A DNA stretch of 64,000 nucleotides from a virus: the IMG/VR virus record IMGVR_UViG_3300002835_006866, positions 1 through 64,000 of that record. The stretch is one strand, 5' to 3'. The position numbers and the translations under genes are program-made. Below, piece after piece: positions 1 through 64,000 of the stretch. Numbering within the stretch: position 1 is the first letter of the stretch; the number at the start of each line of letters is the position of its first letter. The notes under the pieces are model-generated. The model was not told where the DNA came from, did no database searches, and saw nothing but the letters and a program-made list of their open reading frames with translations.

Positions 1-2
1 GT

Positions 3-446
3 GGCGGTGCTGGCTCAGCGGGAACAGCAGCAGTCACTTCTCCTATTTGGACCGGAGGACCAGGAGGTTCTGGATTAGCCTATTCTATTACAGGCGTTTC
101 CACAACTTATGCTGGTGGTGGCGGAGGAGCTTATGACGCTAGAGGATCTGGAGTAGGAGGAACGGGTGGACCTGGCGGCGGAGGTAATGGAGTAGGAGGC
201 GATTCAATTGCTGCTGGTGATGGAACAGATGGTCTTGGAGGAGGTGGAGGAGGAAGTTACTTTGGTCCAGGACTAACTAATGGTAGAACAGGAAATGGTG
301 GAAACGGTGTTGTAATTATAGCCTATTCTGGATTGGCAGCTACAAATGTCTATGGAGCAAATTTAGTTTATACTTTAGATACAACAACGAGGGGTGGATT
401 TAATGTTTATAAATTTACTGCCGGTATTGGAACAATTACTTTTTAA
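3..446 (+). CDS. Glycine-rich tail fibre/virion protein, C-terminal part (5' truncated by window)
   Basis: Not in ORF track. Frame 3 is open from the window start to TAA at 444-446 and reads ...TYAGGGGG...DGLGGGGGG...GNGGNGVVIIAY...VYKFTAGIGTITF, a typical Gly-rich phage fibre domain. Confidence 0.75.
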   Translation, partial: GGAGSAGTAAVTSPIWTGGPGGSGLAYSITGVSTTYAGGGGGAYDARGSGVGGTGGPGGGGNGVGGDSIAAGDGTDGLGGGGGGSYFGPGLTNGRTGNGGNGVVIIAYSGLAATNVYGANLVYTLDTTTRGGFNVYKFTAGIGTITF

Positions 447-482
447 TTGAAATAAATATACGATCAGTTTTAGAGAAAAATA

Positions 483-959
483 ATGTCACTAAATTTCCCA
501 TCAAATCCAACGGCCAACGATATCTATTCCATAAGTGGAAAAAGCTGGGTCTATAACGGCTATGGATGGGAATTACAAGGTGTTACTTCTGTCGAATCGG
601 TTGCAGTTTCAACCTTTAATGGTACCGGTACAGGATCACAAGATACTTTCAATTTAGGTTTTAATCCTATATCAGCGCCATCTTTGTTTGTTACAATTGA
701 TGGTGTTGTTCAGCCCGAGTCTACTTACACGGTAAACACTTCGGCAAACACAATAACTTTTTCTACGAGCCCAGGATTAAATGAATCTGTTAGGGTTATG
801 ACTTTTTTTGCTAGAGTTAACCCTTATAACTTAGGAGACGGAACAATAACATTATCTAAATTTGATCCAGAGGTAAATGTTTATATACAAAATTATGTCA
901 ACACTCAAGTATCCGCAGCCGAAAGTTCTGCTCTTGCCCTTGCTATTGCTTTAGGATAA
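483..959 (+). CDS. Tail fibre/baseplate-associated structural protein
   Basis: N-terminal FPSNP..W.YNG..W motif, beta-rich VTIDGVVQP..YTV..TITF domain, C-terminal ALAIALG motif common in T4-like fibre proteins. Confidence 0.6.
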   Translation: MSLNFPSNPTANDIYSISGKSWVYNGYGWELQGVTSVESVAVSTFNGTGTGSQDTFNLGFNPISAPSLFVTIDGVVQPESTYTVNTSANTITFSTSPGLNESVRVMTFFARVNPYNLGDGTITLSKFDPEVNVYIQNYVNTQVSAAESSALALAIALG

Positions 960-962
960 AAA

Positions 963-1817
963 ATGACTACACAAAGAGTCGGCACAAATCGAATTGCTAA
1001 TAATTCTATAACCACAGAAAAGTTATGGGCTGAAATACCGAACAGAATAAATGCAGCCTTTGACGCTGCAAATAATGCTACAGACACGTATGTAAGAAAT
1101 CATGCTAACGCCGCCTTTGATGCAGCGAATACGAAGTTACCTTTATCTGGAGGCACCGTAACAGGTGATTTAAGTGTTTCTGGCAACTTAACGGTAACAG
1201 GAAACACTTTCACTTTAAATGTAGGAACTCTTGTATCAAATGATAGTGTGATTCTATTAGCGGCTGGTAATTACACAACAGACCTTTTGGATATTGGTGT
1301 CATTGCACATTATAATGCTGGCACCAATGCTCATACTGGATTTGTTCGAGATCATATAACAAAAGAATGGTATTTGTTTAAAGAATACGTTCCAGAAATT
1401 GGAGCCAATAATAATATTAATACAAATGATCCCTCTTTCAGATTAGATACGCTAAATGCAAATGTAAAATCAAATACTATTTCCTCAAATACTGTTACAT
1501 TTAGAACTGAATACGATAATGGTAATTCTGGAACAGCAATAACAATTAATTTTGGTGTCAATCAAAAACAAAAGCTTACACTCAATGCAAACACTACTTT
1601 GACCTTTACTGCTCCTCCAGGTGTAGGTAACTTTTTACTAAAGATCGTTCAAGATGGAACAGGAGGAAGATTAATTACTTGGCCAAATACAATTAGATGG
1701 ACTTTAAATGCTAGGCCTATTTTAACGTCTAATGCAAACGCTATTGACATAGTATCATTCTACTATGACGGAACAAACTATTTTGGTGTAACTAGTTTTA
1801 ATTTTGCGGCACCATAA
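963..1817 (+). CDS. Tail fibre protein
   Basis: AAFDAAN repeats, LPLSGGTVTGDLSVSGNLTVTG fibre motif, C-terminal QDGTGGR.ITWP..DIVSFYYDGTNY domain. Confidence 0.65.
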   Translation: MTTQRVGTNRIANNSITTEKLWAEIPNRINAAFDAANNATDTYVRNHANAAFDAANTKLPLSGGTVTGDLSVSGNLTVTGNTFTLNVGTLVSNDSVILLAAGNYTTDLLDIGVIAHYNAGTNAHTGFVRDHITKEWYLFKEYVPEIGANNNINTNDPSFRLDTLNANVKSNTISSNTVTFRTEYDNGNSGTAITINFGVNQKQKLTLNANTTLTFTAPPGVGNFLLKIVQDGTGGRLITWPNTIRWTLNARPILTSNANAIDIVSFYYDGTNYFGVTSFNFAAP

Positions 1818-2323
1818 TGTCAATTGTTGCTACACCATATACGTACACCACCAACGATGTACAAACTGAGAGTTGGGTATATAACTTTGCTGTTGGATCA
1901 CTAACAAGAACAAATACTGCAACTGTAGATACTGATATAAGAACAACAATAAATGTATTTAATAATGGCTTAGCAAATATCAATATCTCATCAGTAACAA
2001 CAATAACAAGATCAGGAACAGATCCTGGTGCTTTCACCTACACAGCGGCCCCCGTTTTAAGATTTAATTCTGGAGGTGTAGATTTTACTTACTACTCCAC
2101 ATCTGGTTCTGTAAGTGTTGGAGGAAATGCTACTGGAACAGTTTCATTTCTTTCGACATTTAATATACTTTTGCCTGGTAATTTTTTGAATAAATTATGG
2201 ACATCAAATCACTCTGTCACAGTAACAGAAACCAATACAGCTAGAGTTGATTCTGGGTTTTTGGTTAGTCCCGGTTTTCTAATACCATCTCACACTTCTA
2301 CATTTTTTGGATCTAATTTTTAA
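1817..2323 (+). CDS. Thr/Ser-rich beta-structured protein, probable fibre-associated virion protein
   Basis: TAATG-coupled to the fibre gene; very rich in T/S/G/N with few charged residues. Confidence 0.45.
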   Translation: MSIVATPYTYTTNDVQTESWVYNFAVGSLTRTNTATVDTDIRTTINVFNNGLANINISSVTTITRSGTDPGAFTYTAAPVLRFNSGGVDFTYYSTSGSVSVGGNATGTVSFLSTFNILLPGNFLNKLWTSNHSVTVTETNTARVDSGFLVSPGFLIPSHTSTFFGSNF

Positions 2324-3354
2324 TGAGTTATAGTGACAAGATTTTCATCTTTTATAATAAAAAAACTCTAGACATAATTTTCATACAAGAACCTTTAGGA
2401 ACTAATCTGACACCAGAAAAGTTTCTGGAAGAAAGATATGCTATTGAAAGTAAATGTAGAGGTTTTCCTTTTGAAGATTTTGGCGTAATTATTGGTGACA
2501 GAGAAAACTATCAAAAATTTTTAAAAGATATTAATTCTTATTTTTTAAGAATTGACAGTGAAAAGAATGAAGTTGAATATGTTTTAAAAAAAAGAGACAT
2601 TCTAAATCCAACTTACAATAGTCAAGATATAAAAAGACTATTTACTCCAGAACAAGTTGGAGAAATGTACCATGATGATTATGTAAATTTTAATTTAAAG
2701 AATTTCCTAAAAACAAATTACGCTGAGGCTGCATTTTTACCTTTAAATGAAATCAACATAAGCCTTCATATGTTGAATAAGAACTGGAAATATTTTTATA
2801 GTGACCAGTTTCTTTCCGATTCTCATGAGGATAAAAGAATTTTAGGCCAAAATATCTATCAAAATGGAACTTATTGGCCAATTATTTTATCTCCGTTATA
2901 CGGCCACGATTCAAATCATTCATATGTTTATGAAGGCACACATAGAATTATATCTCTGAAGTTAAATCAAAAAGAAGGGCTCATACCACCAGATTATAAA
3001 ATACTTTGTATAAAATATAAAGAGTGTTATGAGGTACTTTTAAACTCCAAAAGATTTATGCCCGTTTCTAACTCTTATAGAGCTAGAACTTTAATAGAAA
3101 TTCTTTATGGTAATAATGTAATCATTGATGAGGAAAAATATAATGCCTGTGTGCAAGATTGTTTGGCAAATAACGGTAAAGTAAAAAACGAATATACTCT
3201 AGAGTGGAATGTCAACACAACTGGAGAAAGTATCTTTGCCTTACAAACTTATCCACATTGGCTCAGAGATTTGATTTATCCAATTACAGATATAGTTAAA
3301 CCTAGTCCAATATTAAATGATGAAAAACTTTTTATGGAATGGTTGAATGAATAG
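2323..3354 (+). CDS. Hypothetical protein with ParB/sulfiredoxin-like domain
   Basis: G.YWPIILS...YVYEGTHRIISL resembles the ParB/Srx PI.v...y.i.dG.HR motif. Confidence 0.5.
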   Translation: MSYSDKIFIFYNKKTLDIIFIQEPLGTNLTPEKFLEERYAIESKCRGFPFEDFGVIIGDRENYQKFLKDINSYFLRIDSEKNEVEYVLKKRDILNPTYNSQDIKRLFTPEQVGEMYHDDYVNFNLKNFLKTNYAEAAFLPLNEINISLHMLNKNWKYFYSDQFLSDSHEDKRILGQNIYQNGTYWPIILSPLYGHDSNHSYVYEGTHRIISLKLNQKEGLIPPDYKILCIKYKECYEVLLNSKRFMPVSNSYRARTLIEILYGNNVIIDEEKYNACVQDCLANNGKVKNEYTLEWNVNTTGESIFALQTYPHWLRDLIYPITDIVKPSPILNDEKLFMEWLNE

Positions 3355-4366
3355 TTTAAGGCATATTAGACGAGTTGATATAGAACTACAATCTTTTTGT
3401 AATAGAACCTGTGATTGGTGTCCAAACAAAGAATATCTAAGAGACAAAAGTATTGTTTTAGAAGATGTCTATTACACAAAAATACTTTCCGAATTGAATC
3501 AATTTGAATTTGCTTTAGATAGAAAGTTTCCAATTATTACTACCAATTTGGACATGGTAGAGTTTAACGAAGATTTTTATAGAGATCAACCTACAATATC
3601 ATTTATGGGATTTCAAGAACCCATGGCTGATATTAAGTTATTGAAAAGAAGGGTTCTTGAAGCAAAAGAAACCTTGCCTCCTTACGTTGTTTTAAGTACA
3701 AACACAAATGGTGATTATTTCACAAAGAAAAATCTAGACGGTCTTTTTCTTACCGTTTTAAATGTAATGGATTATGATTGCAAAGGCAAAGACTACTGGA
3801 TTAAAACTTTAGAAGAAAATGACTGTATGGTTATTGACGATCCAGGCAAACAATACCAAGGAATATTAGCTATACACAAAAATATTAATTTAATTAAAGT
3901 TATGTATGATTGGCCAAAACAAATATTTTTGGAAAATAGAGGTGGCGTTTTAAGTAAAGAAGAACAATCACTAAAATTCATCAAGTGGAAAAATGATAGT
4001 AATAAAAGAATTGTTCCTTGTCCCGAGCCATCTTATTATATCAATATTACATTTGATGGTAGTGTTATGCCATGCTGCCATATCCGTTCTGATATACCCA
4101 TACATAAAGATTATATTTTAGGAAATGTAAAAGAAAATACACTGAAAGAAATATTGAATTCTCCAAAAGCGATAGAGTTCAGGCAGAGATTAACTGTTGA
4201 AAATGGAGATTATCCTGATCCATGTAAATATTGCCAAAAAATAAGGTCGAATGTTTGCACTGGTGCACCTAATGGCTTTAATTACATTGGCAAAAAATAC
4301 ATGGATAATAAAATAAATGAGAATGTGAGATTTATAAATGATTTCAGCCCAAGTCAACAGTCTTAA
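3347..4366 (+). CDS. Radical SAM protein with SPASM/twitch domain
   Basis: CNRTCDWC (CX3CX2C), TNG, C-terminal CPEP..VMPCC..GN..CKYC. Confidence 0.9.
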   Translation: MNSLRHIRRVDIELQSFCNRTCDWCPNKEYLRDKSIVLEDVYYTKILSELNQFEFALDRKFPIITTNLDMVEFNEDFYRDQPTISFMGFQEPMADIKLLKRRVLEAKETLPPYVVLSTNTNGDYFTKKNLDGLFLTVLNVMDYDCKGKDYWIKTLEENDCMVIDDPGKQYQGILAIHKNINLIKVMYDWPKQIFLENRGGVLSKEEQSLKFIKWKNDSNKRIVPCPEPSYYINITFDGSVMPCCHIRSDIPIHKDYILGNVKENTLKEILNSPKAIEFRQRLTVENGDYPDPCKYCQKIRSNVCTGAPNGFNYIGKKYMDNKINENVRFINDFSPSQQS

Positions 4367-5201
4367 ATTAGTAGAAATAGAAATCTATAACTACTGTAAT
4401 CGACGTTGCGATTTTTGTCCTAATTCTCTAGTAACATCAAGGCAAGATAAAAAAAATCCAACAATTATGGATTTTGAGTTGTTCAAAAAAACAATTGATG
4501 AATTGGTAGTTTTGAATTACAGTGGTGTAATTTCTTTTTCTAGATATAATGAACCACTTGCTTTCGATAAACTAACCAAAAAGTATGTTGATTATGTGAA
4601 ACAAAGAACAAAAAATAAAGTTGTTGCTAATACAAACGGCGACTTTTTGAATAAAAATAGTATTGAAATTTTTGATGAGTTGACAGTCATGGATTACTCT
4701 GGTAAGAGTCCTTATTGGTGGCAAAACAGAATGTCAAAACTGAATTGTAATTACATTCAAGAAAAAAGTAATGATGAGTTTTTATTTTTTAAAACACCGA
4801 ATAATAAAGATATACTACTTTTTCTAGACTTCAAAAAAAACGCCACAGTCGAAGATAGGGGTGGCATAATACAGACTTCGATAGTAAAGTTCAAGAATAA
4901 TAAAGACAAGAGACAAAGACCCTGTTTTGAGCCACAGAAGTTTTTAGGTATCGACTATAATGGACATGTTACAATTTGTTGCAATATGAATAGTGAGTTT
5001 CATTTGCAACATACAATAGGTAATACCTTCACCGAATCAATCTCTGATATATTAAGTTCTTCAAAAAGAAAAAAGTATATTGAAATTATGTCATCAGAAA
5101 ATTTTGAAAACTATCTTGATTCCTGTAAGTTTTGTCAAAAAGATCCAGGTAGATACACAAGAGATAATCCAGGAATATTTTATAATGGTGAACGCAAATG
5201 A
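4338..5201 (+). CDS. Radical SAM protein with SPASM/twitch domain (paralogue of upstream gene)
   Basis: CNRRCDFC, NEP, NTNGD, CFEP..VTICC..IGN..CKFC. Confidence 0.9.
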   Translation: MISAQVNSLKLVEIEIYNYCNRRCDFCPNSLVTSRQDKKNPTIMDFELFKKTIDELVVLNYSGVISFSRYNEPLAFDKLTKKYVDYVKQRTKNKVVANTNGDFLNKNSIEIFDELTVMDYSGKSPYWWQNRMSKLNCNYIQEKSNDEFLFFKTPNNKDILLFLDFKKNATVEDRGGIIQTSIVKFKNNKDKRQRPCFEPQKFLGIDYNGHVTICCNMNSEFHLQHTIGNTFTESISDILSSSKRKKYIEIMSSENFENYLDSCKFCQKDPGRYTRDNPGIFYNGERK

Positions 5202-5854
5202 AAAAAATAGGAGTTTTTATTCCGGGCCGTTTGAAGAGTGAAAGATTGCCAAACAAATTAGTTTTACCTTTAGGCGATTCAAATCTGTGGGATATGGCAT
5301 GTAAAAAGCTGAATGAATTGCCCGAAGAGTATAACAAATATGTTCTTTGTTATGATGAAGAATTGATTCACATAGCAAGTAAATATTCAAATCTTCAAAT
5401 TATTGTGAGAGATAAATCAACAACTGAAGTTGACGGACCACTCACATACATATTCAAAGAGCTGAAAGATTTATCAGATGAATATCTAATGTTTTTGAAT
5501 CCTTGTTTAAGTTTTTTAAACTTGGAAACAATTGTTAGTTCTCTGCAACAATTTGAAAGTTCCAATTTTGAATACGCCACTAGCGTAAAAGAATATAAAA
5601 ACTGGCTTTGGAATATGAATAAAGACAGTTTGACTCCTATTGATTATGAATCTTTATCAACAAAAAGCATTCCTGTTCACTATGAAGCTGCTCACTGTTT
5701 TCATATTTTTAATAGAAAAATTTTTTTTAAAACAGGCAAAATGTTAGATAAAAATTTACAACATATTTTAATATCAAATAACGAAGTCATTGATGTTGAT
5801 ACACATCAAGATTACCTATATGTAAAATGGAGGTATGAAGTTGTTTTCGAATAA
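5198..5854 (+). CDS. neuA: CMP-nonulosonate synthetase-like cytidylyltransferase
   Basis: IPGRLKSERLPNK N-terminal motif (IPAR.GSKR.P.KN family) and C-terminal IDVDT..D. Confidence 0.75.
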   Translation: MKKIGVFIPGRLKSERLPNKLVLPLGDSNLWDMACKKLNELPEEYNKYVLCYDEELIHIASKYSNLQIIVRDKSTTEVDGPLTYIFKELKDLSDEYLMFLNPCLSFLNLETIVSSLQQFESSNFEYATSVKEYKNWLWNMNKDSLTPIDYESLSTKSIPVHYEAAHCFHIFNRKIFFKTGKMLDKNLQHILISNNEVIDVDTHQDYLYVKWRYEVVFE

Positions 5855-6539
5855 AGATACAGTTTTACCTTTTTATGAAGGTAATCGAATTAACTTTGTA
5901 GATAATAATTTTTATGATGTTTTGCCAGAATTTTTTAAAGGCGACTCACCTTCTCCTTTTCGAAATATGGGACTGTTATATAAAGATATGATAGAGCCTT
6001 ATGTCGATGAGATTGTTGACTGTTTAAATGATCCTGAAAAAACAGAGGTAAAACAAACTCATAATGGTAATCCTGTTAGAGCTTTATTAAAAGATAAAAC
6101 AGTAGTAAAATATATTGTTGAATATTTTGAAAATCTGTTTAATGATAAAGTTAATGAGATTCAAGTAAATCGAAACTTTGTGACAGATGTTCCTAGTTAT
6201 CTTGATGTGGAAGAATGTAACAAAGATAATTATTGGATATCACAATATTGGCATATAGACAACTATCTACACAAAAACTTTTCTGTTGGAATTTATCTAA
6301 ACGATGTTGAAGATGGTGGCGGTCAGTTTGAATATTTAAATAATCCAGAATACTATTTTTATAATTCAAAAATAGGTAATTGGAAAACAAGTAGATTTAA
6401 TTTATTACAACCATCAGAAGATGAGATAACAAAAATTTTAGGCCCCAGATGTACAACTTTCTTTTTTATACCAAACTTTATACATCGAGGCACTTTTTCG
6501 AGAACAAAACAACGTGACTTTATAAGACTTTTATTTTGA
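5835..6539 (+). CDS. 2OG-Fe(II) dioxygenase (PhyH-like)
   Basis: WHID (HxD), IYLNDV..GG.F, distal HRG and R. Confidence 0.7.
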   Translation: MKLFSNKDTVLPFYEGNRINFVDNNFYDVLPEFFKGDSPSPFRNMGLLYKDMIEPYVDEIVDCLNDPEKTEVKQTHNGNPVRALLKDKTVVKYIVEYFENLFNDKVNEIQVNRNFVTDVPSYLDVEECNKDNYWISQYWHIDNYLHKNFSVGIYLNDVEDGGGQFEYLNNPEYYFYNSKIGNWKTSRFNLLQPSEDEITKILGPRCTTFFFIPNFIHRGTFSRTKQRDFIRLLF

Positions 6540-6540
6540 T

Positions 6541-7371
6541 ATGATAAAATTTATTGCAGAAATTGGAATCAATCACAATGGCAGTTTAGATACTGCCTTA
6601 GAACTGATACAAAAATCTAAGGATGCCGGAGTTGACTGTGTAAAGTTTCAAAAAAGAACTCCTGATATTTGTGTGCCTGAAGAACAGAAATCTAAGTTAA
6701 GAGATACTCCTTGGGGTAAGATAACTTATCTAGAATACAAAAAGAAAATTGAGTTCGAGAGAAAAGAATATGACTTTATCGATTCGTATTGTAAAAGAAT
6801 AGGCATACAGTGGACTGCCAGTGTTTGGGACATACCTAGCTTTCATTTTATAAACTCGTATAATGTTCCGTACATTAAAATTCCAAGTGCTTGTATAACT
6901 GACGATTCACTTTTGGTTGAGATGAATGAGAATAGTTCAAAACCCATAATGATATCAACAGGAATGAGTACAATTGGCCAAGTAAAAAGGTGTGTATCGA
7001 TTCTTGATTCTAAAGTTGATTCCATTCTTCTTTGCAACAGTTCCTATCCTTCAGACTATTCAGAAATAGATTTAAATGCTTTATCATTTTTGAGAGAACA
7101 GTTTCCTCATTTGACGGTTGGATACAGTGGTCATGAAATCGATCTCTTACCTTCGATTTTAGCCTGCGGAGCTGGTGCCAAAATTATAGAAAGGCACGTT
7201 ACTTTAGATAAAAACATGTGGGGAACCGATCATAAATCCAGCTTGGACATCTTACAGTTAAAAGAATTAGTCAGTATTGTTCGACAGTCTGAAGTAATCA
7301 TGGGTAAAAACTATCTGTTTGTTTATGAGAAAGAAAAAGAGATGGCAAAGAAACTCAGAAAAGAAACTTAA
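6541..7371 (+). CDS. neuB: N-acetylneuraminate/nonulosonate synthase family protein (short form, no SAF domain)
   Basis: FIAEIGINHNG, VKFQKR, KIPS, ISTGMS, C.SSYP, GYSGHE, IERHVTLD. Confidence 0.9.
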   Translation: MIKFIAEIGINHNGSLDTALELIQKSKDAGVDCVKFQKRTPDICVPEEQKSKLRDTPWGKITYLEYKKKIEFERKEYDFIDSYCKRIGIQWTASVWDIPSFHFINSYNVPYIKIPSACITDDSLLVEMNENSSKPIMISTGMSTIGQVKRCVSILDSKVDSILLCNSSYPSDYSEIDLNALSFLREQFPHLTVGYSGHEIDLLPSILACGAGAKIIERHVTLDKNMWGTDHKSSLDILQLKELVSIVRQSEVIMGKNYLFVYEKEKEMAKKLRKET

Positions 7372-7376
7372 AATAA

Positions 7377-7384
7377 GATAAATA
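7377..7384 (+). promoter_or_regulatory. T4-type late promoter variant GATAAATA upstream of gp13
   Basis: One mismatch to TATAAATA, just before the structural operon. Confidence 0.55.
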
Positions 7385-7391
7385 CACCACT

Positions 7392-8345
7392 ATGGCAAAA
7401 CCTACTAACAGAAAACAGTTCAAAGAATACTGCCTACGCCGCATTGGCTGGCCAGTTATTGATATCAACGTCGATGAAGATCAAATAGAAGATCGAATCG
7501 ATGACGCTTTGTCCTTCTGGAATGACTATCATTTTGATGGCACCGAGAAGATGTTTATGAAGCATCGTATTACGGCTGAAGATATTAATCGTCGTTGGAT
7601 TTATTGTCCAGACGCTGTTTTGTTTGTCACCGGTATTTTTCCTTTTGATGAATCGAACTCGTCGATTAATATGTTCGACCTTCGTTATCAACTAAGACTT
7701 CATGACTTGTATGATTTTACATCCGTTTCATATGTTTCGTATGAAATCACGATGCAACATATTCGCACTTTGAATCTTCTATTCTCTGGTACTCCACAGT
7801 TTAGATTTAATCGCCATCAAAATAAAGTATTTTTAGATATAGATTGGGATAGAGATGTTGACGTTGGTGATTATGTCATCGTCGAATGTTATCGTAAATT
7901 AATTCCAGACACAATCACTTTAACTGGCACAATGAGTGCCAATACCACATCGAATACTGTAACTGGAGTAGGAACAATATTCGATCAAGAGATATTGGAG
8001 AATGATATCATAGCCATTGGTGGTGAAGAAGTAACAGTTAAAAAAATTGTTTCTCCAACTGAAATAGAAACAAGAGGTCCTGTTACCTCAAATAAGTCTG
8101 GAGTTACCGCTACAAAAGAAGGATATAGTGATGTTTGGAATGACCGATTCTTAAAGATGTATGCTACTGCCAAGATCAAACAACAATGGGGAAGTAATCT
8201 TAAAAAGTTTGGCAACATTCAAATGCCAGGTGGAGTTGTATTAAATGGTCAACAAATATACGATGAGGCTTCAGCTGAACTAGCAAAAATAGAAGAAGAG
8301 ATGCAATCTTACAATGTGTTGCCAAACGATATGTACATGGGATGA
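7392..8345 (+). CDS. gp13: Neck protein gp13
   Basis: YCLRRIGWPVIDINVDEDQIEDRID, KQQWGSNLKKF..IQMPGGV; synteny with gp14/gp15. Confidence 0.92.
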   Translation: MAKPTNRKQFKEYCLRRIGWPVIDINVDEDQIEDRIDDALSFWNDYHFDGTEKMFMKHRITAEDINRRWIYCPDAVLFVTGIFPFDESNSSINMFDLRYQLRLHDLYDFTSVSYVSYEITMQHIRTLNLLFSGTPQFRFNRHQNKVFLDIDWDRDVDVGDYVIVECYRKLIPDTITLTGTMSANTTSNTVTGVGTIFDQEILENDIIAIGGEEVTVKKIVSPTEIETRGPVTSNKSGVTATKEGYSDVWNDRFLKMYATAKIKQQWGSNLKKFGNIQMPGGVVLNGQQIYDEASAELAKIEEEMQSYNVLPNDMYMG

Positions 8346-8348
8346 TGA

Positions 8349-9230
8349 ATGGCGACCAATGTATATTTCAATCATTTTCCAAAAAATGTAACCTCTGAGC
8401 AACTGCTCATAGAAGATTTAGTTATCGAAGCCATAAAAATTTATGGCATGGATGTTTATTACCTTCCTAGATCGAGTCGTGATGAGGTAGACTATTTGTT
8501 TGGTGAAGATCCAATCAAACAATACACTTCTGCATATCCAATTGAACTGTACTTAGAAAACGTCACCGGCATGGATGGCGAACAAGACTTTATATCTAAA
8601 TTCGGTTTGGAAATTCGTGATGAAATTGGCCTGTTAATGGCTCGCCGCAGATTTAAACAAGTGGTGCCAATGACGAGGCCACTAGAAGGCGATCTAATTT
8701 ATGTTCCTTTGGTAACTAGTTTTTTTGAAATAATGCATGTTGAGCATGAAAATGACCAGGCTATGTTCTTCACATTAGGCCGTGGTCGTGCCGCTAATGT
8801 ATATGTTTATGCTTTAAAACTCAAACAATATGTATTCTCAAATGAGATTGTGAACACTGGCGTAAAAGAGATTGACGACAATATAAGAAATTATTATCCA
8901 AAAACCAGAATATCTTTAACATCCGGATCTGGAAAATTTGTTAATGATGAGATTGTTTATCAGGGAACAAGTCTATCTTCCGCAGCTGCACAAGCAATTG
9001 TTTTTGATTTTGTTCCCAATTCTCACATCGATATAATTCGAGTTCAAGGCTCCTTTACTTCTGGTAATGTAAAAGGAAATACCAGTTCTGCTCAATGGAT
9101 TATTAATACCATCTCAGACACTTCAACAATGAATACGGCATTTGAAGATATTATTGACAATGCTCGAATAGAATCTGAAGCGGATGGTATTATGGATTGG
9201 ACAGAAACTAACCCATTTGGTGGTGATTAA
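8349..9230 (+). CDS. gp14: Neck protein gp14
   Basis: EQLLIEDLVIEAIKIYGMDVYYLPR, SKFGLEIRDE, P.EGDLIY, C-terminal ETNPFG. Confidence 0.92.
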   Translation: MATNVYFNHFPKNVTSEQLLIEDLVIEAIKIYGMDVYYLPRSSRDEVDYLFGEDPIKQYTSAYPIELYLENVTGMDGEQDFISKFGLEIRDEIGLLMARRRFKQVVPMTRPLEGDLIYVPLVTSFFEIMHVEHENDQAMFFTLGRGRAANVYVYALKLKQYVFSNEIVNTGVKEIDDNIRNYYPKTRISLTSGSGKFVNDEIVYQGTSLSSAAAQAIVFDFVPNSHIDIIRVQGSFTSGNVKGNTSSAQWIINTISDTSTMNTAFEDIIDNARIESEADGIMDWTETNPFGGD

Positions 9231-10255
9231 TGTTAGGTAATTCACATTTCTATAATCGAACAATCCGCAAAATTGTTGTGGCTTTTGGTTCAATGTTTAA
9301 CGACATTACTCTTGTTCGCTACAATAAAGATGGTACTATTCCTAAAGAATCGTTTAAAGTTCCTTTATCTTACGGACCAAAAGAAAAATATTTAACTAAA
9401 TTAACTTCTGATCCAAATTTAGTTAAGTCAGTTAATACTGTTGTTCCTAGAATATCATTTGAATTGGTTTCTATGGAATATGATCCAACTAGAAAGTTAT
9501 TAACAACAAACCAACACTTTGCTAAAGACACAGCATCATCGTTAAAGACTCAGTATTCTCCTATTCCTTATAACTTCGAATTTAATCTTTCTGTTTATGT
9601 TCGAAACACAGAAGATGGAACACAGATTATAGAACAAATACTTCCGTTTTTTACTCCAGATTTTATCGTTACTGTTGATCTGATATCGTCAATGAATAAG
9701 AAGTATGATATTCCTGTTATTTTAAATTCAGTAACAACAAATGTTGAATACGAAGGTGATAGTTATACCACTAGATTAATTACTTGGGATTTATCTTTTA
9801 CCGTCAAGGGTTATATTTTCCCACCAGTAAAAACTGGCGGTAAAATTATTGGTGCCTACAATGCAAACACTGGTACATATGGATCGGCCAATACAAATAT
9901 TTACATTGATACAAGAGATAGAGATTCTCAAAAGGTATATGTCTGGTTTGCTAACGGTACCGGCGTATTTACCACTGGCGAAACAATTCGAGTAAACAGA
10001 AGAAACCTTTTTGGAGAAATCGTTTATTTCAGTAACTCCAACAATGGAGTTCTTGTTGCAACTGGATTAAATAAACTTTTAGAAGTTGGTGACAAGATTA
10101 CTGGCGACTACTCTAACGCTTCTTTTGTGGTTAAAACTGTAGACAATGCACCAATTAAAGCTTTAGCTGTAGTTACACGGGTTGATCCTCTAACAGCAGA
10201 AATAGATGATGAATTTGGTTTCTCGGAGACCATTACTAACTGGCCTAATACTTGA
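9230..10255 (+). CDS. gp15: Tail sheath stabiliser/terminator gp15
   Basis: FYNRTIRKIVVAFGSMFN, VPLSYGPKEK, QIIEQILPFFTP. Confidence 0.92.
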   Translation: MLGNSHFYNRTIRKIVVAFGSMFNDITLVRYNKDGTIPKESFKVPLSYGPKEKYLTKLTSDPNLVKSVNTVVPRISFELVSMEYDPTRKLLTTNQHFAKDTASSLKTQYSPIPYNFEFNLSVYVRNTEDGTQIIEQILPFFTPDFIVTVDLISSMNKKYDIPVILNSVTTNVEYEGDSYTTRLITWDLSFTVKGYIFPPVKTGGKIIGAYNANTGTYGSANTNIYIDTRDRDSQKVYVWFANGTGVFTTGETIRVNRRNLFGEIVYFSNSNNGVLVATGLNKLLEVGDKITGDYSNASFVVKTVDNAPIKALAVVTRVDPLTAEIDDEFGFSETITNWPNT

Positions 10256-10256
10256 T

Positions 10257-10649
10257 ATGAATAAGTTGAATGAAAAACTATCTGAGGTTCTAGATGTTGA
10301 ACCCATACCCGTAGAAGAACCAGAAGTTTTACCTGCTGTTTTCAATTCGGTTGAAGATGACGCTGAGTATGCCAGAAAGAATATTCGTACTCTGATAGAA
10401 AAAGGTAATCTCGCCGTTGATGGTATTTTGCATGTTGCCAAAGCATCAGATCATCCAAGAGCTTATGAAGTTGCGGCAGGTTTAATTAAAAATCTATCGG
10501 AGTTAAATAAAGATTTGATGGACATCCAGAAAAAGAAACAAGAATTAAATCCACAAGAGAAACAACAAAAGAATGGTATTAGTGTTGACAAGGCAGTTTT
10601 TGTAGGCTCTACTACCGAATTATTTAAACTTTTGAAAAATAGCAAATAA
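10257..10649 (+). CDS. gp16: Terminase small subunit gp16
   Basis: DAEYARKN, HPRAYEV, VFVGSTTEL; start moved to ATG 10257 just after the gp15 stop. Confidence 0.88.
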   Translation: MNKLNEKLSEVLDVEPIPVEEPEVLPAVFNSVEDDAEYARKNIRTLIEKGNLAVDGILHVAKASDHPRAYEVAAGLIKNLSELNKDLMDIQKKKQELNPQEKQQKNGISVDKAVFVGSTTELFKLLKNSK

Positions 10650-10658
10650 GGAATAGAG

Positions 10659-11093
10659 ATGGACACTTTAGTAGAAATGATGCGTAAGGTACTTGCCGAC
10701 ACCTTTGCAATGTACTTGAAGGCACATAACTATCACTGGAATGTGGAAGGCCCAAATTTTCCACAATACCACGAATTTTTTGGAAATCTTTATGAAGAGC
10801 TTCATGGTGCTATAGACCCTATCGCCGAACAGATTCGTGCTTTGGATGCCTATGCACCAGGTTCATTTTCTCGTTACATGGAATTATCCGATATTCAAGA
10901 TGAATTGAATGTTCCTATGGGAATTGAAATGGCAAATAGATTAATGCTTGATAATGAAATTGTTTTAAATAGTTTGAATATGGCATTTAAATTGGCCGAT
11001 CAATTCGATAAACAAGGTTTAGCGGACTTCTTAGCAGGTAGAATAGACGTTCATCACAAACATCGTTGGATGCTTCGTAGTATTACAAAATAA
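10659..11093 (+). CDS. dps: Dps family ferritin-like DNA-protection protein
   Basis: KAHNYHWNVEGPNF..YHEFF..LYEE...D.IAEQIRAL ferroxidase motifs; H.KH.WML. Confidence 0.92.
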   Translation: MDTLVEMMRKVLADTFAMYLKAHNYHWNVEGPNFPQYHEFFGNLYEELHGAIDPIAEQIRALDAYAPGSFSRYMELSDIQDELNVPMGIEMANRLMLDNEIVLNSLNMAFKLADQFDKQGLADFLAGRIDVHHKHRWMLRSITK

Positions 11094-12718
11094 TGAATGA
11101 TATTGGATACCTTGGTAATGCTAACATAAAAAAAGTAGGTGTAGAACTTCAATACACCGAAGAACAAGTAGCAGAAATAATTAAGTGTTCGAAAGACCCG
11201 GTCTATTTCATTAAGACTTATGTAAAGATTGTCAACGTAGATCGTGGTCTGATACCTTTTGAAATGTGGCCTTTTCAAGAAGGCATGGTTCGTGACTTTC
11301 ACGAAAATCGTTTTTGTATCTGTAAGATGCCACGCCAAGTTGGTAAAACTACTACGACAGTAGGTTATATGTTGTGGTCTGTTCTTTTTAACGATGATTA
11401 TAGCATTGCTATTTTAGCAAACAAAGGTTCTCTTGCTCGTGATATTTTAGGGAGAATTCAGTATGCTTATGAATATCTTCCTCTTTGGTTGCAACAAGGT
11501 GTCATTACTTGGAACAAAGGTAATATCGAGTTAGAGAACAAATCAAAAATAGCTGCTTATGCCACATCGGCAGCTGGTGTTCGAGGTGGTTCTTATAACT
11601 TAATTTTCCTTGATGAATTTGCCTTCGTTCCAAAAAACATGGCAGATGAATTCTTCACATCGACCTATCCAGTTATTTCTTCCGGTAAAACCACAAAGGT
11701 TATTATCGTTTCGACTCCTTATGGTTTGAACCATTTTTACAAGATGTGGGTTGATGCTTCAGAAGGCAGATCAACGTATAAACCAATTGAAGTTCATTGG
11801 TCTATGGTTCCAGGTAGAGATCAAGCCTGGAAAGAAGAAACGATTCGAAACACTTCTGAAGAACAGTTTAGACAAGAATTTGAAACCGAATTTATCGGTT
11901 CTTCAGCAACACTTATTTCTGGTGCTAAACTTAGATCATTGGCCTTTCATACTCCAATACATTCTGAAGAAGGTTTGGACATTTACGAACAACCTAAACC
12001 GGGTAGGCTATACATTGGTACTGTAGACTGCTCAGAGGGAGTTGAACAAGATTATTCAACAATTAATATTATTGATGTGTCTGAGGTTCCTTATAGGCAA
12101 GTAGCAAAGTACAGAAACAATAAATTGCCTTTATTGTTTTTTCCTACAATAATATATTCATTATGTAAGAGATATAATGAAGCGTATGCCCTAATCGAAA
12201 CAAATAATGTGGGTCAACAGGTTGTTGATATTCTACACTATGATCTAGAATATGAAAACATCTATAAGTTAGAACATCACCACATTAAAGGTCAAAGTAT
12301 TTCCGCAGGATTCAAAAGATCGACCTCTTTTGGTATTAAAACCACAAAGTCTGTTAAAAAGATTGGTTGTGCTAACTTAAAAACTCTCGTCGAAAATGAT
12401 AAGTTAATCATTTCCGATTTCGATACCATAGCAGAATTGAACACTTTCGTTCGCCAAAGAGACAGTTATATGGCAGAAGAAGGTAATAATGACGATCTGG
12501 TTATGGGATTAGTTCTGTTTTCTTGGTTGGCCGCACAGTCCTATTTCAAAGAAGCTACGAATATTGACATACGCAAGTATATGTTGGAAGAAAATAACAT
12601 GTTAGTTGAAGAAGATTTGACACCAGTTGGAATCATAGACGATGGCCGAAAAGAAGAGTATGTGCATGATGGCTCTGATATTTGGTCTGAAAAGGGTTAT
12701 CTTTCCTCAAATCTGTAA
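11093..12718 (+). CDS. gp17: Terminase large subunit gp17
   Basis: PRQVGKTT Walker A, FLDEFAF Walker B, STPYG, nuclease DCSEGV..DYS and NDDLVM. Confidence 0.96.
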   Translation: MNDIGYLGNANIKKVGVELQYTEEQVAEIIKCSKDPVYFIKTYVKIVNVDRGLIPFEMWPFQEGMVRDFHENRFCICKMPRQVGKTTTTVGYMLWSVLFNDDYSIAILANKGSLARDILGRIQYAYEYLPLWLQQGVITWNKGNIELENKSKIAAYATSAAGVRGGSYNLIFLDEFAFVPKNMADEFFTSTYPVISSGKTTKVIIVSTPYGLNHFYKMWVDASEGRSTYKPIEVHWSMVPGRDQAWKEETIRNTSEEQFRQEFETEFIGSSATLISGAKLRSLAFHTPIHSEEGLDIYEQPKPGRLYIGTVDCSEGVEQDYSTINIIDVSEVPYRQVAKYRNNKLPLLFFPTIIYSLCKRYNEAYALIETNNVGQQVVDILHYDLEYENIYKLEHHHIKGQSISAGFKRSTSFGIKTTKSVKKIGCANLKTLVENDKLIISDFDTIAELNTFVRQRDSYMAEEGNNDDLVMGLVLFSWLAAQSYFKEATNIDIRKYMLEENNMLVEEDLTPVGIIDDGRKEEYVHDGSDIWSEKGYLSSNL

Positions 12719-12739
12719 AAAACTAAATAGATCATTAAT

Positions 12740-12747
12740 TATAAATA
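12740..12747 (+). promoter_or_regulatory. T4-type late promoter TATAAATA upstream of gp18
   Basis: Exact gp55 consensus 30 nt before the start; AAGGAG SD follows. Confidence 0.8.
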
Positions 12748-12777
12748 CAATTGACCCAATAACAAAAGGAGAAATCC

Positions 12778-14691
12778 ATGGCATTTCAGCTATCACCTGG
12801 GGTAAATGTATCAGAGATCGATCTGACTACAATCGTCCCTTCAGTCGCCACTTCCATTGGCGCTTTTGCTGGTCCTTTTGCTTGGGGACCCGTTGGTGAA
12901 GTCACTACCATTTCTGATGAATCCCGTCTTGCGGATAGATTTGGTAAACCAGACAGTACAAATTATGAATACTGGTTCTCAGCAGCAAACTTTCTAGCAT
13001 ACTCAAACAATTTAAAAGTTGTTCGTGCGGCAAATACAACTTCCACATTAAATTCTAGTGCGAACGGCTCTGGAGTTTTAATTAAGAATGAAAGTGATTA
13101 CGCCGAAAACTGGTCAACATCAAATACAACACTAGGCCCAATGACAGCAAAGTGGGCTGGAGCTCTAGGAAATAGTTTAAGAGTTTCGGTCTGCGCTTCT
13201 TCTCAGGCTTTCTCTTCAAACTTGACAGTAACAGACTCTTTAAAGACTAATGTTGTAACTTCTGGCGCCACAGTAATTAATGTTCAAGGTAACGCCAACG
13301 CTGCAGCTAACTTACAGTCTGGCGATCTGATCTCTGTTGACGGTGGTACAACATACATTCGTGTAGCCTCAGTTAATGCAACAGCTATCGTAACAGCCAC
13401 AGCACCAGGAGCTGTAGAAGAAGGCAAAGCAATTCTTCGTAAGTGGCAATATGCTGACAACTTTGGTGTTGCACCAGCAACTTCAGACTTTGTTTCTTCA
13501 GCCGGTGGATCTGGTGACGAAATGCACATTATCGTTATTGACGAAGATGGCAAGTTTTCGAATGGTGTAGCAAACACTGTTCTTGAAAAATTCTCTTTCG
13601 TATCAAAGGCTTTCGACGCTAAGTTTGGTGACGGTTCGACAAACTACTATGTGAATGTTCTAAATGACCGTTCACGTTATGTATGGTGGACTTCACATGT
13701 ACCAGGTAATAGCAACTGGGGTAGCTTATCGGCAGGAACAACTTTCGATGGCGCAAACGGACTAAGAAATCCTTTCTATGCTTCTATGACTGGTGGTGCT
13801 GATGGAACAATTGGCAACTCTCAGATTGTAACTGCATATGATTACTTCGCTAATCCAGACTCAATCGATATTTCACTGATCGTTTCTGGTCCAGGTAATG
13901 CTACAATCGCTACTCATCTGATTTCGAATATCGCTGAAGTGCGTAAAGACTGCATGGTGTTCTTATCGCCAACAAAAGCATCTGTTGTAGATAATGCTGG
14001 TTCTGAATCGGCATCTGTCACAGCTTATCGTGATACACTTACATCATCGTCATACGCTGTAATAGATTCTGGTTATAAGTATCAGTACGACAAATACAAT
14101 GATGTATACCGTTGGGTTCCTCTGAACGGTGACATTGCGGGAACATGTGCTCGTACAGATTTAGAACGTGATCCATGGTTCTCACCTGGTGGTTTCAATC
14201 GTGGTCAAATCAAGAATGTAATTAAACTTTCTTGGAATCCAACAAAAGCGGAACGTGATGATCTGTATGTAAAAGGAATTAACCCTGTATCTACATTCCA
14301 GGGAGAAGGTACTGTTCTGTTTGGTGACAAGACTATGTTAAGTCGCCCATCAGTATTTGACCGTATTAATGTTCGCCGCCTGTTTATTGTTCTTGAAAAG
14401 GCAATTGCTCGTGCAGCTCGTTCTTCACTGTTCGAATTCAACGACCAATTCACAAGAGCACAGTTTGTTAACCTAGTTGAGCCTTATCTGCGTGATGTTC
14501 AAGGTCGTCGTGGTATTACAGACTTCCGTGTTGTCTGCGATGAAAGCAATAACACAGGTGAAGTTATTGATCGCAACGAGTTTGTTGGTGACATCTACAT
14601 CAAACCTGCTCGCTCAATTAACTTCATCCAACTTAACTTCGTTGCAGTACGCACAGGCGTAAGCTTTGAAGAAGTTGTTGGAAGATTCTAA
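12778..14691 (+). CDS. gp18: Tail sheath protein gp18
   Basis: SPGVNVSEIDLT, F.WGPV, PWFSPGG.NRG, FDRINVRRLF, KPARSINFI.LNF. Confidence 0.97.
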   Translation: MAFQLSPGVNVSEIDLTTIVPSVATSIGAFAGPFAWGPVGEVTTISDESRLADRFGKPDSTNYEYWFSAANFLAYSNNLKVVRAANTTSTLNSSANGSGVLIKNESDYAENWSTSNTTLGPMTAKWAGALGNSLRVSVCASSQAFSSNLTVTDSLKTNVVTSGATVINVQGNANAAANLQSGDLISVDGGTTYIRVASVNATAIVTATAPGAVEEGKAILRKWQYADNFGVAPATSDFVSSAGGSGDEMHIIVIDEDGKFSNGVANTVLEKFSFVSKAFDAKFGDGSTNYYVNVLNDRSRYVWWTSHVPGNSNWGSLSAGTTFDGANGLRNPFYASMTGGADGTIGNSQIVTAYDYFANPDSIDISLIVSGPGNATIATHLISNIAEVRKDCMVFLSPTKASVVDNAGSESASVTAYRDTLTSSSYAVIDSGYKYQYDKYNDVYRWVPLNGDIAGTCARTDLERDPWFSPGGFNRGQIKNVIKLSWNPTKAERDDLYVKGINPVSTFQGEGTVLFGDKTMLSRPSVFDRINVRRLFIVLEKAIARAARSSLFEFNDQFTRAQFVNLVEPYLRDVQGRRGITDFRVVCDESNNTGEVIDRNEFVGDIYIKPARSINFIQLNFVAVRTGVSFEEVVGRF

Positions 14692-14717
14692 TAAATAGAG
14701 AAACAGGAGATAATTAA

Positions 14718-15263
14718 ATGGCTTTTAACGTAAACGAATTCCGTTCCCAGATGACTGGGGACGGTGCCCGTCCTAATCTATTTGAAGTTTCGTTGCCGTT
14801 TCCTGCGTTCTCAGCACCAGGAACCGCTCAAACAAAAACAACTTTCATGTGTAAAACAGCTCAACTTCCAGGATCAACCCTGGGAGTTGTACCTGTTCAA
14901 TATTTTGGTAGAGAGTTAAAGTTTGTTGGTAACAGAACTTTCGCCGATTGGACTATCACAATTATTAACGATGAAGATTTTGTCATTCGTAATGCTTTCG
15001 AAAGATGGATGAACGGCATTAACAGTCACAATCTGAATGTTCGAAATCCAGCCGCTCTTCTCCCAAGTGGTTATTCCGTTGACGGAGAAGTTACACAATA
15101 CGGCAAGCAAGGAAATGCAATCAAGAAATATAAATTTGTTGGTTTATTTCCTTCTGATATTACCCCTATTGATGTTGATTGGGGTTCAAACGACACAATC
15201 GAAGAGTTTTCTGTAACGCTTACCTATCAGTGGTGGGAATCCGTTTCAGACGGTGTAGTGTAA
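14718..15263 (+). CDS. gp19: Tail tube protein gp19
   Basis: GARPNLFEV, GRELKF.G.RTFADWT.T, IEEFSVT. Confidence 0.95.
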   Translation: MAFNVNEFRSQMTGDGARPNLFEVSLPFPAFSAPGTAQTKTTFMCKTAQLPGSTLGVVPVQYFGRELKFVGNRTFADWTITIINDEDFVIRNAFERWMNGINSHNLNVRNPAALLPSGYSVDGEVTQYGKQGNAIKKYKFVGLFPSDITPIDVDWGSNDTIEEFSVTLTYQWWESVSDGVV

Positions 15264-15264
15264 T

Positions 15265-15295
15265 AGGGAAAGGCTTCGGCCTTTCCTTAATTTTT
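15265..15295 (+). terminator. cUUCGg hairpin / probable intrinsic terminator after gp19
   Basis: AGGGAAAGGC-TTCG-GCCTTTCCTT followed by AATTTTT. Confidence 0.7.
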
Positions 15296-15309
15296 AGGAT
15301 GAATACTTA

Positions 15310-16968
15310 ATGGCTCTAAAACTATTCGGGTTTACACTCGGCAGTAAAGACATTGCTAAGGAACAACCACCTGAGCAACCATCTTTCACACTTCCAACTA
15401 ACGCTATGGATGATGGTGCTGTCACCATCACCCAAAACGCTTACTATGGAACCTATGTTGATTTAGAAGGTTCCGTCAGAAATGAATTAGAACTCATCAC
15501 ACGATATCGTGAAATGGCTAACCATCCAGAATTGGAAATGGCCATTGATGATATTGTAAATGAGGCAATTACACATGACGTTTCTGGTAGGACAGTTGAC
15601 ATTATCTTAGATAAACTAAAACAACCAGATTCTATTAAGAAAAAAATTCTTGAAGAGTTTGAAAATGTTTTAAAACTTTTAAACTTTAGCAATCTATCGG
15701 ATGACCTATTTAAAAGATGGTATATTGATGGTAGAATTTACTATCAAGTAGTTGTTGATGAAAGTAACCCTAAATCTGGTATTCAAGAATTAAGGTACAT
15801 TGATCCACGTAAAATTCGCAAAATCCGTGAAATTAAGAAGGATAAAGATCCAAGAACTGGCGCCATGGTTATTCAGTCTATTGCTGAATACTATGTGTAC
15901 AATGATCGTGGTACAACCACTCAGATGTACAGCGCTCAAGTATCACAAGGTATAAGAATTGCGCCAGAGTCAATTGTATATGTAACATCTGGTTTAATGG
16001 ATGCTAGAAATACTTTTGTTATTTCTTATCTACACAAAGCAATTAAGCCACTCAATCAATTAAGAATGATCGAAGATGCGGTTGTTATTTACCGTATCTC
16101 AAGAGCACCAGAACGCCGTATTTTCTACATCGACGTAGGTAATTTACCAAAAGGTAAAGCAGAACAATATCTACGTGATATTATGATTAAGTATCGTAAC
16201 AAAATGGTTTACGATGCATCAACAGGTGAACTAAGAGATGATCGTAAGCACATGTCGATGCTTGAAGATTTCTGGTTACCACGCCGTGAAGGTGGTAAAG
16301 GCACAGAAATCACCACACTTCCAGCAGGACAAAACCTTGGCGAAATGGAAGATGTAAAGTATTTTAGAACCAAACTTCTACAGTCACTCAATGTTCCAAT
16401 TTCAAGACTAGAACCACAACAAGGTGGTATGATTGGTCTTGGTAGAACAACTGAAGTTACTAGAGATGAAGTTAAGTTTACTAAGTTTATTATTCGTCTG
16501 CGTAATAAGTTTTCCCAAATTTTCGATCAAGCTTTAAAAACCCAACTTGTATTAAAAGGTATTTGTACCTCTGATGAGTGGGAAGAATTTAAAGAATCGA
16601 TCTATTACGATTATAAGAAAGATAATAACTTTACTGAAATGCGGGATGCAGAATTGCTTACCGCTAGAGTTCAAACTCTACAAACAGTTGATCCTTATAT
16701 TGGCAGATACTATTCTGCGGCTTGGGTCCGTAAAAACATTCTTCAAATGTCCGATGATGTTATACAACAAATGGACAAAGAAATTGCTGAAGAAGAGAAA
16801 AAAGGAACTGGTGGGCCAACAATGCAACCTCCTGGTTCTGAACCGCCAGCTAATCCAGAAGAGTATGCACCAGAGGATAATACGATTGACGACAATTCTA
16901 CCGAAACAAAAACGCCTATGTTAGATGCCGAGGTAGAAAGATATTCATCATTGATAAATAGGAGATAA
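15310..16968 (+). CDS. gp20: Portal protein gp20
   Basis: YRISRAPERRIFYIDVGNLPK.KAEQY, EDFWLPRREGG.GTEI.TLP. Confidence 0.97.
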   Translation: MALKLFGFTLGSKDIAKEQPPEQPSFTLPTNAMDDGAVTITQNAYYGTYVDLEGSVRNELELITRYREMANHPELEMAIDDIVNEAITHDVSGRTVDIILDKLKQPDSIKKKILEEFENVLKLLNFSNLSDDLFKRWYIDGRIYYQVVVDESNPKSGIQELRYIDPRKIRKIREIKKDKDPRTGAMVIQSIAEYYVYNDRGTTTQMYSAQVSQGIRIAPESIVYVTSGLMDARNTFVISYLHKAIKPLNQLRMIEDAVVIYRISRAPERRIFYIDVGNLPKGKAEQYLRDIMIKYRNKMVYDASTGELRDDRKHMSMLEDFWLPRREGGKGTEITTLPAGQNLGEMEDVKYFRTKLLQSLNVPISRLEPQQGGMIGLGRTTEVTRDEVKFTKFIIRLRNKFSQIFDQALKTQLVLKGICTSDEWEEFKESIYYDYKKDNNFTEMRDAELLTARVQTLQTVDPYIGRYYSAAWVRKNILQMSDDVIQQMDKEIAEEEKKGTGGPTMQPPGSEPPANPEEYAPEDNTIDDNSTETKTPMLDAEVERYSSLINRR

Positions 16969-16976
16969 TAAAAATC

Positions 16977-17183
16977 ATGGACACAAGAGCATTTATTGAT
17001 AGTTTAGCTTCTGGCAATGCCGCAGAAGCAAAAGAAACATTGAGCAACTTAATTTCGGCAAAAGCATTTGATGCTTTAGAAGCTAAAAAGGTTGAAATTG
17101 CTCAAAATCTTTTTAGAGACCAAGAACAAGATCAAGAAGATACAGAAGAAGTACAGGGTGAAGAACAGACCGAAGAACAATGA
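16977..17183 (+). CDS. Small acidic prohead core protein (gp67-like)
   Basis: Position after portal, acidic tail, GATAAATA (16953-16960) and AGGAG upstream. Confidence 0.55.
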   Translation: MDTRAFIDSLASGNAAEAKETLSNLISAKAFDALEAKKVEIAQNLFRDQEQDQEDTEEVQGEEQTEEQ

Positions 17184-17857
17184 AATCTTTACTAGAATTT
17201 AAAACTATTGTAGAAGAAGAAAAATCAGACTACTCAAAGTTTGATATTCTAGTACGAGCTGGTTTGGCAAACAAAGCCCAGTTACAAAGAATACATAGAA
17301 TCTTGGACAAAATGCAAGAGGAACGTCCTCAGTTTAATAATGCTGATCGAATGATTCTTCAAAATCTGTTTAATAAAATGGTAGATTTAATTACCTCGAA
17401 TAAGCAGATTTTTCAAAAAACAAGACAAGCGGTTAGAGAAGATGTAGAACTCAATGAGGCTCCAATTGATGGAGATCCTCCTCCAGTTCTTATGTTGAAA
17501 AGAAAATCTATTCGTTTGTATCCAGATAATACAAGAGTAGCTTTGTATTACAATGATAAATTAGATAAATATTTTTCGGTTCCTTATGGACCTAAAGTAG
17601 ATTCTGCTATACAAGCAGAACAAGTGCAGGAGTCTGTAATGGATTCTTTGCACGGTATTGTGAACAATAAACAGGCAAATACAGTTAAGTTTGCTGACGG
17701 TAAAACGGCTAAAGTCGATCACTTTACAGCTTCAGCTATTGTTCAGGTACACAAAGCTCTAAATGACGAAAACAAAAAGAAGTTCGCTGACATGGTTCAT
17801 AAGTCAAAGGACCATTTTGCCAGAGCTTCTGATTTTGCTTTTAGGCACACCAAATGA
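17180..17857 (+). CDS. Hypothetical head-region protein, probable prohead core/internal protein
   Basis: Within the gp20-gp21 interval; N-terminus MKSLLEF..IVEE and internal LNE/VQE resemble gp21 cleavage sites. Confidence 0.5.
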   Translation: MKSLLEFKTIVEEEKSDYSKFDILVRAGLANKAQLQRIHRILDKMQEERPQFNNADRMILQNLFNKMVDLITSNKQIFQKTRQAVREDVELNEAPIDGDPPPVLMLKRKSIRLYPDNTRVALYYNDKLDKYFSVPYGPKVDSAIQAEQVQESVMDSLHGIVNNKQANTVKFADGKTAKVDHFTASAIVQVHKALNDENKKKFADMVHKSKDHFARASDFAFRHTK

Positions 17858-18285
17858 GTTTGGTAGATTTAATTATACAGAATAAACTTGATGAAGCAAA
17901 AGAAAAATTTTTTGCTTTATTAGAACAAAAGATTTCAAAACGCTTAGAAGAAGCTAAGCGTTACGTTGCAGCAGAAATTACTGGCGAAGTTAATGAAGCT
18001 CGTAATACAAACATTATTAAAATGGGCCGAGTTCAAAAGATTCGACGCCGTATTCGCCGCAACAAAAAAGGTAGAATTGTAGTTCAAAAGAATGTCAAGC
18101 GTTCTGGCGTTAAAGGTTATAGAATATCGGGTAATACGATCAAACGAATACCTGCTTCTGTAAGAATACACAAAGCTAGAATGTTAAAGCGTTCTTGGAA
18201 AACAACTAGAAGAGCTAAACTTCGCCGATCATTACTGAAAAGAAAAATGTCAATGCGTAGGCGTTCATCAATGGGACTAAGATAA
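17854..18285 (+). CDS. Prohead core protein, gp68-like, Arg/Lys-rich
   Basis: Position before gp21; C-terminal RR...KRKMSMRRR..GL as in T4-like gp68. Confidence 0.6.
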   Translation: MSLVDLIIQNKLDEAKEKFFALLEQKISKRLEEAKRYVAAEITGEVNEARNTNIIKMGRVQKIRRRIRRNKKGRIVVQKNVKRSGVKGYRISGNTIKRIPASVRIHKARMLKRSWKTTRRAKLRRSLLKRKMSMRRRSSMGLR

Positions 18286-18286
18286 C

Positions 18287-18652
18287 ATGCCACATGAAAT
18301 TGTAAATACGATAAGAGCTAAATCTTTAGTTAGAATTGTTGGTAACTCAGCAACACTAATTACTCTAAGCGATTTAGCCAAAGATTCGAGAGAAAATGTA
18401 CAACAGGCCATGATCGCTCAAGCATCTGGAGTAACTGATGGTGTCTGGAGAATTTATCGAGGCAATAATGCCAGTGGTGAAAAACTCCTAGAACTGCCAT
18501 CCTTTTCACATTTTGTTTTCTACGAATTCGATGCATCGTTGGCCAACAGCTCTACCTCAAATGTATACATAACTAATTCTGGAACAGTAGGCACTTTAAT
18601 ACTTCAACTAGCAAAAGTAGCCAAGTACGATCCTCCTTTAGAAGGAATGTAA
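18287..18652 (+). CDS. Hypothetical protein (head module)
   Basis: 121-aa ORF tightly packed between the core gene and gp21. Confidence 0.6.
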   Translation: MPHEIVNTIRAKSLVRIVGNSATLITLSDLAKDSRENVQQAMIAQASGVTDGVWRIYRGNNASGEKLLELPSFSHFVFYEFDASLANSSTSNVYITNSGTVGTLILQLAKVAKYDPPLEGM

Positions 18653-18653
18653 A

Positions 18654-19304
18654 ATGAAGTTAATCACAGAAACCGTAGAGAATGTAAAGTACATTACCGA
18701 AGCTTCAGAAAACGGTAAAAAGAACCTTTATATTGAAGGAACTTTTTTGGTTGGCGATACAGTCAATCGCAACAACCGCATGTACAGAATGGATACTTTA
18801 CGTAATGAAGTCAACCGTTATAATGAAGAATTTATCAAGACTAATAGAGCACTAGGTGAACTTGGACATCCAGATACACCATCTATTAACTTAGAAAGAG
18901 TTTCTCATAAGATTGTATCTTTATCGGAAGATGGCAATACTTTTTACGGCAAGGCTCTCGTTTTAGATACTCCTTATGGACAGATTGTTAAAAACATGAT
19001 CGATAATGGAGTTAATCTTGGTGTTTCATCTAGAGCTTTAGGTTCTGTTATGCAGACAAAAGAAGGTTATAACTTAGTTCAAGACGACCTCAGACTTGCT
19101 ACAGCGGCAGACATTGTTGCTGATCCTTCGGCTCCTGGCGCCTTTGTAAACGGCATCATGGAAAATAAAGAATGGTTGTTTGTCGAAGGTCGTTTTGTTG
19201 AGGCAGACTTTGACAGAACTAAGAGACAAATAAAGATGGCTTCCAAAAAACAAATAGAGGAAGTAGCTTTAAAATTATTCGAAAACTACCTGCGAAAAAT
19301 TTAA
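18654..19304 (+). CDS. gp21: Prohead protease gp21
   Basis: MKLITE, NRN.R.Y, ALGELGHP, GVSSRALGS, DIVADPSAPGAFV.GIME. Confidence 0.96.
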   Translation: MKLITETVENVKYITEASENGKKNLYIEGTFLVGDTVNRNNRMYRMDTLRNEVNRYNEEFIKTNRALGELGHPDTPSINLERVSHKIVSLSEDGNTFYGKALVLDTPYGQIVKNMIDNGVNLGVSSRALGSVMQTKEGYNLVQDDLRLATAADIVADPSAPGAFVNGIMENKEWLFVEGRFVEADFDRTKRQIKMASKKQIEEVALKLFENYLRKI

Positions 19305-19308
19305 AATT

Positions 19309-19316
19309 TATAAATA
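19309..19316 (+). promoter_or_regulatory. T4-type late promoter TATAAATA upstream of gp22
   Basis: Exact consensus, followed by AAGGAG. Confidence 0.8.
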
Positions 19317-19339
19317 AGAAAATCATAAGGAGATTCCTA

Positions 19340-20389
19340 ATGGCACAAAGCAAACTAATGGAAGCCGCAGCAGAAATCCTTGCAAATAGCAAGAAATCCG
19401 CTACTGGCATGCCACCACAAAAATTACCTGGCGCTGACGCTGTAGACTTGGGTGGGCCAACACCTCAAGACTCTAAGCCTATGGACGATTCTAACAAAAT
19501 CGATGCCACAAAGGCGGCTAAAAGCGCTACTGCACCTACAACTAAACCATCTGCGGCTTCGCCTGATACCCAACTTCATATGAAGTCGGTAAAAGAAGAA
19601 GAAGAAGTTTCAGAAAATGAAGAAGTTCTCGACGAAACTTCGCATATGGATAAAATGAAGAAAAAAATGAAAGAAGATATCGACTCTTTATTTGCAGACG
19701 ACGATACAATTTCGGAAGATTTCAAAGTCAAAGCGGCAACAATTTTTGAAGCTCGTGTACTTGACCGTGTAAATCAAATTCAAGAAGAAATTGAATCGAA
19801 TTATGCTAAGATGCTCGAAGAAGCAGTTGAGTCAATCAAAGCTGACCTAACAGAAAAGATTGATGACTACATGAACTATGTCGTTGAACAGTGGATGGCA
19901 GAAAATGAAATCGCTATCGAATCTGGTCTACGTGCAGAACTTGCCGAAGATTTCATTAATGCTCTGAAGAATGTATTCGTTGAGCATTACATTGATGTTC
20001 CTTCGGATAAGGTTGATGTAGTTGATGAGCTTGCAACACAAGTTGAAGAACTGCAAAGCAAGCTTGACGAAGAAATTGAAAACAACATTAAGTTGAACAA
20101 AGCTTTAGTAGAAGCAGTTAAGAATGAAATTGCAAATGAAGTTTGCGAAGGTCTAACAGCTACACAATCTGAAAAAGTAAAATCGCTTGCAGAGAGCGTA
20201 GAATTTTCCACAGAGGAAGAGTACAGAGGAAAGCTGGAAACCATTCGTGAGAATTACTTCCCTTCTGGCACAAAGAAAGCCGAAGAAAAAGATTTACATG
20301 AGCAAGTAGAAGATGGTTCAGAAAAACAAATTTCTGCCGACCCATACGTTGCCTCTGTAATGAAAGCAATTTCCAAAACAAAAATTTAA
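19340..20389 (+). CDS. gp22: Prohead scaffold protein gp22
   Basis: Acidic coiled coil; F..KAATIFEA, DYMNYVVEQWM.EN..AIE.G; between gp21 and gp23. Confidence 0.92.
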   Translation: MAQSKLMEAAAEILANSKKSATGMPPQKLPGADAVDLGGPTPQDSKPMDDSNKIDATKAAKSATAPTTKPSAASPDTQLHMKSVKEEEEVSENEEVLDETSHMDKMKKKMKEDIDSLFADDDTISEDFKVKAATIFEARVLDRVNQIQEEIESNYAKMLEEAVESIKADLTEKIDDYMNYVVEQWMAENEIAIESGLRAELAEDFINALKNVFVEHYIDVPSDKVDVVDELATQVEELQSKLDEEIENNIKLNKALVEAVKNEIANEVCEGLTATQSEKVKSLAESVEFSTEEEYRGKLETIRENYFPSGTKKAEEKDLHEQVEDGSEKQISADPYVASVMKAISKTKI

Positions 20390-20407
20390 ATAAAAAAAGG
20401 AGTAAAT

Positions 20408-21751
20408 ATGTACTTGTCTGAAAATTTACAACAAAAATGGGAAGGCGTTTTGGATCACCCAGACCTGCCATCCATTAAAGACCCATATCGTAAGGCGGTC
20501 ACAGCAGTTGTTCTAGAAAACCAGATGGTTGAAATGCAAAAAGCCTCTGGCATGCTGAACGAAACTGGTGCACCAACTAACTCGATGGGTAGCACAAACG
20601 GTGGTTTTCAAGGTGGTTCTGCTGCTGCAGGTCCAGTTGCTGGTTTCGATCCAATTTTAATCTCGTTAGTTCGCCGTTCGCTGCCTAACCTGATTGCTTA
20701 TGACGTTTGCGGCGTTCAGCCAATGACTGGTCCTACAGGACTGATCTTCGCTATGCGTACCAAGTATGCATCACAGGGTGGTTCTGAAGCTTTCTACAAC
20801 GAAGCTAATACCGGTTTTGCTGGTCTAGGAACATCTGGTAATCAGCCTTTCACAGAAGGCACTTTGCCAACTGAAGTATTTACTGGTAACGCTGCACCAG
20901 TTGCTGCTATGACTACAGCTCGTGCTGAAGCTCTTGGCGATGGCGCTGCTGCTAACGCTTTCCAAGAAATGGCATTCTCGATTGAGAAAGTCACTGTTAC
21001 TGCTAAGACACGTGCTCTGAAAGCAGAATACTCGATGGAACTTGCACAAGACCTGAAAGCAGTTCATGGTCTGGACGCAGAAACAGAACTGGCTAACATT
21101 CTGTCATCAGAAATTCTTGCTGAAATCAACCGTGAAGTTATCCGTACAATCTATCAAGTTTCGAAGATTGGTGCTCAAGTCGGTACAACTACAGCAGGTG
21201 TATTCAACCTAGACACTGACTCGAACGGTCGCTGGATGGTTGAAAAAGTTAAAGGTCTGGCTTTCCAAATCGAACGTGAAGCTAACACTATTGCAAAGAC
21301 CACTCGTCGTGGTAAAGGTAACATCATGATCTGCTCGTCAGATGTTGCTTCTGCTCTTGCAATGGCTGGTATCCTTGACTACAACTCGGCTCTACAAGGT
21401 CAAGTATCTCTGACAGTTGATGATACTGGTAATACTTTTGCTGGTACAATCTTCGGTCGTATCAAGGTCTACATCGACCCATACTTCCCAGCAGGTTCTT
21501 CATCTGAGTTTGCTGTTGTTGGTTATAAGGGTTCGAACGCTTATGACGCTGGTATTTTCTACTGCCCATACGTTCCTCTGCAAATGGTTCGTGCAGTTGA
21601 TACTGGTACATTCCAGCCAAAGATTGGCTTCAAGACTCGTTACGGTCTAGTTGCTAACCCATTTGCTGAAGGTACTGACCAAGGTCTAGGTGCTCTGAAC
21701 GCTCAGAAGAACAACTACTACCGTGTGTTCCGTATCAGCAACTTGATGTAA
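20408..21751 (+). CDS. gp23: Major capsid protein gp23
   Basis: LISLVRR..PNLIAYDVCGVQPMTGPTGLIFAMR, ELAQDLKAVHGLDAETEL, FYCPYVPL, FQPKIGFKTRYG. Confidence 0.98.
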   Translation: MYLSENLQQKWEGVLDHPDLPSIKDPYRKAVTAVVLENQMVEMQKASGMLNETGAPTNSMGSTNGGFQGGSAAAGPVAGFDPILISLVRRSLPNLIAYDVCGVQPMTGPTGLIFAMRTKYASQGGSEAFYNEANTGFAGLGTSGNQPFTEGTLPTEVFTGNAAPVAAMTTARAEALGDGAAANAFQEMAFSIEKVTVTAKTRALKAEYSMELAQDLKAVHGLDAETELANILSSEILAEINREVIRTIYQVSKIGAQVGTTTAGVFNLDTDSNGRWMVEKVKGLAFQIEREANTIAKTTRRGKGNIMICSSDVASALAMAGILDYNSALQGQVSLTVDDTGNTFAGTIFGRIKVYIDPYFPAGSSSEFAVVGYKGSNAYDAGIFYCPYVPLQMVRAVDTGTFQPKIGFKTRYGLVANPFAEGTDQGLGALNAQKNNYYRVFRISNLM

Positions 21752-21790
21752 TCTTTTAAAAGATGTACCCACCGTTAAGAGTGGAGACTT

Positions 21791-21820
21791 AAAGAGGCAC
21801 CTTCGGGTGCCTCTTTTTTT
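21791..21820 (+). terminator. Intrinsic terminator after gp23
   Basis: AAAGAGGCACC-TTCG-GGTGCCTCTTT plus T tract. Confidence 0.9.
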
Positions 21821-21824
21821 ATAT

Positions 21825-21832
21825 TATAAATA
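21825..21832 (+). promoter_or_regulatory. T4-type late promoter TATAAATA upstream of gp3
   Basis: Exact consensus 5 nt before the ATG (near-leaderless transcript). Confidence 0.7.
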
Positions 21833-21837
21833 ACCGT

Positions 21838-22377
21838 ATGACAGCAATTAATAGAAACCCTAAAAACACCAGTTTTCTTCAACCGAATAAATTTCAGTTG
21901 AATTTTTCACGTTTACCTAACACCCAATTCTTTGTACAAAACTTGAGTGTTCCTGGTATATCTCTTTCTGAAATACCGGTTGCTACTCCATTTGTTGAGA
22001 TGTATTCTCCTGGTGAGAAAGCGATCTATGATTTATTTACGGTAACTTTTATCGTTGATGAAGATTTACAATCATGGAAAGAAATACATGATTGGATTCG
22101 AGCGATGACTTTCCCAACAGAATACAAAGAGTATAAAGATTTGCCTAGACTTAATAAGTATTCTACAAATCAAGTAAGTAAATTTCCACAATTTTCTGAT
22201 GCCACAGTAACTCTACTATCCTCGGCATTTAAACCAAATCTAGTCTTTAGATTTCACGATGTTTTCCCAGTTTCAATATCTTCCTTCATAATGAATGCCT
22301 TAGATGATTCAAACAGCCCTATCACAGCAGATGCCACATTTAGGTATACTTATTACGATGTTGAAAAAATAACTTGA
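21838..22377 (+). CDS. gp3: Tail tube terminator/completion protein gp3
   Basis: FLQPNKF, VPGISL, F.VDEDL..W.EI.DW, F.D.FP.S.S; usual position after gp23. Confidence 0.85.
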   Translation: MTAINRNPKNTSFLQPNKFQLNFSRLPNTQFFVQNLSVPGISLSEIPVATPFVEMYSPGEKAIYDLFTVTFIVDEDLQSWKEIHDWIRAMTFPTEYKEYKDLPRLNKYSTNQVSKFPQFSDATVTLLSSAFKPNLVFRFHDVFPVSISSFIMNALDDSNSPITADATFRYTYYDVEKIT

Positions 22378-22402
22378 CATTTTAACCTCAATGGTATAAA
22401 AT
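22374..22402 (+). promoter_or_regulatory. sigma70-type promoter of uvsY-uvsW
   Basis: TTGACA-N17-TAAAAT, then AGGAGG SD. Confidence 0.7.
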
Positions 22403-22423
22403 TATATCAGGAGGTGTTATAAC

Positions 22424-22858
22424 ATGAAACAAATTGAAGAACTGCTTGAAATGTGGCGTAAAGATTCTGATATAGATCGAACAGAACCTGGAAAAGCCTT
22501 ATTAGATATTCCCAAACTTCATAGTAAGTATTTGAACATTCTTTCAAAGCACAGGTTGCTTGCCAAAGAATCCGAATTTAAGTATAATAAAATGAAGAAA
22601 CTCAAATGGGAATATTATACTGGTAAACTAGATGATGAGACATTGAAGAAATACGGTTGGGAACCATTTTCCCTTTTACTCAAGTCTGATATATCTCTCT
22701 ATATGGAAAGTGATGAAGATATGAACCGTTATCTAGCAAACAAAGCTATGCATGATGAGATTGTTGATCTTTGCACCAGTATTTTAAAAGAGCTAAATAG
22801 TAGGACATTCCAATTAAGGGACTTTATATCATGGGAAAGATTTATACAGGGTGCATGA
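22424..22858 (+). CDS. uvsY: Recombination mediator UvsY
   Basis: W.KDS.ID, IPKLHSKYL, EYYTGK, R.FQ...I.W.RF..G. Confidence 0.9.
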   Translation: MKQIEELLEMWRKDSDIDRTEPGKALLDIPKLHSKYLNILSKHRLLAKESEFKYNKMKKLKWEYYTGKLDDETLKKYGWEPFSLLLKSDISLYMESDEDMNRYLANKAMHDEIVDLCTSILKELNSRTFQLRDFISWERFIQGA

Positions 22859-24317
22859 TTTAAAATTATATAAAAAGGATGAAGTTTACATCCGTTTCGA
22901 ATGTGAAAAAAACTTAGCACAAGAGCTAAGTGACTACTTTACTTTCTATGTCCCAGGGTATCAATTCATTCCAGCCTATAAAAATAGGCTCTGGGATGGA
23001 AAGATTCGCCTCGCCGATTTAAGAACATATAATATTTACGGCGGTCTTTTACCGTACATTCAAAAGTTTTGTGATGAGAGAAAATATAATCTCTATATTG
23101 ATTCTCAATTAAATTCTACAGAAAACTTCTCTCTGATAGAAGCAAAAGAGTTTATTCAAACTTTAAATATTCCTTTTGAAGTTCGTGATTACCAATTAAA
23201 ATCTTTTGTGCAAGCGGTAAGAAACAAGAGGTTGTTGTTACTTTCACCTACTGCATCGGGAAAATCTTTAATATTATATACGATCATAAGATATTTACAG
23301 GCTTCAGATTTTAAAAAAGGTTTATTAATCGTTCCAACAACTTCACTTGTGGAACAAATGTATAAGGATTTTCAAGACTATGGGTACGATTCTGATTCTT
23401 TTTGTCATCGTCAGTATGCTGGTAAGGACAAGACCACGAAAAAATTCTTAACGATTACCACATGGCAATCAATTTATAAAAATGATTCAGAATATTTTGA
23501 ACAATATGATTTTGTATTAGGTGATGAGGCTCACCAGTTCAAAGCAAAGTCATTAACAACAATACTTTCAAATTGTACAACGGCTAGTTATAGAATTGGT
23601 ACAACAGGCACATTAGACGGAACTCAAACTCATAGATTGGTGTTAGAAGGCCTTTTTGGTCCAGTTTACAAAGCAACAACTACATCCGAGTTAATCGAAA
23701 AAGGTCAGTTAGCCAGTTTTAGAATAAAATGTTTGTTACTGAAATATCCTGATGAAATCTGTAAACAAGCCAAAACTTGGGATTACAACCAAGAAATGGA
23801 GTACATAGTAAAAAATAATGCTAGAAATGAATTCATAAAAAATCTTGCCATATCTCTAGAAGGTAATACACTAGTTCTTTTCCAGTTTGTGGAAAAACAT
23901 GGTAAAATGTTACATGAAATGATTTCTTCAAAGTGTGACAATAGAAAAGTATTTTTTGTTTACGGAGGAACAGATGTTGAGATACGTGAATCGGTTAGGT
24001 CGATTACTGAAAAAGAAAACAACGCTATCATCGTTGCTTCTTATGGCACTTTCTCTACTGGTGTCAATATTCGCAACCTACATAATATTATCTTCGCCAG
24101 TCCTTCGAAGTCCAGGGTTAGGAATTTACAGTCGATAGGCCGTGGACTAAGAATAGGCAACAATAAAGAAGAAGCGGTTTTGTTTGACATTGCCGATGAC
24201 TTTAGAATAGGTAAGTTTGTGAATTACACATTAAATCATTTTATTGAACGAGTAAAAATATACGATGAAGAAAAGTTTAACTATAAATTCTACAACATCG
24301 AGCTTAAAAATGCCTGA
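22851..24317 (+). CDS. uvsW: SF2 DNA helicase UvsW
   Basis: WDGKIRL, SPTASGKS, DEAH, LQSIGRGLR. Confidence 0.95.
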   Translation: MHDLKLYKKDEVYIRFECEKNLAQELSDYFTFYVPGYQFIPAYKNRLWDGKIRLADLRTYNIYGGLLPYIQKFCDERKYNLYIDSQLNSTENFSLIEAKEFIQTLNIPFEVRDYQLKSFVQAVRNKRLLLLSPTASGKSLILYTIIRYLQASDFKKGLLIVPTTSLVEQMYKDFQDYGYDSDSFCHRQYAGKDKTTKKFLTITTWQSIYKNDSEYFEQYDFVLGDEAHQFKAKSLTTILSNCTTASYRIGTTGTLDGTQTHRLVLEGLFGPVYKATTTSELIEKGQLASFRIKCLLLKYPDEICKQAKTWDYNQEMEYIVKNNARNEFIKNLAISLEGNTLVLFQFVEKHGKMLHEMISSKCDNRKVFFVYGGTDVEIRESVRSITEKENNAIIVASYGTFSTGVNIRNLHNIIFASPSKSRVRNLQSIGRGLRIGNNKEEAVLFDIADDFRIGKFVNYTLNHFIERVKIYDEEKFNYKFYNIELKNA

Positions 24318-24729
24318 ATTCGAAAACATTAAAATCGTTCGACTACAAACCGGTGAAGATATCATTGCAGATTGTAAACAAGATGAAGAAAACTCTTCAG
24401 TGTTATTAAACAATCCTATGCACATAGTATTTAAAAGAATACCATCAGGAAGAACAGTCATGTTTATGATGCCTTGGCTTCCAATAGAATTGATTAAAGA
24501 AAATTCAGCTACCATATATGATTCTGACATTCTAACTGTTTTTGATCCTAAAGAAGATTTGATAGAGTATTATAGTCAACTTATAACAGATGAAGTTATG
24601 TCTGAGATTGGCGAACAATCTTTGAAAGGTGCTTTGTTTAGTTCAATGGAAGAAGCTGAAGAAGATGACATAGATGAAGAAGAACTTATGAACTTAATGA
24701 GAGAGAAAAGGAATAATAGGGTGCATTGA
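24310..24729 (+). CDS. Conserved T4-like hypothetical protein (Sm-like beta fold, acidic tail)
   Basis: IKIVRL.TGEDIIA, L.NP, PW; usual neighbour of uvsW; start set at ATG 24310. Confidence 0.6.
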   Translation: MPEFENIKIVRLQTGEDIIADCKQDEENSSVLLNNPMHIVFKRIPSGRTVMFMMPWLPIELIKENSATIYDSDILTVFDPKEDLIEYYSQLITDEVMSEIGEQSLKGALFSSMEEAEEDDIDEEELMNLMREKRNNRVH

Positions 24730-25382
24730 TGAATTATGATGATATAGTTGTAAAGAAACCTTGGGGTAAAGAATACCTTTGTTATAGAAATAATGAAGTT
24801 GCTATATGGTATCTTCATATTGAACAAGACAAAGAAACTTCGATGCATTGCCATCCAAATAAGAACACTGGATTTGTTGTATTAAAAGGTAAAGCAAAAC
24901 TTTCTTTTCTCAGAAATTCTGTTGATCTAGAAGGTTTAGATAAGATACACATTTTTAGATCAAGGTTTCATTCAACAAGAGCTGTAACAGATTCTTTTAT
25001 ATTTGAGATTGAAACGCCTGAAGATAAACACGATCTTGTTCGCTTAGACGATGCTTATGGTCGAGCAGGTAAAGAATACGAAGGACAAAATTACCATTTA
25101 CCAAAAGATGAATCTTGTTTTTGGATTGAAGAGGCTTCAGAAAATCCAAAATTAATGTTTATAAATGGTTGTTCGGTAAGACATTTAAAAACATCCAATA
25201 AAGAATTATTGCTAAATAAAGATGAGTCTGAATTGTTTGTCATAACAAGTGGTGGTGTAATTACCGAAAAAAATCAAAAGGTAGTTTGGCCAGGAGATGT
25301 CATAGACGGCAAAACATTAAATAGATTACTTAATTCTTTTGATGTAGAAAAGGACACAACCGTAATACACGTTACTAAGTGA
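24729..25382 (+). CDS. Cupin protein, mannose-6-phosphate isomerase type II-like
   Basis: KPWG.E, SMHCH..K, FH, EIETP, VRLDDAYGR. Confidence 0.75.
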   Translation: MNYDDIVVKKPWGKEYLCYRNNEVAIWYLHIEQDKETSMHCHPNKNTGFVVLKGKAKLSFLRNSVDLEGLDKIHIFRSRFHSTRAVTDSFIFEIETPEDKHDLVRLDDAYGRAGKEYEGQNYHLPKDESCFWIEEASENPKLMFINGCSVRHLKTSNKELLLNKDESELFVITSGGVITEKNQKVVWPGDVIDGKTLNRLLNSFDVEKDTTVIHVTK

Positions 25383-25389
25383 GTTGAAA

Positions 25390-26904
25390 ATGATTGATAT
25401 ATTATTTGTACATCCTAACGCTTCTGAAAAAATTTATCAAGGCCTTGCTAAGAATAACTCCGCTATAGAACCTCCAATCTGGGCAGCCATGTTGGCAAAT
25501 AGTGTGAGAGCAAAAGGGTTTAGACCAGAGATTCTTGATGCTGAAGTTGAAGGCCTAGATTACCTATCTGCTGCCAGAAGAATCACTGAATATAAAGCCA
25601 AAGTTGTTTGTTTTGTTGTATATGGCCAACAACCATCTGCATCTTCCCAAAACATGGAAGGTGCCACTGCAACAGCAAGAGAATTAAAAAATCTACAACC
25701 AAATACATTCGTTGTGTTTGTTGGTGGTCATGTTGCTGCATTGCCTATTGAAACGATGAAACAAGAAACATTCATCGATGCTGTTTGTCAAAACGAAGGT
25801 GTGTATACACTTCATTCTCTTCTGTCGTTACCAAATCTAGAAGAACAATCACTAAAGAAAGTAAAAGGTTTAGTCTTTAGAGATAATGATGGTAATATCA
25901 TTATGAATGAATCTTCACCTATTGTTCCTAAAGATATGCTTGAGCATGACCTGCCTGGTATGGCATGGGACTTATTAAGACCTCTTAGTGAATATAGAAC
26001 AGCAGGTTGGCACTCATGGTCAAATAATACTGAGAAACAACCTTTTGCTGCACTTTATACAAGTCTTGGTTGTCCATACAAATGTTCGTTCTGTATGATT
26101 AATATCATCAACCGAACTAAACAGGGTACAGATGTTGCAAGTGCCGATAGTAATGTTTTCCGTTGGTGGTCACCAGAGTTCATCATCAAACAGTTCGATG
26201 AGATAGCCCGACAAGGTGTTCGAAACATTAAAATTGCTGACGAACTTTTTGTTTTGAATCCTAGGCATTTTGAAGCCATTTGCGATTTGATTATAGAACG
26301 AGGTTATGATTTTAATATCTGGGCATATTCAAGAGTTGATACCTGTAAGCCTAAGTATCTTGATAAACTTGCCAAAGCTGGTGTAAAATGGTTAGGATTA
26401 GGTATTGAAAATCCAAATAATGAATTGAGGAAAGAAATTCATAAAGAAGGATTTCAAGAAGTCAAGGTTTTAGATTTAATCAATATGATTCGTGATGCAG
26501 GAATTAATGTAGGTGGTAATTATATCTTTGGACTTCCTTATGATACACATGAATCAATGCAAGCAACATTAGACTTTGCATTGGAAAATCCAACAGAAAT
26601 GGCTAACTTCTATTCTGCTATGGCATACCCAGGTAGTCCTCTTCATAATCAAGCTCGTATTCTTGGTTTAGATTTGCCTACAACCTATTCTGGTTATAGT
26701 CAACACTCTTATGATACCTTGAATCTTTCTAACGCTCACCTAAGTGCTGCTGAGATTTTGGCATTTAGAGACAAAGCCTGGGACACATATCACTCGAGCG
26801 ACAAATACCTTGGTTTGATGAAAACAAAATTTGGCCAAAAAGCCGTAGATGAACTTGATAGTACCAAAAAAGTTAAGTTGAAAAGAAAATTACTTGGAGA
26901 TTAA
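25390..26904 (+). CDS. Cobalamin-binding radical SAM protein
   Basis: N-terminal B12-binding region (PP..A, VGGH, NEG), GCPYKCSFC, DELF, GIE, IFGLP.DT. Confidence 0.88.
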   Translation: MIDILFVHPNASEKIYQGLAKNNSAIEPPIWAAMLANSVRAKGFRPEILDAEVEGLDYLSAARRITEYKAKVVCFVVYGQQPSASSQNMEGATATARELKNLQPNTFVVFVGGHVAALPIETMKQETFIDAVCQNEGVYTLHSLLSLPNLEEQSLKKVKGLVFRDNDGNIIMNESSPIVPKDMLEHDLPGMAWDLLRPLSEYRTAGWHSWSNNTEKQPFAALYTSLGCPYKCSFCMINIINRTKQGTDVASADSNVFRWWSPEFIIKQFDEIARQGVRNIKIADELFVLNPRHFEAICDLIIERGYDFNIWAYSRVDTCKPKYLDKLAKAGVKWLGLGIENPNNELRKEIHKEGFQEVKVLDLINMIRDAGINVGGNYIFGLPYDTHESMQATLDFALENPTEMANFYSAMAYPGSPLHNQARILGLDLPTTYSGYSQHSYDTLNLSNAHLSAAEILAFRDKAWDTYHSSDKYLGLMKTKFGQKAVDELDSTKKVKLKRKLLGD

Positions 26905-26905
26905 A

Positions 26906-27451
26906 ATGAAATCATTGATTATTACTTATGATAAGTTTCAAGACCATGAGGTTGTTTATCCTTTTTATCGTTTGAAAGAAGAAGGTGATGTTACCTTGAT
27001 GGCACACCAAATTGGAAAAATTTATGGTATTTTAGGTACTAATATGTTATCTAATGCTGTGACTGATGATCTTACTGATCCAATTTTTTCTAAAGAAATG
27101 ATAAGCAGATTTGACCTTCTAGTTATTCCTGGTGGTGTAAAAGCAATGGAAAAAATTAGACAAGAGAAACATGTTATAGATTTTATTTCAGCATGGCATA
27201 AAACAGGTAAAGTAATTGCAAGCACATGTTCTGGCGCCCAGCTATTAATTTCTGCGAAGATCGTAAAGGGAAAAAACATTAGCGCCTATTATGCTATGCA
27301 AGATGATGTTGAAAACGCTGGCGCTATATACTCTAGAGATCCAGTGGTTGTTGATGGCAATATCGTATCATCACCACACTACGATCATATGGGAATTTGG
27401 TTGAAAACTGCTATCGATATGGTGAAAGATGGACAAACAAACACTGCTTGA
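26906..27451 (+). CDS. DJ-1/PfpI family protein
   Basis: FQDHEVVYP, LVIPGG, ASTCSGAQLL nucleophile elbow, VVVDGNIVSS. Confidence 0.85.
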   Translation: MKSLIITYDKFQDHEVVYPFYRLKEEGDVTLMAHQIGKIYGILGTNMLSNAVTDDLTDPIFSKEMISRFDLLVIPGGVKAMEKIRQEKHVIDFISAWHKTGKVIASTCSGAQLLISAKIVKGKNISAYYAMQDDVENAGAIYSRDPVVVDGNIVSSPHYDHMGIWLKTAIDMVKDGQTNTA

Positions 27452-28250
27452 AATATACAAGAAAGCGGCTTTATGCCGTGCTTTCGAAGAAGAAGTCTAC
27501 AGACAGGTTGAGAACAAAAATGTTCGAATACCTGTTTATCTTTCTGCCGGTCAAGAATATATTTCCGCAACTTTGGCCGTATTACTTAAAGACATAGAAA
27601 AACAAATTTTTATTCAGCATCGAGGACATTCTACTTACCTTTCTTTTGGTGGTGATGTCGAACAATTAGTTCTCGAACTATTGGGAGACAAAAGAGGATG
27701 TGCTAACGGTATGGGTGGTTCTGCATCTATACAATCAAAAGAAAAAAACATCTATGGTCACGATGGTTTAATGGGTTCACACGGACCAATTGCTACAGGT
27801 ATGTGTTATGCCAATAAAAAGTTTACGTTATGTTTTACTGGTGACGCTGCAGCTGAAGAAGATTATTTTGTAACATCAATTGGTTGGGCATCAACTAAAA
27901 ACTTACCTATTTGGTATATTGTAGAAGATAACAATTATTCGATTCTAACCGAGAAAAAGGTTCGTCGTAATTGGGAAATGCATGATGTTGCCAAAGCCAT
28001 GAATATGGATGGTTTTAATGTTGAAGATGACCCAGAATCTATGTGGAATGTTATACAACAATGTAGTACAGAAAAACCTTTATTATTAAACATAAACACA
28101 ATTAGATTATTCTGGCATGCTGGTGCGGGTATCGATGACCCCAATGTGTTTGATCGACATAAAGTTTTTACTGAGATGTTTGGCAATGATATTAATCTTG
28201 AAGCTCAAGAACATGTGAAGGAGATTTGGTCAAAATGTCTGCAACGCTAA
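27429..28250 (+). CDS. TPP-dependent dehydrogenase E1 alpha-like subunit
   Basis: YLSAGQE, HRGH, G.GGS, TPP motif GDAAAEE...EDNN. Confidence 0.85.
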   Translation: MDKQTLLEIYKKAALCRAFEEEVYRQVENKNVRIPVYLSAGQEYISATLAVLLKDIEKQIFIQHRGHSTYLSFGGDVEQLVLELLGDKRGCANGMGGSASIQSKEKNIYGHDGLMGSHGPIATGMCYANKKFTLCFTGDAAAEEDYFVTSIGWASTKNLPIWYIVEDNNYSILTEKKVRRNWEMHDVAKAMNMDGFNVEDDPESMWNVIQQCSTEKPLLLNINTIRLFWHAGAGIDDPNVFDRHKVFTEMFGNDINLEAQEHVKEIWSKCLQR

Positions 28251-29137
28251 GAGATGTAATTAAAGAAACTGTTAGACACCATTTAAAGGAAGAAAATGGT
28301 TTGGCTATGGGCCAGTGCCTAACAGCTGTTGGTTGGGTTGGTGGTACACTACCAGAACTATATGAAGAAGATGGTATGGTAGAAGTTTCTATGGCTGATG
28401 TAGCGGGTGGAGGTTTTGCTGTTGGCGCAGCATTGGCAGGAAGAAGGCCAATGTATATCATTCGTTATCAAGGATTCAATTGGTTTAATGCACCAATAAT
28501 TATCAACTATGCTGCCAAGTCTAAAGAGATTTGGGGTGTGCCATGTCCAATGTTTGTTCGTTCAATTGCTATGGAAGGTGGCATTGGTCCAGTTGCCGGT
28601 TCTTCTCACCACGCTTTATATTATAGAATGCCCGGTGTTCGAATCGTTTCACCAATGACACCAGGTGAATATAAAAAAGTTTATAAAGATTTTATGGAAA
28701 GTGATGAAGTCTTTTATGTTTCAGAACACCGAGGCGCTTACAACAATACAGAAGAACTAGAAGATATTAATGATTCTTTTCCAGATATTGTTTTATTTCC
28801 AACTTCTATTACTCGATTTGCTGCACAAGAAGCTGCAAAACAATTATTGAAAGAAGGTTACAGAGTTGCAGTTCACCATATAGTGCAAATAAAACCTTTT
28901 GAACCTAGTGATGAGTCTGTTGTTTCTTTACGCAGAGCTCAAAAAGGTATAGTTCTTGATGATGATTACGTAAATGGTGTTGCTAAATCTCTTGCCTTTG
29001 ATCTGATACAAAAAACAAATGCTACAGTTTATGTTATGGGTTTAGATGATCGCACCGCAGGTTTTTATCCAGAAGTTGATAATCTGCCACCTTCGAAAGA
29101 AAAGATTGTTGAATTTGCTAAAAGGATAATTCGATGA
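28235..29137 (+). CDS. TPP-dependent E1 beta/transketolase C-terminal-like subunit
   Basis: G.AVGAALAG.RP, IINYAAK, SHH, PG..IVSP.TP, SEHR; coupled to the alpha subunit. Confidence 0.82.
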   Translation: MSATLRDVIKETVRHHLKEENGLAMGQCLTAVGWVGGTLPELYEEDGMVEVSMADVAGGGFAVGAALAGRRPMYIIRYQGFNWFNAPIIINYAAKSKEIWGVPCPMFVRSIAMEGGIGPVAGSSHHALYYRMPGVRIVSPMTPGEYKKVYKDFMESDEVFYVSEHRGAYNNTEELEDINDSFPDIVLFPTSITRFAAQEAAKQLLKEGYRVAVHHIVQIKPFEPSDESVVSLRRAQKGIVLDDDYVNGVAKSLAFDLIQKTNATVYVMGLDDRTAGFYPEVDNLPPSKEKIVEFAKRIIR

Positions 29138-30132
29138 ATATGTCTTTTTCTAAGACGCCTTATAGACTTTCTTTATTTGGAGGAGGCACGGATTACCCCG
29201 CTTGGTTTGAAAACAATCCTTGCAAAGTAATTTCAGCTTCAATGGCAAACTATAGTTATGTTCATGTCAAAGAATTGCCACCATTTTTTGAGCATAAGAT
29301 TTCAGTATCATATTCGAAAGTTGAACGAGTAAATTCCGTTGAAGAAATTGAACACCCTTCTGTACGAGCATGCCTTCAATATATGGACATAAAAGAAGGT
29401 GTGGTTATATCTTATGATGGAGATTTACCAGCAAGATCGGGGATAGGTTCAAGTTCATCTTTTACTGTGGGTCTTTTAAATGCTTTGTATAACTTTAAAG
29501 GTAAGTATGTTTCTCTAGAAGAGTTATCGAGACAGGCGATTTATATTGAGCAAGAAATGATCGGCGAAAATGTTGGTATTCAAGATCAAATTATGGCGGC
29601 TCATGGTGGTATAAGATTGATTGAAATGGGTCCAGGAAGAAATTGGAATTCTTATCCTTTATTTCTATCTCCTAACTATATGAAAGAATTAGAATCACAT
29701 ATCATGTTAGGGTTTTCAGGATTAAGTAGATATGCTGAAGTGCAATCTAAAAAACAGGTTGAAAACATCAAACAAAAAAATACCGATTTTTATTTGAAGT
29801 CTATGTCAGAACTAACCGAACATGCTCTTGAAGCTTTAATGGCAGGTAATGGAATGAACAAGATTGGTAATTTGTTAGATGCTGGTTGGAGATTAAAAAG
29901 AAACTTATCAGATAGTGTTACTGACAAGTGGATAGATAAGATATACAACAAAGCAATTAGCCTTGGCTCTCTTGGTGGAAAACTAATGGGTGCTGGCGGC
30001 GGTGGTTTTTTCTTATTTTTGGTTCCGCCAAATAGGCAAAAAGAATTTAAAGAACAGCTAGACGAAATAAAAGTTTGGGTTCCATTTAAATTCGATAAAG
30101 ATGGAAGTCACATAATTCATTTTTCAGATTGA
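29134..30132 (+). CDS. GHMP sugar kinase, HddA (heptose-7-phosphate 1-kinase)-like
   Basis: TPYRLSLFGGGTD, LPARSGIGSSS, G.QDQ, GGKLMGAGGGGF. Confidence 0.88.
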   Translation: MNMSFSKTPYRLSLFGGGTDYPAWFENNPCKVISASMANYSYVHVKELPPFFEHKISVSYSKVERVNSVEEIEHPSVRACLQYMDIKEGVVISYDGDLPARSGIGSSSSFTVGLLNALYNFKGKYVSLEELSRQAIYIEQEMIGENVGIQDQIMAAHGGIRLIEMGPGRNWNSYPLFLSPNYMKELESHIMLGFSGLSRYAEVQSKKQVENIKQKNTDFYLKSMSELTEHALEALMAGNGMNKIGNLLDAGWRLKRNLSDSVTDKWIDKIYNKAISLGSLGGKLMGAGGGGFFLFLVPPNRQKEFKEQLDEIKVWVPFKFDKDGSHIIHFSD

Positions 30133-30139
30133 GGTCGTT

Positions 30140-31303
30140 ATGAAATATCCTTTGATGCGTAACAATATTCTTAGAGAAGATTTAGATGCCATGATTGAGC
30201 ATCTAAAACAAGATGATCCTATTTTAACAAATGGGCCAAATTGCAGGAAGTTTGAAGAAGAATGGTCTGAGTGGTTGGGTGTGAAGTATTCCGTATTTGT
30301 AAATTCTGGTGCATCAGCAAATTTACTTTCAATGACTGCACTTAAAATTATGCACCCATATGGAGGCGAGGTCATTGTTCCGCCTTTAACATGGATATCC
30401 GATGTTGCTTCAGTGATTCAATGTGGTTTCAAACCTGTGTTTGTAGATATTGATCTGAATACTTTAGGTATGAACACAGATAAAATTATCGCTGCAATTA
30501 CTCCACAAACAAAAGCAGTTTTTCTTTCCCACATTCAAGGGTATAATGCAATCACAGATAAACTTATATACGAATTAGAAAAAAGAAATATACCTTTAAT
30601 TGAAGATGTATGTGAATCTCATGGTGCTACGTACAAAGGTAAAAAATGTGGAAGTATTGGTTGGATGTCCAACTTTTCTTTCTACTATGCTCACCATATG
30701 ACTACGATTGAAGGTGGCATGATTAGCACCAATGACAAGAATCTTTACCATACACTTAGAATGTTGAGGTCACATGGTATGGTTCGTGAGTGTGATAGCC
30801 AAGAACTAAAACAAAACTATATTGAAAACAATTTTGATTTAAATCCAGATTTTATATTTTCTTATGCAGCATACAACATGAGAAACAATGAACTTGGTGG
30901 AATACTTGGTCGAAAGCAGTTGCCAAGGTTGGATGAAAATGTTAAAGTTAGAAACTACAATAACCATAGGTTGCTAAGTAAACTCAACGATAACTATTTC
31001 ACAGAGTTTAATTTAGAAGGTCAAAGTAATTATGCCTTCAACATCGTTTTGAAAAATAAAGATGATGATTTTATGAATAGATTGTCAACAAAACTACGTG
31101 AAAGTGGAGTTGAATTTAGAAGAGGTTCTGCTGGTGGTGGAAATCAATTAAGACAACCTTATTTAAAAGATGTTGTGAATGTCGATCTAAAAGATTTTCC
31201 AAATACCGAACATGTTCACTTTTATGGTCTGTACATTGGTAATTTTCCAACAATGGAAAAACAAGAAGTGGATGAAATCGTAAACATTTTAAACGGAGTA
31301 TAG
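30140..31303 (+). CDS. DegT-fold PLP/PMP enzyme, ColD-like NDP-4-keto-6-deoxysugar 3-dehydratase
   Basis: NSGASANLL, EDVCESHGA, SFYYAHHMTTIEGG with His where aminotransferases have the Schiff-base Lys. Confidence 0.8.
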   Translation: MKYPLMRNNILREDLDAMIEHLKQDDPILTNGPNCRKFEEEWSEWLGVKYSVFVNSGASANLLSMTALKIMHPYGGEVIVPPLTWISDVASVIQCGFKPVFVDIDLNTLGMNTDKIIAAITPQTKAVFLSHIQGYNAITDKLIYELEKRNIPLIEDVCESHGATYKGKKCGSIGWMSNFSFYYAHHMTTIEGGMISTNDKNLYHTLRMLRSHGMVRECDSQELKQNYIENNFDLNPDFIFSYAAYNMRNNELGGILGRKQLPRLDENVKVRNYNNHRLLSKLNDNYFTEFNLEGQSNYAFNIVLKNKDDDFMNRLSTKLRESGVEFRRGSAGGGNQLRQPYLKDVVNVDLKDFPNTEHVHFYGLYIGNFPTMEKQEVDEIVNILNGV

Positions 31304-31304
31304 T

Positions 31305-32246
31305 ATGGGAAATTTGAGAGTTCTAGTAACTGGTGGAGCTGGTTACATTGGTTGTATTTTGGTGGAATATCTACTACAAGTAGGTTATAGAGTTACCGTT
31401 ATTGACAACTTTATGTTTCGCCAAACGGGTCTAAATCATTTGTGTGAAAATAAAGACTTGACGATTGTAAATGGAGATATTCGTAATCCTTTACACATGG
31501 CACCATTACTAAAAGAAGCAGACATTATTATTCCTTTGGCTGCCTTGGTTGGTGCACCACTTTGTAATAAAGATGTTGTTGGTGCAGATACAACAAACAA
31601 AGATGCTGTATTTTGGATGCTAAATAATATTTCAAAAGAACAACGCATCATTATGCCTACTACAAATTCGGCATATGGTACAGGTGACGAAAACAATTTC
31701 TGTACAGAAGAATCTCCGTTACGACCAATTTCAAAATATGCGGTTGATAAGGTCGCTGTTGAAAAAGTTTTGATGGAACGGGAAAACTCCATCAGTTATA
31801 GATTGGCTACTGTATTTGGTATGTCACCACGTATGCGTACTGATTTGTTAGTAAACGATTTAACTTACCGTGCTGTTAATGATGGTTATGTCGTTATCTT
31901 TGAAGGACACTTTAAACGAAATTATATTCATGTTCGTGACGTTTGTGAGGCATTTCTACATGCTATCTACCAGTTTGAAGAAATGAAAGGTAACGTATAC
32001 AATGTTGGTCTTTCGTCTGCGAATGTTTCTAAGTTGGAGTTATGTGAAATAATTAAGAAACAACTACCAAACTTTACGATTGTAGAAGGCGATATCAAAA
32101 AGGATCCAGATCAAAGAAACTACATTGTATCTAATGCAAAATTAGAAGCAACTGGTTGGATGCCTTATTATACCATTGATAATGGTGTTGAAGAACTTAT
32201 CAAAGGTTACACTTATCTCAAAAATAATATCTATGGTAATGTTTGA
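31305..32246 (+). CDS. NAD-dependent epimerase/dehydratase (extended SDR)
   Basis: VTGGAGYIG, YAVDK (YxxxK), RLATVFG.SPRMR.DL, HVRD. Confidence 0.9.
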   Translation: MGNLRVLVTGGAGYIGCILVEYLLQVGYRVTVIDNFMFRQTGLNHLCENKDLTIVNGDIRNPLHMAPLLKEADIIIPLAALVGAPLCNKDVVGADTTNKDAVFWMLNNISKEQRIIMPTTNSAYGTGDENNFCTEESPLRPISKYAVDKVAVEKVLMERENSISYRLATVFGMSPRMRTDLLVNDLTYRAVNDGYVVIFEGHFKRNYIHVRDVCEAFLHAIYQFEEMKGNVYNVGLSSANVSKLELCEIIKKQLPNFTIVEGDIKKDPDQRNYIVSNAKLEATGWMPYYTIDNGVEELIKGYTYLKNNIYGNV

Positions 32247-32647
32247 TGGAGTATAATGAAAAGAACTTAAATCTGGTATCGGGTATAATTATGAAACACC
32301 TGACGCCAGATTTACTTCCTAAAAAATGGATTGAAAGAAACAAAACCAACCCAACATTTGGTCATTGTCACACGGCATCAGCCTGCTTACAGAAAATATT
32401 TGGTACTAAGAATTTAAAACTGTACCATGGATTGGATGAAGAAGGTATTTGGCATTGGTGGGTGATTGACCTAAATCAAAAATTGATTGATCTTACCTCA
32501 GACCAATACTACTCGCTAAATAAAATACCACCATACAATGTTGGTAAAAAGGCTTCAATGTTGGGGTTTGAATACAGGAAAAGGGTTTTAAGGTTATTGG
32601 ATAAGGTTAAGGAAGAGTTGTCATTAAACGGGACACCGCCATCATAG
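32246..32647 (+). CDS. YunG-like hypothetical protein (Cys-His-Asp motifs)
   Basis: NP..GHC..AS...Q.IFG, HWW, IDLT.DQY. Confidence 0.5.
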   Translation: MEYNEKNLNLVSGIIMKHLTPDLLPKKWIERNKTNPTFGHCHTASACLQKIFGTKNLKLYHGLDEEGIWHWWVIDLNQKLIDLTSDQYYSLNKIPPYNVGKKASMLGFEYRKRVLRLLDKVKEELSLNGTPPS

Positions 32648-32669
32648 ATGTTGTCAAGAGCAAAGTCAA
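32641..32669 (-). promoter_or_regulatory. Antisense sigma70-type promoter
   Basis: Minus strand reads TTGACT-N17-TATGAT. Confidence 0.55.
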
Positions 32670-32688
32670 GCAAATTTATAGGTAAAGA

Positions 32689-33288
32689 ATGAAACATAAA
32701 GATATTTTCCAAGAACAAGGATATGTGTTCGTCAAAAATTTTATTGATCCTGCTGTAGCAGATTACCTTTTTGAGTATCTAAGGTTTTCTACACATGCTA
32801 TTGTATTATCAGGACAAAGTAAAGTAGCAATACAGGGAGATGAACAAGTTCCCGGTTCTTATGGTTCCCGACATGGTGATATGGCTTTTGATTCTTTAAT
32901 GAAGCATATGCGGCCAAGAATGGAAGAAGTTACGGGCCTAGAGTTGTATCCTACCTATACTTACACTCGACTATACAAACCAGGTAACGAGCTTAAAAAA
33001 CATACTGATAGGCCATCATGTGAAATCTCCTGTACATTGAAGCTTGGTGATACAGGAGAATATAATTGGCCTATTTGGATGAAAGATGCCGAATATAAGC
33101 TTGACAAAGGCGATGCAGTAGTGTACCGTGGTTGTGATTTGGAACATTGGCGAGAGGTGTGTGAAGGACCTCCTGAATATAGAATGGGTCAAGTATTCAT
33201 GCACTATGTCGATAAAAATGGACCATATCCTGATTACAAATATGATAGAAGAACAGCAATGGCAAAGTTATTTGAAAAAGACCTATGA
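32689..33288 (+). CDS. 2OG-Fe(II) oxygenase-like protein
   Basis: TY.R.Y..G..L.KHTDRPSCEIS, HWRE, QVF.HYV. Confidence 0.8.
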   Translation: MKHKDIFQEQGYVFVKNFIDPAVADYLFEYLRFSTHAIVLSGQSKVAIQGDEQVPGSYGSRHGDMAFDSLMKHMRPRMEEVTGLELYPTYTYTRLYKPGNELKKHTDRPSCEISCTLKLGDTGEYNWPIWMKDAEYKLDKGDAVVYRGCDLEHWREVCEGPPEYRMGQVFMHYVDKNGPYPDYKYDRRTAMAKLFEKDL

Positions 33289-33824
33289 CCACTAAAAAAA
33301 CAAAACACTATATCAACAACTCGGATTTTTTGGCAGCGTTGATTGAATACCAAAAACAATGTGACATTGCCAAAAAAGAAAAGAAAAACGATCCGCCTAT
33401 ACCGAATTATCTAGGTGAATGTTTCTTGAAAATTGCGGAACACTTATCAAGAAAACCAAACTTCATTTCTTATTCTTTCCGTGATGAGATGATTGCCGAT
33501 GGTATAGAAAATTGTTTAATGTATTTTCGTAACTTTGACCCGGTAAAGAGTAACAATCCATTTGCATATTTTACTCAAATCATATATTATGCTTTCTTAC
33601 GTCGAATTCAAAAAGAGAAAAAACAATTATATGTAAAGTATAAGGCAACTGAACAAATTGGTATTCTAGATGAGTTCGAAATGTTTGAAGATGCCGATGG
33701 ACACCAAAAACAATTTCAACTCTATGATAACATATCGGAGTTTATTCAGACGTTCGAGGAAAACAAACGTAAGAAAAAAGAAAACAAAACAAAAGGTCTA
33801 GAAAAATTTATTGATGAAATATGA
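33285..33824 (+). CDS. gp55: Late transcription sigma factor gp55
   Basis: HYINN..FL, NF..YSFRDEMI.DGIENC, NPFAYFTQI.Y.AFLRRI.KEK. Confidence 0.95.
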   Translation: MTTKKTKHYINNSDFLAALIEYQKQCDIAKKEKKNDPPIPNYLGECFLKIAEHLSRKPNFISYSFRDEMIADGIENCLMYFRNFDPVKSNNPFAYFTQIIYYAFLRRIQKEKKQLYVKYKATEQIGILDEFEMFEDADGHQKQFQLYDNISEFIQTFEENKRKKKENKTKGLEKFIDEI

Positions 33825-33843
33825 AAAAAGGCAATAAAATATT

Positions 33844-34917
33844 ATGAAATTATGTGTTCTCGGAGACACCCATTTTGGAGCTCGAGGTGATTCTTTAGAA
33901 TTTCACAAATACTTCCAAAAGTTTTATGATGAAGTATTTTTTCCATACCTTATCGAAAATGATATCAACTGTGTGGTACAACTAGGCGATTTGTTTGATC
34001 GCCGAAAGTTTATCAATTTCAATACACTACATCTATGCCGTCAATACTTTTTTGACCGATGCCAGACTTTAGGTATTAAAGTACACACACTTCTTGGTAA
34101 TCATGACATAGCATTTAAAAACACACTTGAGGTAAATTCAACAGGCTTGTTGTTGAACGAGTATGAAAATCTCGAATACTATGATGATTTTGATACATTA
34201 GAATTTGATGGTGTTTCTATTGATATTGTTCCTTGGATTTGTCCAGATAATGAGAATGAAATTTTTGAAAAAATAAAAAACAGTAAATCACAAATTTGTT
34301 TTGGTCATTTTGAGATAGATGGTTTTGAAATGGATCGAGGCAATGTTCATCAAGGTGGCCTTGACAGGAAAGCATTATCAAAGTATGATGTGGTGTTAAG
34401 TGGACACTTTCACCATAAATCTTCATCAGATAATATTACCTATGTTGGTACGCCATACGAAATGACATGGGCAGATTATAATGATCCAAAAGGATTTCAT
34501 ATCTTTGATACTGAAACAAGATCACTAGAATTCGTTGAAAACAAAAATCGAATGTTTTACAAACTAAACTACAAAGATGGTTTAGAACATTTTTCTGAAA
34601 ATTATAAATCATTCGATTATTCTATCTATGAAGGTTGTTACGTTAAAGTCATAGTGATAGAGAAGATGAATCCTTTTTTATTTGATATTGTTATAGATAA
34701 GATTTATAAAGCAGGCGCTTGTGATGTTTCAATCGTCGAAGATTTTACCGAAGTAATTGCTGATGATGATAAAGACATTGTTGACCAAGCTGAAGATACA
34801 ATGACAATCTTGTCCAAATATATTGACAATTTGCAGTTGCAAGTTGAATCGGATAAACTCAAGAATTTAATGAGAGAACTTTATGTGGAATCTCTCACGC
34901 TAGAAAAGGTAGAATGA
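33844..34917 (+). CDS. gp47: Recombination nuclease gp47 (Mre11-like)
   Basis: GDTHFG, GDLFDRRK, GNHD, GHFE, SGHFH. Confidence 0.95.
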   Translation: MKLCVLGDTHFGARGDSLEFHKYFQKFYDEVFFPYLIENDINCVVQLGDLFDRRKFINFNTLHLCRQYFFDRCQTLGIKVHTLLGNHDIAFKNTLEVNSTGLLLNEYENLEYYDDFDTLEFDGVSIDIVPWICPDNENEIFEKIKNSKSQICFGHFEIDGFEMDRGNVHQGGLDRKALSKYDVVLSGHFHHKSSSDNITYVGTPYEMTWADYNDPKGFHIFDTETRSLEFVENKNRMFYKLNYKDGLEHFSENYKSFDYSIYEGCYVKVIVIEKMNPFLFDIVIDKIYKAGACDVSIVEDFTEVIADDDKDIVDQAEDTMTILSKYIDNLQLQVESDKLKNLMRELYVESLTLEKVE

Positions 34918-35546
34918 TGTACAAGACAATCTATAATAATCCTGATGAAAGACGTAGAATTACTTACACTTGGTGTTATTGGGATAATGCTTTTACAAAA
35001 GAAGAATTGGACAAAATGTGCCAGTTTTTTACCTCAAACGGTGTTGAAAGGGGTACAACAGTAGGTGAACACACTAAACAATTGGTCAATGAAGATGTTC
35101 GTGTTTCAAATGTAAAGTTTTATAATTATGGTGAAAACACTGCTTGGATTTTTGAAAGAATTAATTGGGTCATCGAGAGTATCAATGAAAGATTCTTTAA
35201 TTACAATCTAAACGGATATGAATCTTTTCAGTACACTGAATATGAAGGTGATGAATTAGGTAAATACGATTTTCATCAAGATATGATTAATGGCAAAAAC
35301 ATGCCAGAAAATATGGATGAAACTAGAAAGTTATCCATGTCGCTGTTGTTAAACGAGCCTGGTGTAGACTTCGAGGGTGGAGAATTTCAAATAAATTCTG
35401 GCCAAGAATCTAATGCTGAAACTGTTGATTTGACCCGTGGTCGAATGATTTTCTTTCCTTCTTATGCCATACACAGAGTTGCTCCGGTGACAAAAGGCCG
35501 TAGAAAGTCTCTTGTTGTCTGGATTACTGGACCTAAATTTAAATAA
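34914..35546 (+). CDS. 2OG-Fe(II) oxygenase (prolyl hydroxylase/PKHD-like)
   Basis: FQYTEY, FHQD, RKLS.S, FEGGEF, FPS..HRV.PVTKG.RKSLV.W. Confidence 0.88.
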   Translation: MMYKTIYNNPDERRRITYTWCYWDNAFTKEELDKMCQFFTSNGVERGTTVGEHTKQLVNEDVRVSNVKFYNYGENTAWIFERINWVIESINERFFNYNLNGYESFQYTEYEGDELGKYDFHQDMINGKNMPENMDETRKLSMSLLLNEPGVDFEGGEFQINSGQESNAETVDLTRGRMIFFPSYAIHRVAPVTKGRRKSLVVWITGPKFK

Positions 35547-37252
35547 TGATTGTTTTTCGTAATGTAAGATGGCGAAATCTCTTAAGCACAGGCAATACGT
35601 TTACAGAGGTTAAGTTAAACGCCAACACAAACACACTTATTGTTGGAGAAAATGGCTCAGGTAAAAGCACAATGCTAGACGCTTTGTGCTTTGGTTTATT
35701 TGGTAAAGCGTTTCGCAATATCAATAAACCTCAGCTTGTAAATTCAATTAACGGTAAAGAATGTGTTGTAGAAGTGGAGTTTGATGTTGGTAATAAGTCA
35801 TTCAAGATAATTCGTGGTATAAAACCAAGTGTATTTGAAATCTATCAGAATGGCGAACTGTTAAATCAAGATGCAGCTTCTAGAGACTATCAAGAATACT
35901 TAGAAAAGTTTATTCTCAAGCTAAACTACAAGTCTTTTACACAGATTGTAATTCTTGGTTCAGCATCTTTTACTCCTTTCATGCAGTTATCTGCTGCTGA
36001 CCGTCGAGCCATTATTGAAGATTTGTTAGACATTCAAATCTTCTCAGTAATGAATAGTTTGGTAAAGAGTAAACTATCATCAAACAAAGATGAAATGGTT
36101 CAAAAGAAAAATGAGATTGAACTACTTAAACAGAAATATGATCTGAAGAAAGAACATCTAGATAAACTCAATCAGAATAACGAAGAGAAGGTAAAAGAGT
36201 ATGATGGTGAGATACAGAGTAATAGAGAAACCATTGGCACATTATCTGACGAGATTGACATATTGGTCGAACGACTGTCCAGTTTGGATGACACTGTTGC
36301 AAAAGCGCCTGAGATTGAGAACAAGATTGCTTCGTACAAGAAAGTTGAGTCTCAGATTGAAAGCAAGATATCCAAAGTTCGAAATGATACACAGTTCTAT
36401 GAACACAATGCTGATTGTCCAACTTGTAGGCAAGCCATTACCGTGGAGTTTAAAGAAACACTATGCTCTGAACTCTCATCGAAAGAGCATGAACTCAATG
36501 AGGCTCTCAAAGAATTACAAGCTAAGATAACGGCACATGAATCAATACTGAAGGTTGTTCGTAATGATGAAAAAGAAAGATCGAATGTTCGTATTGAATT
36601 GGCCACAACACAAACACTTATAAAAGGCTATAACGAAAACATCATTCGCCTTGAAAAAGAAATCAAAAATTTACAAACAAATAATGACAGTGTAGACCAG
36701 AGTGAACTTGTAAATCTACAAAATGAAATTAAAGAAACGCAATCTGAATTAAGGCAGTTACTTACTGATAAAACATACTATGATGCTGCATCTTTGTTAC
36801 TCAAAGATACTGGTATTAAAACTAAAATTATTAAACAGTATTTGCCAATTATCAATAAATTGGTAAACAAATACCTATCGTCGTTAAACTTTTTTGTGAA
36901 CTTTAATTTAGATGAATCTTTTAAAGAAACTATCAAGTCTCGCCATCGTGACGATTTTAGTTATCACAATTTTTCAGAAGGTGAAAAACAAAGAATTGAT
37001 ATGGCATTGATGTTGACTTGGCGTGCTGTGGCTAAGTTAAAGAATTCCGCAAATACAAATTTGTTGATACTTGATGAAACATTTGATTCTAGTTTAGATG
37101 TTGGTGGCACAGAAGAGTTGATGAAGATTCTTCACATGCTAGAGGGTGTAAATTTGTTTGTTATCAGCCACAAAGGTGATATCTTACAAGATAAATTTAT
37201 CACAGCTATTCGTTTTGCAAAAGAAAAAAACTTCTCAAAGGTGATGAGATGA
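35546..37252 (+). CDS. gp46: Recombination ATPase gp46 (Rad50-like)
   Basis: GENGSGKST, CPTC zinc hook, FSEGEK signature, LILDE, ISH. Confidence 0.96.
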   Translation: MIVFRNVRWRNLLSTGNTFTEVKLNANTNTLIVGENGSGKSTMLDALCFGLFGKAFRNINKPQLVNSINGKECVVEVEFDVGNKSFKIIRGIKPSVFEIYQNGELLNQDAASRDYQEYLEKFILKLNYKSFTQIVILGSASFTPFMQLSAADRRAIIEDLLDIQIFSVMNSLVKSKLSSNKDEMVQKKNEIELLKQKYDLKKEHLDKLNQNNEEKVKEYDGEIQSNRETIGTLSDEIDILVERLSSLDDTVAKAPEIENKIASYKKVESQIESKISKVRNDTQFYEHNADCPTCRQAITVEFKETLCSELSSKEHELNEALKELQAKITAHESILKVVRNDEKERSNVRIELATTQTLIKGYNENIIRLEKEIKNLQTNNDSVDQSELVNLQNEIKETQSELRQLLTDKTYYDAASLLLKDTGIKTKIIKQYLPIINKLVNKYLSSLNFFVNFNLDESFKETIKSRHRDDFSYHNFSEGEKQRIDMALMLTWRAVAKLKNSANTNLLILDETFDSSLDVGGTEELMKILHMLEGVNLFVISHKGDILQDKFITAIRFAKEKNFSKVMR

Positions 37253-37425
37253 AATTGATAAGTGAATATATGAGTGAGAATGGCGAAAGGACTGCCAAGG
37301 TCTATGTGAACGAAGAAGAAAAGAAATTCGTAGTTTCATTTAAAGATGTTTTTGGAGTACACTATACATCCAAATTTACTAAACTACAATCAGCAGAAGA
37401 TTCTGCGGAGGATTATGTGCTATGA
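37249..37425 (+). CDS. Small hypothetical protein (58 aa, below ORF-track cutoff)
   Basis: ATGA overlap with gp46 and with def; MKLISEYMSENGERTAKV...SAEDSAEDYVL fills the gap exactly. Confidence 0.7.
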   Translation: MKLISEYMSENGERTAKVYVNEEEKKFVVSFKDVFGVHYTSKFTKLQSAEDSAEDYVL

Positions 37426-38012
37426 GTGATGATATTTTAAAGATTGATACATCCGTCAACTTGGGAAAAACAGAAGTAATTGAACCTTTACCAGTATACG
37501 ATGACAATTCTCCAATGTTAAGAATGGTAATGCCTGAGTATACAGACCCATTACCTTCACCAGCAATGAACAAGTTGATTAAACAACTTCATTTAACTCG
37601 ACAGAAGTATAAAGGCCTTGGTTTATCCGCTAATCAATGCGGCATAATGAAAAGAGTTTTTGTTATTGGTTATGAGGACATGGAACTTGCCTTTATTAAT
37701 CCAAAGGTAATCAATATGTCGGATGATTTGAAAAAAGAACCTGAAGGTTGCCTCTCTTACCCAGGTTTATTTCTTAAAATAAGCAGGCCTAGTTGGATTG
37801 AAGTAGAGTTTATCAATCAAAATGGTGAAACAAAAACTACTACACTGAGTGGTCTAACTGCCAGATGTTTCTTACATGAATTAGATCACATGAACGGTAT
37901 CAGATTTGTTGAACATGCAGGTTCATTAGCAATTAAAATGGCAAAGCAAAAACAACAAAAGATGCTTAAAAAGATAAAGAGAGCTGTGAAAAATAATGAG
38001 TTATCGATTTGA
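37422..38012 (+). CDS. def: Peptide deformylase
   Basis: GLSANQCG, EGCLS, HELDH: all three PDF motifs. Confidence 0.95.
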   Translation: MSDDILKIDTSVNLGKTEVIEPLPVYDDNSPMLRMVMPEYTDPLPSPAMNKLIKQLHLTRQKYKGLGLSANQCGIMKRVFVIGYEDMELAFINPKVINMSDDLKKEPEGCLSYPGLFLKISRPSWIEVEFINQNGETKTTTLSGLTARCFLHELDHMNGIRFVEHAGSLAIKMAKQKQQKMLKKIKRAVKNNELSI

Positions 38013-39273
38013 TCCAAAAGATGATGTAGAAACACAATGGGATAAATGGAGAGATTCCGGCATTGTGTATGAGAACATTGATGAGAGTGATCTTCGGGAG
38101 AGGGTCATTCGTGATTTGTCCTATGTTTCACAAATGGATGTTAAAGAGTATACTTTGTTCCAGAAATGGTGTGAAGTGCAAGATAGATATCCATCTATTG
38201 TGGTCAATGATTTGTGGGAAGGAGAGAAACGAGTCATCTCCGACCCGAATCAACAGAAGGCTATTGATGAAATCAAGAGCAACTTTTGGGTACAAAACGA
38301 TGTTGATGATTACTTAAACATTGAGCCAGAACTCCTATATACAAATAAAGAAGATGATTTACCTGAGTTGTGGAATTGTATACGTACATTTTCTTCAACG
38401 ATGAAAAACAATTCTAATATTGGTCGTAACTTAAATTTTGTTGTACGTGATAAAGTAACTAAAAAGTATCTTGGTGTTACTTGCATCAGTTCAGACTTTC
38501 TTGATTTAACACCAAGAGATAACTTTATTGGCTGGGAAAGAGAAAAGAAAACTCAGGGTGGTATGATTAATCATACAGCCATTGGTTCAACAATTGTTCC
38601 ACTACAACCTCTCGGTTTTAATTATGTTGGTGGTAAATTGTTAGCACTTCTTTGCTTGTCAACACCAATTCAAGAATTATGGGAAAACTTATATGGTGAT
38701 AAACTTGTTGGTATAACCACGACTTCTTTGTATGGTAAAACAAAGGCCGGTGGTCTGTCTCAATACGATAATCTAGATTTTTGGCAGCCAATGGGTTTTA
38801 CTTCAGGCTCAGTTTCATTTGAACCTCTGGCAGAAACACGTTACATGATTCGTGAGTGGTTAAAAACAAATCACACCAGAAAATATTTTGAGTGGTATGT
38901 TGCAAAGAAACCATCTGGTCAACCACATAAACGTGACCATAAAAACAGATCGCTGTCTTTTGCATACAACAAACTTTCTGTACCAAAAGAATTGATTCGT
39001 TCCGAACATGCAAGAGGAATTTATTTTTCGCCATTGTATGATAAGACTTGTGAATTTCTTCGTGGCGAAAATGATGGCAGTAACATGGTAAAATTATTTG
39101 ATACAAGTGTCGAGAATCTTACCAATGTTTGGAAACAAAAACATGCCAAACCGAGAATCAAACAATTGGCAAAGAAAGGTAGAATATCTACCGAAAACCT
39201 TTTTTATGATGATCTTGCCGTCTTAACCTGGCAAGAAACAAAAGATAAATATTTGCCTCAAGTGGGTCGATAA
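37996..39273 (+). CDS. DUF4338/DruA-like protein, copy 1
   Basis: GR.L.F.V.D....KYLG, PLQPLGFNYVGGKLLAL, TTSLYG, SQYD, G.TSG. Confidence 0.65.
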   Translation: MSYRFDPKDDVETQWDKWRDSGIVYENIDESDLRERVIRDLSYVSQMDVKEYTLFQKWCEVQDRYPSIVVNDLWEGEKRVISDPNQQKAIDEIKSNFWVQNDVDDYLNIEPELLYTNKEDDLPELWNCIRTFSSTMKNNSNIGRNLNFVVRDKVTKKYLGVTCISSDFLDLTPRDNFIGWEREKKTQGGMINHTAIGSTIVPLQPLGFNYVGGKLLALLCLSTPIQELWENLYGDKLVGITTTSLYGKTKAGGLSQYDNLDFWQPMGFTSGSVSFEPLAETRYMIREWLKTNHTRKYFEWYVAKKPSGQPHKRDHKNRSLSFAYNKLSVPKELIRSEHARGIYFSPLYDKTCEFLRGENDGSNMVKLFDTSVENLTNVWKQKHAKPRIKQLAKKGRISTENLFYDDLAVLTWQETKDKYLPQVGR

Positions 39274-39284
39274 TCTGATATAAT
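39253..39284 (+). promoter_or_regulatory. TTGCCWC-class promoter upstream of the tRNA-like RNA
   Basis: TTGCCT-N20-TATAAT with TGn extended -10. Confidence 0.55.
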
Positions 39285-39294
39285 CTTTTCTAGT

Positions 39295-39357
39295 GCGGTG
39301 AGTCCGAGACAGCCTTCCCCCGAAGGTAGAGAGGTTTAACTCCTCTGAACCGCTCCA
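39295..39357 (+). ncRNA. 63-nt tRNA-like RNA with encoded 3' CCA
   Basis: Acceptor-like GCGGTGA/GAACCGC-T-CCA; T-arm AGAGG-TTTAACT-CCTCT; small GTC-CGA-GAC arm; GCCTTC-CCCC-GAAGGT arm without a 7-nt anticodon loop. Confidence 0.65.
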
Positions 39358-39375
39358 CCCTTATCAAAGTGATAA

Positions 39376-39426
39376 CTGTTGCAAATACCGCAACAGGTTG
39401 ACAAACCTCCACTTTTGTGTTACCAT
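39376..39426 (+). promoter_or_regulatory. Early sigma70 promoter with upstream inverted repeat
   Basis: CTGTTGC-N7-GCAACAG then TTGACA(39398)-N17-TACCAT with TG extension. Confidence 0.7.
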
Positions 39427-39453
39427 TAACCTATACTGACAAAGGTTAACGAT

Positions 39454-41709
39454 ATGACAACTTTTACTGTTGAACAAAAGTCTCAGCTTGCTAAACTTAT
39501 GGCAACTGAGAACCTTACGGTCGAACACCAAAAAATTCGAACTGCTATGTTCGATACAAAAAACCGTGTTCTCTACTTGCCAATTTGGCAAAATATGTCT
39601 GGCCACCTTTATGACCTTTTGACCGGTCATGAAGTTGGCCATGCTTTGTACACTCCTGCGGAAGGTTGGCATGATGTTGCTACCGACAAGTCTAAAGGCA
39701 AAGGATACAAATCATTCCTAAATGTTCTCGAAGATGCTCGAATCGAGAAAAAAGTAATTCGTAAATACCCCGGTCTTCGGCTTTCTTTCCGCAAAGCTTT
39801 CAATGACCTATTTGAGCGTGATTTCTTTGGCATTAAAGATCAAAACATTGACAGCCTTTCCTTTATTGATCGATTGAATTTGTACACCAAGAGCCAATAC
39901 TCTTTAGATATCGGTTTTACCGATGAAGAGCAATTGATGGTTCAAGAAGTACAAGCTCTAGAAACTTGGGAAGATGTAGTAAAACTAGCCGATAAAATTT
40001 ACCAATATTCTAAAGAAGAGCAATACCAACTGGAAACGATTCAAGATTTTTCCAATTCCAACGGCTCTTATGATGGTGAAGAAGAATTTGATTTCGATGA
40101 TATTGAATCTGAAGAAGATGAAACCGATGGTGAACCAGATTCAACTTCTGAAGGTGGTGATAAAAACTCCAATCCGGAAAATTCTGAAAACTCCCAAGAT
40201 GATTTCAATTCTGAAGGTGAAAAATCCAATGGATCAAATCTAGAATCTAGAAAAGAATCACAAAATTCTTTTGATAATGGCTTCGATGATTTTTCACCTG
40301 GATGCCAAACAGATGAACAGTATCGCAAGAATGAAGATAAACTTTTGGATGAAAAATGCAAACCTTACTTGTATTTGAATATGCCAACTCCGAATTTGGA
40401 TGTCATTGTTACTCCTGCAAAGCGAGTACAACAACTTCTATCGGATAGTTTTGCTTCACAGATTGCTATAAATCGGTTCACGGCAAATGATGTAAACAAA
40501 TTTGTTCAAGATTTCAAAACCAAAAACGAAAAGTATATCAACCTTTTGGTGAAAGAGTTTGAAATGCGTAAGGCTGCAAAAGCTTTTAGCAAATCAAAAC
40601 AATCGGATACTGGTGATATTGATGTTTCCAAATTGTCTCTTTACAAGTTTGATGATAATATTTTCCGTAAACTTACGATTGTGCCAAAAGGCAAATCGCA
40701 TGGCATGATTCTTCTTTTGGATTATTCTGGTTCCATGTCACAAAACATGGCCGGCTCGATTGAACAAATTCTTGTTTTATCTTTGTTTTGCCGTAAAGTG
40801 AATATTCCTTTTCATGTTTATGCGTTTTCAAATTGCACAGCCACATGGTATATTGATAACGAAAAATCTTATGATGTAAGAAAGCCAGAATCTTTTAGTC
40901 AAAATCTAAATGAATTTGGTTCCTCTGATCTTATTCTTCGTGAATACTTGAACTCAAATATGGGAAATGCTGAGTTTAACAAAGCATTGAAGAATATGAT
41001 TTTGCTGAAAATGTCGTATGCTGGTCGTGGCACTCGGTATATTATGCGGCCACAAAGTGAATCGTTATCAAATACACCAATGAATGAGGCGATCATAGCA
41101 ATGAAACCTATTATGGAAAAATTCAAGAAAACCAATAACTTGGATATTACAAATTTGGTCATTGTTCATGACGGTGAATCTGATGATATCAATCGCTATC
41201 ACAAAGAGCCCAATGAAGAAAATTCTGGGTATACTGGTTGGTACAATACTACTTCACAAAACGTGATTATGCAGGATAAAAAAATAAAGTTTCAATCAAA
41301 AATTGAAACTAATTTGAATCAATCTCTTTTGAAGTGGTTTTCACAAACGACTGGTTCTAAAATTTTTGGTTTCTTTATTGTTCCACCAACCAACATTAGT
41401 CGGGTATTGATGTCAAAATACTGTGATAAGAATGGTAATCATTTGCCTTACAATGCCGATATGTGGGATATAAAGAAAGAATTAGCTAAAAAATTCAGAA
41501 AAGAAAAATACCTTCTTTCTAAGAACCCTGGATTTGATTCATTTTTCTTTATAAATGGTGGTGATGATCTTTTGGCTGAAGATGAGGAACTTGAAATTGA
41601 AGGTAAAATAACTTCGGCTAAATTGAAAAATGCCTTCATGAAATATAATAAGAGCAAACAAATCAATCGAATTCTTGTTTCTAAATTCATTGAAGGTATT
41701 GCAACTTGA
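39454..41709 (+). CDS. HExxH metallopeptidase-like + VWA domain protein (CobT-like partner of MoxR ATPase)
   Basis: HEVGH, N..EDARIE, long acidic linker, MIDAS DYSGS...NTP...HDGE. Confidence 0.8.
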   Translation: MTTFTVEQKSQLAKLMATENLTVEHQKIRTAMFDTKNRVLYLPIWQNMSGHLYDLLTGHEVGHALYTPAEGWHDVATDKSKGKGYKSFLNVLEDARIEKKVIRKYPGLRLSFRKAFNDLFERDFFGIKDQNIDSLSFIDRLNLYTKSQYSLDIGFTDEEQLMVQEVQALETWEDVVKLADKIYQYSKEEQYQLETIQDFSNSNGSYDGEEEFDFDDIESEEDETDGEPDSTSEGGDKNSNPENSENSQDDFNSEGEKSNGSNLESRKESQNSFDNGFDDFSPGCQTDEQYRKNEDKLLDEKCKPYLYLNMPTPNLDVIVTPAKRVQQLLSDSFASQIAINRFTANDVNKFVQDFKTKNEKYINLLVKEFEMRKAAKAFSKSKQSDTGDIDVSKLSLYKFDDNIFRKLTIVPKGKSHGMILLLDYSGSMSQNMAGSIEQILVLSLFCRKVNIPFHVYAFSNCTATWYIDNEKSYDVRKPESFSQNLNEFGSSDLILREYLNSNMGNAEFNKALKNMILLKMSYAGRGTRYIMRPQSESLSNTPMNEAIIAMKPIMEKFKKTNNLDITNLVIVHDGESDDINRYHKEPNEENSGYTGWYNTTSQNVIMQDKKIKFQSKIETNLNQSLLKWFSQTTGSKIFGFFIVPPTNISRVLMSKYCDKNGNHLPYNADMWDIKKELAKKFRKEKYLLSKNPGFDSFFFINGGDDLLAEDEELEIEGKITSAKLKNAFMKYNKSKQINRILVSKFIEGIAT

Positions 41710-41760
41710 TGTTGTTTATTGGCAACAGCCCTTGACAAAGGGCTGTTTTTTTGATATAAT
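41710..41760 (+). promoter_or_regulatory. Early sigma70 promoter with upstream inverted repeat
   Basis: TGTTG-N8-CAACA then TTGACA(41732)-N17-TATAAT. Confidence 0.8.
41724..41752 (+). terminator. Intrinsic terminator overlapping the -35 of the next promoter
   Basis: AACAGCCCTT-GACA-AAGGGCTGTT followed by T tract. Confidence 0.7.
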
Positions 41761-41791
41761 TGTTGTACAACATTGATATGGAGTTTACATT

Positions 41792-42964
41792 ATGACTAAG
41801 CGTGAAATGACCCGTCAAAAGTTTCTAGAAGCTCTCCAAGGTCTGGGTAAAGCCCAAGTGACTAAAACGGAGATTAAGCAAGTGTGTGAAACTTTGGGAA
41901 TTTCTGGTGCTTCATGGTTTACTAAAGAAGAAACAAACAAAGTTTCCCGTGGCCTTTACCGAGTTCCTGCTGCCACTGTTGATACTGTTAATATGCAGGC
42001 TCAAGTTATTCCTATGACCAAAGCCATGGAAAAATCCACAAACAAAATCGTTAATGTTCAAACTGATTTGGACAGCGTTGATTTGATTCCTAAACAATAC
42101 AAAAACTATGTTCCTTTTGGTGATTTTGAGGATATTGTTTCGATTGTTTCTTCGAAAAAGTTTTTCCCTGTTTTCGTTACTGGTCATTCTGGTAACGGTA
42201 AAACCATGAGCATCGAACAAGCCTGTGCAAAGGCAAAACGAAAATTCATTTGTATTTCGATGACACCTGAAACCGATGAAGGTGATCTTCTTGGTAATTA
42301 TGTTCTGATTAATGGCAATATGGAATGGCGTGATGGTCCTGTGACCACTGCTGCTCGTCAAGGTGCTGTTCTGTGTATCGATGAGATTGACTATGGTGCT
42401 CAGAATCTATCTTGCCTTCAGCGTGTTCTAGAAGGTAAACCTTTCATGCTCAAAAAGAAAGGTGAACTGATTGTTCCTGCTGAAGGGTTCACTATCTTTG
42501 CTACCGCAAATACTAAAGGTAAAGGTTCTGATGACGGTCGTTATATGTTCACCAATGTTCTGAACGAAGCATTTCTTGAGCGTTTTCTGAACACTTACGA
42601 ACAGAAGTGGCCTCCTGTTAAAATCGAAAAGAAAATCATCGAAAAGGAACTACAATCTGTTGGTCGTGAAGATGCCGATTTCTCTGATAAATTGGTATTG
42701 TGGGCTGATACAATTCGCCGAACTTTCGATGATGGTGGTTGTGATGAAGTGATTTCTACTCGCCGTTTGGTGCATATCGTAAATACTTATGGTATTCACG
42801 GTGATAAAATGAAATCAATTTCGCTCTGCCTAAATCGCTTTGATGAAGATACTAAGGCAAGTTTTCTCGATCTGTATAGCAAAATTGATGCCGGTGTTAA
42901 TCCTGAAGAAATAACACCTGCTCCGGAAGTTTCAGCTCCTGTTGAACCAGAACAACCTTTCTAA
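41792..42964 (+). CDS. MoxR/CobS-like AAA+ ATPase
   Basis: GHSGNGKT, W.DGPV, CIDEID, TANTKG.G, LNEAFLERF, STRRL. Confidence 0.9.
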   Translation: MTKREMTRQKFLEALQGLGKAQVTKTEIKQVCETLGISGASWFTKEETNKVSRGLYRVPAATVDTVNMQAQVIPMTKAMEKSTNKIVNVQTDLDSVDLIPKQYKNYVPFGDFEDIVSIVSSKKFFPVFVTGHSGNGKTMSIEQACAKAKRKFICISMTPETDEGDLLGNYVLINGNMEWRDGPVTTAARQGAVLCIDEIDYGAQNLSCLQRVLEGKPFMLKKKGELIVPAEGFTIFATANTKGKGSDDGRYMFTNVLNEAFLERFLNTYEQKWPPVKIEKKIIEKELQSVGREDADFSDKLVLWADTIRRTFDDGGCDEVISTRRLVHIVNTYGIHGDKMKSISLCLNRFDEDTKASFLDLYSKIDAGVNPEEITPAPEVSAPVEPEQPF

Positions 42965-42972
42965 TCAATTTC

Positions 42973-43002
42973 AGCCCATCGGTTAAGATGGGCTATTTTT
43001 TT
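42973..43002 (+). terminator. Intrinsic terminator after the AAA ATPase
   Basis: AGCCCATC-GGTTAA-GATGGGCT-ATTTTTTT. Confidence 0.8.
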
Positions 43003-43022
43003 ATCTTTTACCTGACTAACTG

Positions 43023-43051
43023 TTGACAAACAAAGAAGGTAAGTTTATAAT
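43023..43051 (+). promoter_or_regulatory. Consensus sigma70 promoter of the HTH gene
   Basis: TTGACA-N17-TATAAT. Confidence 0.85.
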
Positions 43052-43058
43052 TGTCAAC

Positions 43059-43100
43059 TTGAGAGAACGGTCTCCTCTCAACCGTTTTTAATGTGAGACC
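43059..43100 (+). promoter_or_regulatory. Predicted H-type pseudoknot in the 5' leader
   Basis: Stem 1 TTGAGAG/CTCTCAA; loop segment GGTCTC pairs with GAGACC at 43095-43100. Confidence 0.55.
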
Positions 43101-43117
43101 AATTTATGGAGTTTGTT

Positions 43118-43408
43118 ATGCCTAACTATTCTAACATGTCTGCAAAAGAAAAAATCCTTGCTTATCTTTCGAAAGAAGATGGCTACAACACTTTGACCGT
43201 TGCACAAGCTCGTGCTCGCTTCAAAATCGATAATGTGACTGCCCGTATCGATGAACTCCGCAAAGAGGGATATGCGATTTATACCAATCGTAAAACTCTC
43301 GCCGATGGCCGCAAGATTCAATACTACAAACTAGGCAAGCCAACTAAGAAAGTTGTCGCCGCTGGTGTAGAATATCTTCGTATGCAAGGTATCAATGCTT
43401 TTGCCTAA
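43118..43408 (+). CDS. Winged helix-turn-helix protein
   Basis: KILAYL...LTVAQARARF.I.NV.ARIDELRKEGY.IY; start set at ATG 43118 after GGAG. Confidence 0.7.
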   Translation: MPNYSNMSAKEKILAYLSKEDGYNTLTVAQARARFKIDNVTARIDELRKEGYAIYTNRKTLADGRKIQYYKLGKPTKKVVAAGVEYLRMQGINAFA

Positions 43409-43428
43409 TTTGGGCTAGAAAAAGCATC

Positions 43429-43470
43429 GAGGAAGTAATACATATAGGTGTTACTTCCTCTTTTTATTTT
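43429..43470 (+). terminator. Intrinsic terminator after the HTH gene
   Basis: GAGGAAGTAATAC-ATATAG-GTGTTACTTCCTC-TTTTTATTTT. Confidence 0.8.
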
Positions 43471-43481
43471 ATGGGTGAATT

Positions 43482-44297
43482 ATGGAAATTGAAGTTAAGA
43501 TTGATGATTTGAAGAAAAATAAAATATTTGTTGCTACGCCGATGTATGGCGGTATGTCACATGGACTGTATGTAAAGTCCTGCCTCGATTTACAAACAGT
43601 TATGACACAATACGGTGTAGAAACCAAATTTTCATTTCTGTTTAATGAATCACTCATTACCAGAGCAAGAAATTATTTGGTAGACGAGTTTCTCCGCTCA
43701 GGTTACACACACTTACTTTTCATTGACTCGGATATTCATTACAATCCGCAAGATGTTTTAGCTCTGTTGGCATTAGATAAGGATGTTATTGGTGCTCCTT
43801 ATCCAAAAAAATCTATTAACTGGGGTAATGTGGCTACAGCTGCACGAACACACCCAAATATGGAACCAAAAGAACTTGAAAACCTTGTTGGTGAATATGT
43901 ATTCAATGTAGTGAAAGGCACACAACACTTTCAAGTTACCGAACCCTTAGAAGTGATGGAAATTGGAACAGGTTTCATGTTGGTAAAACGTAACGTGTTT
44001 GAAAGAATGGAAGTGGAATATCCAAACATTCGATACAAGCCAGATCATGTTGGTCAAGCCAACTTTGATGGATCACGTTACATTCATGCCTACTTTGATA
44101 CAGTAATTGACCACAAAGATTCTATCACTGGTGGTGGATCAGAACGCTATCTATCAGAAGATTACATGTTCTGCCAAATGTGGCGTAAAATGGGCGGTAA
44201 AATCTATCTGTGTCCTTGGATGAGAACACAACATATTGGTACTTACGCTTTCACAGGTAATATGCCTGCTGTTGCTCAATTCACTGGAAGGCTGTAA
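43482..44297 (+). CDS. GT-A fold glycosyltransferase-like protein
   Basis: IFVATPMYGG, ESLITRARN, FIDSDI (DxD), GTGFML, LSEDY.FC, H.G. Confidence 0.65.
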   Translation: MEIEVKIDDLKKNKIFVATPMYGGMSHGLYVKSCLDLQTVMTQYGVETKFSFLFNESLITRARNYLVDEFLRSGYTHLLFIDSDIHYNPQDVLALLALDKDVIGAPYPKKSINWGNVATAARTHPNMEPKELENLVGEYVFNVVKGTQHFQVTEPLEVMEIGTGFMLVKRNVFERMEVEYPNIRYKPDHVGQANFDGSRYIHAYFDTVIDHKDSITGGGSERYLSEDYMFCQMWRKMGGKIYLCPWMRTQHIGTYAFTGNMPAVAQFTGRL

Positions 44298-44602
44298 TGC
44301 AAGAGCAAGGTCGTAAATTTGATGGAGGCAAACTAGAATATGGTTTGCTTCCACCTTTGGCTTTAAAAGCCACAGTTGATGTTCTTACCTTTGGTGCTCA
44401 AAAGTATGAACGTGATAATTGGAAAAAAGTTTCTGATTCCAAACGTAGATACTTTGATGCCATGCAAAGACATATCTGGGCATGGAAAGAAGGTGAAGTA
44501 AATGATCCTGAATCTGGTCGCCATCACTTAGCTCATGCTATGTGTTGCCTCATGTTTCTGTATGAACATGATATACTATATTCAGTAGATGACAATTCTT
44601 AA
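44297..44602 (+). CDS. dATP/dGTP diphosphohydrolase domain protein (DUF5664-like)
   Basis: KFDGGK..Y.LLP, FGAQKY..DNW, A..RH, DPESG.HHLAHA.CCL.FL. Confidence 0.85.
   Translation: MQEQGRKFDGGKLEYGLLPPLALKATVDVLTFGAQKYERDNWKKVSDSKRRYFDAMQRHIWAWKEGEVNDPESGRHHLAHAMCCLMFLYEHDILYSVDDNS
44545..44577 (+). promoter_or_regulatory. TTGCCWC-class promoter upstream of gp45
   Basis: TTGCCT-N21-TATACT with TGn extension. Confidence 0.45.
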
Positions 44603-44616
44603 TTATGGAGTAAAAC

Positions 44617-45306
44617 ATGAAGTTATCAAATGATACCCTTTCTGTACTAAAAAACTTTGGTTCTATCAATCAAGGTTTGTTTTTCAAAAAAGGTAACACA
44701 CTAAAGACAGTTTCTTCTCATAAAAATATTCTCGCTCAAGTGGATATTAAAGAAGATATTCCTACTGATTTTGGTGTTTATGACCTAAACAATTTTCTTT
44801 CTGTAGTTTCTCTACACAAAGATGACCCGTCTTTCGATTTCGACGACAAGCATGTGGTGATCGTTGGTAATAAAGGTCGTAGTAAAATCAAATATCGTTT
44901 TTGTGATCCAAAAATGATTAACACACCACCCGAAAAAGATATTGCAATGCCAGAACCAGAAATCAAGTTCGAATTTTCTTCGGAAGATTTCGAATGGATT
45001 CTACGTGCTGCGTCTGTTCTATCTTCTCCTCATGTGGCTATTCAATCTGATGGTGAAGAAGTTCATATCGTCACACTCGACCTTCAAAATGACTCTTCGC
45101 ATACCGACTCTCTTAAACTAAATGTTAAGGGTGATGGTAACAAATACAAGATGATTTTCAAAACAGAAAACATCACTAAAGTTATGCCCGGTTCTTATGA
45201 TGTTTTTATTTCTTCAAAAGGAATCTCCCGTTGGAATAACAAAAACATCGCTCTAAAATACTGGATCACTACTGAATCTGGAAGCAAATTCGAAAGGTCT
45301 GAATAA
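44617..45306 (+). CDS. gp45: Sliding clamp gp45
   Basis: MKLS..TL.VLKNF.SIN, FG.YDL..FL, F..EN..V.PG.Y.V.IS, YW. Confidence 0.93.
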   Translation: MKLSNDTLSVLKNFGSINQGLFFKKGNTLKTVSSHKNILAQVDIKEDIPTDFGVYDLNNFLSVVSLHKDDPSFDFDDKHVVIVGNKGRSKIKYRFCDPKMINTPPEKDIAMPEPEIKFEFSSEDFEWILRAASVLSSPHVAIQSDGEEVHIVTLDLQNDSSHTDSLKLNVKGDGNKYKMIFKTENITKVMPGSYDVFISSKGISRWNNKNIALKYWITTESGSKFERSE

Positions 45307-45524
45307 TGGCTTTATATAACTTTACAAATGTTTTTGAAGGTAATGCATCAGACACTATCGCTATCAACTCTGACTATGTTGTAGCCGTGTATGAAACATT
45401 GTATCCTAATCCTGATACAAATGAACTTGATGCTGTCACGAATATTTTTACCTCAAATAGTATTACATACCAAGTTAGAGAGAATTACTTAACTGTAATT
45501 GCCACATTAAACTCTAACAACTGA
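45306..45524 (+). CDS. Small hypothetical protein
   Basis: 72 aa, TAATG-coupled to gp45. Confidence 0.6.
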   Translation: MALYNFTNVFEGNASDTIAINSDYVVAVYETLYPNPDTNELDAVTNIFTSNSITYQVRENYLTVIATLNSNN

Positions 45525-45530
45525 TACAAT
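45499..45530 (+). promoter_or_regulatory. TTGCCWC-class promoter upstream of gp44
   Basis: TTGCCA-N20-TACAAT with TGn extension. Confidence 0.5.
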
Positions 45531-45563
45531 TACACTTTATTATGATTTACGTGAGGACTAAAA

Positions 45564-46496
45564 ATGGAACATCTATTGTGGACAGAGAAGTATCGTCCCA
45601 AAACCATCGAAGATTGTATTCTCCCGGAACGGCTAAAGAAGCCGTTTCAGGAGTACGTCAATCAACAAAACATTCCAAATCTTCTCTTGAGTGGTGGAGC
45701 GGGCGTTGGGAAAACAACAGTAGCGAAAGCTCTGTGCAACGAGATCGGCTGCGACTACATCGTAATCAATGGTTCTGATGAAAGAAACATCGACACATTT
45801 CGTGTAACGATTAAGAACTATGCTTCATCTATGTCTTTGTCTGGTGGCCGCAAGGTCATCATCATTGATGAAGCTGATTATCTGAATCCAAATTCGACAC
45901 AGCCTGCTCTTCGTAATGCTATAGAAGAGTTTGCAAGTAATTGCTCTTTCATCTTTACTTGTAACTACAAGAATCGAATCATTGAGCCGTTGCATAGTCG
46001 CTGTGCTGTCGTTGAATTCAATTTGAAGAATGGTGAGAAGGCTAAGATGGCTTCTCTCTTTTTCATGAGAATTCAATCGATTTTGCAAAGTGAAAAAGTC
46101 GAGTATGATGACAAGGTCCTGGCTGAGCTCATCAAGAAACACTTTCCAGACTTTCGCCGTATCATCAATGAGCTGCAGCGTTACTCTCAGTTTGGTAAGA
46201 TCGATACTGGTATCCTGTCGCAGATTGGTGATATAACCCTTACTGAGCTGATTGGCTACCTGAAGTCGAAAGACTTTTCTAATGTCCGGAAGTGGGTGGC
46301 CAGCCATGACATTGATCCTGCCACCATGTACAGGAAGATTTACGATTCGCTAAATGAGTTGCTAAAGCCGCAATCCGTTCCGCAGGCCATAATTATTTTA
46401 GCGGATTATCAGTATAAAGCGGCATTTGTCGCTGACCAGGAGATAAATACTTTGGCTATGCTCACGGAAATCATGGTCGATTGCGAGTTTTTATGA
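45564..46496 (+). CDS. gp44: Clamp loader large subunit gp44
   Basis: LWTEKYRP, GGAGVGKTT, IIDEAD, LHSRC, FPDFRR. Confidence 0.96.
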   Translation: MEHLLWTEKYRPKTIEDCILPERLKKPFQEYVNQQNIPNLLLSGGAGVGKTTVAKALCNEIGCDYIVINGSDERNIDTFRVTIKNYASSMSLSGGRKVIIIDEADYLNPNSTQPALRNAIEEFASNCSFIFTCNYKNRIIEPLHSRCAVVEFNLKNGEKAKMASLFFMRIQSILQSEKVEYDDKVLAELIKKHFPDFRRIINELQRYSQFGKIDTGILSQIGDITLTELIGYLKSKDFSNVRKWVASHDIDPATMYRKIYDSLNELLKPQSVPQAIIILADYQYKAAFVADQEINTLAMLTEIMVDCEFL

Positions 46497-46972
46497 GTTT
46501 ACACAGAAGCGATATCACAATTGAAGAAGGTTTAAAAGTATTTGACGAACCTGCTAAAAGACTTGCTAAGTTGGTGATTCCAAAAATCATTGACTCGATA
46601 GTTGAAGTTCAAGAGCACCCAAACAAATACAGTATAGATTTGATTGGATATCAAAGTGAAGATTCTCCTGTGGCCTACATTGAGGTTGAAACTTCCCACT
46701 CTTGGAAAACTGTAAATTTCCCTTGGAAAAGACTATCGTATCTTGAAGAGAGAAAGGGTCGATACCTCTACAAAGAAGAGTATCTTAATTTGAATATGTA
46801 CTTTGTAATGTTCAATAAAGATTTTACAAGTTTTGCCATCACAGACAGAAATTCTATATTAAAATCTCCTGTGGAATCACATGTCAGAACTTGGAGAGGA
46901 AAAGAGCCAGAGAAGTTTAGAATGATTGACCGAAAAGACTTCGATGTTTATATCGTGAAAGATTTGTTGTGA
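46493..46972 (+). CDS. Putative PD-(D/E)XK-fold endonuclease
   Basis: YSIDLI...AYIEVE....W resembles a D...ExE nuclease core; inserted between gp44 and gp62. Confidence 0.45.
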   Translation: MSLHRSDITIEEGLKVFDEPAKRLAKLVIPKIIDSIVEVQEHPNKYSIDLIGYQSEDSPVAYIEVETSHSWKTVNFPWKRLSYLEERKGRYLYKEEYLNLNMYFVMFNKDFTSFAITDRNSILKSPVESHVRTWRGKEPEKFRMIDRKDFDVYIVKDLL

Positions 46973-47256
46973 AGGGAGAAACCAATGCTATTTTCCAATG
47001 GATACGTGATGACTTTGATTCCCATCCTGCCCGTTTTGTCATTGAGCTTTTGGCTTGGGGCATTAGCATTGGGTGTAGCCTTACTATGGCGATCACAGTC
47101 CCTAATCCTCCACTCCTCACTCTTTACCCTGCTTGGATTACTGGCTGCATCATGTATTCTTGGGCTGCTTATTCTAGGAAATCGTTTGGCATGCTGGCTA
47201 ACTATTTGCTCATAACTGCAATAGATACATTTGGACTGATTAGGATGTTGACATGA
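46969..47256 (+). CDS. Small integral membrane protein (about 3 TM helices)
   Basis: Three hydrophobic segments; GTG start overlapping the upstream stop. Confidence 0.6.
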   Translation: MKGETNAIFQWIRDDFDSHPARFVIELLAWGISIGCSLTMAITVPNPPLLTLYPAWITGCIMYSWAAYSRKSFGMLANYLLITAIDTFGLIRMLT

Positions 47257-47636
47257 ACCCTTTTGATTATGTAAATGCTATATTAAAGAGTAAAGAAAAA
47301 CTAATTGTTGATGATATAACTGAGAAAGGATACGAACCATTTCTAGTAAACCGATCTTTGTCTTATCATAAAGACTGTGTGTTCTATGCAAATGAGATGA
47401 ATCGGAGGCACCATTTAGATAAAAAATTACAAAATGATTTCCTTCTAAATACCATCAGGTCCCAGAAAAGGACTTTTGCTAAGTGGGTTAAGCGTGAAAA
47501 AAGTGAAGATATAGAATGTGTTAAATTAGTCTATGGTTTCTCTGACTCAAAATCCCGTGAGGCATTACGCCTACTTAGCAATGAACAAATCCAACAACTA
47601 AAAGAACAAACCGAGATCGGTGGATTAAGGAAATGA
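47253..47636 (+). CDS. gp62: Clamp loader small subunit gp62
   Basis: PFDY.N.I, Y.PF.VNR.LS...D....ANEMN, KR.F.KW.K. Confidence 0.9.
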   Translation: MNPFDYVNAILKSKEKLIVDDITEKGYEPFLVNRSLSYHKDCVFYANEMNRRHHLDKKLQNDFLLNTIRSQKRTFAKWVKREKSEDIECVKLVYGFSDSKSREALRLLSNEQIQQLKEQTEIGGLRK

Positions 47637-47637
47637 T

Positions 47638-48042
47638 ATGGTTGATTTATCCAAGTTTGTTGAGGTGAAACTCAACGAACAGGACGATTTTCTAAAGGTA
47701 AGAGAAACTTTGACTAGGATTGGAGTATCATCCAGAAAAGAAAAAGTCCTGTATCAGTCTTGCCACATTTTACATAAACAAGGCAAGTATTACATTGTAC
47801 ATTTTAAAGAGTTATTTGCATTAGATGGTAAACCCTCAAATCTCTCTGAAAATGATATACAAAGAAGAAATGCAATTGCTAATTTGCTAGAAGAGTGGGG
47901 TTTAGTTAAAATTATGAACCGATCTATTTTAGAAAATAATATAGCACCACTGCATCAAATTAAAATTATCTCTTTTAAAGAGAAAGATCAGTGGGAACTG
48001 ATAACAAAATATAATATAGGCAAAAAATCACAAGATTACTAA
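47638..48042 (+). CDS. regA: Translational repressor RegA
   Basis: DDFLKVRETLTRIG, LYQSCHILHKQGKYYIVHFKELF.LDG. Confidence 0.96.
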   Translation: MVDLSKFVEVKLNEQDDFLKVRETLTRIGVSSRKEKVLYQSCHILHKQGKYYIVHFKELFALDGKPSNLSENDIQRRNAIANLLEEWGLVKIMNRSILENNIAPLHQIKIISFKEKDQWELITKYNIGKKSQDY

Positions 48043-48056
48043 TATGGTGATTAATT

Positions 48057-48239
48057 ATGACAAAAGTGAAAAACAAATCTATCAAGTTAGTGAATAAATA
48101 TACTAAAGAAGAAGTGTACACAAGAGACTATGATAATGTGGTTAAAGACGGCAACAACGAGTTTATTCGTGTTTTCGAATCACATAATCCTAACCGAACT
48201 TTTCTTGTCAACCGACAGGCTTTTGTGGTTGTCAAGTAA
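48057..48239 (+). CDS. Small hypothetical protein
   Basis: 60-aa ORF with GGTG SD, fills the regA-hsp20 gap. Confidence 0.6.
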   Translation: MTKVKNKSIKLVNKYTKEEVYTRDYDNVVKDGNNEFIRVFESHNPNRTFLVNRQAFVVVK

Positions 48240-48241
48240 GT

Positions 48242-48292
48242 AGTGGCGCCTAATGGGCCACTTTATTAACTTGCTTAAAAAAAGGAGAAAAT
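48242..48292 (+). promoter_or_regulatory. ROSE-like RNA thermometer leader of hsp20
   Basis: Upstream hairpin AGTGGC..GCCACT; CTTGCTT pairs with SD AAGGAG leaving a bulged G. Confidence 0.55.
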
Positions 48293-48772
48293 ATGACTAT
48301 TACTGGTCGATTTGGTCCAATGGTTCTTAATCAGACATTGGGTTTTGAAAATTTTATTCGTGACGTTGAAGCAATTCTAAATGATTCTAGACCAACAAAC
48401 AATTTTCCACCACATAACATCATCAAAGCAGATGAAAACAAATATGTGGTAGAACTTGCTGTTGCTGGTTTTAGTAAAGACGAAATTGATATCGAAGTGC
48501 AGGATAATACTTTGACTATCAAAGGTGATAAGAAAGTCGGTACACCCGATGTTCAATACCTACACCGTGGAATTGGCACACGATCTTTTACTAAAGCAAT
48601 CACAATCGCTGACACCATTGAAGTAAAAGGTGCAGAGTTCAAAGATGGTATTCTACGCATTGGACTTGAGAACATCATTCCAGAGCATAAGAAACCACGT
48701 AAGATTGAAATTGGCAATGAACTAAAGACGTTTGAACCTCAACTTCTACAAGAAGAAAAACAAACGGCTTAA
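48293..48772 (+). CDS. Small heat shock protein Hsp20 (IbpA-like)
   Basis: FPPHNI, ELAVAGF, YLHRGI..RSF, A...DGIL.I.L...IPE..KPRKI.I. Confidence 0.94.
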   Translation: MTITGRFGPMVLNQTLGFENFIRDVEAILNDSRPTNNFPPHNIIKADENKYVVELAVAGFSKDEIDIEVQDNTLTIKGDKKVGTPDVQYLHRGIGTRSFTKAITIADTIEVKGAEFKDGILRIGLENIIPEHKKPRKIEIGNELKTFEPQLLQEEKQTA

Positions 48773-48777
48773 TTTCT

Positions 48778-48793
48778 TGGGGCTTCGGCCTCA
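48778..48793 (+). other. cUUCGg hairpin after hsp20 (stability/processing element; no U tract)
   Basis: TGGGGC-TTCG-GCCTCA. Confidence 0.5.
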
Positions 48794-48801
48794 TCTATAT
48801 T

Positions 48802-49635
48802 ATGAACACACCAATAACAATGCTGGTTCATACTCATAAAGAGTACGCTTTCAATTTTGATTCGAAGTGGGTTAAGTATTTCTACGCCGCATCTTCCGAT
48901 CCAAATGAATGGCATCCTTCTGTTGGTAATTTTACCAATGTGTACGAAGGAGAAAACACCATTAAGAAATTTTACAAGTATTATTCACACATAAGTGAAT
49001 TAGAATTTCTTAAAGCTATGGGTCAACAATCAACAGAATATTATGCTGCTAATCACATAGATTCTGATTACATTGGATGTGGTTCATATAGAAGATATTT
49101 GGCAGTTGAGAATGGTGTTGGTTATACAGGAGAAAAATTAGAAGTTCCTGCTAATGAAGATTCATGCAGGTTTTTAACTTCTGATTCTCAGATGAATCGT
49201 GCTCTAGATTATCTACAATCTGCTGATGTAGTTTGTAGTAGATTTAGAATGATGCACAATTCAATTGAAAGACAATATTTGGAATCACAACTTCCAGAAT
49301 ATTGGTTTCTTTTCAAACAAGGTATAGAAACTCTTTTTCCTGAATACAAACGACATATGATTTGGTTCACAGATTATAGTATCTGTAACTATGAATGTGT
49401 TTATGTAATGCCAAAATCATGGTTCAAGAAAATGTTTGGTGAATATTTTGCCATCATGGAATATATTTGGCAAAATTGCGAAGAAGTATATCCGGATAAA
49501 AACAAGAGGAGTTGGCACTGCTCTGAACCTTTTCCATGGAGATATCCTGGATTTCTAAATGAAAGGTTCGTTCCGTTCTTTATGTACGCTAATGGGCTAA
49601 GGAAAATCGAAGTTCCTTTAGCGTTTTTATCATGA
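48802..49635 (+). CDS. DUF4422-like glycosyltransferase-related protein
   Basis: V.THK, DYIG..SYRRY, F..Y...F.I, R.PGFL.ER. Confidence 0.6.
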   Translation: MNTPITMLVHTHKEYAFNFDSKWVKYFYAASSDPNEWHPSVGNFTNVYEGENTIKKFYKYYSHISELEFLKAMGQQSTEYYAANHIDSDYIGCGSYRRYLAVENGVGYTGEKLEVPANEDSCRFLTSDSQMNRALDYLQSADVVCSRFRMMHNSIERQYLESQLPEYWFLFKQGIETLFPEYKRHMIWFTDYSICNYECVYVMPKSWFKKMFGEYFAIMEYIWQNCEEVYPDKNKRSWHCSEPFPWRYPGFLNERFVPFFMYANGLRKIEVPLAFLS

Positions 49636-50048
49636 AAGAAAAATATCTTGAATCTTATATGGGTGTGGCTGAAATCTTTGCTAGACAGTCATCGGCAAAG
49701 AGATTGCAAGTTGGTGCCATTGTAGTCAAAGATGATCGTATCATTAGTATAGGTTACAATGGAATGCCATCAGGTTGGGATAATGTGTGTGAAAATATTA
49801 ATGAAGATGGTACGTTAAAAACAAAACCAGAGGTGCTTCATGCTGAAATGAATGCTATAGCCAAATTAGCAAGAAGTAACGAATCTGGTTTAAACTCCAC
49901 TATGTTCATCACACATGCACCATGCATTGAGTGTGCTAAATTGATATATCAATCTGGCATTAAAAAAGTTTTTTATAAAAATGAATACAGATCACAAGAT
50001 GGTATAGATTTTCTTAAAAAATGTAATATCGATATTAATAAACTATAA
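49632..50048 (+). CDS. cd: dCMP deaminase
   Basis: VGA.VVK, GYNG, HAEMNAI, PCIECAK. Confidence 0.93.
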   Translation: MKEKYLESYMGVAEIFARQSSAKRLQVGAIVVKDDRIISIGYNGMPSGWDNVCENINEDGTLKTKPEVLHAEMNAIAKLARSNESGLNSTMFITHAPCIECAKLIYQSGIKKVFYKNEYRSQDGIDFLKKCNIDINKL

Positions 50049-50057
50049 GGAGAAGTT

Positions 50058-50498
50058 ATGTCGCAGGTAAAAGGTACTAAAACTGAATTGAATTTGAAAG
50101 AAGCATTTGCTGGTGAATCGCAGGCGAATCGTCGTTATTTGTATTTCGCTAACATGTGTGATATTGCTGGCGCTCAAGAAGTAGCAGCTGTTTTCCGCCA
50201 TACTGCTGAGGGAGAAACAGGTCATGCTCACGGTCATATGGAATACTTGATCGAAGGCGGTGCTGGTGATCCTGCAACAGGAATGCCTGCAAAGAGCATT
50301 GTTCAGGCTCTCGAATCATCCATCGAAGGTGAAACTCATGAATATACCGACATGTATCCAGGTATGGCTAAAACTGCTCGTGAAGAAGGCTTCGAAGAAA
50401 TTGCCGATTGGTTTGAAACTCTAGCAAAAGCAGAACGCAGCCATGCAGGTAAGTTTAAGAAAACTCTTGAGGCATACAAACAAGAAATTGGTGCTTAA
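50058..50498 (+). CDS. rbr: Rubrerythrin (short form without rubredoxin domain)
   Basis: [35 protein letters not shown] di-iron motifs. Confidence 0.93.
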
Positions 50499-50530
50499 TT
50501 GCCACTTTTTTGAATTGTATATTGTATAAT
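50499..50530 (+). promoter_or_regulatory. TTGCCWC-class promoter upstream of the operon leading to gp43
   Basis: TTGCCA-N20-TATAAT, fully intergenic. Confidence 0.55.
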
Positions 50531-50555
50531 ATTATTTTTATTGTTAAGGAAAAAT

Positions 50556-50780
50556 ATGAACATTCGTGAACTAGCAAAAAAACTTGCTATCGATAACAAA
50601 ATGATTCATGCTGAAAAGTATGATTTATATTATCGTGATTATGATAACATGGTAGAAGTTTTGGGTTGGGTTCAAGACCCTTTGATTAATGCTTCTGATT
50701 TCAATGGAAGAGAAATGCTCATTCCAAATCGGTGGGTTACATTGGGAGTTCTAGATGCTAATATGGGAGTCAATGTATGA
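50556..50780 (+). CDS. Hypothetical protein
   Basis: Start at ATG 50556 after AAGGA. Confidence 0.6.
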   Translation: MNIRELAKKLAIDNKMIHAEKYDLYYRDYDNMVEVLGWVQDPLINASDFNGREMLIPNRWVTLGVLDANMGVNV

Positions 50781-51076
50781 CCGTTAAATTAATTACACTT
50801 AAAACTAACCACACTCTCATCGGAGAAATTGTTGATGAAGGTAATGTTGGTGTAAAAATAAAACAACCAGTTCAAGTTGTTGTTCAGCCAACAAAAGATG
50901 GCCCAATGATGGGTTTTGTTCCGTTTGTTGACTTTAGTGAGGACTTTAAAACTGGATTTGTAATTAATAATAACGACATTTTATTTACAAGTTCGCCTGT
51001 AAGAGAACTCGAAAATCAGTATAATAAGATGTTCGGTTCTGGTATCGAAATCGCTTCTTCAATTCCTAAATTATAA
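50777..51076 (+). CDS. Conserved T4-like hypothetical protein (Sm-like fold)
   Basis: VKLI.LK....LIG, P, PF, L.NQY..MFGSGI; usual neighbour of gp43. Confidence 0.65.
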   Translation: MTVKLITLKTNHTLIGEIVDEGNVGVKIKQPVQVVVQPTKDGPMMGFVPFVDFSEDFKTGFVINNNDILFTSSPVRELENQYNKMFGSGIEIASSIPKL

Positions 51077-51079
51077 TGA

Positions 51080-53632
51080 ATGACAAATAATTATTATACA
51101 AATGTTTCATGCCTCGGAAGTAATATTCTCTTCCGAGGTGTTAAAGACGGCCGGCGTGTTAAGTATAAAGTTGCTTACACGCCGACTTTGTTTTTGAAAT
51201 CAAATAAACCTAGCAAGTATAAATCTCTTGATGGTTTGAGTTTAGAGACAATAAAGTTTCAGACCATTCGTGAATCGAGAGACTTTGTTCGTCAGTATAA
51301 TGACGTTGAAGGATTTAAAATCTTTGGTAATGACCGTTATGAATACGCTTTCATTGCTGATACATTCAAAGGTGACATTAATTGGAACTTTGATGATCTT
51401 TCTATTGCTATAATCGATATTGAAGTTGGATCAGAAAATGGTTTTCCTGACCCATACAAAGTCACAGAGCCTATCACTGCCATTGGAATAAAATATATTA
51501 ATGGAAAAATGATTGTCTATGGTTGTGGTGACTATGACAATCAACGTGATGATGTTACCTACATCAAGTGTAAGAGTGAAATCGACCTGTGTAAAAAATT
51601 CATCGATGATTGGCAACAAAACTGTCCTGATGCAATCAGTGGATGGAATATTCGTTTCTTTGATATTCCATATCTGGTCAATCGAATCAATAACCTTTTG
51701 GGTGAAGAAGAAGTAAAGAAACTTTCACCATGGGGTATCATAAACACAAAAAAGATTACAAAGATTAATCGTGACCTTGATGTTTATGATTTACTTGGTG
51801 TTCCAACACTAGATTATATCGAACTGTATAGATGGTACGCTCCGGCTGGTAAGTCACAAGAATCTTATCGGCTAGATCACATCGCCAGCGTTGAACTGAA
51901 TGAGAACAAACTTTCATATGACGAATATGAAAACTTACATTCATTATATCGTTTAAACTTTCAAAAGTTTATTGATTATAACATTAAAGACGTTGAGCTT
52001 GTACTGAAGTTGGAAGAAAAACTTAAATTGATTGAATTGGGTTTGACTTTGGCTTACGATACAAAAACAAACTATGAGGACATTTTCGCACAAACGAGAA
52101 TGTGGGATTCTTTGATCTATAATTATCTTTTAGACAAAGATATCATTGTTCCACCAAAAACGGTAAAAAATAAGAGTTCGGCTTTTGAGGGTGCTTATGT
52201 GAAAGAACCCCAAGTCGGTGTTCATGAATATGTTGCTTCATTTGACTTGAACTCTCTCTATCCACACTTGATGATGATGTACAACATTTCACCAGAAACT
52301 CTTATTGATACAGAGGATTACACGGATGAAATGCGTGATATTCTTTCAGCAGGCGTAAATGTCGAGAAACTATTAATGAGACAGGTTGACACTTCAAAAC
52401 TCATTGATGCTACAATTACACCAAACGGTCAACTTTTTAGAACTGACTTTCAAGGTTTTCTTCCTAAGATGTTGGAAGAAATGTATGAAGGTCGTAAAAA
52501 ATTTAAGAAGATGATGTTGCAGGCGAAACAAGAATATGAAAAAGAAAATGACGATGAAAAGAAATATGAAATCGAAAAAAGAATTGCACGATATGATAAT
52601 CTTCAACTAGCGAAGAAAGTCTCCCTCAATTCTGCTTACGGTGCTCTTGGTAGTCAATACTTCCGTTTTTATGATTTGAGAATGGCACTTGGCGTTACTA
52701 CAGCGGGCCAATTATCCATTCGTTGGATTGAAAATAAACTAAATGAATATTTAAATAAGTTATTAAGTACAAATAATGAAGATTACGTTATCGCCTCAGA
52801 CACAGATTCGATTTATCTTAATCTTGGTCCGCTTGTTAAAAAGGTGTATGTTGCGGGAGAAAAAGTTCCTTCATCTAGAATCAAGATCATCGAGTTCATG
52901 GATAAAGTCTGCGAGCAGAAGATACAACCGTTCATTGATGAAAGTTACAAGGATCTTGCTACGTATGTTCGTGCATACGCCCAAAAAATGCAAATGAAAC
53001 GTGAAGCATTATCTGATCGTGGCATTTGGACTGCAAAGAAAAGATATATTCTAAACGTACACAACAATGAAGGTGTTCAATATAAAGAACCTCAAATGAA
53101 AGTTATGGGTATGGAGATGGTTAAATCTTCAACGCCTGCTGCTATTCGGGAAAAAATGAAACAGGCTATTCACATTATGTTGAATGGTAAAGAAGGTGAT
53201 ATTCATGACTTCATTGAAGAATTTAGAGAGAAGTTTAAACAATTGCCTCCTGAAGAAGTATCTTTTCCCAGAGGATTGAATGGTTTGAAAGATTATTCTG
53301 ATACCGCTACTCTATATAAAAAAGGGACACCGATTCATGTCAAGGGTGCTTTACTATACAACAATCGGTTGGAATCTTTGAAGTTAGATAAAAAATATCC
53401 AAGGATTCAAGAAGGTGAGAAAATTAAATTTACTTACCTAAAACAACCGAATCCTTTAAAAGATATGGTCATTTCTTATCCAACGAGATTGCCACCAGAG
53501 TTTGGTCTCCATGATTTTGTTGATTATGATACGCAGTTTGAAAAGTCATTTTTGGAACCAATTAAAGTGATTCTCGACTGTATGGGATGGACAACAGAAA
53601 AAACCAATTCATTAGACAGCTTTTTCTCATGA
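51080..53632 (+). CDS. gp43: Family B DNA polymerase gp43
   Basis: DIE exonuclease motif, SFDLNSLYP, K..LNS.YG, DTDS, KKRY; C-terminal SLDSFF clamp-binding tail. Confidence 0.98.
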   Translation: MTNNYYTNVSCLGSNILFRGVKDGRRVKYKVAYTPTLFLKSNKPSKYKSLDGLSLETIKFQTIRESRDFVRQYNDVEGFKIFGNDRYEYAFIADTFKGDINWNFDDLSIAIIDIEVGSENGFPDPYKVTEPITAIGIKYINGKMIVYGCGDYDNQRDDVTYIKCKSEIDLCKKFIDDWQQNCPDAISGWNIRFFDIPYLVNRINNLLGEEEVKKLSPWGIINTKKITKINRDLDVYDLLGVPTLDYIELYRWYAPAGKSQESYRLDHIASVELNENKLSYDEYENLHSLYRLNFQKFIDYNIKDVELVLKLEEKLKLIELGLTLAYDTKTNYEDIFAQTRMWDSLIYNYLLDKDIIVPPKTVKNKSSAFEGAYVKEPQVGVHEYVASFDLNSLYPHLMMMYNISPETLIDTEDYTDEMRDILSAGVNVEKLLMRQVDTSKLIDATITPNGQLFRTDFQGFLPKMLEEMYEGRKKFKKMMLQAKQEYEKENDDEKKYEIEKRIARYDNLQLAKKVSLNSAYGALGSQYFRFYDLRMALGVTTAGQLSIRWIENKLNEYLNKLLSTNNEDYVIASDTDSIYLNLGPLVKKVYVAGEKVPSSRIKIIEFMDKVCEQKIQPFIDESYKDLATYVRAYAQKMQMKREALSDRGIWTAKKRYILNVHNNEGVQYKEPQMKVMGMEMVKSSTPAAIREKMKQAIHIMLNGKEGDIHDFIEEFREKFKQLPPEEVSFPRGLNGLKDYSDTATLYKKGTPIHVKGALLYNNRLESLKLDKKYPRIQEGEKIKFTYLKQPNPLKDMVISYPTRLPPEFGLHDFVDYDTQFEKSFLEPIKVILDCMGWTTEKTNSLDSFFS

Positions 53633-54537
53633 CACAATTTATATTACCTTTTTTGACCGCCATTGCTCTTTCGGGCGTGGCGGCTTATTATTCGGTAATA
53701 GGACTTGCACAGATATTTCCTGGATCTTATTGGCCGGTTATAATCATGGGCACAGTTTTAGAAATAGCAAAATTGGTGACAGTATCATGGTTACATAATC
53801 ATTGGAAAGAAACATTCTCTGCACTCAAGTTTTATTTTTTGATTGCAGTGATATTGCTTATGGCAATTACTTCAATGGGTATTTTTGGTTACCTATCAAA
53901 GGCCCATATTGAACACTCATCAAACATATCACCTTTAGCCGCAAAGGTAGAAATTTATGACAAAAAGATTGAAGCACTCCAAGCGACCATTGAGAGGAAT
54001 GACAAGAACCTTAGTCAGTATGATGCATCTGTCGATGAAATTATGGGCAGGTCGAAAGACGAAAGGGGCGCCGAGAGGGCATCACAGATACGCAAGGCCC
54101 AACAGAAAGACCGTGAGAGAATCGCTTCTGAAAATGCAAGGCTTCAAAAAGAAATACAAAACCTCACGGAAGAAAAACTCCCTTTATCCTTGGAAGTTAA
54201 GAAGGCTGAATCAGATTTGGGACCTATCAAATACGTGGCAGAAGTAGTATATGGTACACAAGACCGTGATTTGATTGATAAAGCAGTTCGACTGGTAATT
54301 TTTATTATTATTATCGTGTTTGATCCACTTGCTGTTTTGCTGTTAGTAGCATCAAATCAAACTTATAGAAAATATGCAGCTGATAAAGTGGACATTTTAC
54401 CAGAAATTAAGGCAAGAAAGAGGAAAAAGATTGACAAACAGCCCGCTAATAGTTTAGACTCTTTTTTTGTTGATACAGAACACGAAGTAATACACAAATC
54501 AAAAATTGCCAATTTTGAGGATGATTCAAAACCATGA
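53629..54537 (+). CDS. Four-TM membrane protein with coiled coil
   Basis: Three N-terminal TM helices, long coiled coil, fourth TM (FIIIIVFDPLAVLLL), basic tail; start set at ATG 53629. Confidence 0.75.
   Translation: MTQFILPFLTAIALSGVAAYYSVIGLAQIFPGSYWPVIIMGTVLEIAKLVTVSWLHNHWKETFSALKFYFLIAVILLMAITSMGIFGYLSKAHIEHSSNISPLAAKVEIYDKKIEALQATIERNDKNLSQYDASVDEIMGRSKDERGAERASQIRKAQQKDRERIASENARLQKEIQNLTEEKLPLSLEVKKAESDLGPIKYVAEVVYGTQDRDLIDKAVRLVIFIIIIVFDPLAVLLLVASNQTYRKYAADKVDILPEIKARKRKKIDKQPANSLDSFFVDTEHEVIHKSKIANFEDDSKP
54431..54460 (+). promoter_or_regulatory. Possible sigma70 promoter for the oxygenase-uvsX-gp41 operon
   Basis: TTGACA-N18-TAGACT inside the 3' end of the membrane protein gene. 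Confidence 0.4.
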
Positions 54538-55148
54538 GGGAAGTAATTGAACTTTTTCCTGTTCCTCTGTATAGAAATAATATTTTCGTTGATGAGGACA
54601 CAAGACGCTTTGTAATGAACTGTAAATACGTAAGAAACGATAATGGTTTGTTCACTGATGCCAAACTTCTCGATCTTCCAGAACTTTCTGATCTCAAACA
54701 CCTGATTCTCAGAGAAGTTGAATATTATGTATATGATTATTTGAAAGTTGTAAAAAATGTTGAGGTATACATTACATCATCATGGGCAGTAAAACACCAG
54801 AGAGGTGATTGGGCACAACCACATCACCATAGTAATAGTATTTTCAGTGGTGTTTTATATGTTAATGTCGATGAAAAAAGTGGTAACATAAAGTTTGTTC
54901 GTGATTCTAGGGCATATAATGTTTGGCCAATTTCTGTTTGTCCTGATGTTGAGGAAGAAAACAGAATTAGTTCTGTTGATTGGGTTGTAACGCCAAAAAT
55001 AAATGACATACTAATTTTTCCATCTCATCTAACACACGAAGTTTCGAGAAATATTTCAGGTATCGAAAGATGTGTTATCGCCTTTAATATTTTCTTTAAA
55101 GGAACTCTTGGTGATACGGAAACTTTACTGATTCTAAACGGAGAATAA
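54534..55148 (+). CDS. Putative 2OG-Fe(II) oxygenase (TIGR02466-like)
   Basis: LFP.P.Y, SW, H.H.NS.FSGV.Y, IFPS.L.H.V, R..IAFN. Confidence 0.82.
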   Translation: MREVIELFPVPLYRNNIFVDEDTRRFVMNCKYVRNDNGLFTDAKLLDLPELSDLKHLILREVEYYVYDYLKVVKNVEVYITSSWAVKHQRGDWAQPHHHSNSIFSGVLYVNVDEKSGNIKFVRDSRAYNVWPISVCPDVEEENRISSVDWVVTPKINDILIFPSHLTHEVSRNISGIERCVIAFNIFFKGTLGDTETLLILNGE

Positions 55149-55149
55149 A

Positions 55150-56211
55150 ATGAGTTTACTTGAAAAGATTAAAAAGAATTCTACAATCAAAGATAGTTCT
55201 ATTCTATCTAAATCAAAGTTGTTTACAGAAAAAGATATGATTCCAACTGCCATTCCTATGGTGAATGTTGCTTTGTCAGGAAGATTGGATGGTGGTCTTA
55301 CTCCTGGTTTAACAATGTGGGCAGGTCCCTCTAAACACTTTAAGACAGCCTTCTCTTTGTTGATGGCTAAGTCCTATATGGACAAGTATGATGAATCTGT
55401 TTTGTTGTTTTATGATTCCGAATTTGGAACTCCACAGTCATACTTTGATACCTTTGGTATTGACACTGACAGAGTGATTCATTCACCAATTACTGATATT
55501 GAACAATTAAAGTTTGATATTATGGCTCAGTTGGAAAATATCAATCGAGGTGATCGTGTTATCATTGTCATTGATTCGATTGGTAATCTCGCATCAAAGA
55601 AAGAAGTTGAAGATGCTCTTGAACAGAAGTCTGTTGCTGATATGTCACGAGCAAAACAAGTAAAAAGTTTATTCCGCATGATTACACCACATTTAAATCT
55701 AAAAGATATTCCTATGGTTGTGGTGAATCACACTTATAAAGAAATCGGAATGTTTCCTAAAGATATCGTTGGTGGTGGAACAGGTTCTTACTATTCTGCT
55801 GACAATATCTTCATTTTAGGTCGTCAACAAGAAAAAGAAGGATCAGAAATTGTTGGATACAATTTCATCATTAACGTAGAGAAATCAAGATATGTTCGAG
55901 AAAAATCTAAAATACCTGTTACTGTATCTTTTGATGGTGGTATTAACAAGTGGTCTGGCCTTATGGATATCGCTCTCGAAGGCAATTTTGTAACCAAACC
56001 AAGTAATGGTTGGTATGCTAAAGTTGACCAGGAGACTGGTGAAGTCTTAGATAAGAAACGCTTTGCTGATACACAAACAGAAGAATTTTGGAGAGATATT
56101 TTAGAAAATAATTCATTCAAAGACTATGTGAAGAAAAGATATGAAATCACTTATAGCAGTATTATGGGACAAGATGACATTTTGGAAGAAGTCGAAGAAA
56201 ATGAAGCTTGA
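55150..56211 (+). CDS. uvsX: RecA-like recombinase UvsX
   Basis: AGPSKHFKT, FYDSEFG, DSIGNLASKKE, GGG.G..YSAD. Confidence 0.96.
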   Translation: MSLLEKIKKNSTIKDSSILSKSKLFTEKDMIPTAIPMVNVALSGRLDGGLTPGLTMWAGPSKHFKTAFSLLMAKSYMDKYDESVLLFYDSEFGTPQSYFDTFGIDTDRVIHSPITDIEQLKFDIMAQLENINRGDRVIIVIDSIGNLASKKEVEDALEQKSVADMSRAKQVKSLFRMITPHLNLKDIPMVVVNHTYKEIGMFPKDIVGGGTGSYYSADNIFILGRQQEKEGSEIVGYNFIINVEKSRYVREKSKIPVTVSFDGGINKWSGLMDIALEGNFVTKPSNGWYAKVDQETGEVLDKKRFADTQTEEFWRDILENNSFKDYVKKRYEITYSSIMGQDDILEEVEENEA

Positions 56212-56518
56212 AGAAGATATTGATTATAAATTCATAAACTTCAGTCATACCGAAGTTATTGGTATAGAGTTGTTAATGGAAGAATATCAAGGTACAATGT
56301 ACCATTACCATAAAGTTGGTGCAGTTGAAGATGAAGGTGTAGCTAAACTTAGATTCAGTTATGTCATCATCACTCCTGGAAAACATGAGATGCAGGCCTT
56401 GTTAGAAGATGAAAATTTTCATACAATAATGGGGGATATTCTCAGTAAAATTATTTTGGATTATAAACAACATGAATCGACTGGAACAAACGATACTGAA
56501 GAATTTGATATACAATGA
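56201..56518 (+). CDS. Hypothetical protein at the gp40 (head vertex chaperone) position
   Basis: Between uvsX and gp41; Y.Y.KV...E....L.F.Y, F...MGDIL; start set at ATG 56201. Confidence 0.55.
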   Translation: MKLEEDIDYKFINFSHTEVIGIELLMEEYQGTMYHYHKVGAVEDEGVAKLRFSYVIITPGKHEMQALLEDENFHTIMGDILSKIILDYKQHESTGTNDTEEFDIQ

Positions 56519-57875
56519 GGCCTATACCAGAAAAGTATTACCATTCATAAGATCAGATTATTTTTCAGACAACACAGAAAAAATTGTATTCAAAGAAGTT
56601 TTTGATTTTGTAAACAAGTATAAAAATCTTCCAACATACGAATCCCTTGTAATCAATTTTACCGAAAGTAAAACTCTTACTGGCGACCAGGTCAAAGGAT
56701 CAATAGACTTACTAAAAGAACTCCACTCTAATCGAGAAGAAAAAGTCGAAGAAAAATGGCTTATTGAACAAACTGAAAAATTTTGTCAAGATAAAGCCAT
56801 TTACAATGCTATCATGGAATCTGTCCAGATTCTTGATGATAGAAACAAAGGTAAAACAAAAGGAGAAATTCCAAAACTTCTGAGTGATGCCCTTGGCGTT
56901 TCTTTTGACCAACACATCGGTCATGATTACATGAATGACTACGATTCACGATATGATTTTTATCATAAAGTAGAAGCTAAAGTTCCATTCGATCTCGATA
57001 TATTCAATAAAATTACAAAGGGTGGCTTACCGGTCAAAACTTTGAACATTGCTTTGGCTGGCACAGGCGTTGGTAAATCTTTATTCATGTGTCATGTGGC
57101 CGCATCTTGTTTATCTCAGGGTAAAAATGTTTTATATATTACTCTTGAAATGGCCGAAGAAAGAATTGCTGAAAGAATTGATGCAAATCTTTTAAATATT
57201 GATTTGAATGAACTGAGAACAATCAGTAAAACAGACTACGACAAAAAGTTTCAAGTATTAAGAAACAAGGCAAATGGCAAATTAATCATCAAAGAATATC
57301 CAACTGCTTCTGCCTCTGCTCTACATTTCAGGGCTTTGCTTAATGAATTGGCTCTGAAAAAGAATTTTACTCCAGAAATTATCTTCATTGATTATTTGAA
57401 CATCTGTTCATCTTCTAGAATAAAACCTGGCGGAAGTGTAAACTCTTACACATATGTAAAATCTATTGCTGAAGAGCTTCGTGGCTTGGCAGTTGAATTC
57501 AATGTGCCAATTGTATCTGCAACACAAACCACAAGAAGTGGTTTTACAAACTCTGATCCAGGTCTTGAAGATACTTCAGAATCTTTTGGTTTGCCTGCAA
57601 CTGCTGACTTTATGTTTGCTTTGATTACAAATGAAGAGTTGCAACAATTGAATCAAATTATGGTAAAACAATTGAAAAATCGTTATTCTGACCCAAATGA
57701 TTATAAAAGATTTGTTGTGGGGGTTGACAGGGCTAAAATGAGACTGTATGATACGGAGCCTGATGCACAAAATGGAATTACAGATTCGGGGCAACCTGAT
57801 GATACGCCTCCGTTGAATACATTTGGTAATCGTGAACGTAAATTTAATAAAAATTTTGGTGGTCTAAAAGTATGA
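56472..57875 (+). CDS. gp41: Replicative helicase gp41
   Basis: AGTGVGKS, LEMAEE.I..RIDAN, IKEYPT, DYLNI, SATQT.R, SESFGLP.TAD, QLKNRY. Confidence 0.96.
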   Translation: MNRLEQTILKNLIYNEAYTRKVLPFIRSDYFSDNTEKIVFKEVFDFVNKYKNLPTYESLVINFTESKTLTGDQVKGSIDLLKELHSNREEKVEEKWLIEQTEKFCQDKAIYNAIMESVQILDDRNKGKTKGEIPKLLSDALGVSFDQHIGHDYMNDYDSRYDFYHKVEAKVPFDLDIFNKITKGGLPVKTLNIALAGTGVGKSLFMCHVAASCLSQGKNVLYITLEMAEERIAERIDANLLNIDLNELRTISKTDYDKKFQVLRNKANGKLIIKEYPTASASALHFRALLNELALKKNFTPEIIFIDYLNICSSSRIKPGGSVNSYTYVKSIAEELRGLAVEFNVPIVSATQTTRSGFTNSDPGLEDTSESFGLPATADFMFALITNEELQQLNQIMVKQLKNRYSDPNDYKRFVVGVDRAKMRLYDTEPDAQNGITDSGQPDDTPPLNTFGNRERKFNKNFGGLKV

Positions 57876-58987
57876 GTTTGACTAAGGAACAGGCAGTTTA
57901 CTGTGCAAATGTTTTTTCAAACTATTTCGATAAGTTTTCGAGAATAGATGAGTACATGAGAGAACAGAAAAAGGCTTCTATGGCAGAGAGGCCTTTTGTT
58001 TTGCCTGGTATGGGACCAGAAGAAGATTTGTTTTCCGATTTTTCTGTTTCGCCAGAGAAAATGAATTTCGAAATTGTAGAACTGCCTCAAGAGAGATGGG
58101 ACATTTATTTGAATATGATTTCTTCACATTCAAACATGACCAATATTCCCGGTCGATCCCTCAGATTGGCAGTCTTAGAAACTACAACGAACAAGTGGTG
58201 TGGTTTTATTCGTCTTGGTTCTCCTGTAATTAACTGTAAACCAAGAAATGAGATGTTGGGTCAAGTGTTCACACAAGTCGATGGTGGTGCTCAAAGATTC
58301 AATCAATGTGCTATGATGGGTTTTGTGATTGTACCCGCACAGCCTTTTGGATTTAATTATCTTGGTGGTAAATTGATGGCATCTATTTGCACGACACATG
58401 AAGTTCGTGAAATGCTAAATAAAAAATACAATATGACCACATGTTTGTTTGAAACGACTAGTCTGTATGGTTCTACTAAGGCCGTATCACAGTATGATGG
58501 CATGAAACCTTATATTCGTTATAAAGGTTTGACCGACAGTGATTTTCTTCCCATGTTACATGGTAAAACTTATACAGACCTAAAAGAGTATATTGAAAAT
58601 ATAATTGGTGAGCCATTGGCACCAGAAAGTGCCTCTAGTAGAAAACTGAAAATATCTAATGCAATCGTTTCACATATCAATGTTGCTCTGAAGGGAACAC
58701 CAGAGGGTGCTAAGTTTAAACAGACGATTGAAAATGCCAAAAATCTAAACGAACAAAAGAGATATTATGTTTCAGATTATGGATTCAGTAACATGATTGA
58801 CTTTGTGAATGGTAAATCGAATACCTTGACTAAAGGTGAAAACTATGATAAATTCTATCTGAAGAATGTGATTGAATGGTGGAGAAAAAAGGCCACGACA
58901 AGATACGAAAATCTCAAAACGGAGAATCGTCTGAGAAATGATATTGAAGTCTGGACTGGCGACACTGAACTAGACATTATACGATAG
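57872..58987 (+). CDS. DUF4338/DruA-like protein, copy 2
   Basis: PGR.L...V.E..T.K..GFI, VPAQPFGFNYLGGKL, ETTSLYG, SQYDG. Confidence 0.65.
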   Translation: MSLTKEQAVYCANVFSNYFDKFSRIDEYMREQKKASMAERPFVLPGMGPEEDLFSDFSVSPEKMNFEIVELPQERWDIYLNMISSHSNMTNIPGRSLRLAVLETTTNKWCGFIRLGSPVINCKPRNEMLGQVFTQVDGGAQRFNQCAMMGFVIVPAQPFGFNYLGGKLMASICTTHEVREMLNKKYNMTTCLFETTSLYGSTKAVSQYDGMKPYIRYKGLTDSDFLPMLHGKTYTDLKEYIENIIGEPLAPESASSRKLKISNAIVSHINVALKGTPEGAKFKQTIENAKNLNEQKRYYVSDYGFSNMIDFVNGKSNTLTKGENYDKFYLKNVIEWWRKKATTRYENLKTENRLRNDIEVWTGDTELDIIR

Positions 58988-58988
58988 G

Positions 58989-58996
58989 CATAAATA
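58989..58996 (+). promoter_or_regulatory. Late promoter variant CATAAATA
   Basis: Intergenic, one mismatch to TATAAATA, followed by AGGAG SD. Confidence 0.6.
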
Positions 58997-59019
58997 CATA
59001 AAACTCTTTAGGAGACTTC

Positions 59020-59748
59020 ATGAGTGTTGCTTCAGATAAATTCGAACAAGATGTAGCAAAGTCTATCAATAAACTTCCGGGAATAAAAGCCACTAGGCCA
59101 AAAGTAAGTACAGAATACTCGGATGTAAAAGTTGAATATAAAAACATAAAAACTTGGGTGGAAGTTAAAATGTCACATACTGACAATCTTTCTAACCCAA
59201 GAGTTTATTATGAGGGTGGTAAATGGAAAACTACGTATAAAACACCCACAGCCAAAGCTGCTGTAGATATCTTAAATAAGTCTGCACAGGCCAAGGCCTT
59301 TATAAAAGCTATTTCTAAATTTTCTGGCATTCCGGAAAAACAGATAAAAATTCCAACTACAAAATCCGGACTCAAAGAGCCTGGTGCTGTACCACTTCAT
59401 GTTATGAAGTCTTATTTTGATCAGCCAAGTATTAACCGTTATATTGCTAATGATGAAAATAGAGACTTAGGACAATTGGTGACGGAGCATTACACAGAAG
59501 GTAAAGCTGAGCCTGCATACTACATGCAAGCAGGAGATGATTTCTATTTAATCTCAAAAACAAATCCTCTGAAGTTAACGGGTGTTCCTCTTTTAAGTGG
59601 TTCTGGTGATTTTAAAGTTCGTGTAGCGACCCGCTCTGAGTTTTATGAAGTTCAAGCAGAAATTAAAATTAAAAAAATGCCAAACAGTAAATACTCTGTA
59701 GCACCAGGCACAAAGAAAACAAATCCATTCATGAACATGAAAAAATGA
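59020..59748 (+). CDS. Basic hypothetical protein with PD-(D/E)XK-like motif
   Basis: FEQ.V ... SDV.V.......VEVK. Confidence 0.5.
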   Translation: MSVASDKFEQDVAKSINKLPGIKATRPKVSTEYSDVKVEYKNIKTWVEVKMSHTDNLSNPRVYYEGGKWKTTYKTPTAKAAVDILNKSAQAKAFIKAISKFSGIPEKQIKIPTTKSGLKEPGAVPLHVMKSYFDQPSINRYIANDENRDLGQLVTEHYTEGKAEPAYYMQAGDDFYLISKTNPLKLTGVPLLSGSGDFKVRVATRSEFYEVQAEIKIKKMPNSKYSVAPGTKKTNPFMNMKK

Positions 59749-60974
59749 AATTCACAGAATTTTTAAAAGAAGGAAAAGAAGGTAAAAACCTGCATCTGGA
59801 ACATCTCGAAGATGAGGTTCTCAATGGCGGTGTTGTTGGTGCCAGAAGTGCTATAAACTTTCTACAATCTCTACGTGACATGTTAGCAGGAAAATCCTCA
59901 ACTAAAATAAATGTCACAACAAAATGGGATGGATCACCAGCCATATTTGCAGGAGTTAATCCCGAAAATGGTAAATTTTTTGTTGGCACAAAAGGTGTGT
60001 TTGCTAAAAACGCCAAACTAAACTACACTGAAGAAGATATCGATAACAACCATCCTGCTGAAGGATTGAATCATAAACTCAAAGTTGCTTTAAGATATTT
60101 ACCCAAACTAGGAATAAAAGGTGTTCTTCAAGGTGATATGCTTTTCACCAAAGGTGACATAAAGAAACAAAATATTGATGGCATGCAATATGCTATTTTT
60201 CAGCCAAATACAATTGTTTATGCAGTACCTTTCGATTCACCTTTGGCTTTTAAAATGATGACAGCACAATTAGGAGTTGTCTTTCATACTTCATACACTG
60301 GTAAAACCATGGAAGATATGAAGGCATCTTTTAACATTGATATTGGTCATCTAACGCATACAAAAGATGTTTGGTTCAGAGATGCTACATTTACTGATGC
60401 ATCTGGTATGGCATCTTTTACCGAAAAAGAAACTGAAGATTTAACAAAAATATTATCTTCAGCAGGCAAAACATTTAACACAATAAATTCTTTGACATTA
60501 AATCGAATTGCTACAAGTGATGTGTTTAAAAATTACATCAAAACATTTAATAATGCAAAGATAAGAGCCGGTTCACAAATCAAAGACCCGAGAGCTCATA
60601 CTTTAGAGTTAATTCGTTATGTAGAAGATAAATTAAACAAAGAAGTTTTATCTGCAAAAAAAGAAGATACACGAAAGAAAAGAATCAAAGAAAAAACGGA
60701 TGTCATGAGATTTTTCAGAGGTTCTGCTTCCGATTTAATTCAGATATTTACACTAATGAATCTTTTAGTTGACTCTAAAAATAGAATCATTAAAAAACTT
60801 CAAGAGATGAAACAAGTAACACACACTTTCTTGAGAACAGAAAATGGTTTTAAAGTAACCGATCCAGAAGGATTTGTTGCTGTATCAACAATAACTGGTG
60901 GTGCTGTTAAACTTGTCGATAGACTAGAGTTTAGTCAGGCCAATTTTAATGCAGCAAAGGCATGGGACAAATAA
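59745..60974 (+). CDS. Conserved T4-like protein with ligase-type nucleotidyltransferase motifs
   Basis: TTKWDG (KxDG), QGD, PEGFV, AVKLV; N-terminus MKFTEFLKE. Confidence 0.6.
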   Translation: MKFTEFLKEGKEGKNLHLEHLEDEVLNGGVVGARSAINFLQSLRDMLAGKSSTKINVTTKWDGSPAIFAGVNPENGKFFVGTKGVFAKNAKLNYTEEDIDNNHPAEGLNHKLKVALRYLPKLGIKGVLQGDMLFTKGDIKKQNIDGMQYAIFQPNTIVYAVPFDSPLAFKMMTAQLGVVFHTSYTGKTMEDMKASFNIDIGHLTHTKDVWFRDATFTDASGMASFTEKETEDLTKILSSAGKTFNTINSLTLNRIATSDVFKNYIKTFNNAKIRAGSQIKDPRAHTLELIRYVEDKLNKEVLSAKKEDTRKKRIKEKTDVMRFFRGSASDLIQIFTLMNLLVDSKNRIIKKLQEMKQVTHTFLRTENGFKVTDPEGFVAVSTITGGAVKLVDRLEFSQANFNAAKAWDK

Positions 60975-61253
60975 ATGGAAAAGAAATTTGATCTAACGGC
61001 CATCTTGGCTGAATACGACGAAGATGATTTTGGTTTTACCGCCATCGACGAAGAAGAGTATACTTCAGTAATTGCGGAAAAAGAAGAGACTGTGGAAGAA
61101 TACAAAGAAAGACTAGTACAAGTTGAAAAACTTATTCTTCCGTTTTTAACCAAACTTCTCAAAACTGCGGATCAGCCAATCATCAAATGGCCAAACAGAA
61201 GGCCAATTCTTGAAGCACAGATTCAGAAGATTCTAAATTTGACAAGAGGTTAA
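60975..61253 (+). CDS. Small hypothetical protein
   Basis: DDFGFT acidic N-terminus, PFL.KL...I.WPNR. Confidence 0.65.
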
Positions 61254-61255
61254 AA

Positions 61256-61579
61256 TTGGTAGAAATAACTTCTGGTGCTGCGAAAAAAATTAAATCTGTA
61301 ATCGACGAAGAAAATCCAGATTTAAAGTTAAGAATATTTGTTCAGGGTGGAGGCTGCTCAGGATTTCAGTATGGGTTTTCAATAGAAGAATTACCCCCAG
61401 AACATGATGACTTTGTATTTGAAAAAGATGGTGTTGGTGTTATCATAGATAGTATGAGTATGCAGTATTTGAATGAAGCTGTAATCGATTATGAAGAAAC
61501 GCTTATGGGATCCAATTTTAGTATTAAAAATCCTAACGTAACCGCAACTTGTGGTTGTGGTTCTTCATTTACAATCTAA
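61256..61579 (+). CDS. erpA: Fe-S cluster insertion protein ErpA/IscA (HesB family)
   Basis: [26 protein letters not shown]...TCGCGSSF. Confidence 0.92.
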
Positions 61580-61580
61580 C

Positions 61581-61751
61581 ATGATAAGAATACCTAGACC
61601 CAAAAAAGAAATTAGGCAAAATATAAAGCCTGATATTCTACCAAAATCTGGTGCAGGCCAATGGGGCACCAAAGAATTGGCAGACACTTATAGAAAAGAT
61701 ACACCTGGACAAAGTATAACTAAATTCAAAGACTACAAGACAACTAAGTAA
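61581..61751 (+). CDS. Small basic hypothetical protein (56 aa)
   Basis: ATG right after the erpA stop; GAGQWGT.EL...Y.KDTPGQ. Confidence 0.5.
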   Translation: MIRIPRPKKEIRQNIKPDILPKSGAGQWGTKELADTYRKDTPGQSITKFKDYKTTK

Positions 61752-61768
61752 TATAATGGAGATTTGTT

Positions 61769-62602
61769 ATGAAAGATTTGATTATTGGTGCCAGTACCAA
61801 TTACGATTGGCCTAAACTAAAATACTGGATAAACTCCATCAACCAATCTGGTTTTGATGGCGATAAAGTTCTTATTCTGATGAACTGTGATGCTGACACA
61901 GTGAAAAAGGTCAGCGAAGCAGGATTTAAAATCATCGGTTTCAATCAAGACAACGAAGGCAATCTTCGTTACGAATCAAAAATTCCTGTTCATGTTGAAA
62001 GATTTGGCCACATTTATGAGTATCTAAGAAATAATGACTATCGTTATGTGATAACAACGGATGTTAAAGATGTTATCTTTCAACAAAATCCAATTGATTG
62101 GTTAGAAGCCAATCTCATTTCAAAACATTTAGTTTTTTCATCTGAAAGTATGCTTTACAAGGATGAACCATGGGGTAATCAGAATCTATATGAGACATAC
62201 GGTGATTATATACACAGTATTTTTAAGCATAATGAAATTTTTAATGTTGGCGTTCTTGCTGGTCACGGCTTTGCGATACGTGATTTAGCAATAAACATTT
62301 TCTCTACTGCCATAAACAGACCTATACCAATTTGTGACCAATCTACATTTAACTTTTTAATCTCAATGCATCCATATAAAACGACCAGTCAATATTGTAG
62401 GTCAGAAGATGGTTGGGCATGCCAATTAGGTACAACAGTAGATCCATCAAAAGTAGAAAGTTTTAGGCCTTTCTTGTTGGAAGAATCGCCTATATTAAAG
62501 GATGACATTGTAACTACATCAAAAGGAAATCCTTACTACATTGTTCACCAGTACGATAGGGTTCCAGAATGGCGTAAAATTATTGAGGCGAAATATGGCT
62601 AA
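61769..62602 (+). CDS. Putative GT-A glycosyltransferase
   Basis: TDVKDVIFQ.NP, N.GV..G, DQ..FN, IVHQYDR. Confidence 0.6.
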   Translation: MKDLIIGASTNYDWPKLKYWINSINQSGFDGDKVLILMNCDADTVKKVSEAGFKIIGFNQDNEGNLRYESKIPVHVERFGHIYEYLRNNDYRYVITTDVKDVIFQQNPIDWLEANLISKHLVFSSESMLYKDEPWGNQNLYETYGDYIHSIFKHNEIFNVGVLAGHGFAIRDLAINIFSTAINRPIPICDQSTFNFLISMHPYKTTSQYCRSEDGWACQLGTTVDPSKVESFRPFLLEESPILKDDIVTTSKGNPYYIVHQYDRVPEWRKIIEAKYG

Positions 62603-63305
62603 TGCACTTGTTATATCAGGACATCTAAGAACTTTCAGAAACATCTGTGAAGAATTGAAACATTTCATTTCTTTAAATGAACTCGATGTTTATATGTACG
62701 TTTGGGATGAAGGCAATCAAGAAGATATTGATTATGCGGTAAAATATTTAAATCCAGTAAAATGGGCTGCAGAAAGAAATGAAATCTATGCACAGGAATT
62801 TTTAGATGCGGAATCTAGAATCTCTGAAAAAAATCCAAAAGATTTAATTACTCCAGATAGGAATCATGTTACTCTATCAATGCATTTTGCTCGCAGAAAA
62901 GCATTTGAGTTGATCGATAAAGAATATGATAATGTAGTTTTTACCAGATTTGATACGCATTTGTATCCTTTTAAAGTGAGAAATATGGTAGAAACTTATC
63001 CTGATGTTGTGGTCACACCTACAAATGAACAGTACGGAATGGTTTCGGATATTTTTGCCATTATTCCTTGGAAATATGCCAATAACTACTTCTTTTATCC
63101 GAGAGCAGAAAAGATACTTTCTACAAGATTCAGTAAAAAGTATAAAGAATGGCTCTCAGTAAAGTTTTGGTGGGAAAATGGTCAAAGAGATATAAAACTA
63201 CATGATGAGAATCGATATTGTCCTCATATGCTGTGTATGAGAAATTACTTTGAAACAGATACGCCATACATAGTTGTAGATTTACCAGTCATGATTAAAA
63301 GGTGA
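62595..63305 (+). CDS. Putative glycosyltransferase-like protein
   Basis: ALVISGHLRTF, YD.VV.TRFD, SD.FA; start set at ATG 62595. Confidence 0.5.
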   Translation: MANALVISGHLRTFRNICEELKHFISLNELDVYMYVWDEGNQEDIDYAVKYLNPVKWAAERNEIYAQEFLDAESRISEKNPKDLITPDRNHVTLSMHFARRKAFELIDKEYDNVVFTRFDTHLYPFKVRNMVETYPDVVVTPTNEQYGMVSDIFAIIPWKYANNYFFYPRAEKILSTRFSKKYKEWLSVKFWWENGQRDIKLHDENRYCPHMLCMRNYFETDTPYIVVDLPVMIKR

Positions 63306-63308
63306 AAA

Positions 63309-64000
63309 ATGAAAATTGCATTATGTCTATCTGGGCAAGCCAGATGCTTTGACAAAGTATATGAATACGTAAAGAAAAACCTTTTAGATAAACACGATAT
63401 CACTGTTTTTTGCCACGTATGGGATTTCTCTGGTGTTGAAAAGTTAAAAGAACTTTACAAGCCACAAAACATAATTGTGGAACCACCTATTACGCCAGAC
63501 TTATCAAAGTACACTAGAGTTCCACCACCACAACCAAACTGGAAAGTTAAAGATCCAGCTCTTTCAACTTATGCTCAATTTTATTCGCTGAATATGGCAA
63601 ATAAATTGAAGATGCAATATGAGAAAGAAAATAAAATGGTGTTTGATTGGGTCATTCGTTCGAGATATGACTTTACTTTGAATGTAGAAATTCTTTTTGA
63701 AGAATTAGACAATCAAAAACTTTACATACCGAATTGTAGAAGAACACCAGGTCGAGATTTTGGAAATGACCAGTTTGCTTTTTCTTCTTCAAGAAACATG
63801 GACAAATACTGTAATGTTTTTAACCGCATCGATGAGTTTTATGATTTAGGTACAACGATGATCGGTGAAGAGATGATGAGCATGAATTGGAAAACAACTG
63901 GCCTTGTTGGTGAGAACTTAGTTTATTGTGATATGAATCATCCTTTTCCACCAGGTCCACACAATGGAACTTGGCACTCACTAATGAGAGATGATTTTGA
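63309..64000 (+). CDS. Putative glycosyltransferase-like protein, paralogue of upstream gene (3' truncated by window)
   Basis: Not in ORF track. MKIALCLSGQAR...HVW...FDWVIRSRYD...NDQFA; frame runs off the window end. Confidence 0.6.
   Translation, partial: MKIALCLSGQARCFDKVYEYVKKNLLDKHDITVFCHVWDFSGVEKLKELYKPQNIIVEPPITPDLSKYTRVPPPQPNWKVKDPALSTYAQFYSLNMANKLKMQYEKENKMVFDWVIRSRYDFTLNVEILFEELDNQKLYIPNCRRTPGRDFGNDQFAFSSSRNMDKYCNVFNRIDEFYDLGTTMIGEEMMSMNWKTTGLVGENLVYCDMNHPFPPGPHNGTWHSLMRDDF

Follow-up and report, generated by a model that had tools for sequence, protein, structure and literature searches.

A phage gene cassette that most likely turns GDP-heptose into a further modified 3-deoxy sugar

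What sugar is made by eight genes that an uncultured marine T4-like phage carries behind its uvsW helicase gene? The window, which is the whole stretch of 64,000 nucleotides that was analysed, had been read in the original prediction as holding a pathway for a branched, deoxygenated nucleotide sugar, either yersiniose-like or heptose-based. An ORF check bore out the eight co-directional, tightly packed ORFs at the positions proposed (Table 1), with -25 to +7 nt between neighbours, overlaps included, and all eight family calls held in Pfam, NCBIfam and PDB profile and sequence searches, with an AF2 model for the cupin; all NCBIfam equivalog scores of the cassette proteins fall short of cut-off. 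The cassette is a real variant of known nucleotide-sugar tailoring logic. Judged by sequence, it most likely converts GDP-heptose to a 3-deoxy sugar that is further altered by a ThDP enzyme and a B12 radical SAM enzyme.

Table 1. The cassette, its flanks and other features of the window named in the text
Feature	Position	Strand	Basis or remark
NeuB/NeuA-like cassette	5198-7371		NeuB 220 bits; CMP-transferase-like gene
uvsW helicase (upstream core-gene flank)	22851-24317	+	Pfam UvsW_N and helicase domains
DUF6561 (cassette flank)	24265-24729		
Cupin	24726-25382	+	AF2 model is a metallocupin; two-domain protein
B12 radical SAM enzyme	25384-26904	+	Pfam B12-binding and Radical_SAM
DJ-1/PfpI	26894-27451	+	Pfam 108 bits
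E1 alpha	27429-28250	+	Pfam E1_dh 86 bits
E1 beta	28226-29137	+	Pfam Transket_pyr 44.9 bits, Transketolase_C 26.5 bits
HddA-like GHMP kinase	29134-30132	+	Top NCBIfam and PDB matches are heptose kinases
DegT-fold enzyme, ColD-type	30140-31303	+	Top PDB match ColD 2gms
SDR	31305-32246	+	PDB 6VO6/6VO8, 356 bits
YunG-family (cassette flank)	32243-32647	+	Pfam YunG 36 bits; overlaps SDR stop codon
gp55 late sigma factor (true downstream core-gene flank)	33285-33824	+	phrog_234 'late sigma transcription factor', 208 bits
2OG oxygenase near cassette	34914-35546		
DUF4422/GT111-type glycosyltransferase	48802-49635	+	Pfam DUF4422 42.8 bits

The SDR carries a Rossmann motif (GGAGYIG) and a YxxxK motif (YAVDK), and it matches 6VO6 and 6VO8 over its full length (residues 5-312, E 1e-105); 6VO6 we take to be Cj1427, the GDP-heptose C4-dehydrogenase. 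As a close full-length relative, the phage SDR is predicted to be an enzyme of the Cj1427 type, and not the branch reductase that had been proposed. The function of Cj1427 has been described (PMC10680097, PMC7949155): its substrate is GDP-heptose, and its tightly bound NADH is recycled by 2-oxoglutarate (PMC10680097). Together with the HS:5 C3-dehydratase it yields GDP-D-glycero-3-deoxy-4-keto-heptose in vitro, one enzyme using the 2-oxoglutarate that the other generates (PMC10680097). Because the SDR would itself make the 4-keto group, a 4,6-dehydratase, whose absence from the window had been considered a gap, would not be needed.

The DegT-fold enzyme is predicted to be a ColD-type, PMP-dependent C3-dehydratase of a GDP-4-keto sugar, in agreement with the original prediction. 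Its His185 falls in the column of ColD His188 and replaces the PLP lysine; the motif FYYAHHMTTIEGG aligns with FYSHHIATMEGG of ColD, the mutant entries H188K and H188N anchoring the column, and all cassette-linked homologues keep the histidine. ColD itself, the GDP-4-keto-6-deoxy-D-mannose 3-dehydratase of the colitose pathway, shares with it a GDP-linked substrate besides this substitution, but the match reaches only about 186 bits, the partners here are not GMD and ColC, and the presumed substrate has seven carbons and a C6 hydroxyl. The GHMP kinase is a candidate D-glycero-D-manno-heptose-7-phosphate 1-kinase: HddA is its top NCBIfam match (127 bits, under the cut-off of 600), the heptose kinases 3k85, WcbL 4usk and 4n3o are its top PDB matches, and its bacterial homologues adjoin HddC- and GmhA-type genes. 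Both the HddA-like assignment and the heptose-based alternative of the original prediction therefore stood. The SDR match to 6VO6, the ColD-like enzyme with its histidine and the GmhA, GmhB-like and HddC neighbours in bacteria together indicate GDP-heptose, and not a 6-deoxyhexose, as the substrate.

This core resembles the capsular GDP-heptose pathways of C. jejuni (GmhA, HddA, GmhB, HddC), which also combine an HddA-type kinase, a Cj1427-type SDR and a ColD-type 3-dehydratase. Those pathways, however, end with epimerases and C4-reductases and have no ThDP enzyme, B12 radical SAM enzyme, cupin or PfpI, and the C. jejuni 3-dehydratase naturally acts after a 4,6-dehydratase; here, moreover, the genes are phage-borne and do not include an isomerase, phosphatase or guanylyltransferase.

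Sequence and gene context support the proposal that the E1 pair is a ThDP enzyme of a sugar pathway rather than a pyruvate dehydrogenase. E1 alpha has the ThDP motif GDA-x27-NN, scores 121 bits against the NCBIfam pyruvate dehydrogenase E1 alpha model (cut-off 394), and its alignment to human E1 alpha in the PDB ends at residue 277 of 365, so that about 90 C-terminal residues are missing; E1 beta, which combines a pyrimidine-binding domain with a transketolase C domain, has an NCBIfam E1 score of 52 bits against a cut-off of 321 and is accompanied by E1 alpha in every relative. No E2 or lipoyl domain (PF00198, PF00364) was found in the 96-kb contig, which is about 54% complete. All 27 phage loci and 37 of the 40 bacterial ones have some form of ThDP enzyme within 9 kb of the radical SAM gene, and in a phage variant (B) a single ThDP enzyme of the acetolactate synthase (ALS)/YerE type takes the site of the cupin, PfpI and E1 pair, a swap that supports a ThDP carboligation step. 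Branching of 4-keto sugars by enzymes of the YerE and AviB1/AviB2 types has been described (PMC9306805, PMC4753412).

By analogy, the system may follow those of yersiniose and erwiniose, where the 3-deoxy-4-keto nucleotide sugar released by a PMP dehydratase then meets a ThDP enzyme (YerE, ErwE). With the sugar C-branching ThDP enzymes it shares the ThDP motif, the linkage to a 3-dehydratase and the same-site exchange; the ALS-like and E1 alpha/beta (AviB1/AviB2, Pau11/Pau12) architectures that interchange in these phages are likened by architecture and not by sequence. The known cases act on CDP- or dTDP-3,6-dideoxyhexoses, whereas the sugar here would be a GDP-heptose with its C6 hydroxyl retained. 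Unlike the yersiniose systems, moreover, the cassette has no evident YerF-like reductase; nor is there an obvious enzyme to reduce C4 or a 4-C-acyl branch, a lack that counts against the heptose pathway proposed here.

Two small proteins travel with the full-length E1 pair. The cupin is restricted to loci that have the pair, and PfpI, whose nucleophile Cys112 is conserved, occurs in ten of ten phage loci with it and in none of the 17 without. The Pfam matches of the cupin (MannoseP_isomer, Cupin_2) are all under cut-off, and none was to dTDP_sugar_isom (PF00908). Its AF2 model (pLDDT 93) has a metallocupin fold with invariant H41, H43 and H82 in the N-terminal part, and the fold matches are generic, with the cupin domain of CapF on top (Z 13.9) and D-lyxose isomerase and PMI among them. 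On the model, the N-terminal part is possibly a keto-sugar or sugar-phosphate isomerase or epimerase; on whether it is an epimerase of the RmlC type or stands in for GmhA, the fold search says no more than metallocupin.

Among the core genes of the cassette, the radical SAM gene is conserved best. Its protein joins an N-terminal B12-binding domain (PF02310, 50.8 bits) to a Radical_SAM domain (PF04055, 76.4 bits) with the CxxxCxxC motif CPYKCSFC at residue 230, and by domains and motif it is predicted to be of class B, the cobalamin type. The same architecture is found in class B enzymes that act on sugars (GenK, Fom3) and in the non-methylating HpnJ, OxsB and AprD4, but the phage protein has no close characterised relative: its top NCBIfam match, HpnJ, gives 135 bits, far under the cut-off of 578, and its PDB matches are weak (AprD4 with 36 bits, TsrM, TokK). 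The protein has thousands of relatives in metagenomes, and on its tree the label switches between virus and bacterium at least five times.

Dozens of IMG/VR contigs, and bacterial genomes as well, have the gene set in the same order, which places it far from a chance grouping; the cassette genes were thus found together elsewhere, in other phages as well as bacteria. Set beside bacterial surface-sugar loci, as the original prediction had suggested, the cassette proved to lie in glycan loci, between glycosyltransferase genes. The gmhA and hddC genes, sought in the rest of the genome, are not in the phage contig and stand beside the bacterial versions: in Methylopumilus, Pelagibacteraceae and Omnitrophota, GmhA, GmhB-like and HddC genes lie alongside. 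For example, one gene run of Methylopumilus (L095) holds GmhA (172 bits), an HddC-type gene (186 bits) and a HAD phosphatase, a Pelagibacter locus (L102) has an NTP_transferase-HAD fusion and RmlC, and an Omnitrophota locus (L126) has an NTP_transferase and an Fcl-like reductase. In another phage variant (C) neither ColD nor the SDR adjoins the cassette, and some Pelagibacter loci have three different ThDP enzymes, so that the types may not be simple mutual substitutes; both observations were counted against the heptose pathway.

Among 50,697 GenBank phage records, a set from which close relatives of this genome may be missing, the cassette was found in no cultured phage: megablast gave no match, and tblastn with E1 alpha and the radical SAM protein gave distant matches only (22-31% identity). 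No published description of this gene combination was found in the literature; a paper on pelagimyophages names LPS genes and radical SAM cassettes in general terms only.

As the original prediction had noted, a nucleotidyltransferase gene is absent, and precursors must therefore come from the host. Profile searches found no NTP_transferase, SIS or GT8 family in the contig, and GmhA, GmhB and HddC are missing from it and from two nearly complete relatives, a host dependence that was also counted against the proposed pathway. A HAD phosphatase present in many sister phages is missing from the cassette variant of the window. In sister phages the gene of a 301-aa protein separates those of E1 beta and the kinase; the protein was considered as the missing nucleotidyltransferase and rejected, as it has no Pfam, NCBIfam or PHROG match and is absent from the window.

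Several glycosyltransferase-like proteins of the window had been named as users of the sugar, and only the DUF4422 protein is tied to the cassette genetically. DUF4422 is GT111, the N-terminal domain of Klebsiella WbbM (PMC12269835). The phage protein passes the Pfam cut-off of 25 bits, and its AF2 model matches WbbM (6u4b) in Foldseek with E ~9e-12 and TM 0.73 at 16% identity. It shares domain and fold with this UDP-galactofuranosyltransferase but is a stand-alone protein, and the donor it presumably uses is a modified GDP-heptose instead of UDP-Galf. Its gene lies 16.5 kb downstream of the cassette here and homologues lie within the cassette in other phages, which makes it a candidate transferase for the product. 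Its presence co-varies with the cassette in ten of ten loci, which represent about two independent changes (at least two); this small number was likewise set against the pathway. The sole GT2 of the contig, at 88555-89025, is outside the window.

Taken as a whole, the cassette is probably explained by heptose tailoring with C4 oxidation, C3 deoxygenation and ThDP and B12 steps. The HddA-like kinase would drive host heptose-7-phosphate toward the alpha-1-phosphate/GDP branch, with isomerase, phosphatase and guanylyltransferase from the host; the Cj1427-like SDR would oxidise C4, its bound NADH being recycled by 2-oxoglutarate; and the ColD-like enzyme would strip the C3 hydroxyl, taking glutamate and releasing 2-oxoglutarate, to give GDP-3-deoxy-4-keto-heptose. 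Since the SDR can use the 2-oxoglutarate so released, these two steps can be cofactor-coupled. The E1 pair would then join the acyl unit of a 2-oxo acid to the C4 ketone, following the logic of YerE and AviB1/AviB2, with the cupin and PfpI helping in some manner; the B12 radical SAM enzyme would methylate or rearrange the sugar or its branch; and the GT111-type transferase would place the product on a host envelope glycan or the virion. The steps up to the 3-deoxy-4-keto sugar are drawn from homology and synteny, whereas we infer the later ones and the order of the steps.

In a rival version the substrate is an NDP-4-keto-6-deoxyhexose from a 4,6-dehydratase whose gene lies elsewhere; the SDR would reduce the branch, giving a yersiniose-like 3,6-dideoxy-4-C-(hydroxyethyl)hexose. 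In its favour, 6-deoxyhexoses are the sugars for which the chemistry of ColD and YerE is best known, and the SDR weakly matches 4,6-dehydratase and epimerase models. This version of the original prediction is nevertheless quite improbable, because the score of the SDR to the GDP-heptose C4-dehydrogenase structure contrasts with at most 73 bits to any dehydratase or reductase, the kinase is of heptose type, and the bacterial versions have GmhA and HddC and not hexose-activating genes. It is also unlikely that, on a heptose core, the ThDP enzyme leaves the sugar unbranched and, with cupin and PfpI, decarboxylates or ligates a small 2-oxo acid, whether for a side-product, an O- or N-linked acyl group or 2-oxoglutarate/2-hydroxyglutarate turnover: the cassette has no acyltransferase or CoA-handling gene in Pfam and NCBIfam searches, and the ThDP enzyme is nearly everywhere linked to the 3-dehydratase, the source of the classical acceptor ketone. 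The restriction of cupin and PfpI to loci with the full-length pair would, however, suit a sub-pathway for a small molecule. In other phages, moreover, the ALS-type enzyme is accompanied by the 2-oxo-acid enzyme PanB, and ErwE-type enzymes require specially made 2-oxo acids.

Two further readings concern other functions of the phage. The NeuB and CMP-transferase-like genes share the window, the DegT-fold enzyme matches PseC and LegC models and the SDR matches LegB, which could suggest a PseB/PseC- or LegB/LegC-like pair feeding nonulosonic acid synthesis. The pair was rejected in this role on the histidine, where transamination requires lysine, and on the 6VO6 match, beside which PseB gives 19.6 bits; nor, in the loci examined, does NeuB travel with the cassette, and the reading is barely credible. 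Hypermodification of phage DNA bases would suit the position of the cassette among replication and recombination genes and the nearby 2OG oxygenase, and more weakly the sigma-70-like consensus sites upstream of uvsY and uvsW with no late promoter motif found near the cassette, although the counts in the promoter and terminator scans were no better than chance and cannot date expression. Bacterial glycan loci hold the same cassette between glycosyltransferases, and no DNA-modifying family was found within it in Pfam and NCBIfam, which leaves a role in DNA very improbable.

The heptose pathway would join three steps that are well understood, heptose activation, C4 oxidation and PMP-dependent C3 deoxygenation, to ThDP carboligation and B12 radical SAM chemistry, and to our knowledge the latter two have never been described on heptoses. 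The cassette is very common, judging from the metagenomic relatives of its radical SAM enzyme, and moves between phages and bacteria, including relatives of the ocean's dominant heterotrophs. In its widest form the proposal is a tentative one: that marine T4-like phages and the bacteria exchanging genes with them make a 3-deoxy-heptose, add a carbon branch by ThDP and remodel it by B12 radical SAM chemistry on the nucleotide sugar, GT111 then placing it on the host envelope or virion during infection. If true, direct action on a nucleotide sugar would be a novel reaction for the cobalamin radical SAM class, and abundant marine T4-like phages and bacteria would hold an undescribed higher-carbon sugar. 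Solving the cassette would give a new sugar and probably a new radical SAM reaction, and would also show how phages rewrite host or virion surfaces; the cassette points, moreover, to a need for cobalamin and thiamine while streamlined marine bacteria are being infected.

The proposed placement between uvsW and gp55 holds on the uvsW side, this gene being 53-56% identical to uvsW from a pelagiphage and cyanophages, and needs amendment on the other, where gp55 stands behind the YunG gene and a further ORF. That ORF (32689-33288), considered as gp55, was ruled out, since it matches a PHROG annotated 'ferrochelatase' and the real gp55 is one gene further on. The YunG gene is kept in relatives without the cassette (e.g. 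L185 and L215) and is therefore not specific to it. For several TTG starts in the mechanical ORF list the true start is probably an ATG 1-4 codons downstream. Across all relatives gp55 is 74-87% identical.

The cassette consists of eight co-directional ORFs whose spacing ranges from -25 to +7 nt, and in this respect the coupled run described in the original prediction is confirmed. Pfam and NCBIfam recognize the B12-binding radical SAM, DJ-1/PfpI, E1 alpha, E1 beta, GHMP kinase, DegT-fold and SDR proteins; the cupin scores below the Pfam cut-offs and is predicted, by a model with pLDDT 93, to have a metallocupin fold followed by a second beta domain. The motifs CxxxCxxC, GDA-x27-NN and GGAGYIG/YAVDK, together with the PfpI Cys, are intact.

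Homology and synteny give good support to a GDP-heptose scaffold and to the first two steps of its tailoring. The alignment of the SDR with PDB 6VO6/6VO8 is full-length (E 1e-105, 356 bits), and all other SDR structures reach at most 73 bits; 6VO6 is an entry that we take to be Cj1427, the Campylobacter jejuni GDP-heptose C4-dehydrogenase. The closest structural relatives of the DegT protein are ColD entries, and it carries a His at the position of the aminotransferase Schiff-base Lys, a column fixed by the ColD H188K and H188N mutant entries. The kinase has HddA and heptose kinase structures as its top matches, yet it remains under the equivalog cut-off. Cj1427 oxidises C4 and its bound NADH is regenerated with 2-oxoglutarate (PMC10680097, PMC7949155, PMC9978623); in vitro, Cj1427 and a C. 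jejuni C3-dehydratase yield GDP-D-glycero-3-deoxy-4-keto-heptose, seen at m/z 616.08, and the 2-oxoglutarate released by the dehydratase is what the dehydrogenase consumes (PMC10680097). In the phage, the SDR would oxidise C4 of GDP-heptose and the ColD-like enzyme would then remove the C3 hydroxyl to give GDP-3-deoxy-4-keto-heptose; we infer that these two steps are cofactor-coupled.

By analogy, GDP-3-deoxy-4-keto-heptose would be the type of ketone that is acylated by YerE-type ThDP enzymes. YerE itself acts on a 3,6-dideoxy-4-keto hexose, ErwE has been shown to work on a model ketone analogue (PMC9306805), and the same acylation is proposed for AviB1/AviB2-type pairs (PMC4753412). In sister phages an ALS/YerE-type enzyme takes the place of the E1 pair at the same site, and no E2 or lipoyl domains were found in the contig. 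Both observations argue for a putative YerE-type carboligation role of the E1 pair, which would acylate the deoxygenated ketone. Among the NCBIfam and PDB matches of the radical SAM enzyme none is both close and characterised, and its step could be a methylation, a C6-C7 diol dehydration or a skeletal rearrangement.

Many other viral contigs carry the cassette, likewise between uvsW and gp55, in four main layouts. Layout A comprises all the cassette genes and is often extended by a HAD phosphatase and an uncharacterised 301-aa protein, both of which the window lacks. In layout B a single 611-aa ALS/YerE-type ThDP enzyme replaces the cupin, PfpI and the E1 pair, and in layout C there is no adjacent ColD or SDR. 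Layout D, from more distant phages, combines an SDR-radical SAM pair with ALS-like/PanB genes or a short E1-like pair. In L054 and similar loci of these distant phages (L049-L058) a genuine PanB-family ketopantoate hydroxymethyltransferase, which at 320 bits exceeds the cut-off, and an ALS-like ThDP enzyme come after the radical SAM gene, an arrangement that hints at a modified 2-oxo acid as the ThDP donor.

Metagenomes contain thousands of relatives of the radical SAM protein, and the same genes occupy glycan loci in bacteria; the joint recurrence asked of the cassette genes is thus seen in both settings. Methylopumilus (locus L095) has two GT2 genes, kinase, cupin, HAD, radical SAM, PfpI, E1 alpha/beta, ColD-like, HddC-type, GmhA and SDR. 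Pelagibacteraceae single-cell genomes (e.g., L102) have ALS-like, radical SAM, E1 alpha/beta, a short E1 pair, kinase, ColD-like, RmlC, SDR, an NTP_transferase-HAD fusion and GT2, and many Omnitrophota (e.g., L126) have the short E1 pair, Fcl-like and Cj1427-like SDRs, radical SAM, kinase, NTP_transferase and a His-type DegT. Linkage was scored in 67 non-redundant loci with sufficient flanking sequence: all 27 phage loci and 37 of the 40 bacterial ones have a ThDP enzyme of one type or another less than 9 kb from the radical SAM gene. A His-type dehydratase is present in 39/40 bacterial loci and a Cj1427-like SDR in 62/67 overall, and within this set the cupin and PfpI are restricted to loci with a full-length E1 pair. 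The commonest ThDP partner of the bacterial radical SAM genes (30/40) is the short pair, composed of an E1 alpha-like protein of ~200 aa and a pyrimidine-binding protein of ~178 aa, without the transketolase C domain. Viral and bacterial sequences are intermixed on the tree of the radical SAM protein, with at least five forced changes; the window's sequence is one of nine phage sequences in a well-supported clade that adjoins OM43-like betaproteobacterial ones.

Searches of the contig, of all fetched viral loci and of two phage records with a completeness of at least 90% detected neither an NTP_transferase nor a SIS isomerase, so that the missing nucleotidyltransferase of the original prediction is missing there too; therefore the phage must draw on host heptose metabolism.

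The IMG/VR record is 95,851 bp long (estimated ~54% complete), the window being its first 64 kb, and by sequence its source is a T4-like myovirus. UvsW shares 53-56% identity with its homologues in Pelagibacter phage Mosig and cyanomyoviruses, and the major capsid protein ~62% with its cyanophage counterpart; UvsY, gp47-like and gp46-like proteins are also identifiable, as is a peptide deformylase. The cassette does lie between uvsW and gp55, as proposed, and only the identity of the flanking gene is revised: gp55 is one gene further on, and the ORF in front of it, found in only some relatives, matches a 'ferrochelatase' PHROG instead and has no Pfam match. The gp47-like and gp46-like genes are separated by an inserted 2OG-Fe(II) oxygenase gene.

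Positions of features in the contig (G000) and in relative loci
Feature	Position	Strand	Match or remark
Second sugar cassette	3347-7371		two radical SAM/SPASM proteins
CMP-transferase-like	5198-5854
NeuB	6541-7371		220 bits
Eight-gene cassette	24726-32246	+
199-aa ORF	32689-33288		phrog_2954, 175 bits
Late sigma factor gp55	33285-33824		downstream flank of cassette
2OG-Fe(II) oxygenase	34914-35546		58 bits
DruA-like protein	37996-39273		67.7 bits
751-aa protein	39454-41709
271-aa protein	43482-44297		phrog_1574, 216 bits
DUF4422 protein	48802-49635	+	fold like GT111 domain of WbbM
Second DruA match	57872-58987		39.2 bits
GT2 glycosyltransferase	88555-89025		outside window
Short ThDP pair, L102	13251-14393
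Short ThDP pair, L126	6829-7993
Radical SAM, PanB, ALS-like, L054	11520-14406

The DUF4422 protein is a candidate transferase for the cassette product. At least five other phage layouts have homologues of it inside the cassette, and among the 10 loci covering both sites the gene tracks the cassette exactly (four with both, six with neither), about two joint changes being needed on core-gene trees; in this small sample the association is suggestive. The 271-aa protein, which has a weak Anp1 (GT62-like) match besides its strong PHROG match, was also considered and rejected, since it is kept in all relatives (79-93% identity), cassette present or absent, and is thus a core gene. The only GT2 gene of the contig belongs to a downstream phosphate-starvation gene block.

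A second sugar cassette adjoins the neck and tail genes, and its NeuB, CMP-transferase-like and radical SAM/SPASM genes suggest synthesis of a nonulosonic acid; it does not co-occur with the heptose cassette among the fetched loci. Two proteins match Pfam DruA, the Druantia defence protein; the first is conserved in most related phage loci (58-94% identity), which is odd for a gene from a defence-system family. Between it and a CobS-like AAA_5 ATPase lies the 751-aa protein, which has no Pfam match and is found in more than 200 viral contigs at 48-75% identity.

What the first reader, a model, noticed from the sequence alone, without database searches (positions are those of the whole stretch)
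39276..39357. Mini-tRNA: 63-nt CCA-ending cloverleaf with no anticodon loop and its own promoter
Seen: GCGGTGA...GAACCGC-T-CCA gives 5 Watson-Crick pairs plus tandem G.A/A.G; a canonical-geometry T-arm (5 bp + 7-nt TTTAACT) joins the acceptor 3' strand directly; the D-arm is reduced to GTC-CGA-GAC; the anticodon arm is GCCTTC-CCCC-GAAGGT (4- or 6-nt loop, unable to decode). TGATATAAT ends 10 nt upstream. All four helices are retained, which argues against random decay. Known: tRNA mimics (tmRNA TLD, YrlA Y RNAs) keep the acceptor/T-arm half, and many defence toxins attack tRNA anticodons or CCA ends. Inference: a decoy for tRNA-targeting defences, an aminoacyl donor for a non-ribosomal transferase (the adjacent DUF4338 protein is a candidate), or a stringent-response modulator.
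Basis: partly seen in the sequence, partly recalled or inferred. Interest (0 to 1): 0.85.

Follow-up and report, generated by a model that had tools for sequence, protein, structure and literature searches.

The report
Phage mini glycine-tRNA mimic
An uncultured T4-like aquatic phage encodes a conserved 63-base, stripped-down glycine tRNA that keeps the marks needed to be loaded with glycine but cannot read codons; it lies directly behind an acyltransferase gene whose closest solved look-alike is phage Mu's Mom, so it may be a private glycine carrier for a non-ribosomal, perhaps DNA-modifying, reaction.

Summary
Window 39295-39357 (+) is a real small-RNA gene. All 77 related IMG/VR loci with a complete DruA-peptidase intergenic region carry it or a 64-70 nt variant. 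It is more conserved than the flanking genes, and conservation stops exactly at the encoded CCA. The four-helix cloverleaf covaries strongly: 7 of 21 pairs within the 63-nt type and 18 of 23 across 87 distinct family members.

It derives from tRNA-Gly. Invariant are the first four acceptor pairs, U73, CCA, two loop cytosines and G53-C61, which matches what bacterial GlyRS reads. It does not decode: the "anticodon" loop is a CCCC/CCCA tetraloop with a covarying closing pair, the D arm is a 3-bp hairpin, and a complete relative also has canonical tRNA-Gly(UCC) and (GCC). In other lineages the mimic lies inside the phage tRNA cluster.

The upstream DruA/DUF4338 protein is a GNAT. Its top structural match is Mu Mom, which transfers glycine from Gly-tRNAGly to DNA adenine. 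That match is tied with generic GNATs, and sequence-profile tests are negative.

Best reading (about 0.4): a private, non-decoding glycyl carrier for that enzyme. Charging, expression and target are untested. This scan reached the same reading earlier on other phage genomes; I found no description of this RNA in the paper searches I ran.

The parts
39295..39357 (+). Mini tRNA-Gly mimic, 63 nt. Acceptor 39295-39301/39347-39353; 3-bp D hairpin 39302-39310; 6-bp stem with CCCC tetraloop 39312-39327; T arm 39330-39346 (loop TTTAACT); discriminator U 39354; encoded CCA 39355-39357.
   Evidence: fold and covariation; R1 90.1 bits and R2 38.3 bits, the only hit in the window and in the 95.8-kb contig; column identity 0.93 inside the element, falling from 1.0 to 0.42 directly after CCA.
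39276..39284 (+). Extended -10 promoter element TGATATAAT for the small RNA. The -35 region would lie in the end of the DruA ORF; a TTGCCTC motif sits at 39253-39259, 20 nt upstream of the -10.
   Evidence: At the same place many relatives have a full TTGACA-N17-TATAAT/TAAGAT promoter (alignment). The simple scan does not list it because the -35 is poor.
39285..39294 (+). Short 5' leader. Position -1 is T in 36/36 type-A relatives. Position -2 is A in 97% of them (G in the window).
   Evidence: That U(-1) is the leader base preferred by bacterial RNase P is from my own knowledge and was not tested.
37996..39273 (+). DruA/DUF4338-family protein, 425 aa: N-terminal helical/beta-hairpin domain (about 1-100) plus a GNAT core (about 105-370) with a helical insertion (279-326). 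It overlaps the end of the peptide deformylase gene (37422-38012). It is the candidate user of the mimic.
   Evidence: Pfam PF14236 67.7 bits and phrog_19197; AF2 pLDDT 90.9 and 93.6 for the domain alone; VIA-align top hit Mom 8bv8_B, Z 9.9 and 10.6.
39376..39396 (+). Inverted repeat CTGTTGC-N7-GCAACAG between the RNA gene and the next promoter. It could be a terminator or processing hairpin for the small RNA, or an operator.
   Evidence: TGTTG...CAACA is present at the same place in most relatives. No T run follows, and the terminator scan does not list it.
39398..39426 (+). Sigma-70-type promoter TTGACA-17-TACCAT (with TG) for the downstream phrog_459 peptidase gene (39454-41709). It marks the end of the RNA transcription unit.
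   Evidence: 10 of 12 matches; conserved in relatives.

Best explanation
The element is a phage small-RNA gene: a miniaturised, non-decoding descendant of phage tRNA-Gly. It is transcribed from its own promoter. Inferred: it is trimmed to G1...CCA by host tRNA-processing enzymes, with the 5' end cut by RNase P. Inferred: it is charged with glycine by the host glycyl-tRNA synthetase, because it keeps exactly the nucleotides that enzyme reads. It is then kept out of translation, because it has a tetraloop in place of an anticodon loop and no D-loop/T-loop elbow. The charged RNA most likely serves as a private pool of activated glycine for the GNAT-fold DruA-family enzyme encoded directly upstream. 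By analogy with Mu Mom, that enzyme would transfer the glycyl group to a non-ribosomal acceptor; DNA adenine is the leading candidate and a protein amine is possible. A dedicated carrier would spare host Gly-tRNAGly and escape competition from the translation apparatus. Shown here: the gene is real, structured, tRNA-Gly-derived and non-canonical, and the neighbour has a GNAT fold. Inferred: processing, glycylation, use by DruA, and the target. Step confidences: real RNA gene 0.97; tRNA-Gly origin 0.9; non-decoding 0.85; glycylated 0.65; donor for the DruA-like enzyme 0.35-0.4.
For: (1) Conservation. An element is present in all 77 related loci with a complete intergenic region. Its nucleotide identity is 80-91%, against 70-80% for the flanking coding sequence. 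Conservation ends exactly at CCA.
(2) Structure. Covariation is 0.261 vs 0.078 within the 63-nt type and 0.474 vs 0.121 across 87 distinct members, with 18 of 23 pairs showing double changes.
(3) Glycine identity. G1-C72, C2-G71 and G3-C70 never vary, G4-C69 is kept in 86 of 87, while pairs 5-7 covary freely. U73, CCA and two loop cytosines are invariant. [quoted passage not shown] Model R2 scores canonical phage tRNA-Gly at 27-45 bits; the one non-Gly tRNA it hit, a tRNA-Met, scored 23.9.
(4) Not a decoder. The loop-closing pair covaries C-G with U-A, so the loop is CCCC or CCCA. Across the family, stems are 5-8 bp and loops 4-6 nt. The complete 214-kb relative G001 has the mimic plus canonical tRNA-Gly(UCC) and (GCC).
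(5) tRNA gene context. In other lineages the mimic lies inside the phage tRNA cluster, for example 5 nt before tRNA-Gly(GCC) in L123.
(6) Neighbour. It has a confident GNAT fold. Mom is the top structural hit in two searches: Z 9.9 with 175 residues aligned, and Z 10.6 with 169 aligned. An independent paper calls a cyanophage member of the same PHROG structurally Mom-like (PMC12801897). DUF4338 is called a GNAT in PMC10853773.
(7) Precedent. Mom takes glycine from Gly-tRNAGly, accepts all three E. coli isoacceptors but not Gly-tRNAAla, and probably reads the acceptor end (PMC13219725).
(8) Wider co-occurrence. The pelagiphages Mosig and HTVC008M (DruA 55-60% identical) lack the mini form. Instead, 4-6 kb downstream of DruA, they carry an atypical 74-nt tRNA-Gly(ACC)-like gene with non-canonical D and T loops.
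Against: No expression, end-mapping or charging data exist for this RNA. Mom is only the first among near-tied GNAT hits (next Z 9.1 and 10.2). Profile-profile and Pfam tests find no sequence relationship between the DruA and Mom families, and I could not check Mom's catalytic residues. DruA keeps a Q-x-x-G motif and a GGK motif at the place where acyl-CoA GNATs bind CoA (my reading), so an acyl-CoA donor is possible. Linkage is not strict. In several lineages the mimic sits about 7 kb from DruA in the tRNA cluster. Cyanophages with distant DruA-like genes have only canonical tRNA-Gly(UCC) or none. A DruA-like lineage about 31% identical shows no tRNA or mimic within 8 kb or anywhere in its fragments of up to 105 kb. 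The adjacent loci form one clade, so their co-location is largely inherited rather than independent. The two cytosines lie in a closed tetraloop, and the stem length varies, so anticodon-domain recognition by GlyRS is uncertain.
Confidence: 0.42

Rival explanations
1. Decoy or sponge for host factors that attack tRNA-Gly or Gly-tRNAGly. One example is GNAT toxins of the TacT/AtaT2 type, which acetylate Gly-tRNAGly. The mimic would soak up the toxin or protect the real pool, independently of DruA.
For: TacT specificity is set by U73 and G71 (PMC9976931), and both are invariant here. The RNA has its own strong promoter. Its position moves between the DruA intergenic region and the tRNA cluster, so DruA adjacency is not obligatory. 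Phage tRNAs that counter tRNA-directed defences are an established theme (my own knowledge).
Against: A catalytic toxin is hard to titrate with a substrate mimic. No tRNA-Gly-directed defence is known for the unknown hosts. The reading does not explain persistent adjacency to a GNAT gene in more than 100 contigs, nor tandem pairs with different loops.
Confidence: 0.18
2. A regulator that works by binding rather than by donating glycine. For example it could titrate GlyRS or tRNA-processing enzymes, mimic uncharged tRNA to perturb host stress signalling, or pair its C-rich loop with G-rich mRNA sites.
For: The invariant CC(C) loop could pair with GGN or Shine-Dalgarno-like sequences. tRNA-like regulators exist (my own knowledge).
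Against: The strongest constraints are on the acceptor end and the encoded CCA, which points to aminoacylation chemistry rather than loop pairing. The loop context varies (CCCC, GUCCA, UACCC and others). No target was identified.
Confidence: 0.1
3. A genuine but bizarre decoding tRNA-Gly, like the D-arm-less tRNAs of mitochondria, supplying GGN decoding to the phage.
For: Some family members can be drawn with a 7-nt loop carrying U33 and a UCC or CCC anticodon on an extended stem, for example L160 and L099. The mimic lies in tRNA clusters in some lineages.
Against: In the window's type the loop is a 4-nt CCCC/CCCA closed by a covarying pair. Positions 32 and 38 are always Watson-Crick complementary across the family, and stem and loop lengths vary. 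There is no elbow: the T loop is UUUAACU and the D loop is 3 nt. Canonical tRNA-Gly genes coexist in the same genome. No ARAGORN mode calls it.
Confidence: 0.04
4. A decaying tRNA pseudogene or a chance fold.
For: A single-sequence z-score of only -2.1; no detector calls it.
Against: It is conserved above the flanking coding sequence. There are 81 distinct variants with compensatory changes in all helices. Conservation boundaries at -1 and at CCA are sharp.
Confidence: 0.01

Closest known systems
Phage Mu Mom with host Gly-tRNAGly (PF25680, PDB 8bv8; PMC13219725)
   Same: A phage GNAT-fold enzyme with a helical insertion. Its donor is glycine carried on a tRNA with glycine acceptor identity. 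It is the top structural match of the neighbour protein (Z 9.9 and 10.6).
   Different: Mu has no tRNA of its own and uses host tRNA-Gly. The neighbour here belongs to Pfam DruA, not Mom, with no detectable sequence or profile similarity. It has an extra N-terminal domain. Its donor and target are untested.
Non-proteinogenic tRNA-Gly of Staphylococcus with FemX/A/B (from my own knowledge; also cited in earlier scan notes)
   Same: A glycine-identity tRNA that has lost elbow features and is reserved for a GNAT-fold aminoacyl-transferase outside translation.
   Different: Those tRNAs are full-size with a normal UCC anticodon loop, and are cellular. No FemAB or Acetyltransf_6 family gene is found in G000-G002. 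Here the RNA is 63 nt, has a tetraloop, and is viral.
Canonical phage tRNA-Gly (UCC or GCC) of T4-like phages
   Same: The same first four acceptor pairs, U73 and encoded CCA. Model R2 hits them at 27-45 bits. They are neighbours of the mimic in tRNA clusters of some lineages.
   Different: Those are 72-75 nt with a normal D arm, 7-nt anticodon loop and TTCGA T loop, and are called by ARAGORN. They coexist with the mimic rather than being replaced by it.
Other tRNA mimics: tmRNA tRNA-like domain, bacterial Y RNA (YrlA), mascRNA, plant-virus tRNA-like structures
   Same: An acceptor/T-arm half with CCA, used outside decoding. mascRNA is likewise a cloverleaf of about 60 nt with a shrunken anticodon arm (my own knowledge).
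   Different: No Rfam family matches, even at E up to 10. This one is a free-standing phage gene with glycine identity.
D-arm-less mitochondrial tRNAs
   Same: A reduced D arm and, in the longer family members, an extended anticodon stem.
   Different: Those decode. ARAGORN's mitochondrial mode does not call this one, and its loop is closed.

Membership tests
Canonical elongator tRNA | 7-bp acceptor stem, discriminator base and 3' CCA | tested here: met
   5 Watson-Crick pairs plus G.A and A.G in the window; relatives have 6-7 pairs; U73 and CCA are encoded.
Canonical elongator tRNA | 7-nt anticodon loop with U33 on a 5-bp stem | tested here: not met
   A 4-nt CCCC loop whose closing pair covaries C-G with U-A.
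Canonical elongator tRNA | D arm with G18G19 and T loop U54-U55-C56 (the elbow) | tested here: not met
   The D arm is GTC-CGA-GAC and the T loop is TTTAACT. Three ARAGORN modes (bacterial, relaxed, mitochondrial) give no call.
Bacterial glycine identity set (GlyRS substrate) | U73 with G1-C72, C2-G71 and G3-C70 (the first four pairs are contacted) | tested here: met
   Invariant in 87 distinct family members, with G4-C69 kept in 86 of 87, while pairs 5-7 vary. The determinants are taken from PMC9976931 and PMC9908026.
Bacterial glycine identity set (GlyRS substrate) | C35 and C36 presented in the anticodon loop | tested here: inconclusive
   Two cytosines are invariant in the loop of every member, but in a closed 4-6-nt loop on stems of varying length.
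Bacterial glycine identity set (GlyRS substrate) | Actual glycylation | not testable with these tools
   This needs a charging assay. An acceptor-T minihelix of tRNA-Gly is reported to be charged (PMC9908026).
Mom family (PF25680), for the neighbour protein | Match to the Mom sequence profile | tested here: not met
   No Pfam Mom hit at E up to 1; hhalign probability 1% or less against Mom and against a 32-sequence Mom alignment.
Mom family (PF25680), for the neighbour protein | GNAT fold with a helical insertion, closest to Mom | tested here: inconclusive
   Mom 8bv8_B is rank 1 in both searches: Z 9.9 (rmsd 4.2, 175 aligned) and Z 10.6 (rmsd 3.7, 169 aligned). Generic GNATs follow within 1 Z unit.
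Mom family (PF25680), for the neighbour protein | Essential residues R111, S124, D149 and R151, and use of Gly-tRNAGly on dsDNA | not tested
   No residue-level superposition was available, and there is no biochemistry.
DruA / DUF4338 (PF14236), for the neighbour protein | Pfam profile match above the gathering score | tested here: met
   67.7 bits against a cut-off of 27. No other Druantia gene was recognised among the nine neighbouring ORFs that I scanned.
Fem-type system with non-proteinogenic tRNA-Gly | FemAB or Acetyltransf_6 family transferase in the genome | tested here: not met
   PF02388 and PF13480 are absent from G000, G001 (complete) and G002, while the control genomes ring.
Rfam tRNA-like families (tRNA, tmRNA, Y RNA, mascRNA and others) | Covariance-model match | tested here: not met
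   No hit at gathering score in the window, and nothing relevant at E up to 10 in 39150-39500.

The most novel reading that the evidence does not exclude
A virus-encoded, orthogonal aminoacyl carrier. The phage makes its own miniature tRNA-Gly, which the host synthetase charges but the ribosome cannot use. It feeds this carrier to a Mom-like DruA-family GNAT that glycylates phage DNA (or another target). This would be a self-contained tRNA-dependent hypermodification module. It would also imply that DruA of Druantia type I is an aminoacyl-tRNA-dependent enzyme.
Probability: 0.33. Interest if true: 0.9.

Novelty: new variant of a known kind. Interest (0 to 1): 0.8.

Why it matters
If correct, this would be, to my knowledge, the first virus that supplies a dedicated non-ribosomal tRNA. 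It would also be a natural minimal substrate for a bacterial GlyRS, useful for defining what that enzyme and Mom-like enzymes need to recognise. It would extend the newly discovered tRNA-dependent DNA hypermodification chemistry (Mom, 2026) to abundant aquatic T4-like phages. It would also give the first functional handle on the DruA/DUF4338 family, including DruA of the Druantia defence system. Independently of function, it shows that standard tRNA finders and Rfam miss a widespread, strongly conserved class of phage tRNA-like genes.

Tried and rejected
- ARAGORN (bacterial, relaxed, metazoan- and mammalian-mitochondrial modes) and Rfam (gathering score, and E up to 10): no call.
- Public RNA sequencing runs: no RNA holder was listed, so read laying was not used and there is no expression evidence either way.
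- blastn of two family variants and of the window's intergenic region (39270-39460) against deposited phage genomes: no relevant match.
- Sequence homology between DruA and Mom: hhalign and Pfam are negative. A PDB sequence search with the DruA profile gave nothing relevant. Foldseek against the PDB gave only weak GNAT rows, E 0.025 or higher.
- Fem-type transferases (PF02388, PF13480): absent from G000-G002.
- Extending the DruA-mimic association to distant lineages. Cyanophages with DruA-like genes have only canonical tRNA-Gly(UCC) or none. The P0192-like lineage has no tRNA or mimic within 8 kb or in its incomplete contigs. The P0141 scan found no viral relative.
- Atlas look-up of the N-terminal domain (residues 1-104): nothing informative.
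- A word search for 'DruA' in the YprA helicase preprint only matched 'Druantia'.
- The MAFFT alignment of the long variants (A3) is out of register in the 3' strand of the long hairpin for about a quarter of its rows. I therefore counted pairs on the model-fitted alignment A4, which leans towards the model's structure, and separately on the gap-free type-A alignment A1.

Full report
WHAT IS THERE. The window comes from an uncultured T4-like myovirus. Around the finding lie gp47/gp46-like SbcCD genes, a 2OG-Fe(II) oxygenase, peptide deformylase, a CobS-like AAA protein and the gp45 clamp. The nearest named relatives are the Pelagibacter phages Mosig and HTVC008M, at about 65% nucleotide identity. 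The contig is a 95.8-kb fragment, estimated 54% complete.

The element lies in the 180-nt gap between a DruA/DUF4338-family ORF (37996-39273) and a phrog_459 'peptidase' ORF (39454-41709). The minimum-free-energy fold of 39295-39357 is that cloverleaf: -21.5 kcal/mol, z -2.1. ARAGORN and Rfam call nothing here or anywhere in the contig.

IT IS A REAL, SELECTED RNA GENE. A scan of IMG/VR with the DruA protein returned 80 related loci with 73-94% amino-acid identity. In all 77 whose intergenic region is complete there is at least one GCGG...CCGC-T-CCA element of 63-70 nt. blastn identity of the element is 80-91%, against 70-80% for the flanking coding sequence.

Among 36 type-A carriers the mean column identity is 0.93 inside the element. 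Position -1 is T in all of them. Identity falls from 1.0 at the final A of CCA to 0.42 at the next base. This places both functional ends.

On 25 distinct 63-64-nt sequences aligned by MAFFT (A1), RNAalifold independently predicts the four helices. Its covariation score is 0.261, against 0.078 in shuffles (0/500) and at most 0.07 for slid partners. The T stem is 100% paired, with three covarying pairs. Acceptor pair 5 switches U-A to A-U.

On the model-fitted alignment of 87 distinct rows, 18 of 23 pairs show double changes. The covariation score is 0.474, against 0.121 shuffled and at most 0.115 slid. That alignment includes four canonical tRNAs hit by R2, and it leans towards the model's structure. 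The third pair of the mini D hairpin covaries too: GTC/GAC, GTT/AAC, GTG/CAC and GTA/TAC.

IT IS A tRNA-Gly DERIVATIVE THAT KEEPS GLYCINE IDENTITY. Across the family the pairs G1-C72, C2-G71 and G3-C70 never vary, and G4-C69 is kept in 86 of 87 rows. Pairs 5-7 change freely with compensation. U73, CCA, G53-C61 and two cytosines in the long hairpin's loop are invariant.

That is the published recognition set of bacterial GlyRS. The set comprises U73, G1-C72, C2-G71, C35 and C36 (PMC9976931). [quoted passage not shown] C35 mutants lose 105- to 1500-fold activity. An acceptor-T minihelix is charged (PMC9908026).

Model R2 also hits canonical phage tRNA-Gly genes at 27-45 bits. In several low-GC lineages the mimic is not next to DruA but inside the phage tRNA cluster. 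In L123 and L188 it lies 5 nt upstream of a canonical tRNA-Gly(GCC), and L090 has it together with tRNA-Gly(UCC).

IT DOES NOT DECODE. In the window's type the loop-closing pair covaries (C-G 19, U-A 6), leaving a CCCC or CCCA tetraloop. Family-wide, loops are CCCC, CCCA, UCCCC, UCCCA, GUCCA, UUCCC, UACCC, CACCC and CUCCAA, on stems of 5-8 bp. The positions equivalent to 32 and 38 are always Watson-Crick complementary. There is no G18G19, and the T loop is UUUAACU or UGCRAAU.

The complete 214-kb relative G001 carries the type-A mimic in the DruA intergenic region. It also carries canonical tRNA-Gly(UCC) and tRNA-Gly(GCC) in a tRNA cluster. So the mimic is an addition, not a decayed replacement. 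Some phages have two different mimics in tandem, for example L061, L067, L078 and L099.

THE NEIGHBOUR. The 425-aa protein matches Pfam DruA (67.7 bits) and phrog_19197. With a 44-sequence alignment built from a full library search, AlphaFold2 gives pLDDT 90.9. The model has an N-terminal helix/beta-hairpin domain and a GNAT core with a helical insertion.

Foldseek gives only weak GNAT rows. The exhaustive VIA-align search puts phage Mu Mom (8bv8_B) first: Z 9.9, rmsd 4.2, 175 residues aligned. Generic GNATs follow at 9.1-8.0 and FemA at 7.9. The isolated domain (pLDDT 93.6) again puts Mom first: Z 10.6, rmsd 3.7, 169 aligned. The next rows are at 10.2-9.0. These rows are within 1 Z unit of each other. 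The GNAT fold is therefore solid, but the specific likeness to Mom is not.

Sequence tests are negative. Independently, the authors of a cyanophage genome annotated a member of the same PHROG as structurally Mom-like. DUF4338 has been called a GNAT domain elsewhere (PMC10853773).

WHY THAT MATTERS. In 2026 Mom was shown to transfer glycine from Gly-tRNAGly to N6 of adenine in dsDNA, followed by rearrangement to 6-NcmdA. All three E. coli tRNA-Gly isoacceptors work, whereas Gly-tRNAAla does not. The authors infer recognition of the acceptor end, and they note the cost of drawing on the host's translation pool (PMC13219725).

A phage RNA that preserves exactly the glycine acceptor identity, has lost everything needed for decoding, and sits behind a Mom-like GNAT gene fits the role of a private glycyl carrier. 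The logic matches that of the non-proteinogenic tRNA-Gly of staphylococci for the Fem transferases (my own knowledge). I reached this link, before consulting the scan's notes. The notes show that the same system and the same reading were recorded on several other phage genomes. Those notes are not independent evidence.

LIMITS OF THE LINK. Adjacency across the 77 loci is one inherited arrangement. In more distant lineages (DruA 61-67% identical) the mimic is adjacent in many. In others it lies about 7 kb away in the tRNA cluster.

Mosig and HTVC008M (DruA 55-60% identical) have no mini form. Instead, 4-6 kb downstream, they have an atypical 74-nt tRNA-Gly(ACC)-like gene with non-canonical D and T loops. 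ARAGORN calls one of the two and misses the other.

Cyanophages whose distant DruA-like gene lies between gp44 and gp62 have only canonical tRNA-Gly(UCC) or none. Another DruA-like lineage has nothing tRNA-like nearby. So the enzyme family does not require the mimic, just as Mu does without one, and the mimic could serve something else.

The acceptor substrate is unknown. The gene's overlap with peptide deformylase in this clade leaves a protein amine possible. The conserved Q-x-x-G and GGK motifs leave an acyl-CoA donor possible.

VERDICT. The element is a new, widespread, undetected class of phage tRNA-Gly-derived small RNA. The most likely mechanism is a non-decoding glycyl carrier for the adjacent DruA-family GNAT (about 0.4). 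A decoy for tRNA-Gly-directed host factors is second (about 0.2). Expression, charging and target all need experiments.

Noticed in passing
window 39376-39403, and the same place in L003-L082: The inverted repeat TGTTG-N-CAACA just upstream of the TTGACA -35 of the peptidase promoter is conserved in sequence across relatives, with few compensatory changes. It therefore looks more like a protein operator than an RNA hairpin.
   Followed up: partly
L201:1501-1574 (Mosig MT647606.1 7779-7852, minus strand) and L202:1501-1574 (HTVC008M 91140-91213): The marine pelagiphages carry a 74-nt tRNA-Gly-like gene with loop UUACCAA (anticodon ACC), no G18G19, and T loops GGCAGTA or AGCGTTA. ARAGORN calls the HTVC008M copy tRNA-Gly(ACC) and misses the Mosig copy. 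This may be a full-size counterpart of the mimic family.
   Followed up: partly
L203:542-615 (G001, complete 214-kb relative): ARAGORN calls a tRNA with anticodon UUA ('tRNA-Stop', which would read ochre codons) at the head of the phage tRNA cluster. Stop-codon reassignment or suppression in this phage was not examined.
   Followed up: no
L061:1361-1500, L067:4347-4486, L078:1877-2015, L099:287-430, L063:4339-4478: Some relatives carry two different mimics in tandem, 2-6 nt apart. Typically one has a (U)CCCC-type loop and the other a GUCCA or UUCCA-type loop, as if two 'isoacceptor' forms were maintained.
   Followed up: partly
window 39253-39259: TTGCCTC lies 20 nt upstream of the -10 of the small RNA. 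L019 and L039-41 have TTGCCAC or TTGCCTC at the same place, whereas most other relatives have TTGACA at 17 nt.
   Followed up: no
L207, L209, L210, L211 (Synechococcus phages S-SCSM2R, S-SSM7, S-CAM9, S-T4): In cyanophages the distant DruA-like (phrog_19197) gene is inserted between the clamp-loader genes gp44 and gp62, in the replication module. This fits a DNA-directed role.
   Followed up: no
L042, L052, L058 (intergenic regions of 721-736 nt): In a few relatives about 500 nt of extra sequence lies between the DruA stop codon and the mimic. Its content was not examined.
   Followed up: no
L001:5170-5200 and L002:4655-4690: The DruA/MazG-peptidase gap of Mosig and HTVC008M holds a different small conserved hairpin (GCTGTGCGA..TGACGCA) instead of the mimic.
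   Followed up: no

Follow-up and report, generated by a model that had tools for sequence, protein, structure and literature searches.

The gene that directly follows the DNA polymerase gene gp43 in the 64,000-nt stretch of viral DNA analysed here (the window) encodes a membrane protein, P0001, whose C-terminal tail carries the peptide NSLDSFF, identical to that at the tail of gp43 itself. The reading that best fits our sequence comparisons, to which we would give roughly even odds (about 0.5), is that this tail binds the gp45 sliding clamp and that NSLDSFF is its candidate clamp-binding motif. The last ~110 nt of the membrane gene appear, in addition, to be dual-coded, specifying both a putative promoter and the peptide motif. 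The genes and motifs compared are as follows.

51080..53632, + strand: gp43 DNA polymerase, 850 aa (ORF; best DNA matches are DNA polymerases of T4-like marine phages)
53606..53626, + strand: clamp-binding motif NSLDSFF of gp43, then S and the stop codon (codons AAT TCA TTA GAC AGC TTT TTC)
53629..54537, + strand: inner-membrane protein P0001, 302 aa, four TM helices (ATG at 53629 overlaps the gp43 TGA, as ATGA)
54448..54468, + strand: NSLDSFF, residues 274-280 of P0001, candidate sliding-clamp-binding motif, then V (codons AAT AGT TTA GAC TCT TTT TTT)
44617..45306, + strand: gp45 sliding clamp, the presumed partner (phrog_223, E 7e-67; matches RB69/T4 clamp structures 1b77/1b8h and 1czd)
33285..33824, + strand: gp55 late sigma factor (phrog_234, E 2.6e-61), tail end ...KTKGLEKFIDEI, with GLEKFI at 33795-33812

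The C-terminal end of gp43, translated from its ORF, is ...TEKTNSLDSFFS, and its NSLDSFF occupies the position of ...ASLDFLFG in T4 gp43. The original prediction, which had reported the shared peptide (NSLDSFFS in gp43, NSLDSFFV in the membrane gene) and likened it to SLDFL-like peptides of T4, was confirmed at both sites, and the T4 peptides can be read from NC_000866 as SLDFLFG in gp43 and SLDFLYEAND in gp55. Sliding-clamp-binding motifs (SCBM) are known from T4 gp43, gp55 and gp33 (PMC2988020, PMC7892883); the T4 gp43 and gp55 tails are interchangeable, and the gp55 motif also works when internal (PMC2988020). Among the relatives compared, gp43 tails of this phage group read [ST][LI][ED]xFF, while among 80 relatives the pattern at the gp55 tail is G-[LVI]-[ED]-x-F-[ILMFV], often internal, with a K-rich run before the motif and often up to ~17 residues after it. 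The group consensus built from these two sets of tails, [STG]-[LIV]-[DE]-x-F-[hydrophobic], is fitted by the P0001 peptide ([STG][LIV][DE]xF[FILMV]), which sits 22 residues before the end of the protein. When a loose form of the motif pattern was run over the 95.8-kb contig, only two real genes were matched, gp43 and P0001; this genome-wide scan, together with the conservation described below, led us to reject a chance match.

The layout of P0001 was derived from AF2 models, hydropathy and alignment of homologues, and comprises the following parts.

53638..53892, + strand: TM helices 1-3, at about residues 4-26, 33-55 and 66-88 (AF2 helices and hydropathy)
53929..54216, + strand: helical hairpin or coiled coil, residues 101-196, predicted periplasmic (AF2)
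53957..54247, + strand: +1-frame ORF of 96 codons inside the coiled-coil region, predicted product very basic; status uncertain
54295..54363, + strand: TM helix 4, at about residues 223-245, with an invariant FDP motif inside (homologue consensus, AF2, hydropathy)
54364..54534, + strand: disordered C-terminal tail, residues 246-302, predicted cytoplasmic (pLDDT <50 over 257-302; K/R counts)
54415..54429, + strand: basic patch RKRKK, doubling as an A-rich tract upstream of the -35 hexamer described below (a low-entropy KKKK island that persists in promoter-less clades)
54487..54516, + strand: tail motif 2, VIHKSKIANF, consensus h-I-P-K-D-K-I-x-x-h (homologue alignment)

The Met at 53629 is also the start of the homologue consensus, and the four TM helices, the hairpin (helices 101-141 and 145-196, pLDDT ~85-92) and the disordered basic tail bear out the earlier description of a 4-TM protein with a basic C-terminal tail. 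Loop 1 is without K/R and loop 2 has a mean of 1.6 K/R, with 3.9 K/R in the 15 residues following TM helix 4, and the tails of long relatives of P0001 are Zn-ribbon-like (CxxC...CxxC); on the strength of these positive-inside counts and Zn-ribbon tails the P0001 tail is predicted to be cytoplasmic, the side on which it had been placed originally. Within the disordered tail AF2 forms a one-turn helix on S-F-F.

P0001 has more than 7800 close homologues and 4307 clusters at 50% identity, its carriers being a widespread family of T4-like marine and freshwater phages. A Pfam search with P0001 gave nothing above cut-off, searches with the membrane core against Pfam, PHROGs, PDB profiles and Foldseek yielded nothing beyond noise at the level of coiled coil or topology, and PDB searches with the hairpin gave only generic coiled-coil matches. 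For the core, the ESM Atlas supplied just an automatic 'DUF4407' label, on neighbouring clusters. Membership of DUF4407 (PF14362) was rejected, P0001 itself being without a match at E<=1, although some relatives gave sub-threshold scores (15.8-21.9 bits, E 1e-4 to 9e-3, gathering cut-off 31.3 bits). Tetraspanin (PF00335) was likewise rejected, the match scoring 24.4 bits against a gathering cut-off of 32.1 and covering TM helices 1-3 only, a likeness of topology alone. The match to an Rz-like i-spanin (phrog_739) was weak and confined to the coiled coil (E 2.6e-4), and the spanin reading was rejected: P0001 has four TM helices, not a single N-terminal one, and there is no partner lipoprotein (o-spanin, often nested), the peptide of the nested +1 ORF having neither Cys nor lipobox. 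That ORF is open in all 75 relatives examined, with P values of 0.0005-0.03 by synonymous shuffling and 0.001-0.14 by genome-codon resampling. The contexts of distant homologues were mixed (in SCTP-2 beside topoisomerase II, in immuto near holin and chitinase genes, in Mosig beside a glucosaminidase) and uninformative.

Conservation of the motif among homologues, which the original prediction had set as a check, was found in 84 of 99 distinct short tails of the membrane-protein family, where it lies 3-7 residues (mostly 6) before motif 2, and in homologues down to ~45% identity; it is absent from the other 15 short tails, from Mosig, from locus L082 and from all long-tailed members. In 93 non-redundant close homologues the motif shows an entropy of 0-1.1 bits, against 1.9-2.7 in the adjoining linker. 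Position 5 is Phe at 69 of 76 loci, with both TTC and TTT in use, and Leu in one clade of seven loci; at position 6 many clades tolerate a range of residues (Y, M, I, V, A, T). The companion expectation, that the motif would co-vary with each phage's own gp43 tail, failed: residue by residue there was no co-variation, position x and the D/E position varying independently, and at loci L106 and L153 a D in the gp43 tail corresponds to an E in the membrane protein. Motif 2, whose codons vary freely, was sought in the other proteins of the loci and not found there.

The original prediction carried the caveat that a possible -10 element, TAGACT, overlaps the LDS codons. This proved real: TTGACA-N18-TAGACT, whose -10 is TAGAAT in most relatives, constitutes a second well-supported feature.

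54431..54460, + strand: putative sigma-70-type promoter, -35 TTGACA (54431-36), 18-nt spacer, -10 TAGACT (54455-60); best promoter-like site of the region
54534..55148, + strand: gene for a 2OG-Fe(II) oxygenase, next after the embedded promoter (phrog_81, E 3.4e-40)

Its two hexamers, a spacer within 16-19 nt and its synonymous-site conservation mark the site as a putative promoter of the sigma-70 type. TTGACA-N18-TAGAAT occurs in 63-66 of 77 distinct DNA contexts of relatives, with frozen synonymous sites that coincide exactly with the two hexamers. Codon choice in these contexts is skewed: Val is GTA in 17/18 cases (baseline 27%) and Ile is ATA in 9/12 (16%), and every Leu at the -35 is encoded by CTT (24%) and every Asp by GAC (30%). 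The gp43 tails, by comparison, are free at synonymous sites; 111 distinct gp43 3' ends of relatives draw on the full set of six Leu codons and on either Glu codon, so that conservation of the gp43 motif is purely at the peptide level. A T4 late promoter, TATAAATA, was sought near the membrane gene and none was found.

Much, and probably most, of the conservation of the P0001 motif is at the DNA level and explained by this putative promoter, which would account for [LIV]-E-S, the upstream (L/I/V)-D and perhaps KKKK; conservation alone is for that reason weaker evidence than it looks. One could go further and suppose that the promoter is all that is selected, TTGACA-N18-TAGAAT forcing [LIV]-E-[S/L] in this reading frame, and the Ser/Thr before it and Phe-Phe after it that recall the gp43 tail being a by-product without any role at the clamp. 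The frozen hexamers agree with this, as does the confinement of position 4 to codons beginning with T (S, L) wherever the hexamer is present. The site also matches the promoter class of the window, in which TTGACA-N16-19-TANAAT occurs four times, always on the + strand, against 0.8 expected, and its -10 lies ~70 nt ahead of the oxygenase ATG. Furthermore, the promoter has a wider distribution than the peptide: TTGACA-N18 followed by TAAAAT, TACAAT or TACCAT stands at this site in clades that lack the motif, and clades L168-L184, L177, L193 and L124 retain a promoter but are without the motif, the peptide being lost where the promoter is kept with a different -10. Against these points, S-L-E-x-F-F or T-I-[DE]-N-F-F persists in clades that lack the hexamers while their linkers have diverged, the retained forms being SLE[TA]FF or TI[DE]NFF with synonymous or D/E changes; in 20 distinct tails of the SLE[TA]FF clades L, E, F and F stand at 0 bits and the linker reaches 2.3. 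Neither Phe at position 5 nor Asp 282 falls within the hexamers, and both are close to invariant. The G at the third base of the -10 that makes the Glu codon is not forced by the promoter, because in other clades this base is A or C, giving K, Q or P, and the chance that [ST]...F-F would arise as well once the promoter is in place, roughly estimated from residue frequencies, is ~3e-4. A promoter without a peptide function is on balance unlikely, and the idea of the motif as a pure DNA artefact is not sustained. The peptide appears instead to be selected in its own right, because promoter-less clades keep it with synonymous changes, a conclusion drawn from few such clades, reflecting only three or four promoter-loss events, and from Phe at position 5. 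As this segment illustrates, DNA-level constraint is able to masquerade as peptide conservation.

Selection on the peptide could also reflect a different partner, in which case the motif would form one module with the K patch and motif 2, binding a target other than gp45 (for example a cytoplasmic protein of phage or host, or the surface of the membrane), and the resemblance to clamp ligands would be convergent. The nearly fixed spacing between the two motifs fits such a module, and motif 2 (IxKxKI) predates the SCBM-like motif and has a wider distribution; the tail modules of relatives are quite different, so that the family resembles a general membrane scaffold, and the mixed contexts in SCTP-2, immuto and Mosig point the same way. 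We nevertheless regard it as improbable, to about the same degree as the promoter acting by itself, for the motif, with the basic run that precedes it, falls within the range spanned by gp43 and gp55, the established clamp partners in these phages, and three further families of DNA-acting proteins have it appended. In relatives, Mom-like proteins (PF25680, E 1e-57) and a probable N6/N4 DNA methyltransferase of 424-433 aa end in it. A recent duplication or gene conversion from the gp43 3' end as the source of the shared peptide can be set aside almost entirely. It is true that gp43 and the membrane gene adjoin and that at one locus (L141) an inserted ORF of 198 aa that follows gp43 has NSLESFFG at its end too; however, the copies in gp43 and P0001 differ in 3/7 codons and 7/21 nt, both Ser codons differing at all three bases, from which it follows, as originally argued, that the pair did not arise by recent copying of DNA. 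In addition, the flanks of the two copies are without similarity, and the motif is found as far out as homologues of ~45% identity.

The original proposal of an inner-membrane anchor for the clamp finds partial support in these comparisons, and our working model for clamp binding by the P0001 tail is as follows. P0001 would be co-translated with gp43 through the ATGA overlap, and the embedded promoter probably drives transcription of the early genes that lie beyond it (2OG oxygenase, uvsX), while the same codons, with the flanking Ser/Thr and Phe-Phe, would spell the clamp-binding motif [ST]-[LIV]-[DE]-x-F-F. Placed behind the lysine patch in a ~55-residue disordered tail predicted to be cytoplasmic, the motif may insert into the gp45 trimer's hydrophobic pocket in the manner of the gp43 and gp55 tails. 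DNA-loaded clamps, and hence forks or late-transcription complexes, would then be held at the inner membrane; alternatively, the tail might compete with gp43 and gp55 for free clamp. The whole scheme, in which a cytoplasmic tail captures gp45 through a motif lying within an early promoter and either couples forks or late transcription to the envelope or acts as a membrane clamp sink timing their switch, and in which the Mom-like and N6/N4 methyltransferase-like enzymes also ride the clamp, is more tentative than clamp binding itself and somewhat short of an even chance. In the Microcystis phage Mel-JY01 the corresponding tail contains QSLF and ESLF, resembling beta-clamp motifs; no DnaN- or gp45-type clamp was detected in this phage, a weak negative, as the phrog_223 control matched nowhere.

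If the tail does bind gp45, P0001 would be the first partner of a phage sliding clamp to be anchored in a membrane and would offer a handle on the positioning or timing of replication or late transcription, in a family of very high abundance in aquatic viromes. Reports that T4 replication is membrane-associated go back a long way, yet we know of no link between clamp and membrane, and a search of the literature for one found none. The segment also illustrates dual coding cleanly, the same codons carrying both a putative promoter and a short linear motif, and the Mom-like and methyltransferase-like enzymes that end in the same motif suggest clamp-coupled DNA modification in phages.

Among known systems, the SCBM of T4 gp43, gp55 and gp33 offer the closest comparison, with the same hexamer, S-L-D/E-x-[FL]-[FY], on a flexible tail and tolerance of an internal position. 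The T4 carriers, however, are soluble DNA or RNA polymerase factors, whereas P0001 is a polytopic membrane protein in which the candidate motif lies 22 residues from the C-terminal end and its codons double as a putative promoter. Eukaryotic PIP-box proteins such as p21 and DNMT1 similarly present an L-x-x-F-F core in a disordered segment with basic flanks, and the predicted short S-F-F helix of P0001 resembles the PIP 3-10 turn; the P0001 motif differs in being without the conserved Gln and in being directed at another clamp family. DNMT1 rides PCNA, to which the motif-bearing methyltransferase and Mom-like enzymes of relatives may be likened. In T4 the genes for Imm, an 83-aa superinfection-immunity protein, and Imm.1 come after gene 43, so that there too a membrane protein gene is directly 3' of the polymerase gene; the analogy is positional only, P0001 having no sequence similarity to Imm and Imm no clamp motif. 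The uncharacterised DUF4407 (PF14362) shares the layout of P0001, with TM helices, a long coiled coil and a final TM helix. Lastly, the embedded site resembles T4-like intragenic early promoters of the sigma-70 type in its TTGACA-N17/18-TAnAAT elements, its A-rich upstream tract, its orientation on the gene strand and its place ahead of early replication and recombination genes, but differs from them in that the putative promoter lies wholly in coding sequence and constrains codons down to 45% identity.

The window, from a T4-like phage genome, has all its genes on the + strand; at the DNA level it best matches Pelagibacter, Methylophilales and cyanophage myoviruses. The gene encoded next after gp43 (DNA polymerase) specifies a 302-aa membrane protein, P0001, whose ATG overlaps the gp43 stop as ATGA and whose start Met (ATG 53629) is the first position of the homologue consensus. 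The original prediction that both the polymerase tail and this protein carry NSLDSFF was confirmed. The features concerned are:

33285-33824, +, gp55 (late sigma factor; phrog_234 match)
44617-45306, +, gp45 (sliding clamp; matches RB69 and T4 clamp structures)
51080-53632, +, gp43 (C-terminal end ...TEKTNSLDSFFS, then stop)
53629-54537, +, membrane protein gene
53957-54247, +, +1-frame ORF of 96 codons inside the membrane gene
54448-54468, +, NSLDSFF, membrane protein copy (residues 274-280)

An AlphaFold2 model of P0001 built with a 70-sequence alignment contained four long hydrophobic helices (residues about 2-29, 31-57, 64-98 and 213-256), a confidently modelled helical hairpin (101-196) and a tail (257-302) of pLDDT <50 with just two tiny helices, on S-F-F and KSKIAN. 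K+R counts across the 70 homologues were 0 in loop 1, 1.6 in loop 2 and 3.9 directly after TM4, and many long-tailed relatives have CxxC...CxxC zinc-ribbon-like tail segments; together these favour a predicted N-in/C-in topology with a periplasmic hairpin and a cytoplasmic tail. The family (>7800 close matches; 4307 clusters at 50% identity) matched no curated family above threshold and no solved fold. It has a conserved core of ~245 residues and hypervariable C-terminal extensions, and gives the impression of a membrane scaffold whose cytoplasmic tails can be swapped. Modules recurring in long-tailed members (P0133, P0137, P0145, P0150 and others; loci L186-L210) comprise YEPDDGPLTxEQIxQIK, a CxxC...PNKxCDV zinc-ribbon-like unit, HPYLxxPFxHF and a C-terminal ...KWIEVDK...YIxxLIxKIxxGEYDxxxLS domain, none of them in Pfam.

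In about half of relatives a gene for a 185-198-aa cupin / Asp-Arg-hydroxylase-like protein ending ...VFDVPHSKNNP separates gp43 from the membrane gene (for example L013:4462-5004; also L009, L016-L019, L023-L025 and others), so that the two adjoin usually, not always. Small ORFs directly after gp43 (L141:236-832; L185:337 onward), with N-termini resembling, by eye, T5orf172 / GIY-YIG-type endonucleases, end ...NSLESFFG or ...NVENFFE; this repeat of the polymerase tail may be the footprint of a mobile element that inserted at the 3' end of gp43. A second replication-gene context is that of Salicola phage SCTP-2 (L086:690-5089), where the homologue lies directly 3' of two topoisomerase II subunit genes (homologues of T4 gp39/60 and gp52) and 5' of clpX. 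The homologue of Microcystis phage Mel-JY01 (L084:3962-5053) has ...AQSLFP... and ...IESLFN... in its tail, which resemble the beta-clamp-binding motifs of bacteria; a search of that phage for a DnaN-type or gp45-type clamp gene found none, the phrog_223 control being uninformative.

The original prediction had proposed that homologues be examined for retention of the motif and for its co-variation with their gp43 tails. Retention was found, [ST][LIV][ED]x[F]h being present in 84 of 99 distinct short tails (proteins down to about 45% identity) and absent from 15. Residue-by-residue co-variation with each genome's own gp43 tail was not, and its absence counts against clamp binding: in L106 and L153 gp43 has D and the membrane protein E, and D occurs in both only in the window's lineage. 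The motif precedes a family-wide second peptide (motif 2), h-I-P-K-x-K-I-x-x-h, by 3-7 residues (mostly 6). Among 93 non-redundant close homologues the tail has three low-entropy islands, KKKK, [ST]LExFFxD and IxKxKIA(N/D)(I/M)G, with linkers of 1.4-3 bits. Synonymous sites of motif 2 vary freely, indicating a true peptide motif; the remaining proteins of the loci lack it.

The caution originally attached to the prediction, a possible -10 (TAGACT) over L-D-S, was correct and understated. The best site of the region in a promoter scan is TTGACA (54431-54436), 18 nt, TAGACT (54455-54460), with the -35 on I-D-K, ~70 nt upstream of a 2OG-Fe(II) oxygenase gene that is followed by uvsX. Relatives read nTTGACA-N18-TAGAAT in 63-66 of 77 distinct DNA contexts, the bases staying constant while the amino acids vary. 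The -35 residue is L, I or V, with Leu always CTT (baseline 24%), followed always by GAC (baseline 30% of Asp) and an A-initial codon; the -10 residue, again L, I or V, is TTA, ATA (9/12; baseline 16%) or GTA (17/18; baseline 27%), followed by GAA and a T-initial codon (S or L). In contrast, all six Leu codons occur among the 3' ends of gp43 (111 distinct sequences), with GAA/GAG at 55:52, no -35 and scattered hexamers. The window has four perfect TTGACA-N16-19-TANAAT sites (0.8 expected), all on the gene strand:

22374-22402, +, TTGACA-N16-19-TANAAT
41732-41760, +, TTGACA-N16-19-TANAAT
43023-43051, +, TTGACA-N16-19-TANAAT
52386-52416, +, TTGACA-N16-19-TANAAT

Three are intergenic, directly upstream of genes, and are probably phage early promoters; the fourth is inside gp43. 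The frozen bases and these sites thus mark the embedded site as a conserved sigma-70-type promoter, which accounts for much of what looks like conservation of the peptide. The T4 late-promoter core TATAAATA has only three copies in the 64 kb (12740, 19309, 21825; 6.3 expected), all on the + strand directly upstream of structural-gene ORFs.

The +1-frame ORF lies within the GC-richer coiled-coil part of the membrane gene and would encode a very basic peptide lacking Cys. A +1 ORF of 87-107 codons from ATG is open in 75/75 relatives examined, including those at 52-64% identity. Given the amino-acid sequence, it appears only moderately unexpected, with P values per lineage of 0.0005-0.03 when synonymous codons are shuffled within the gene and 0.001-0.14 when codons are resampled from the genome; it may be an overprinted gene or may simply follow from composition.

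When the 95.8-kb contig was scanned with a loose motif pattern, gp43 and the membrane gene were the only real genes to match. All gp43 tails of the phage group end in [ST][LI][ED]xFF with at most one residue after it, and gp55 tails of 80 relatives have G-[LVI]-[ED]-x-F-[ILMFV] after a lysine-rich run, often with more residues (up to ~17) behind it. Mom-like DNA-modification proteins of relatives (PF25680, E about 1e-57) have the same motif at the C-terminal end, which suggests clamp-coupled DNA modification; their ~65-residue C-terminal extension ends in [ST]LExFF, the gp43 type (L031:3949-4767, L068:1015-1824, L071-L073, L179:5193 onward). A 424-433-aa protein, with a weak DNA methyltransferase PHROG match and N6/N4 methyltransferase clusters as ESM Atlas neighbours, keeps a terminal motif in two orthologues 38% identical (...STLEAFLE, ...GALDSFFG); orthologues end STLEAF[FL]E or GALD[SN]FFG (L005:8603-9877, L029, L060, L103, L105, L135, L136, L152:9326 onward), and no homologue was found in this contig. 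Recurring on gp43, gp55, these two proteins and the small ORFs, the motif behaves as a portable module of DNA-acting proteins, and the copy on the membrane protein falls within its range.

The tail segment is dual-coded, and the evidence best fits a genuine clamp-binding-type short linear motif whose codons also hold an internal early promoter; that the tail binds gp45 we put at roughly 0.5. That the peptide came by duplication from gp43 is highly improbable: the copies differ at every base of both serine codons, and the original prediction, too, had argued from differing codons against a recent DNA copy. The conserved hexamers could also be all that is under selection, which is unlikely, since several lines say that the peptide, too, is apparently selected. 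Clades that have lost both hexamers still carry it, although this argument draws on just three or four promoter-loss events. Entropy in one such group (x = T/A; 20 distinct tails) is zero at L, E, F and F and 0.3 bits at S, against up to 2.3 bits in the seven-residue linker. Motif DNA of promoter-less clades varies synonymously (AGT CTT GAA ACT versus AGC TTA GAG ACT), and a separate such clade has T-I-[D/E]-N-F-F coded GAC, GAT or GAG. The position 5 Phe, outside the hexamers, is kept at 69/76 loci (CTT Leu in one clade) with both TTC and TTT. Motif-less lineages retain the promoter with TAAAAT, TACAAT or TACCAT as its -10 and encode h-K-F, h-Q-S or h-P-Y there; the Glu-coding G, present in most lineages, is therefore not needed for the promoter. 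KKKK, present also without the promoter, parallels the lysine run preceding the gp55 motif. A peptide partner other than the clamp is about as unlikely as the promoter-only reading. Position 6, loose in several clades, weighs against clamp binding.

In the favoured reading, the inner-membrane protein, made along with the polymerase, displays the motif on its tail, which is disordered and probably lies in the cytoplasm. If the tail does bind gp45, the contact might result in tethering, sequestration or something else. The original prediction named SLDFL-like peptides; T4 (NC_000866) gp43 ends ...ASLDFLFG and gp55 ...PSLDFLYEAND. According to a review, the clamp-binding epitopes in the tails of gp43, gp55 and gp33 can replace one another, and that of gp55 stays active when made internal (PMC2988020).
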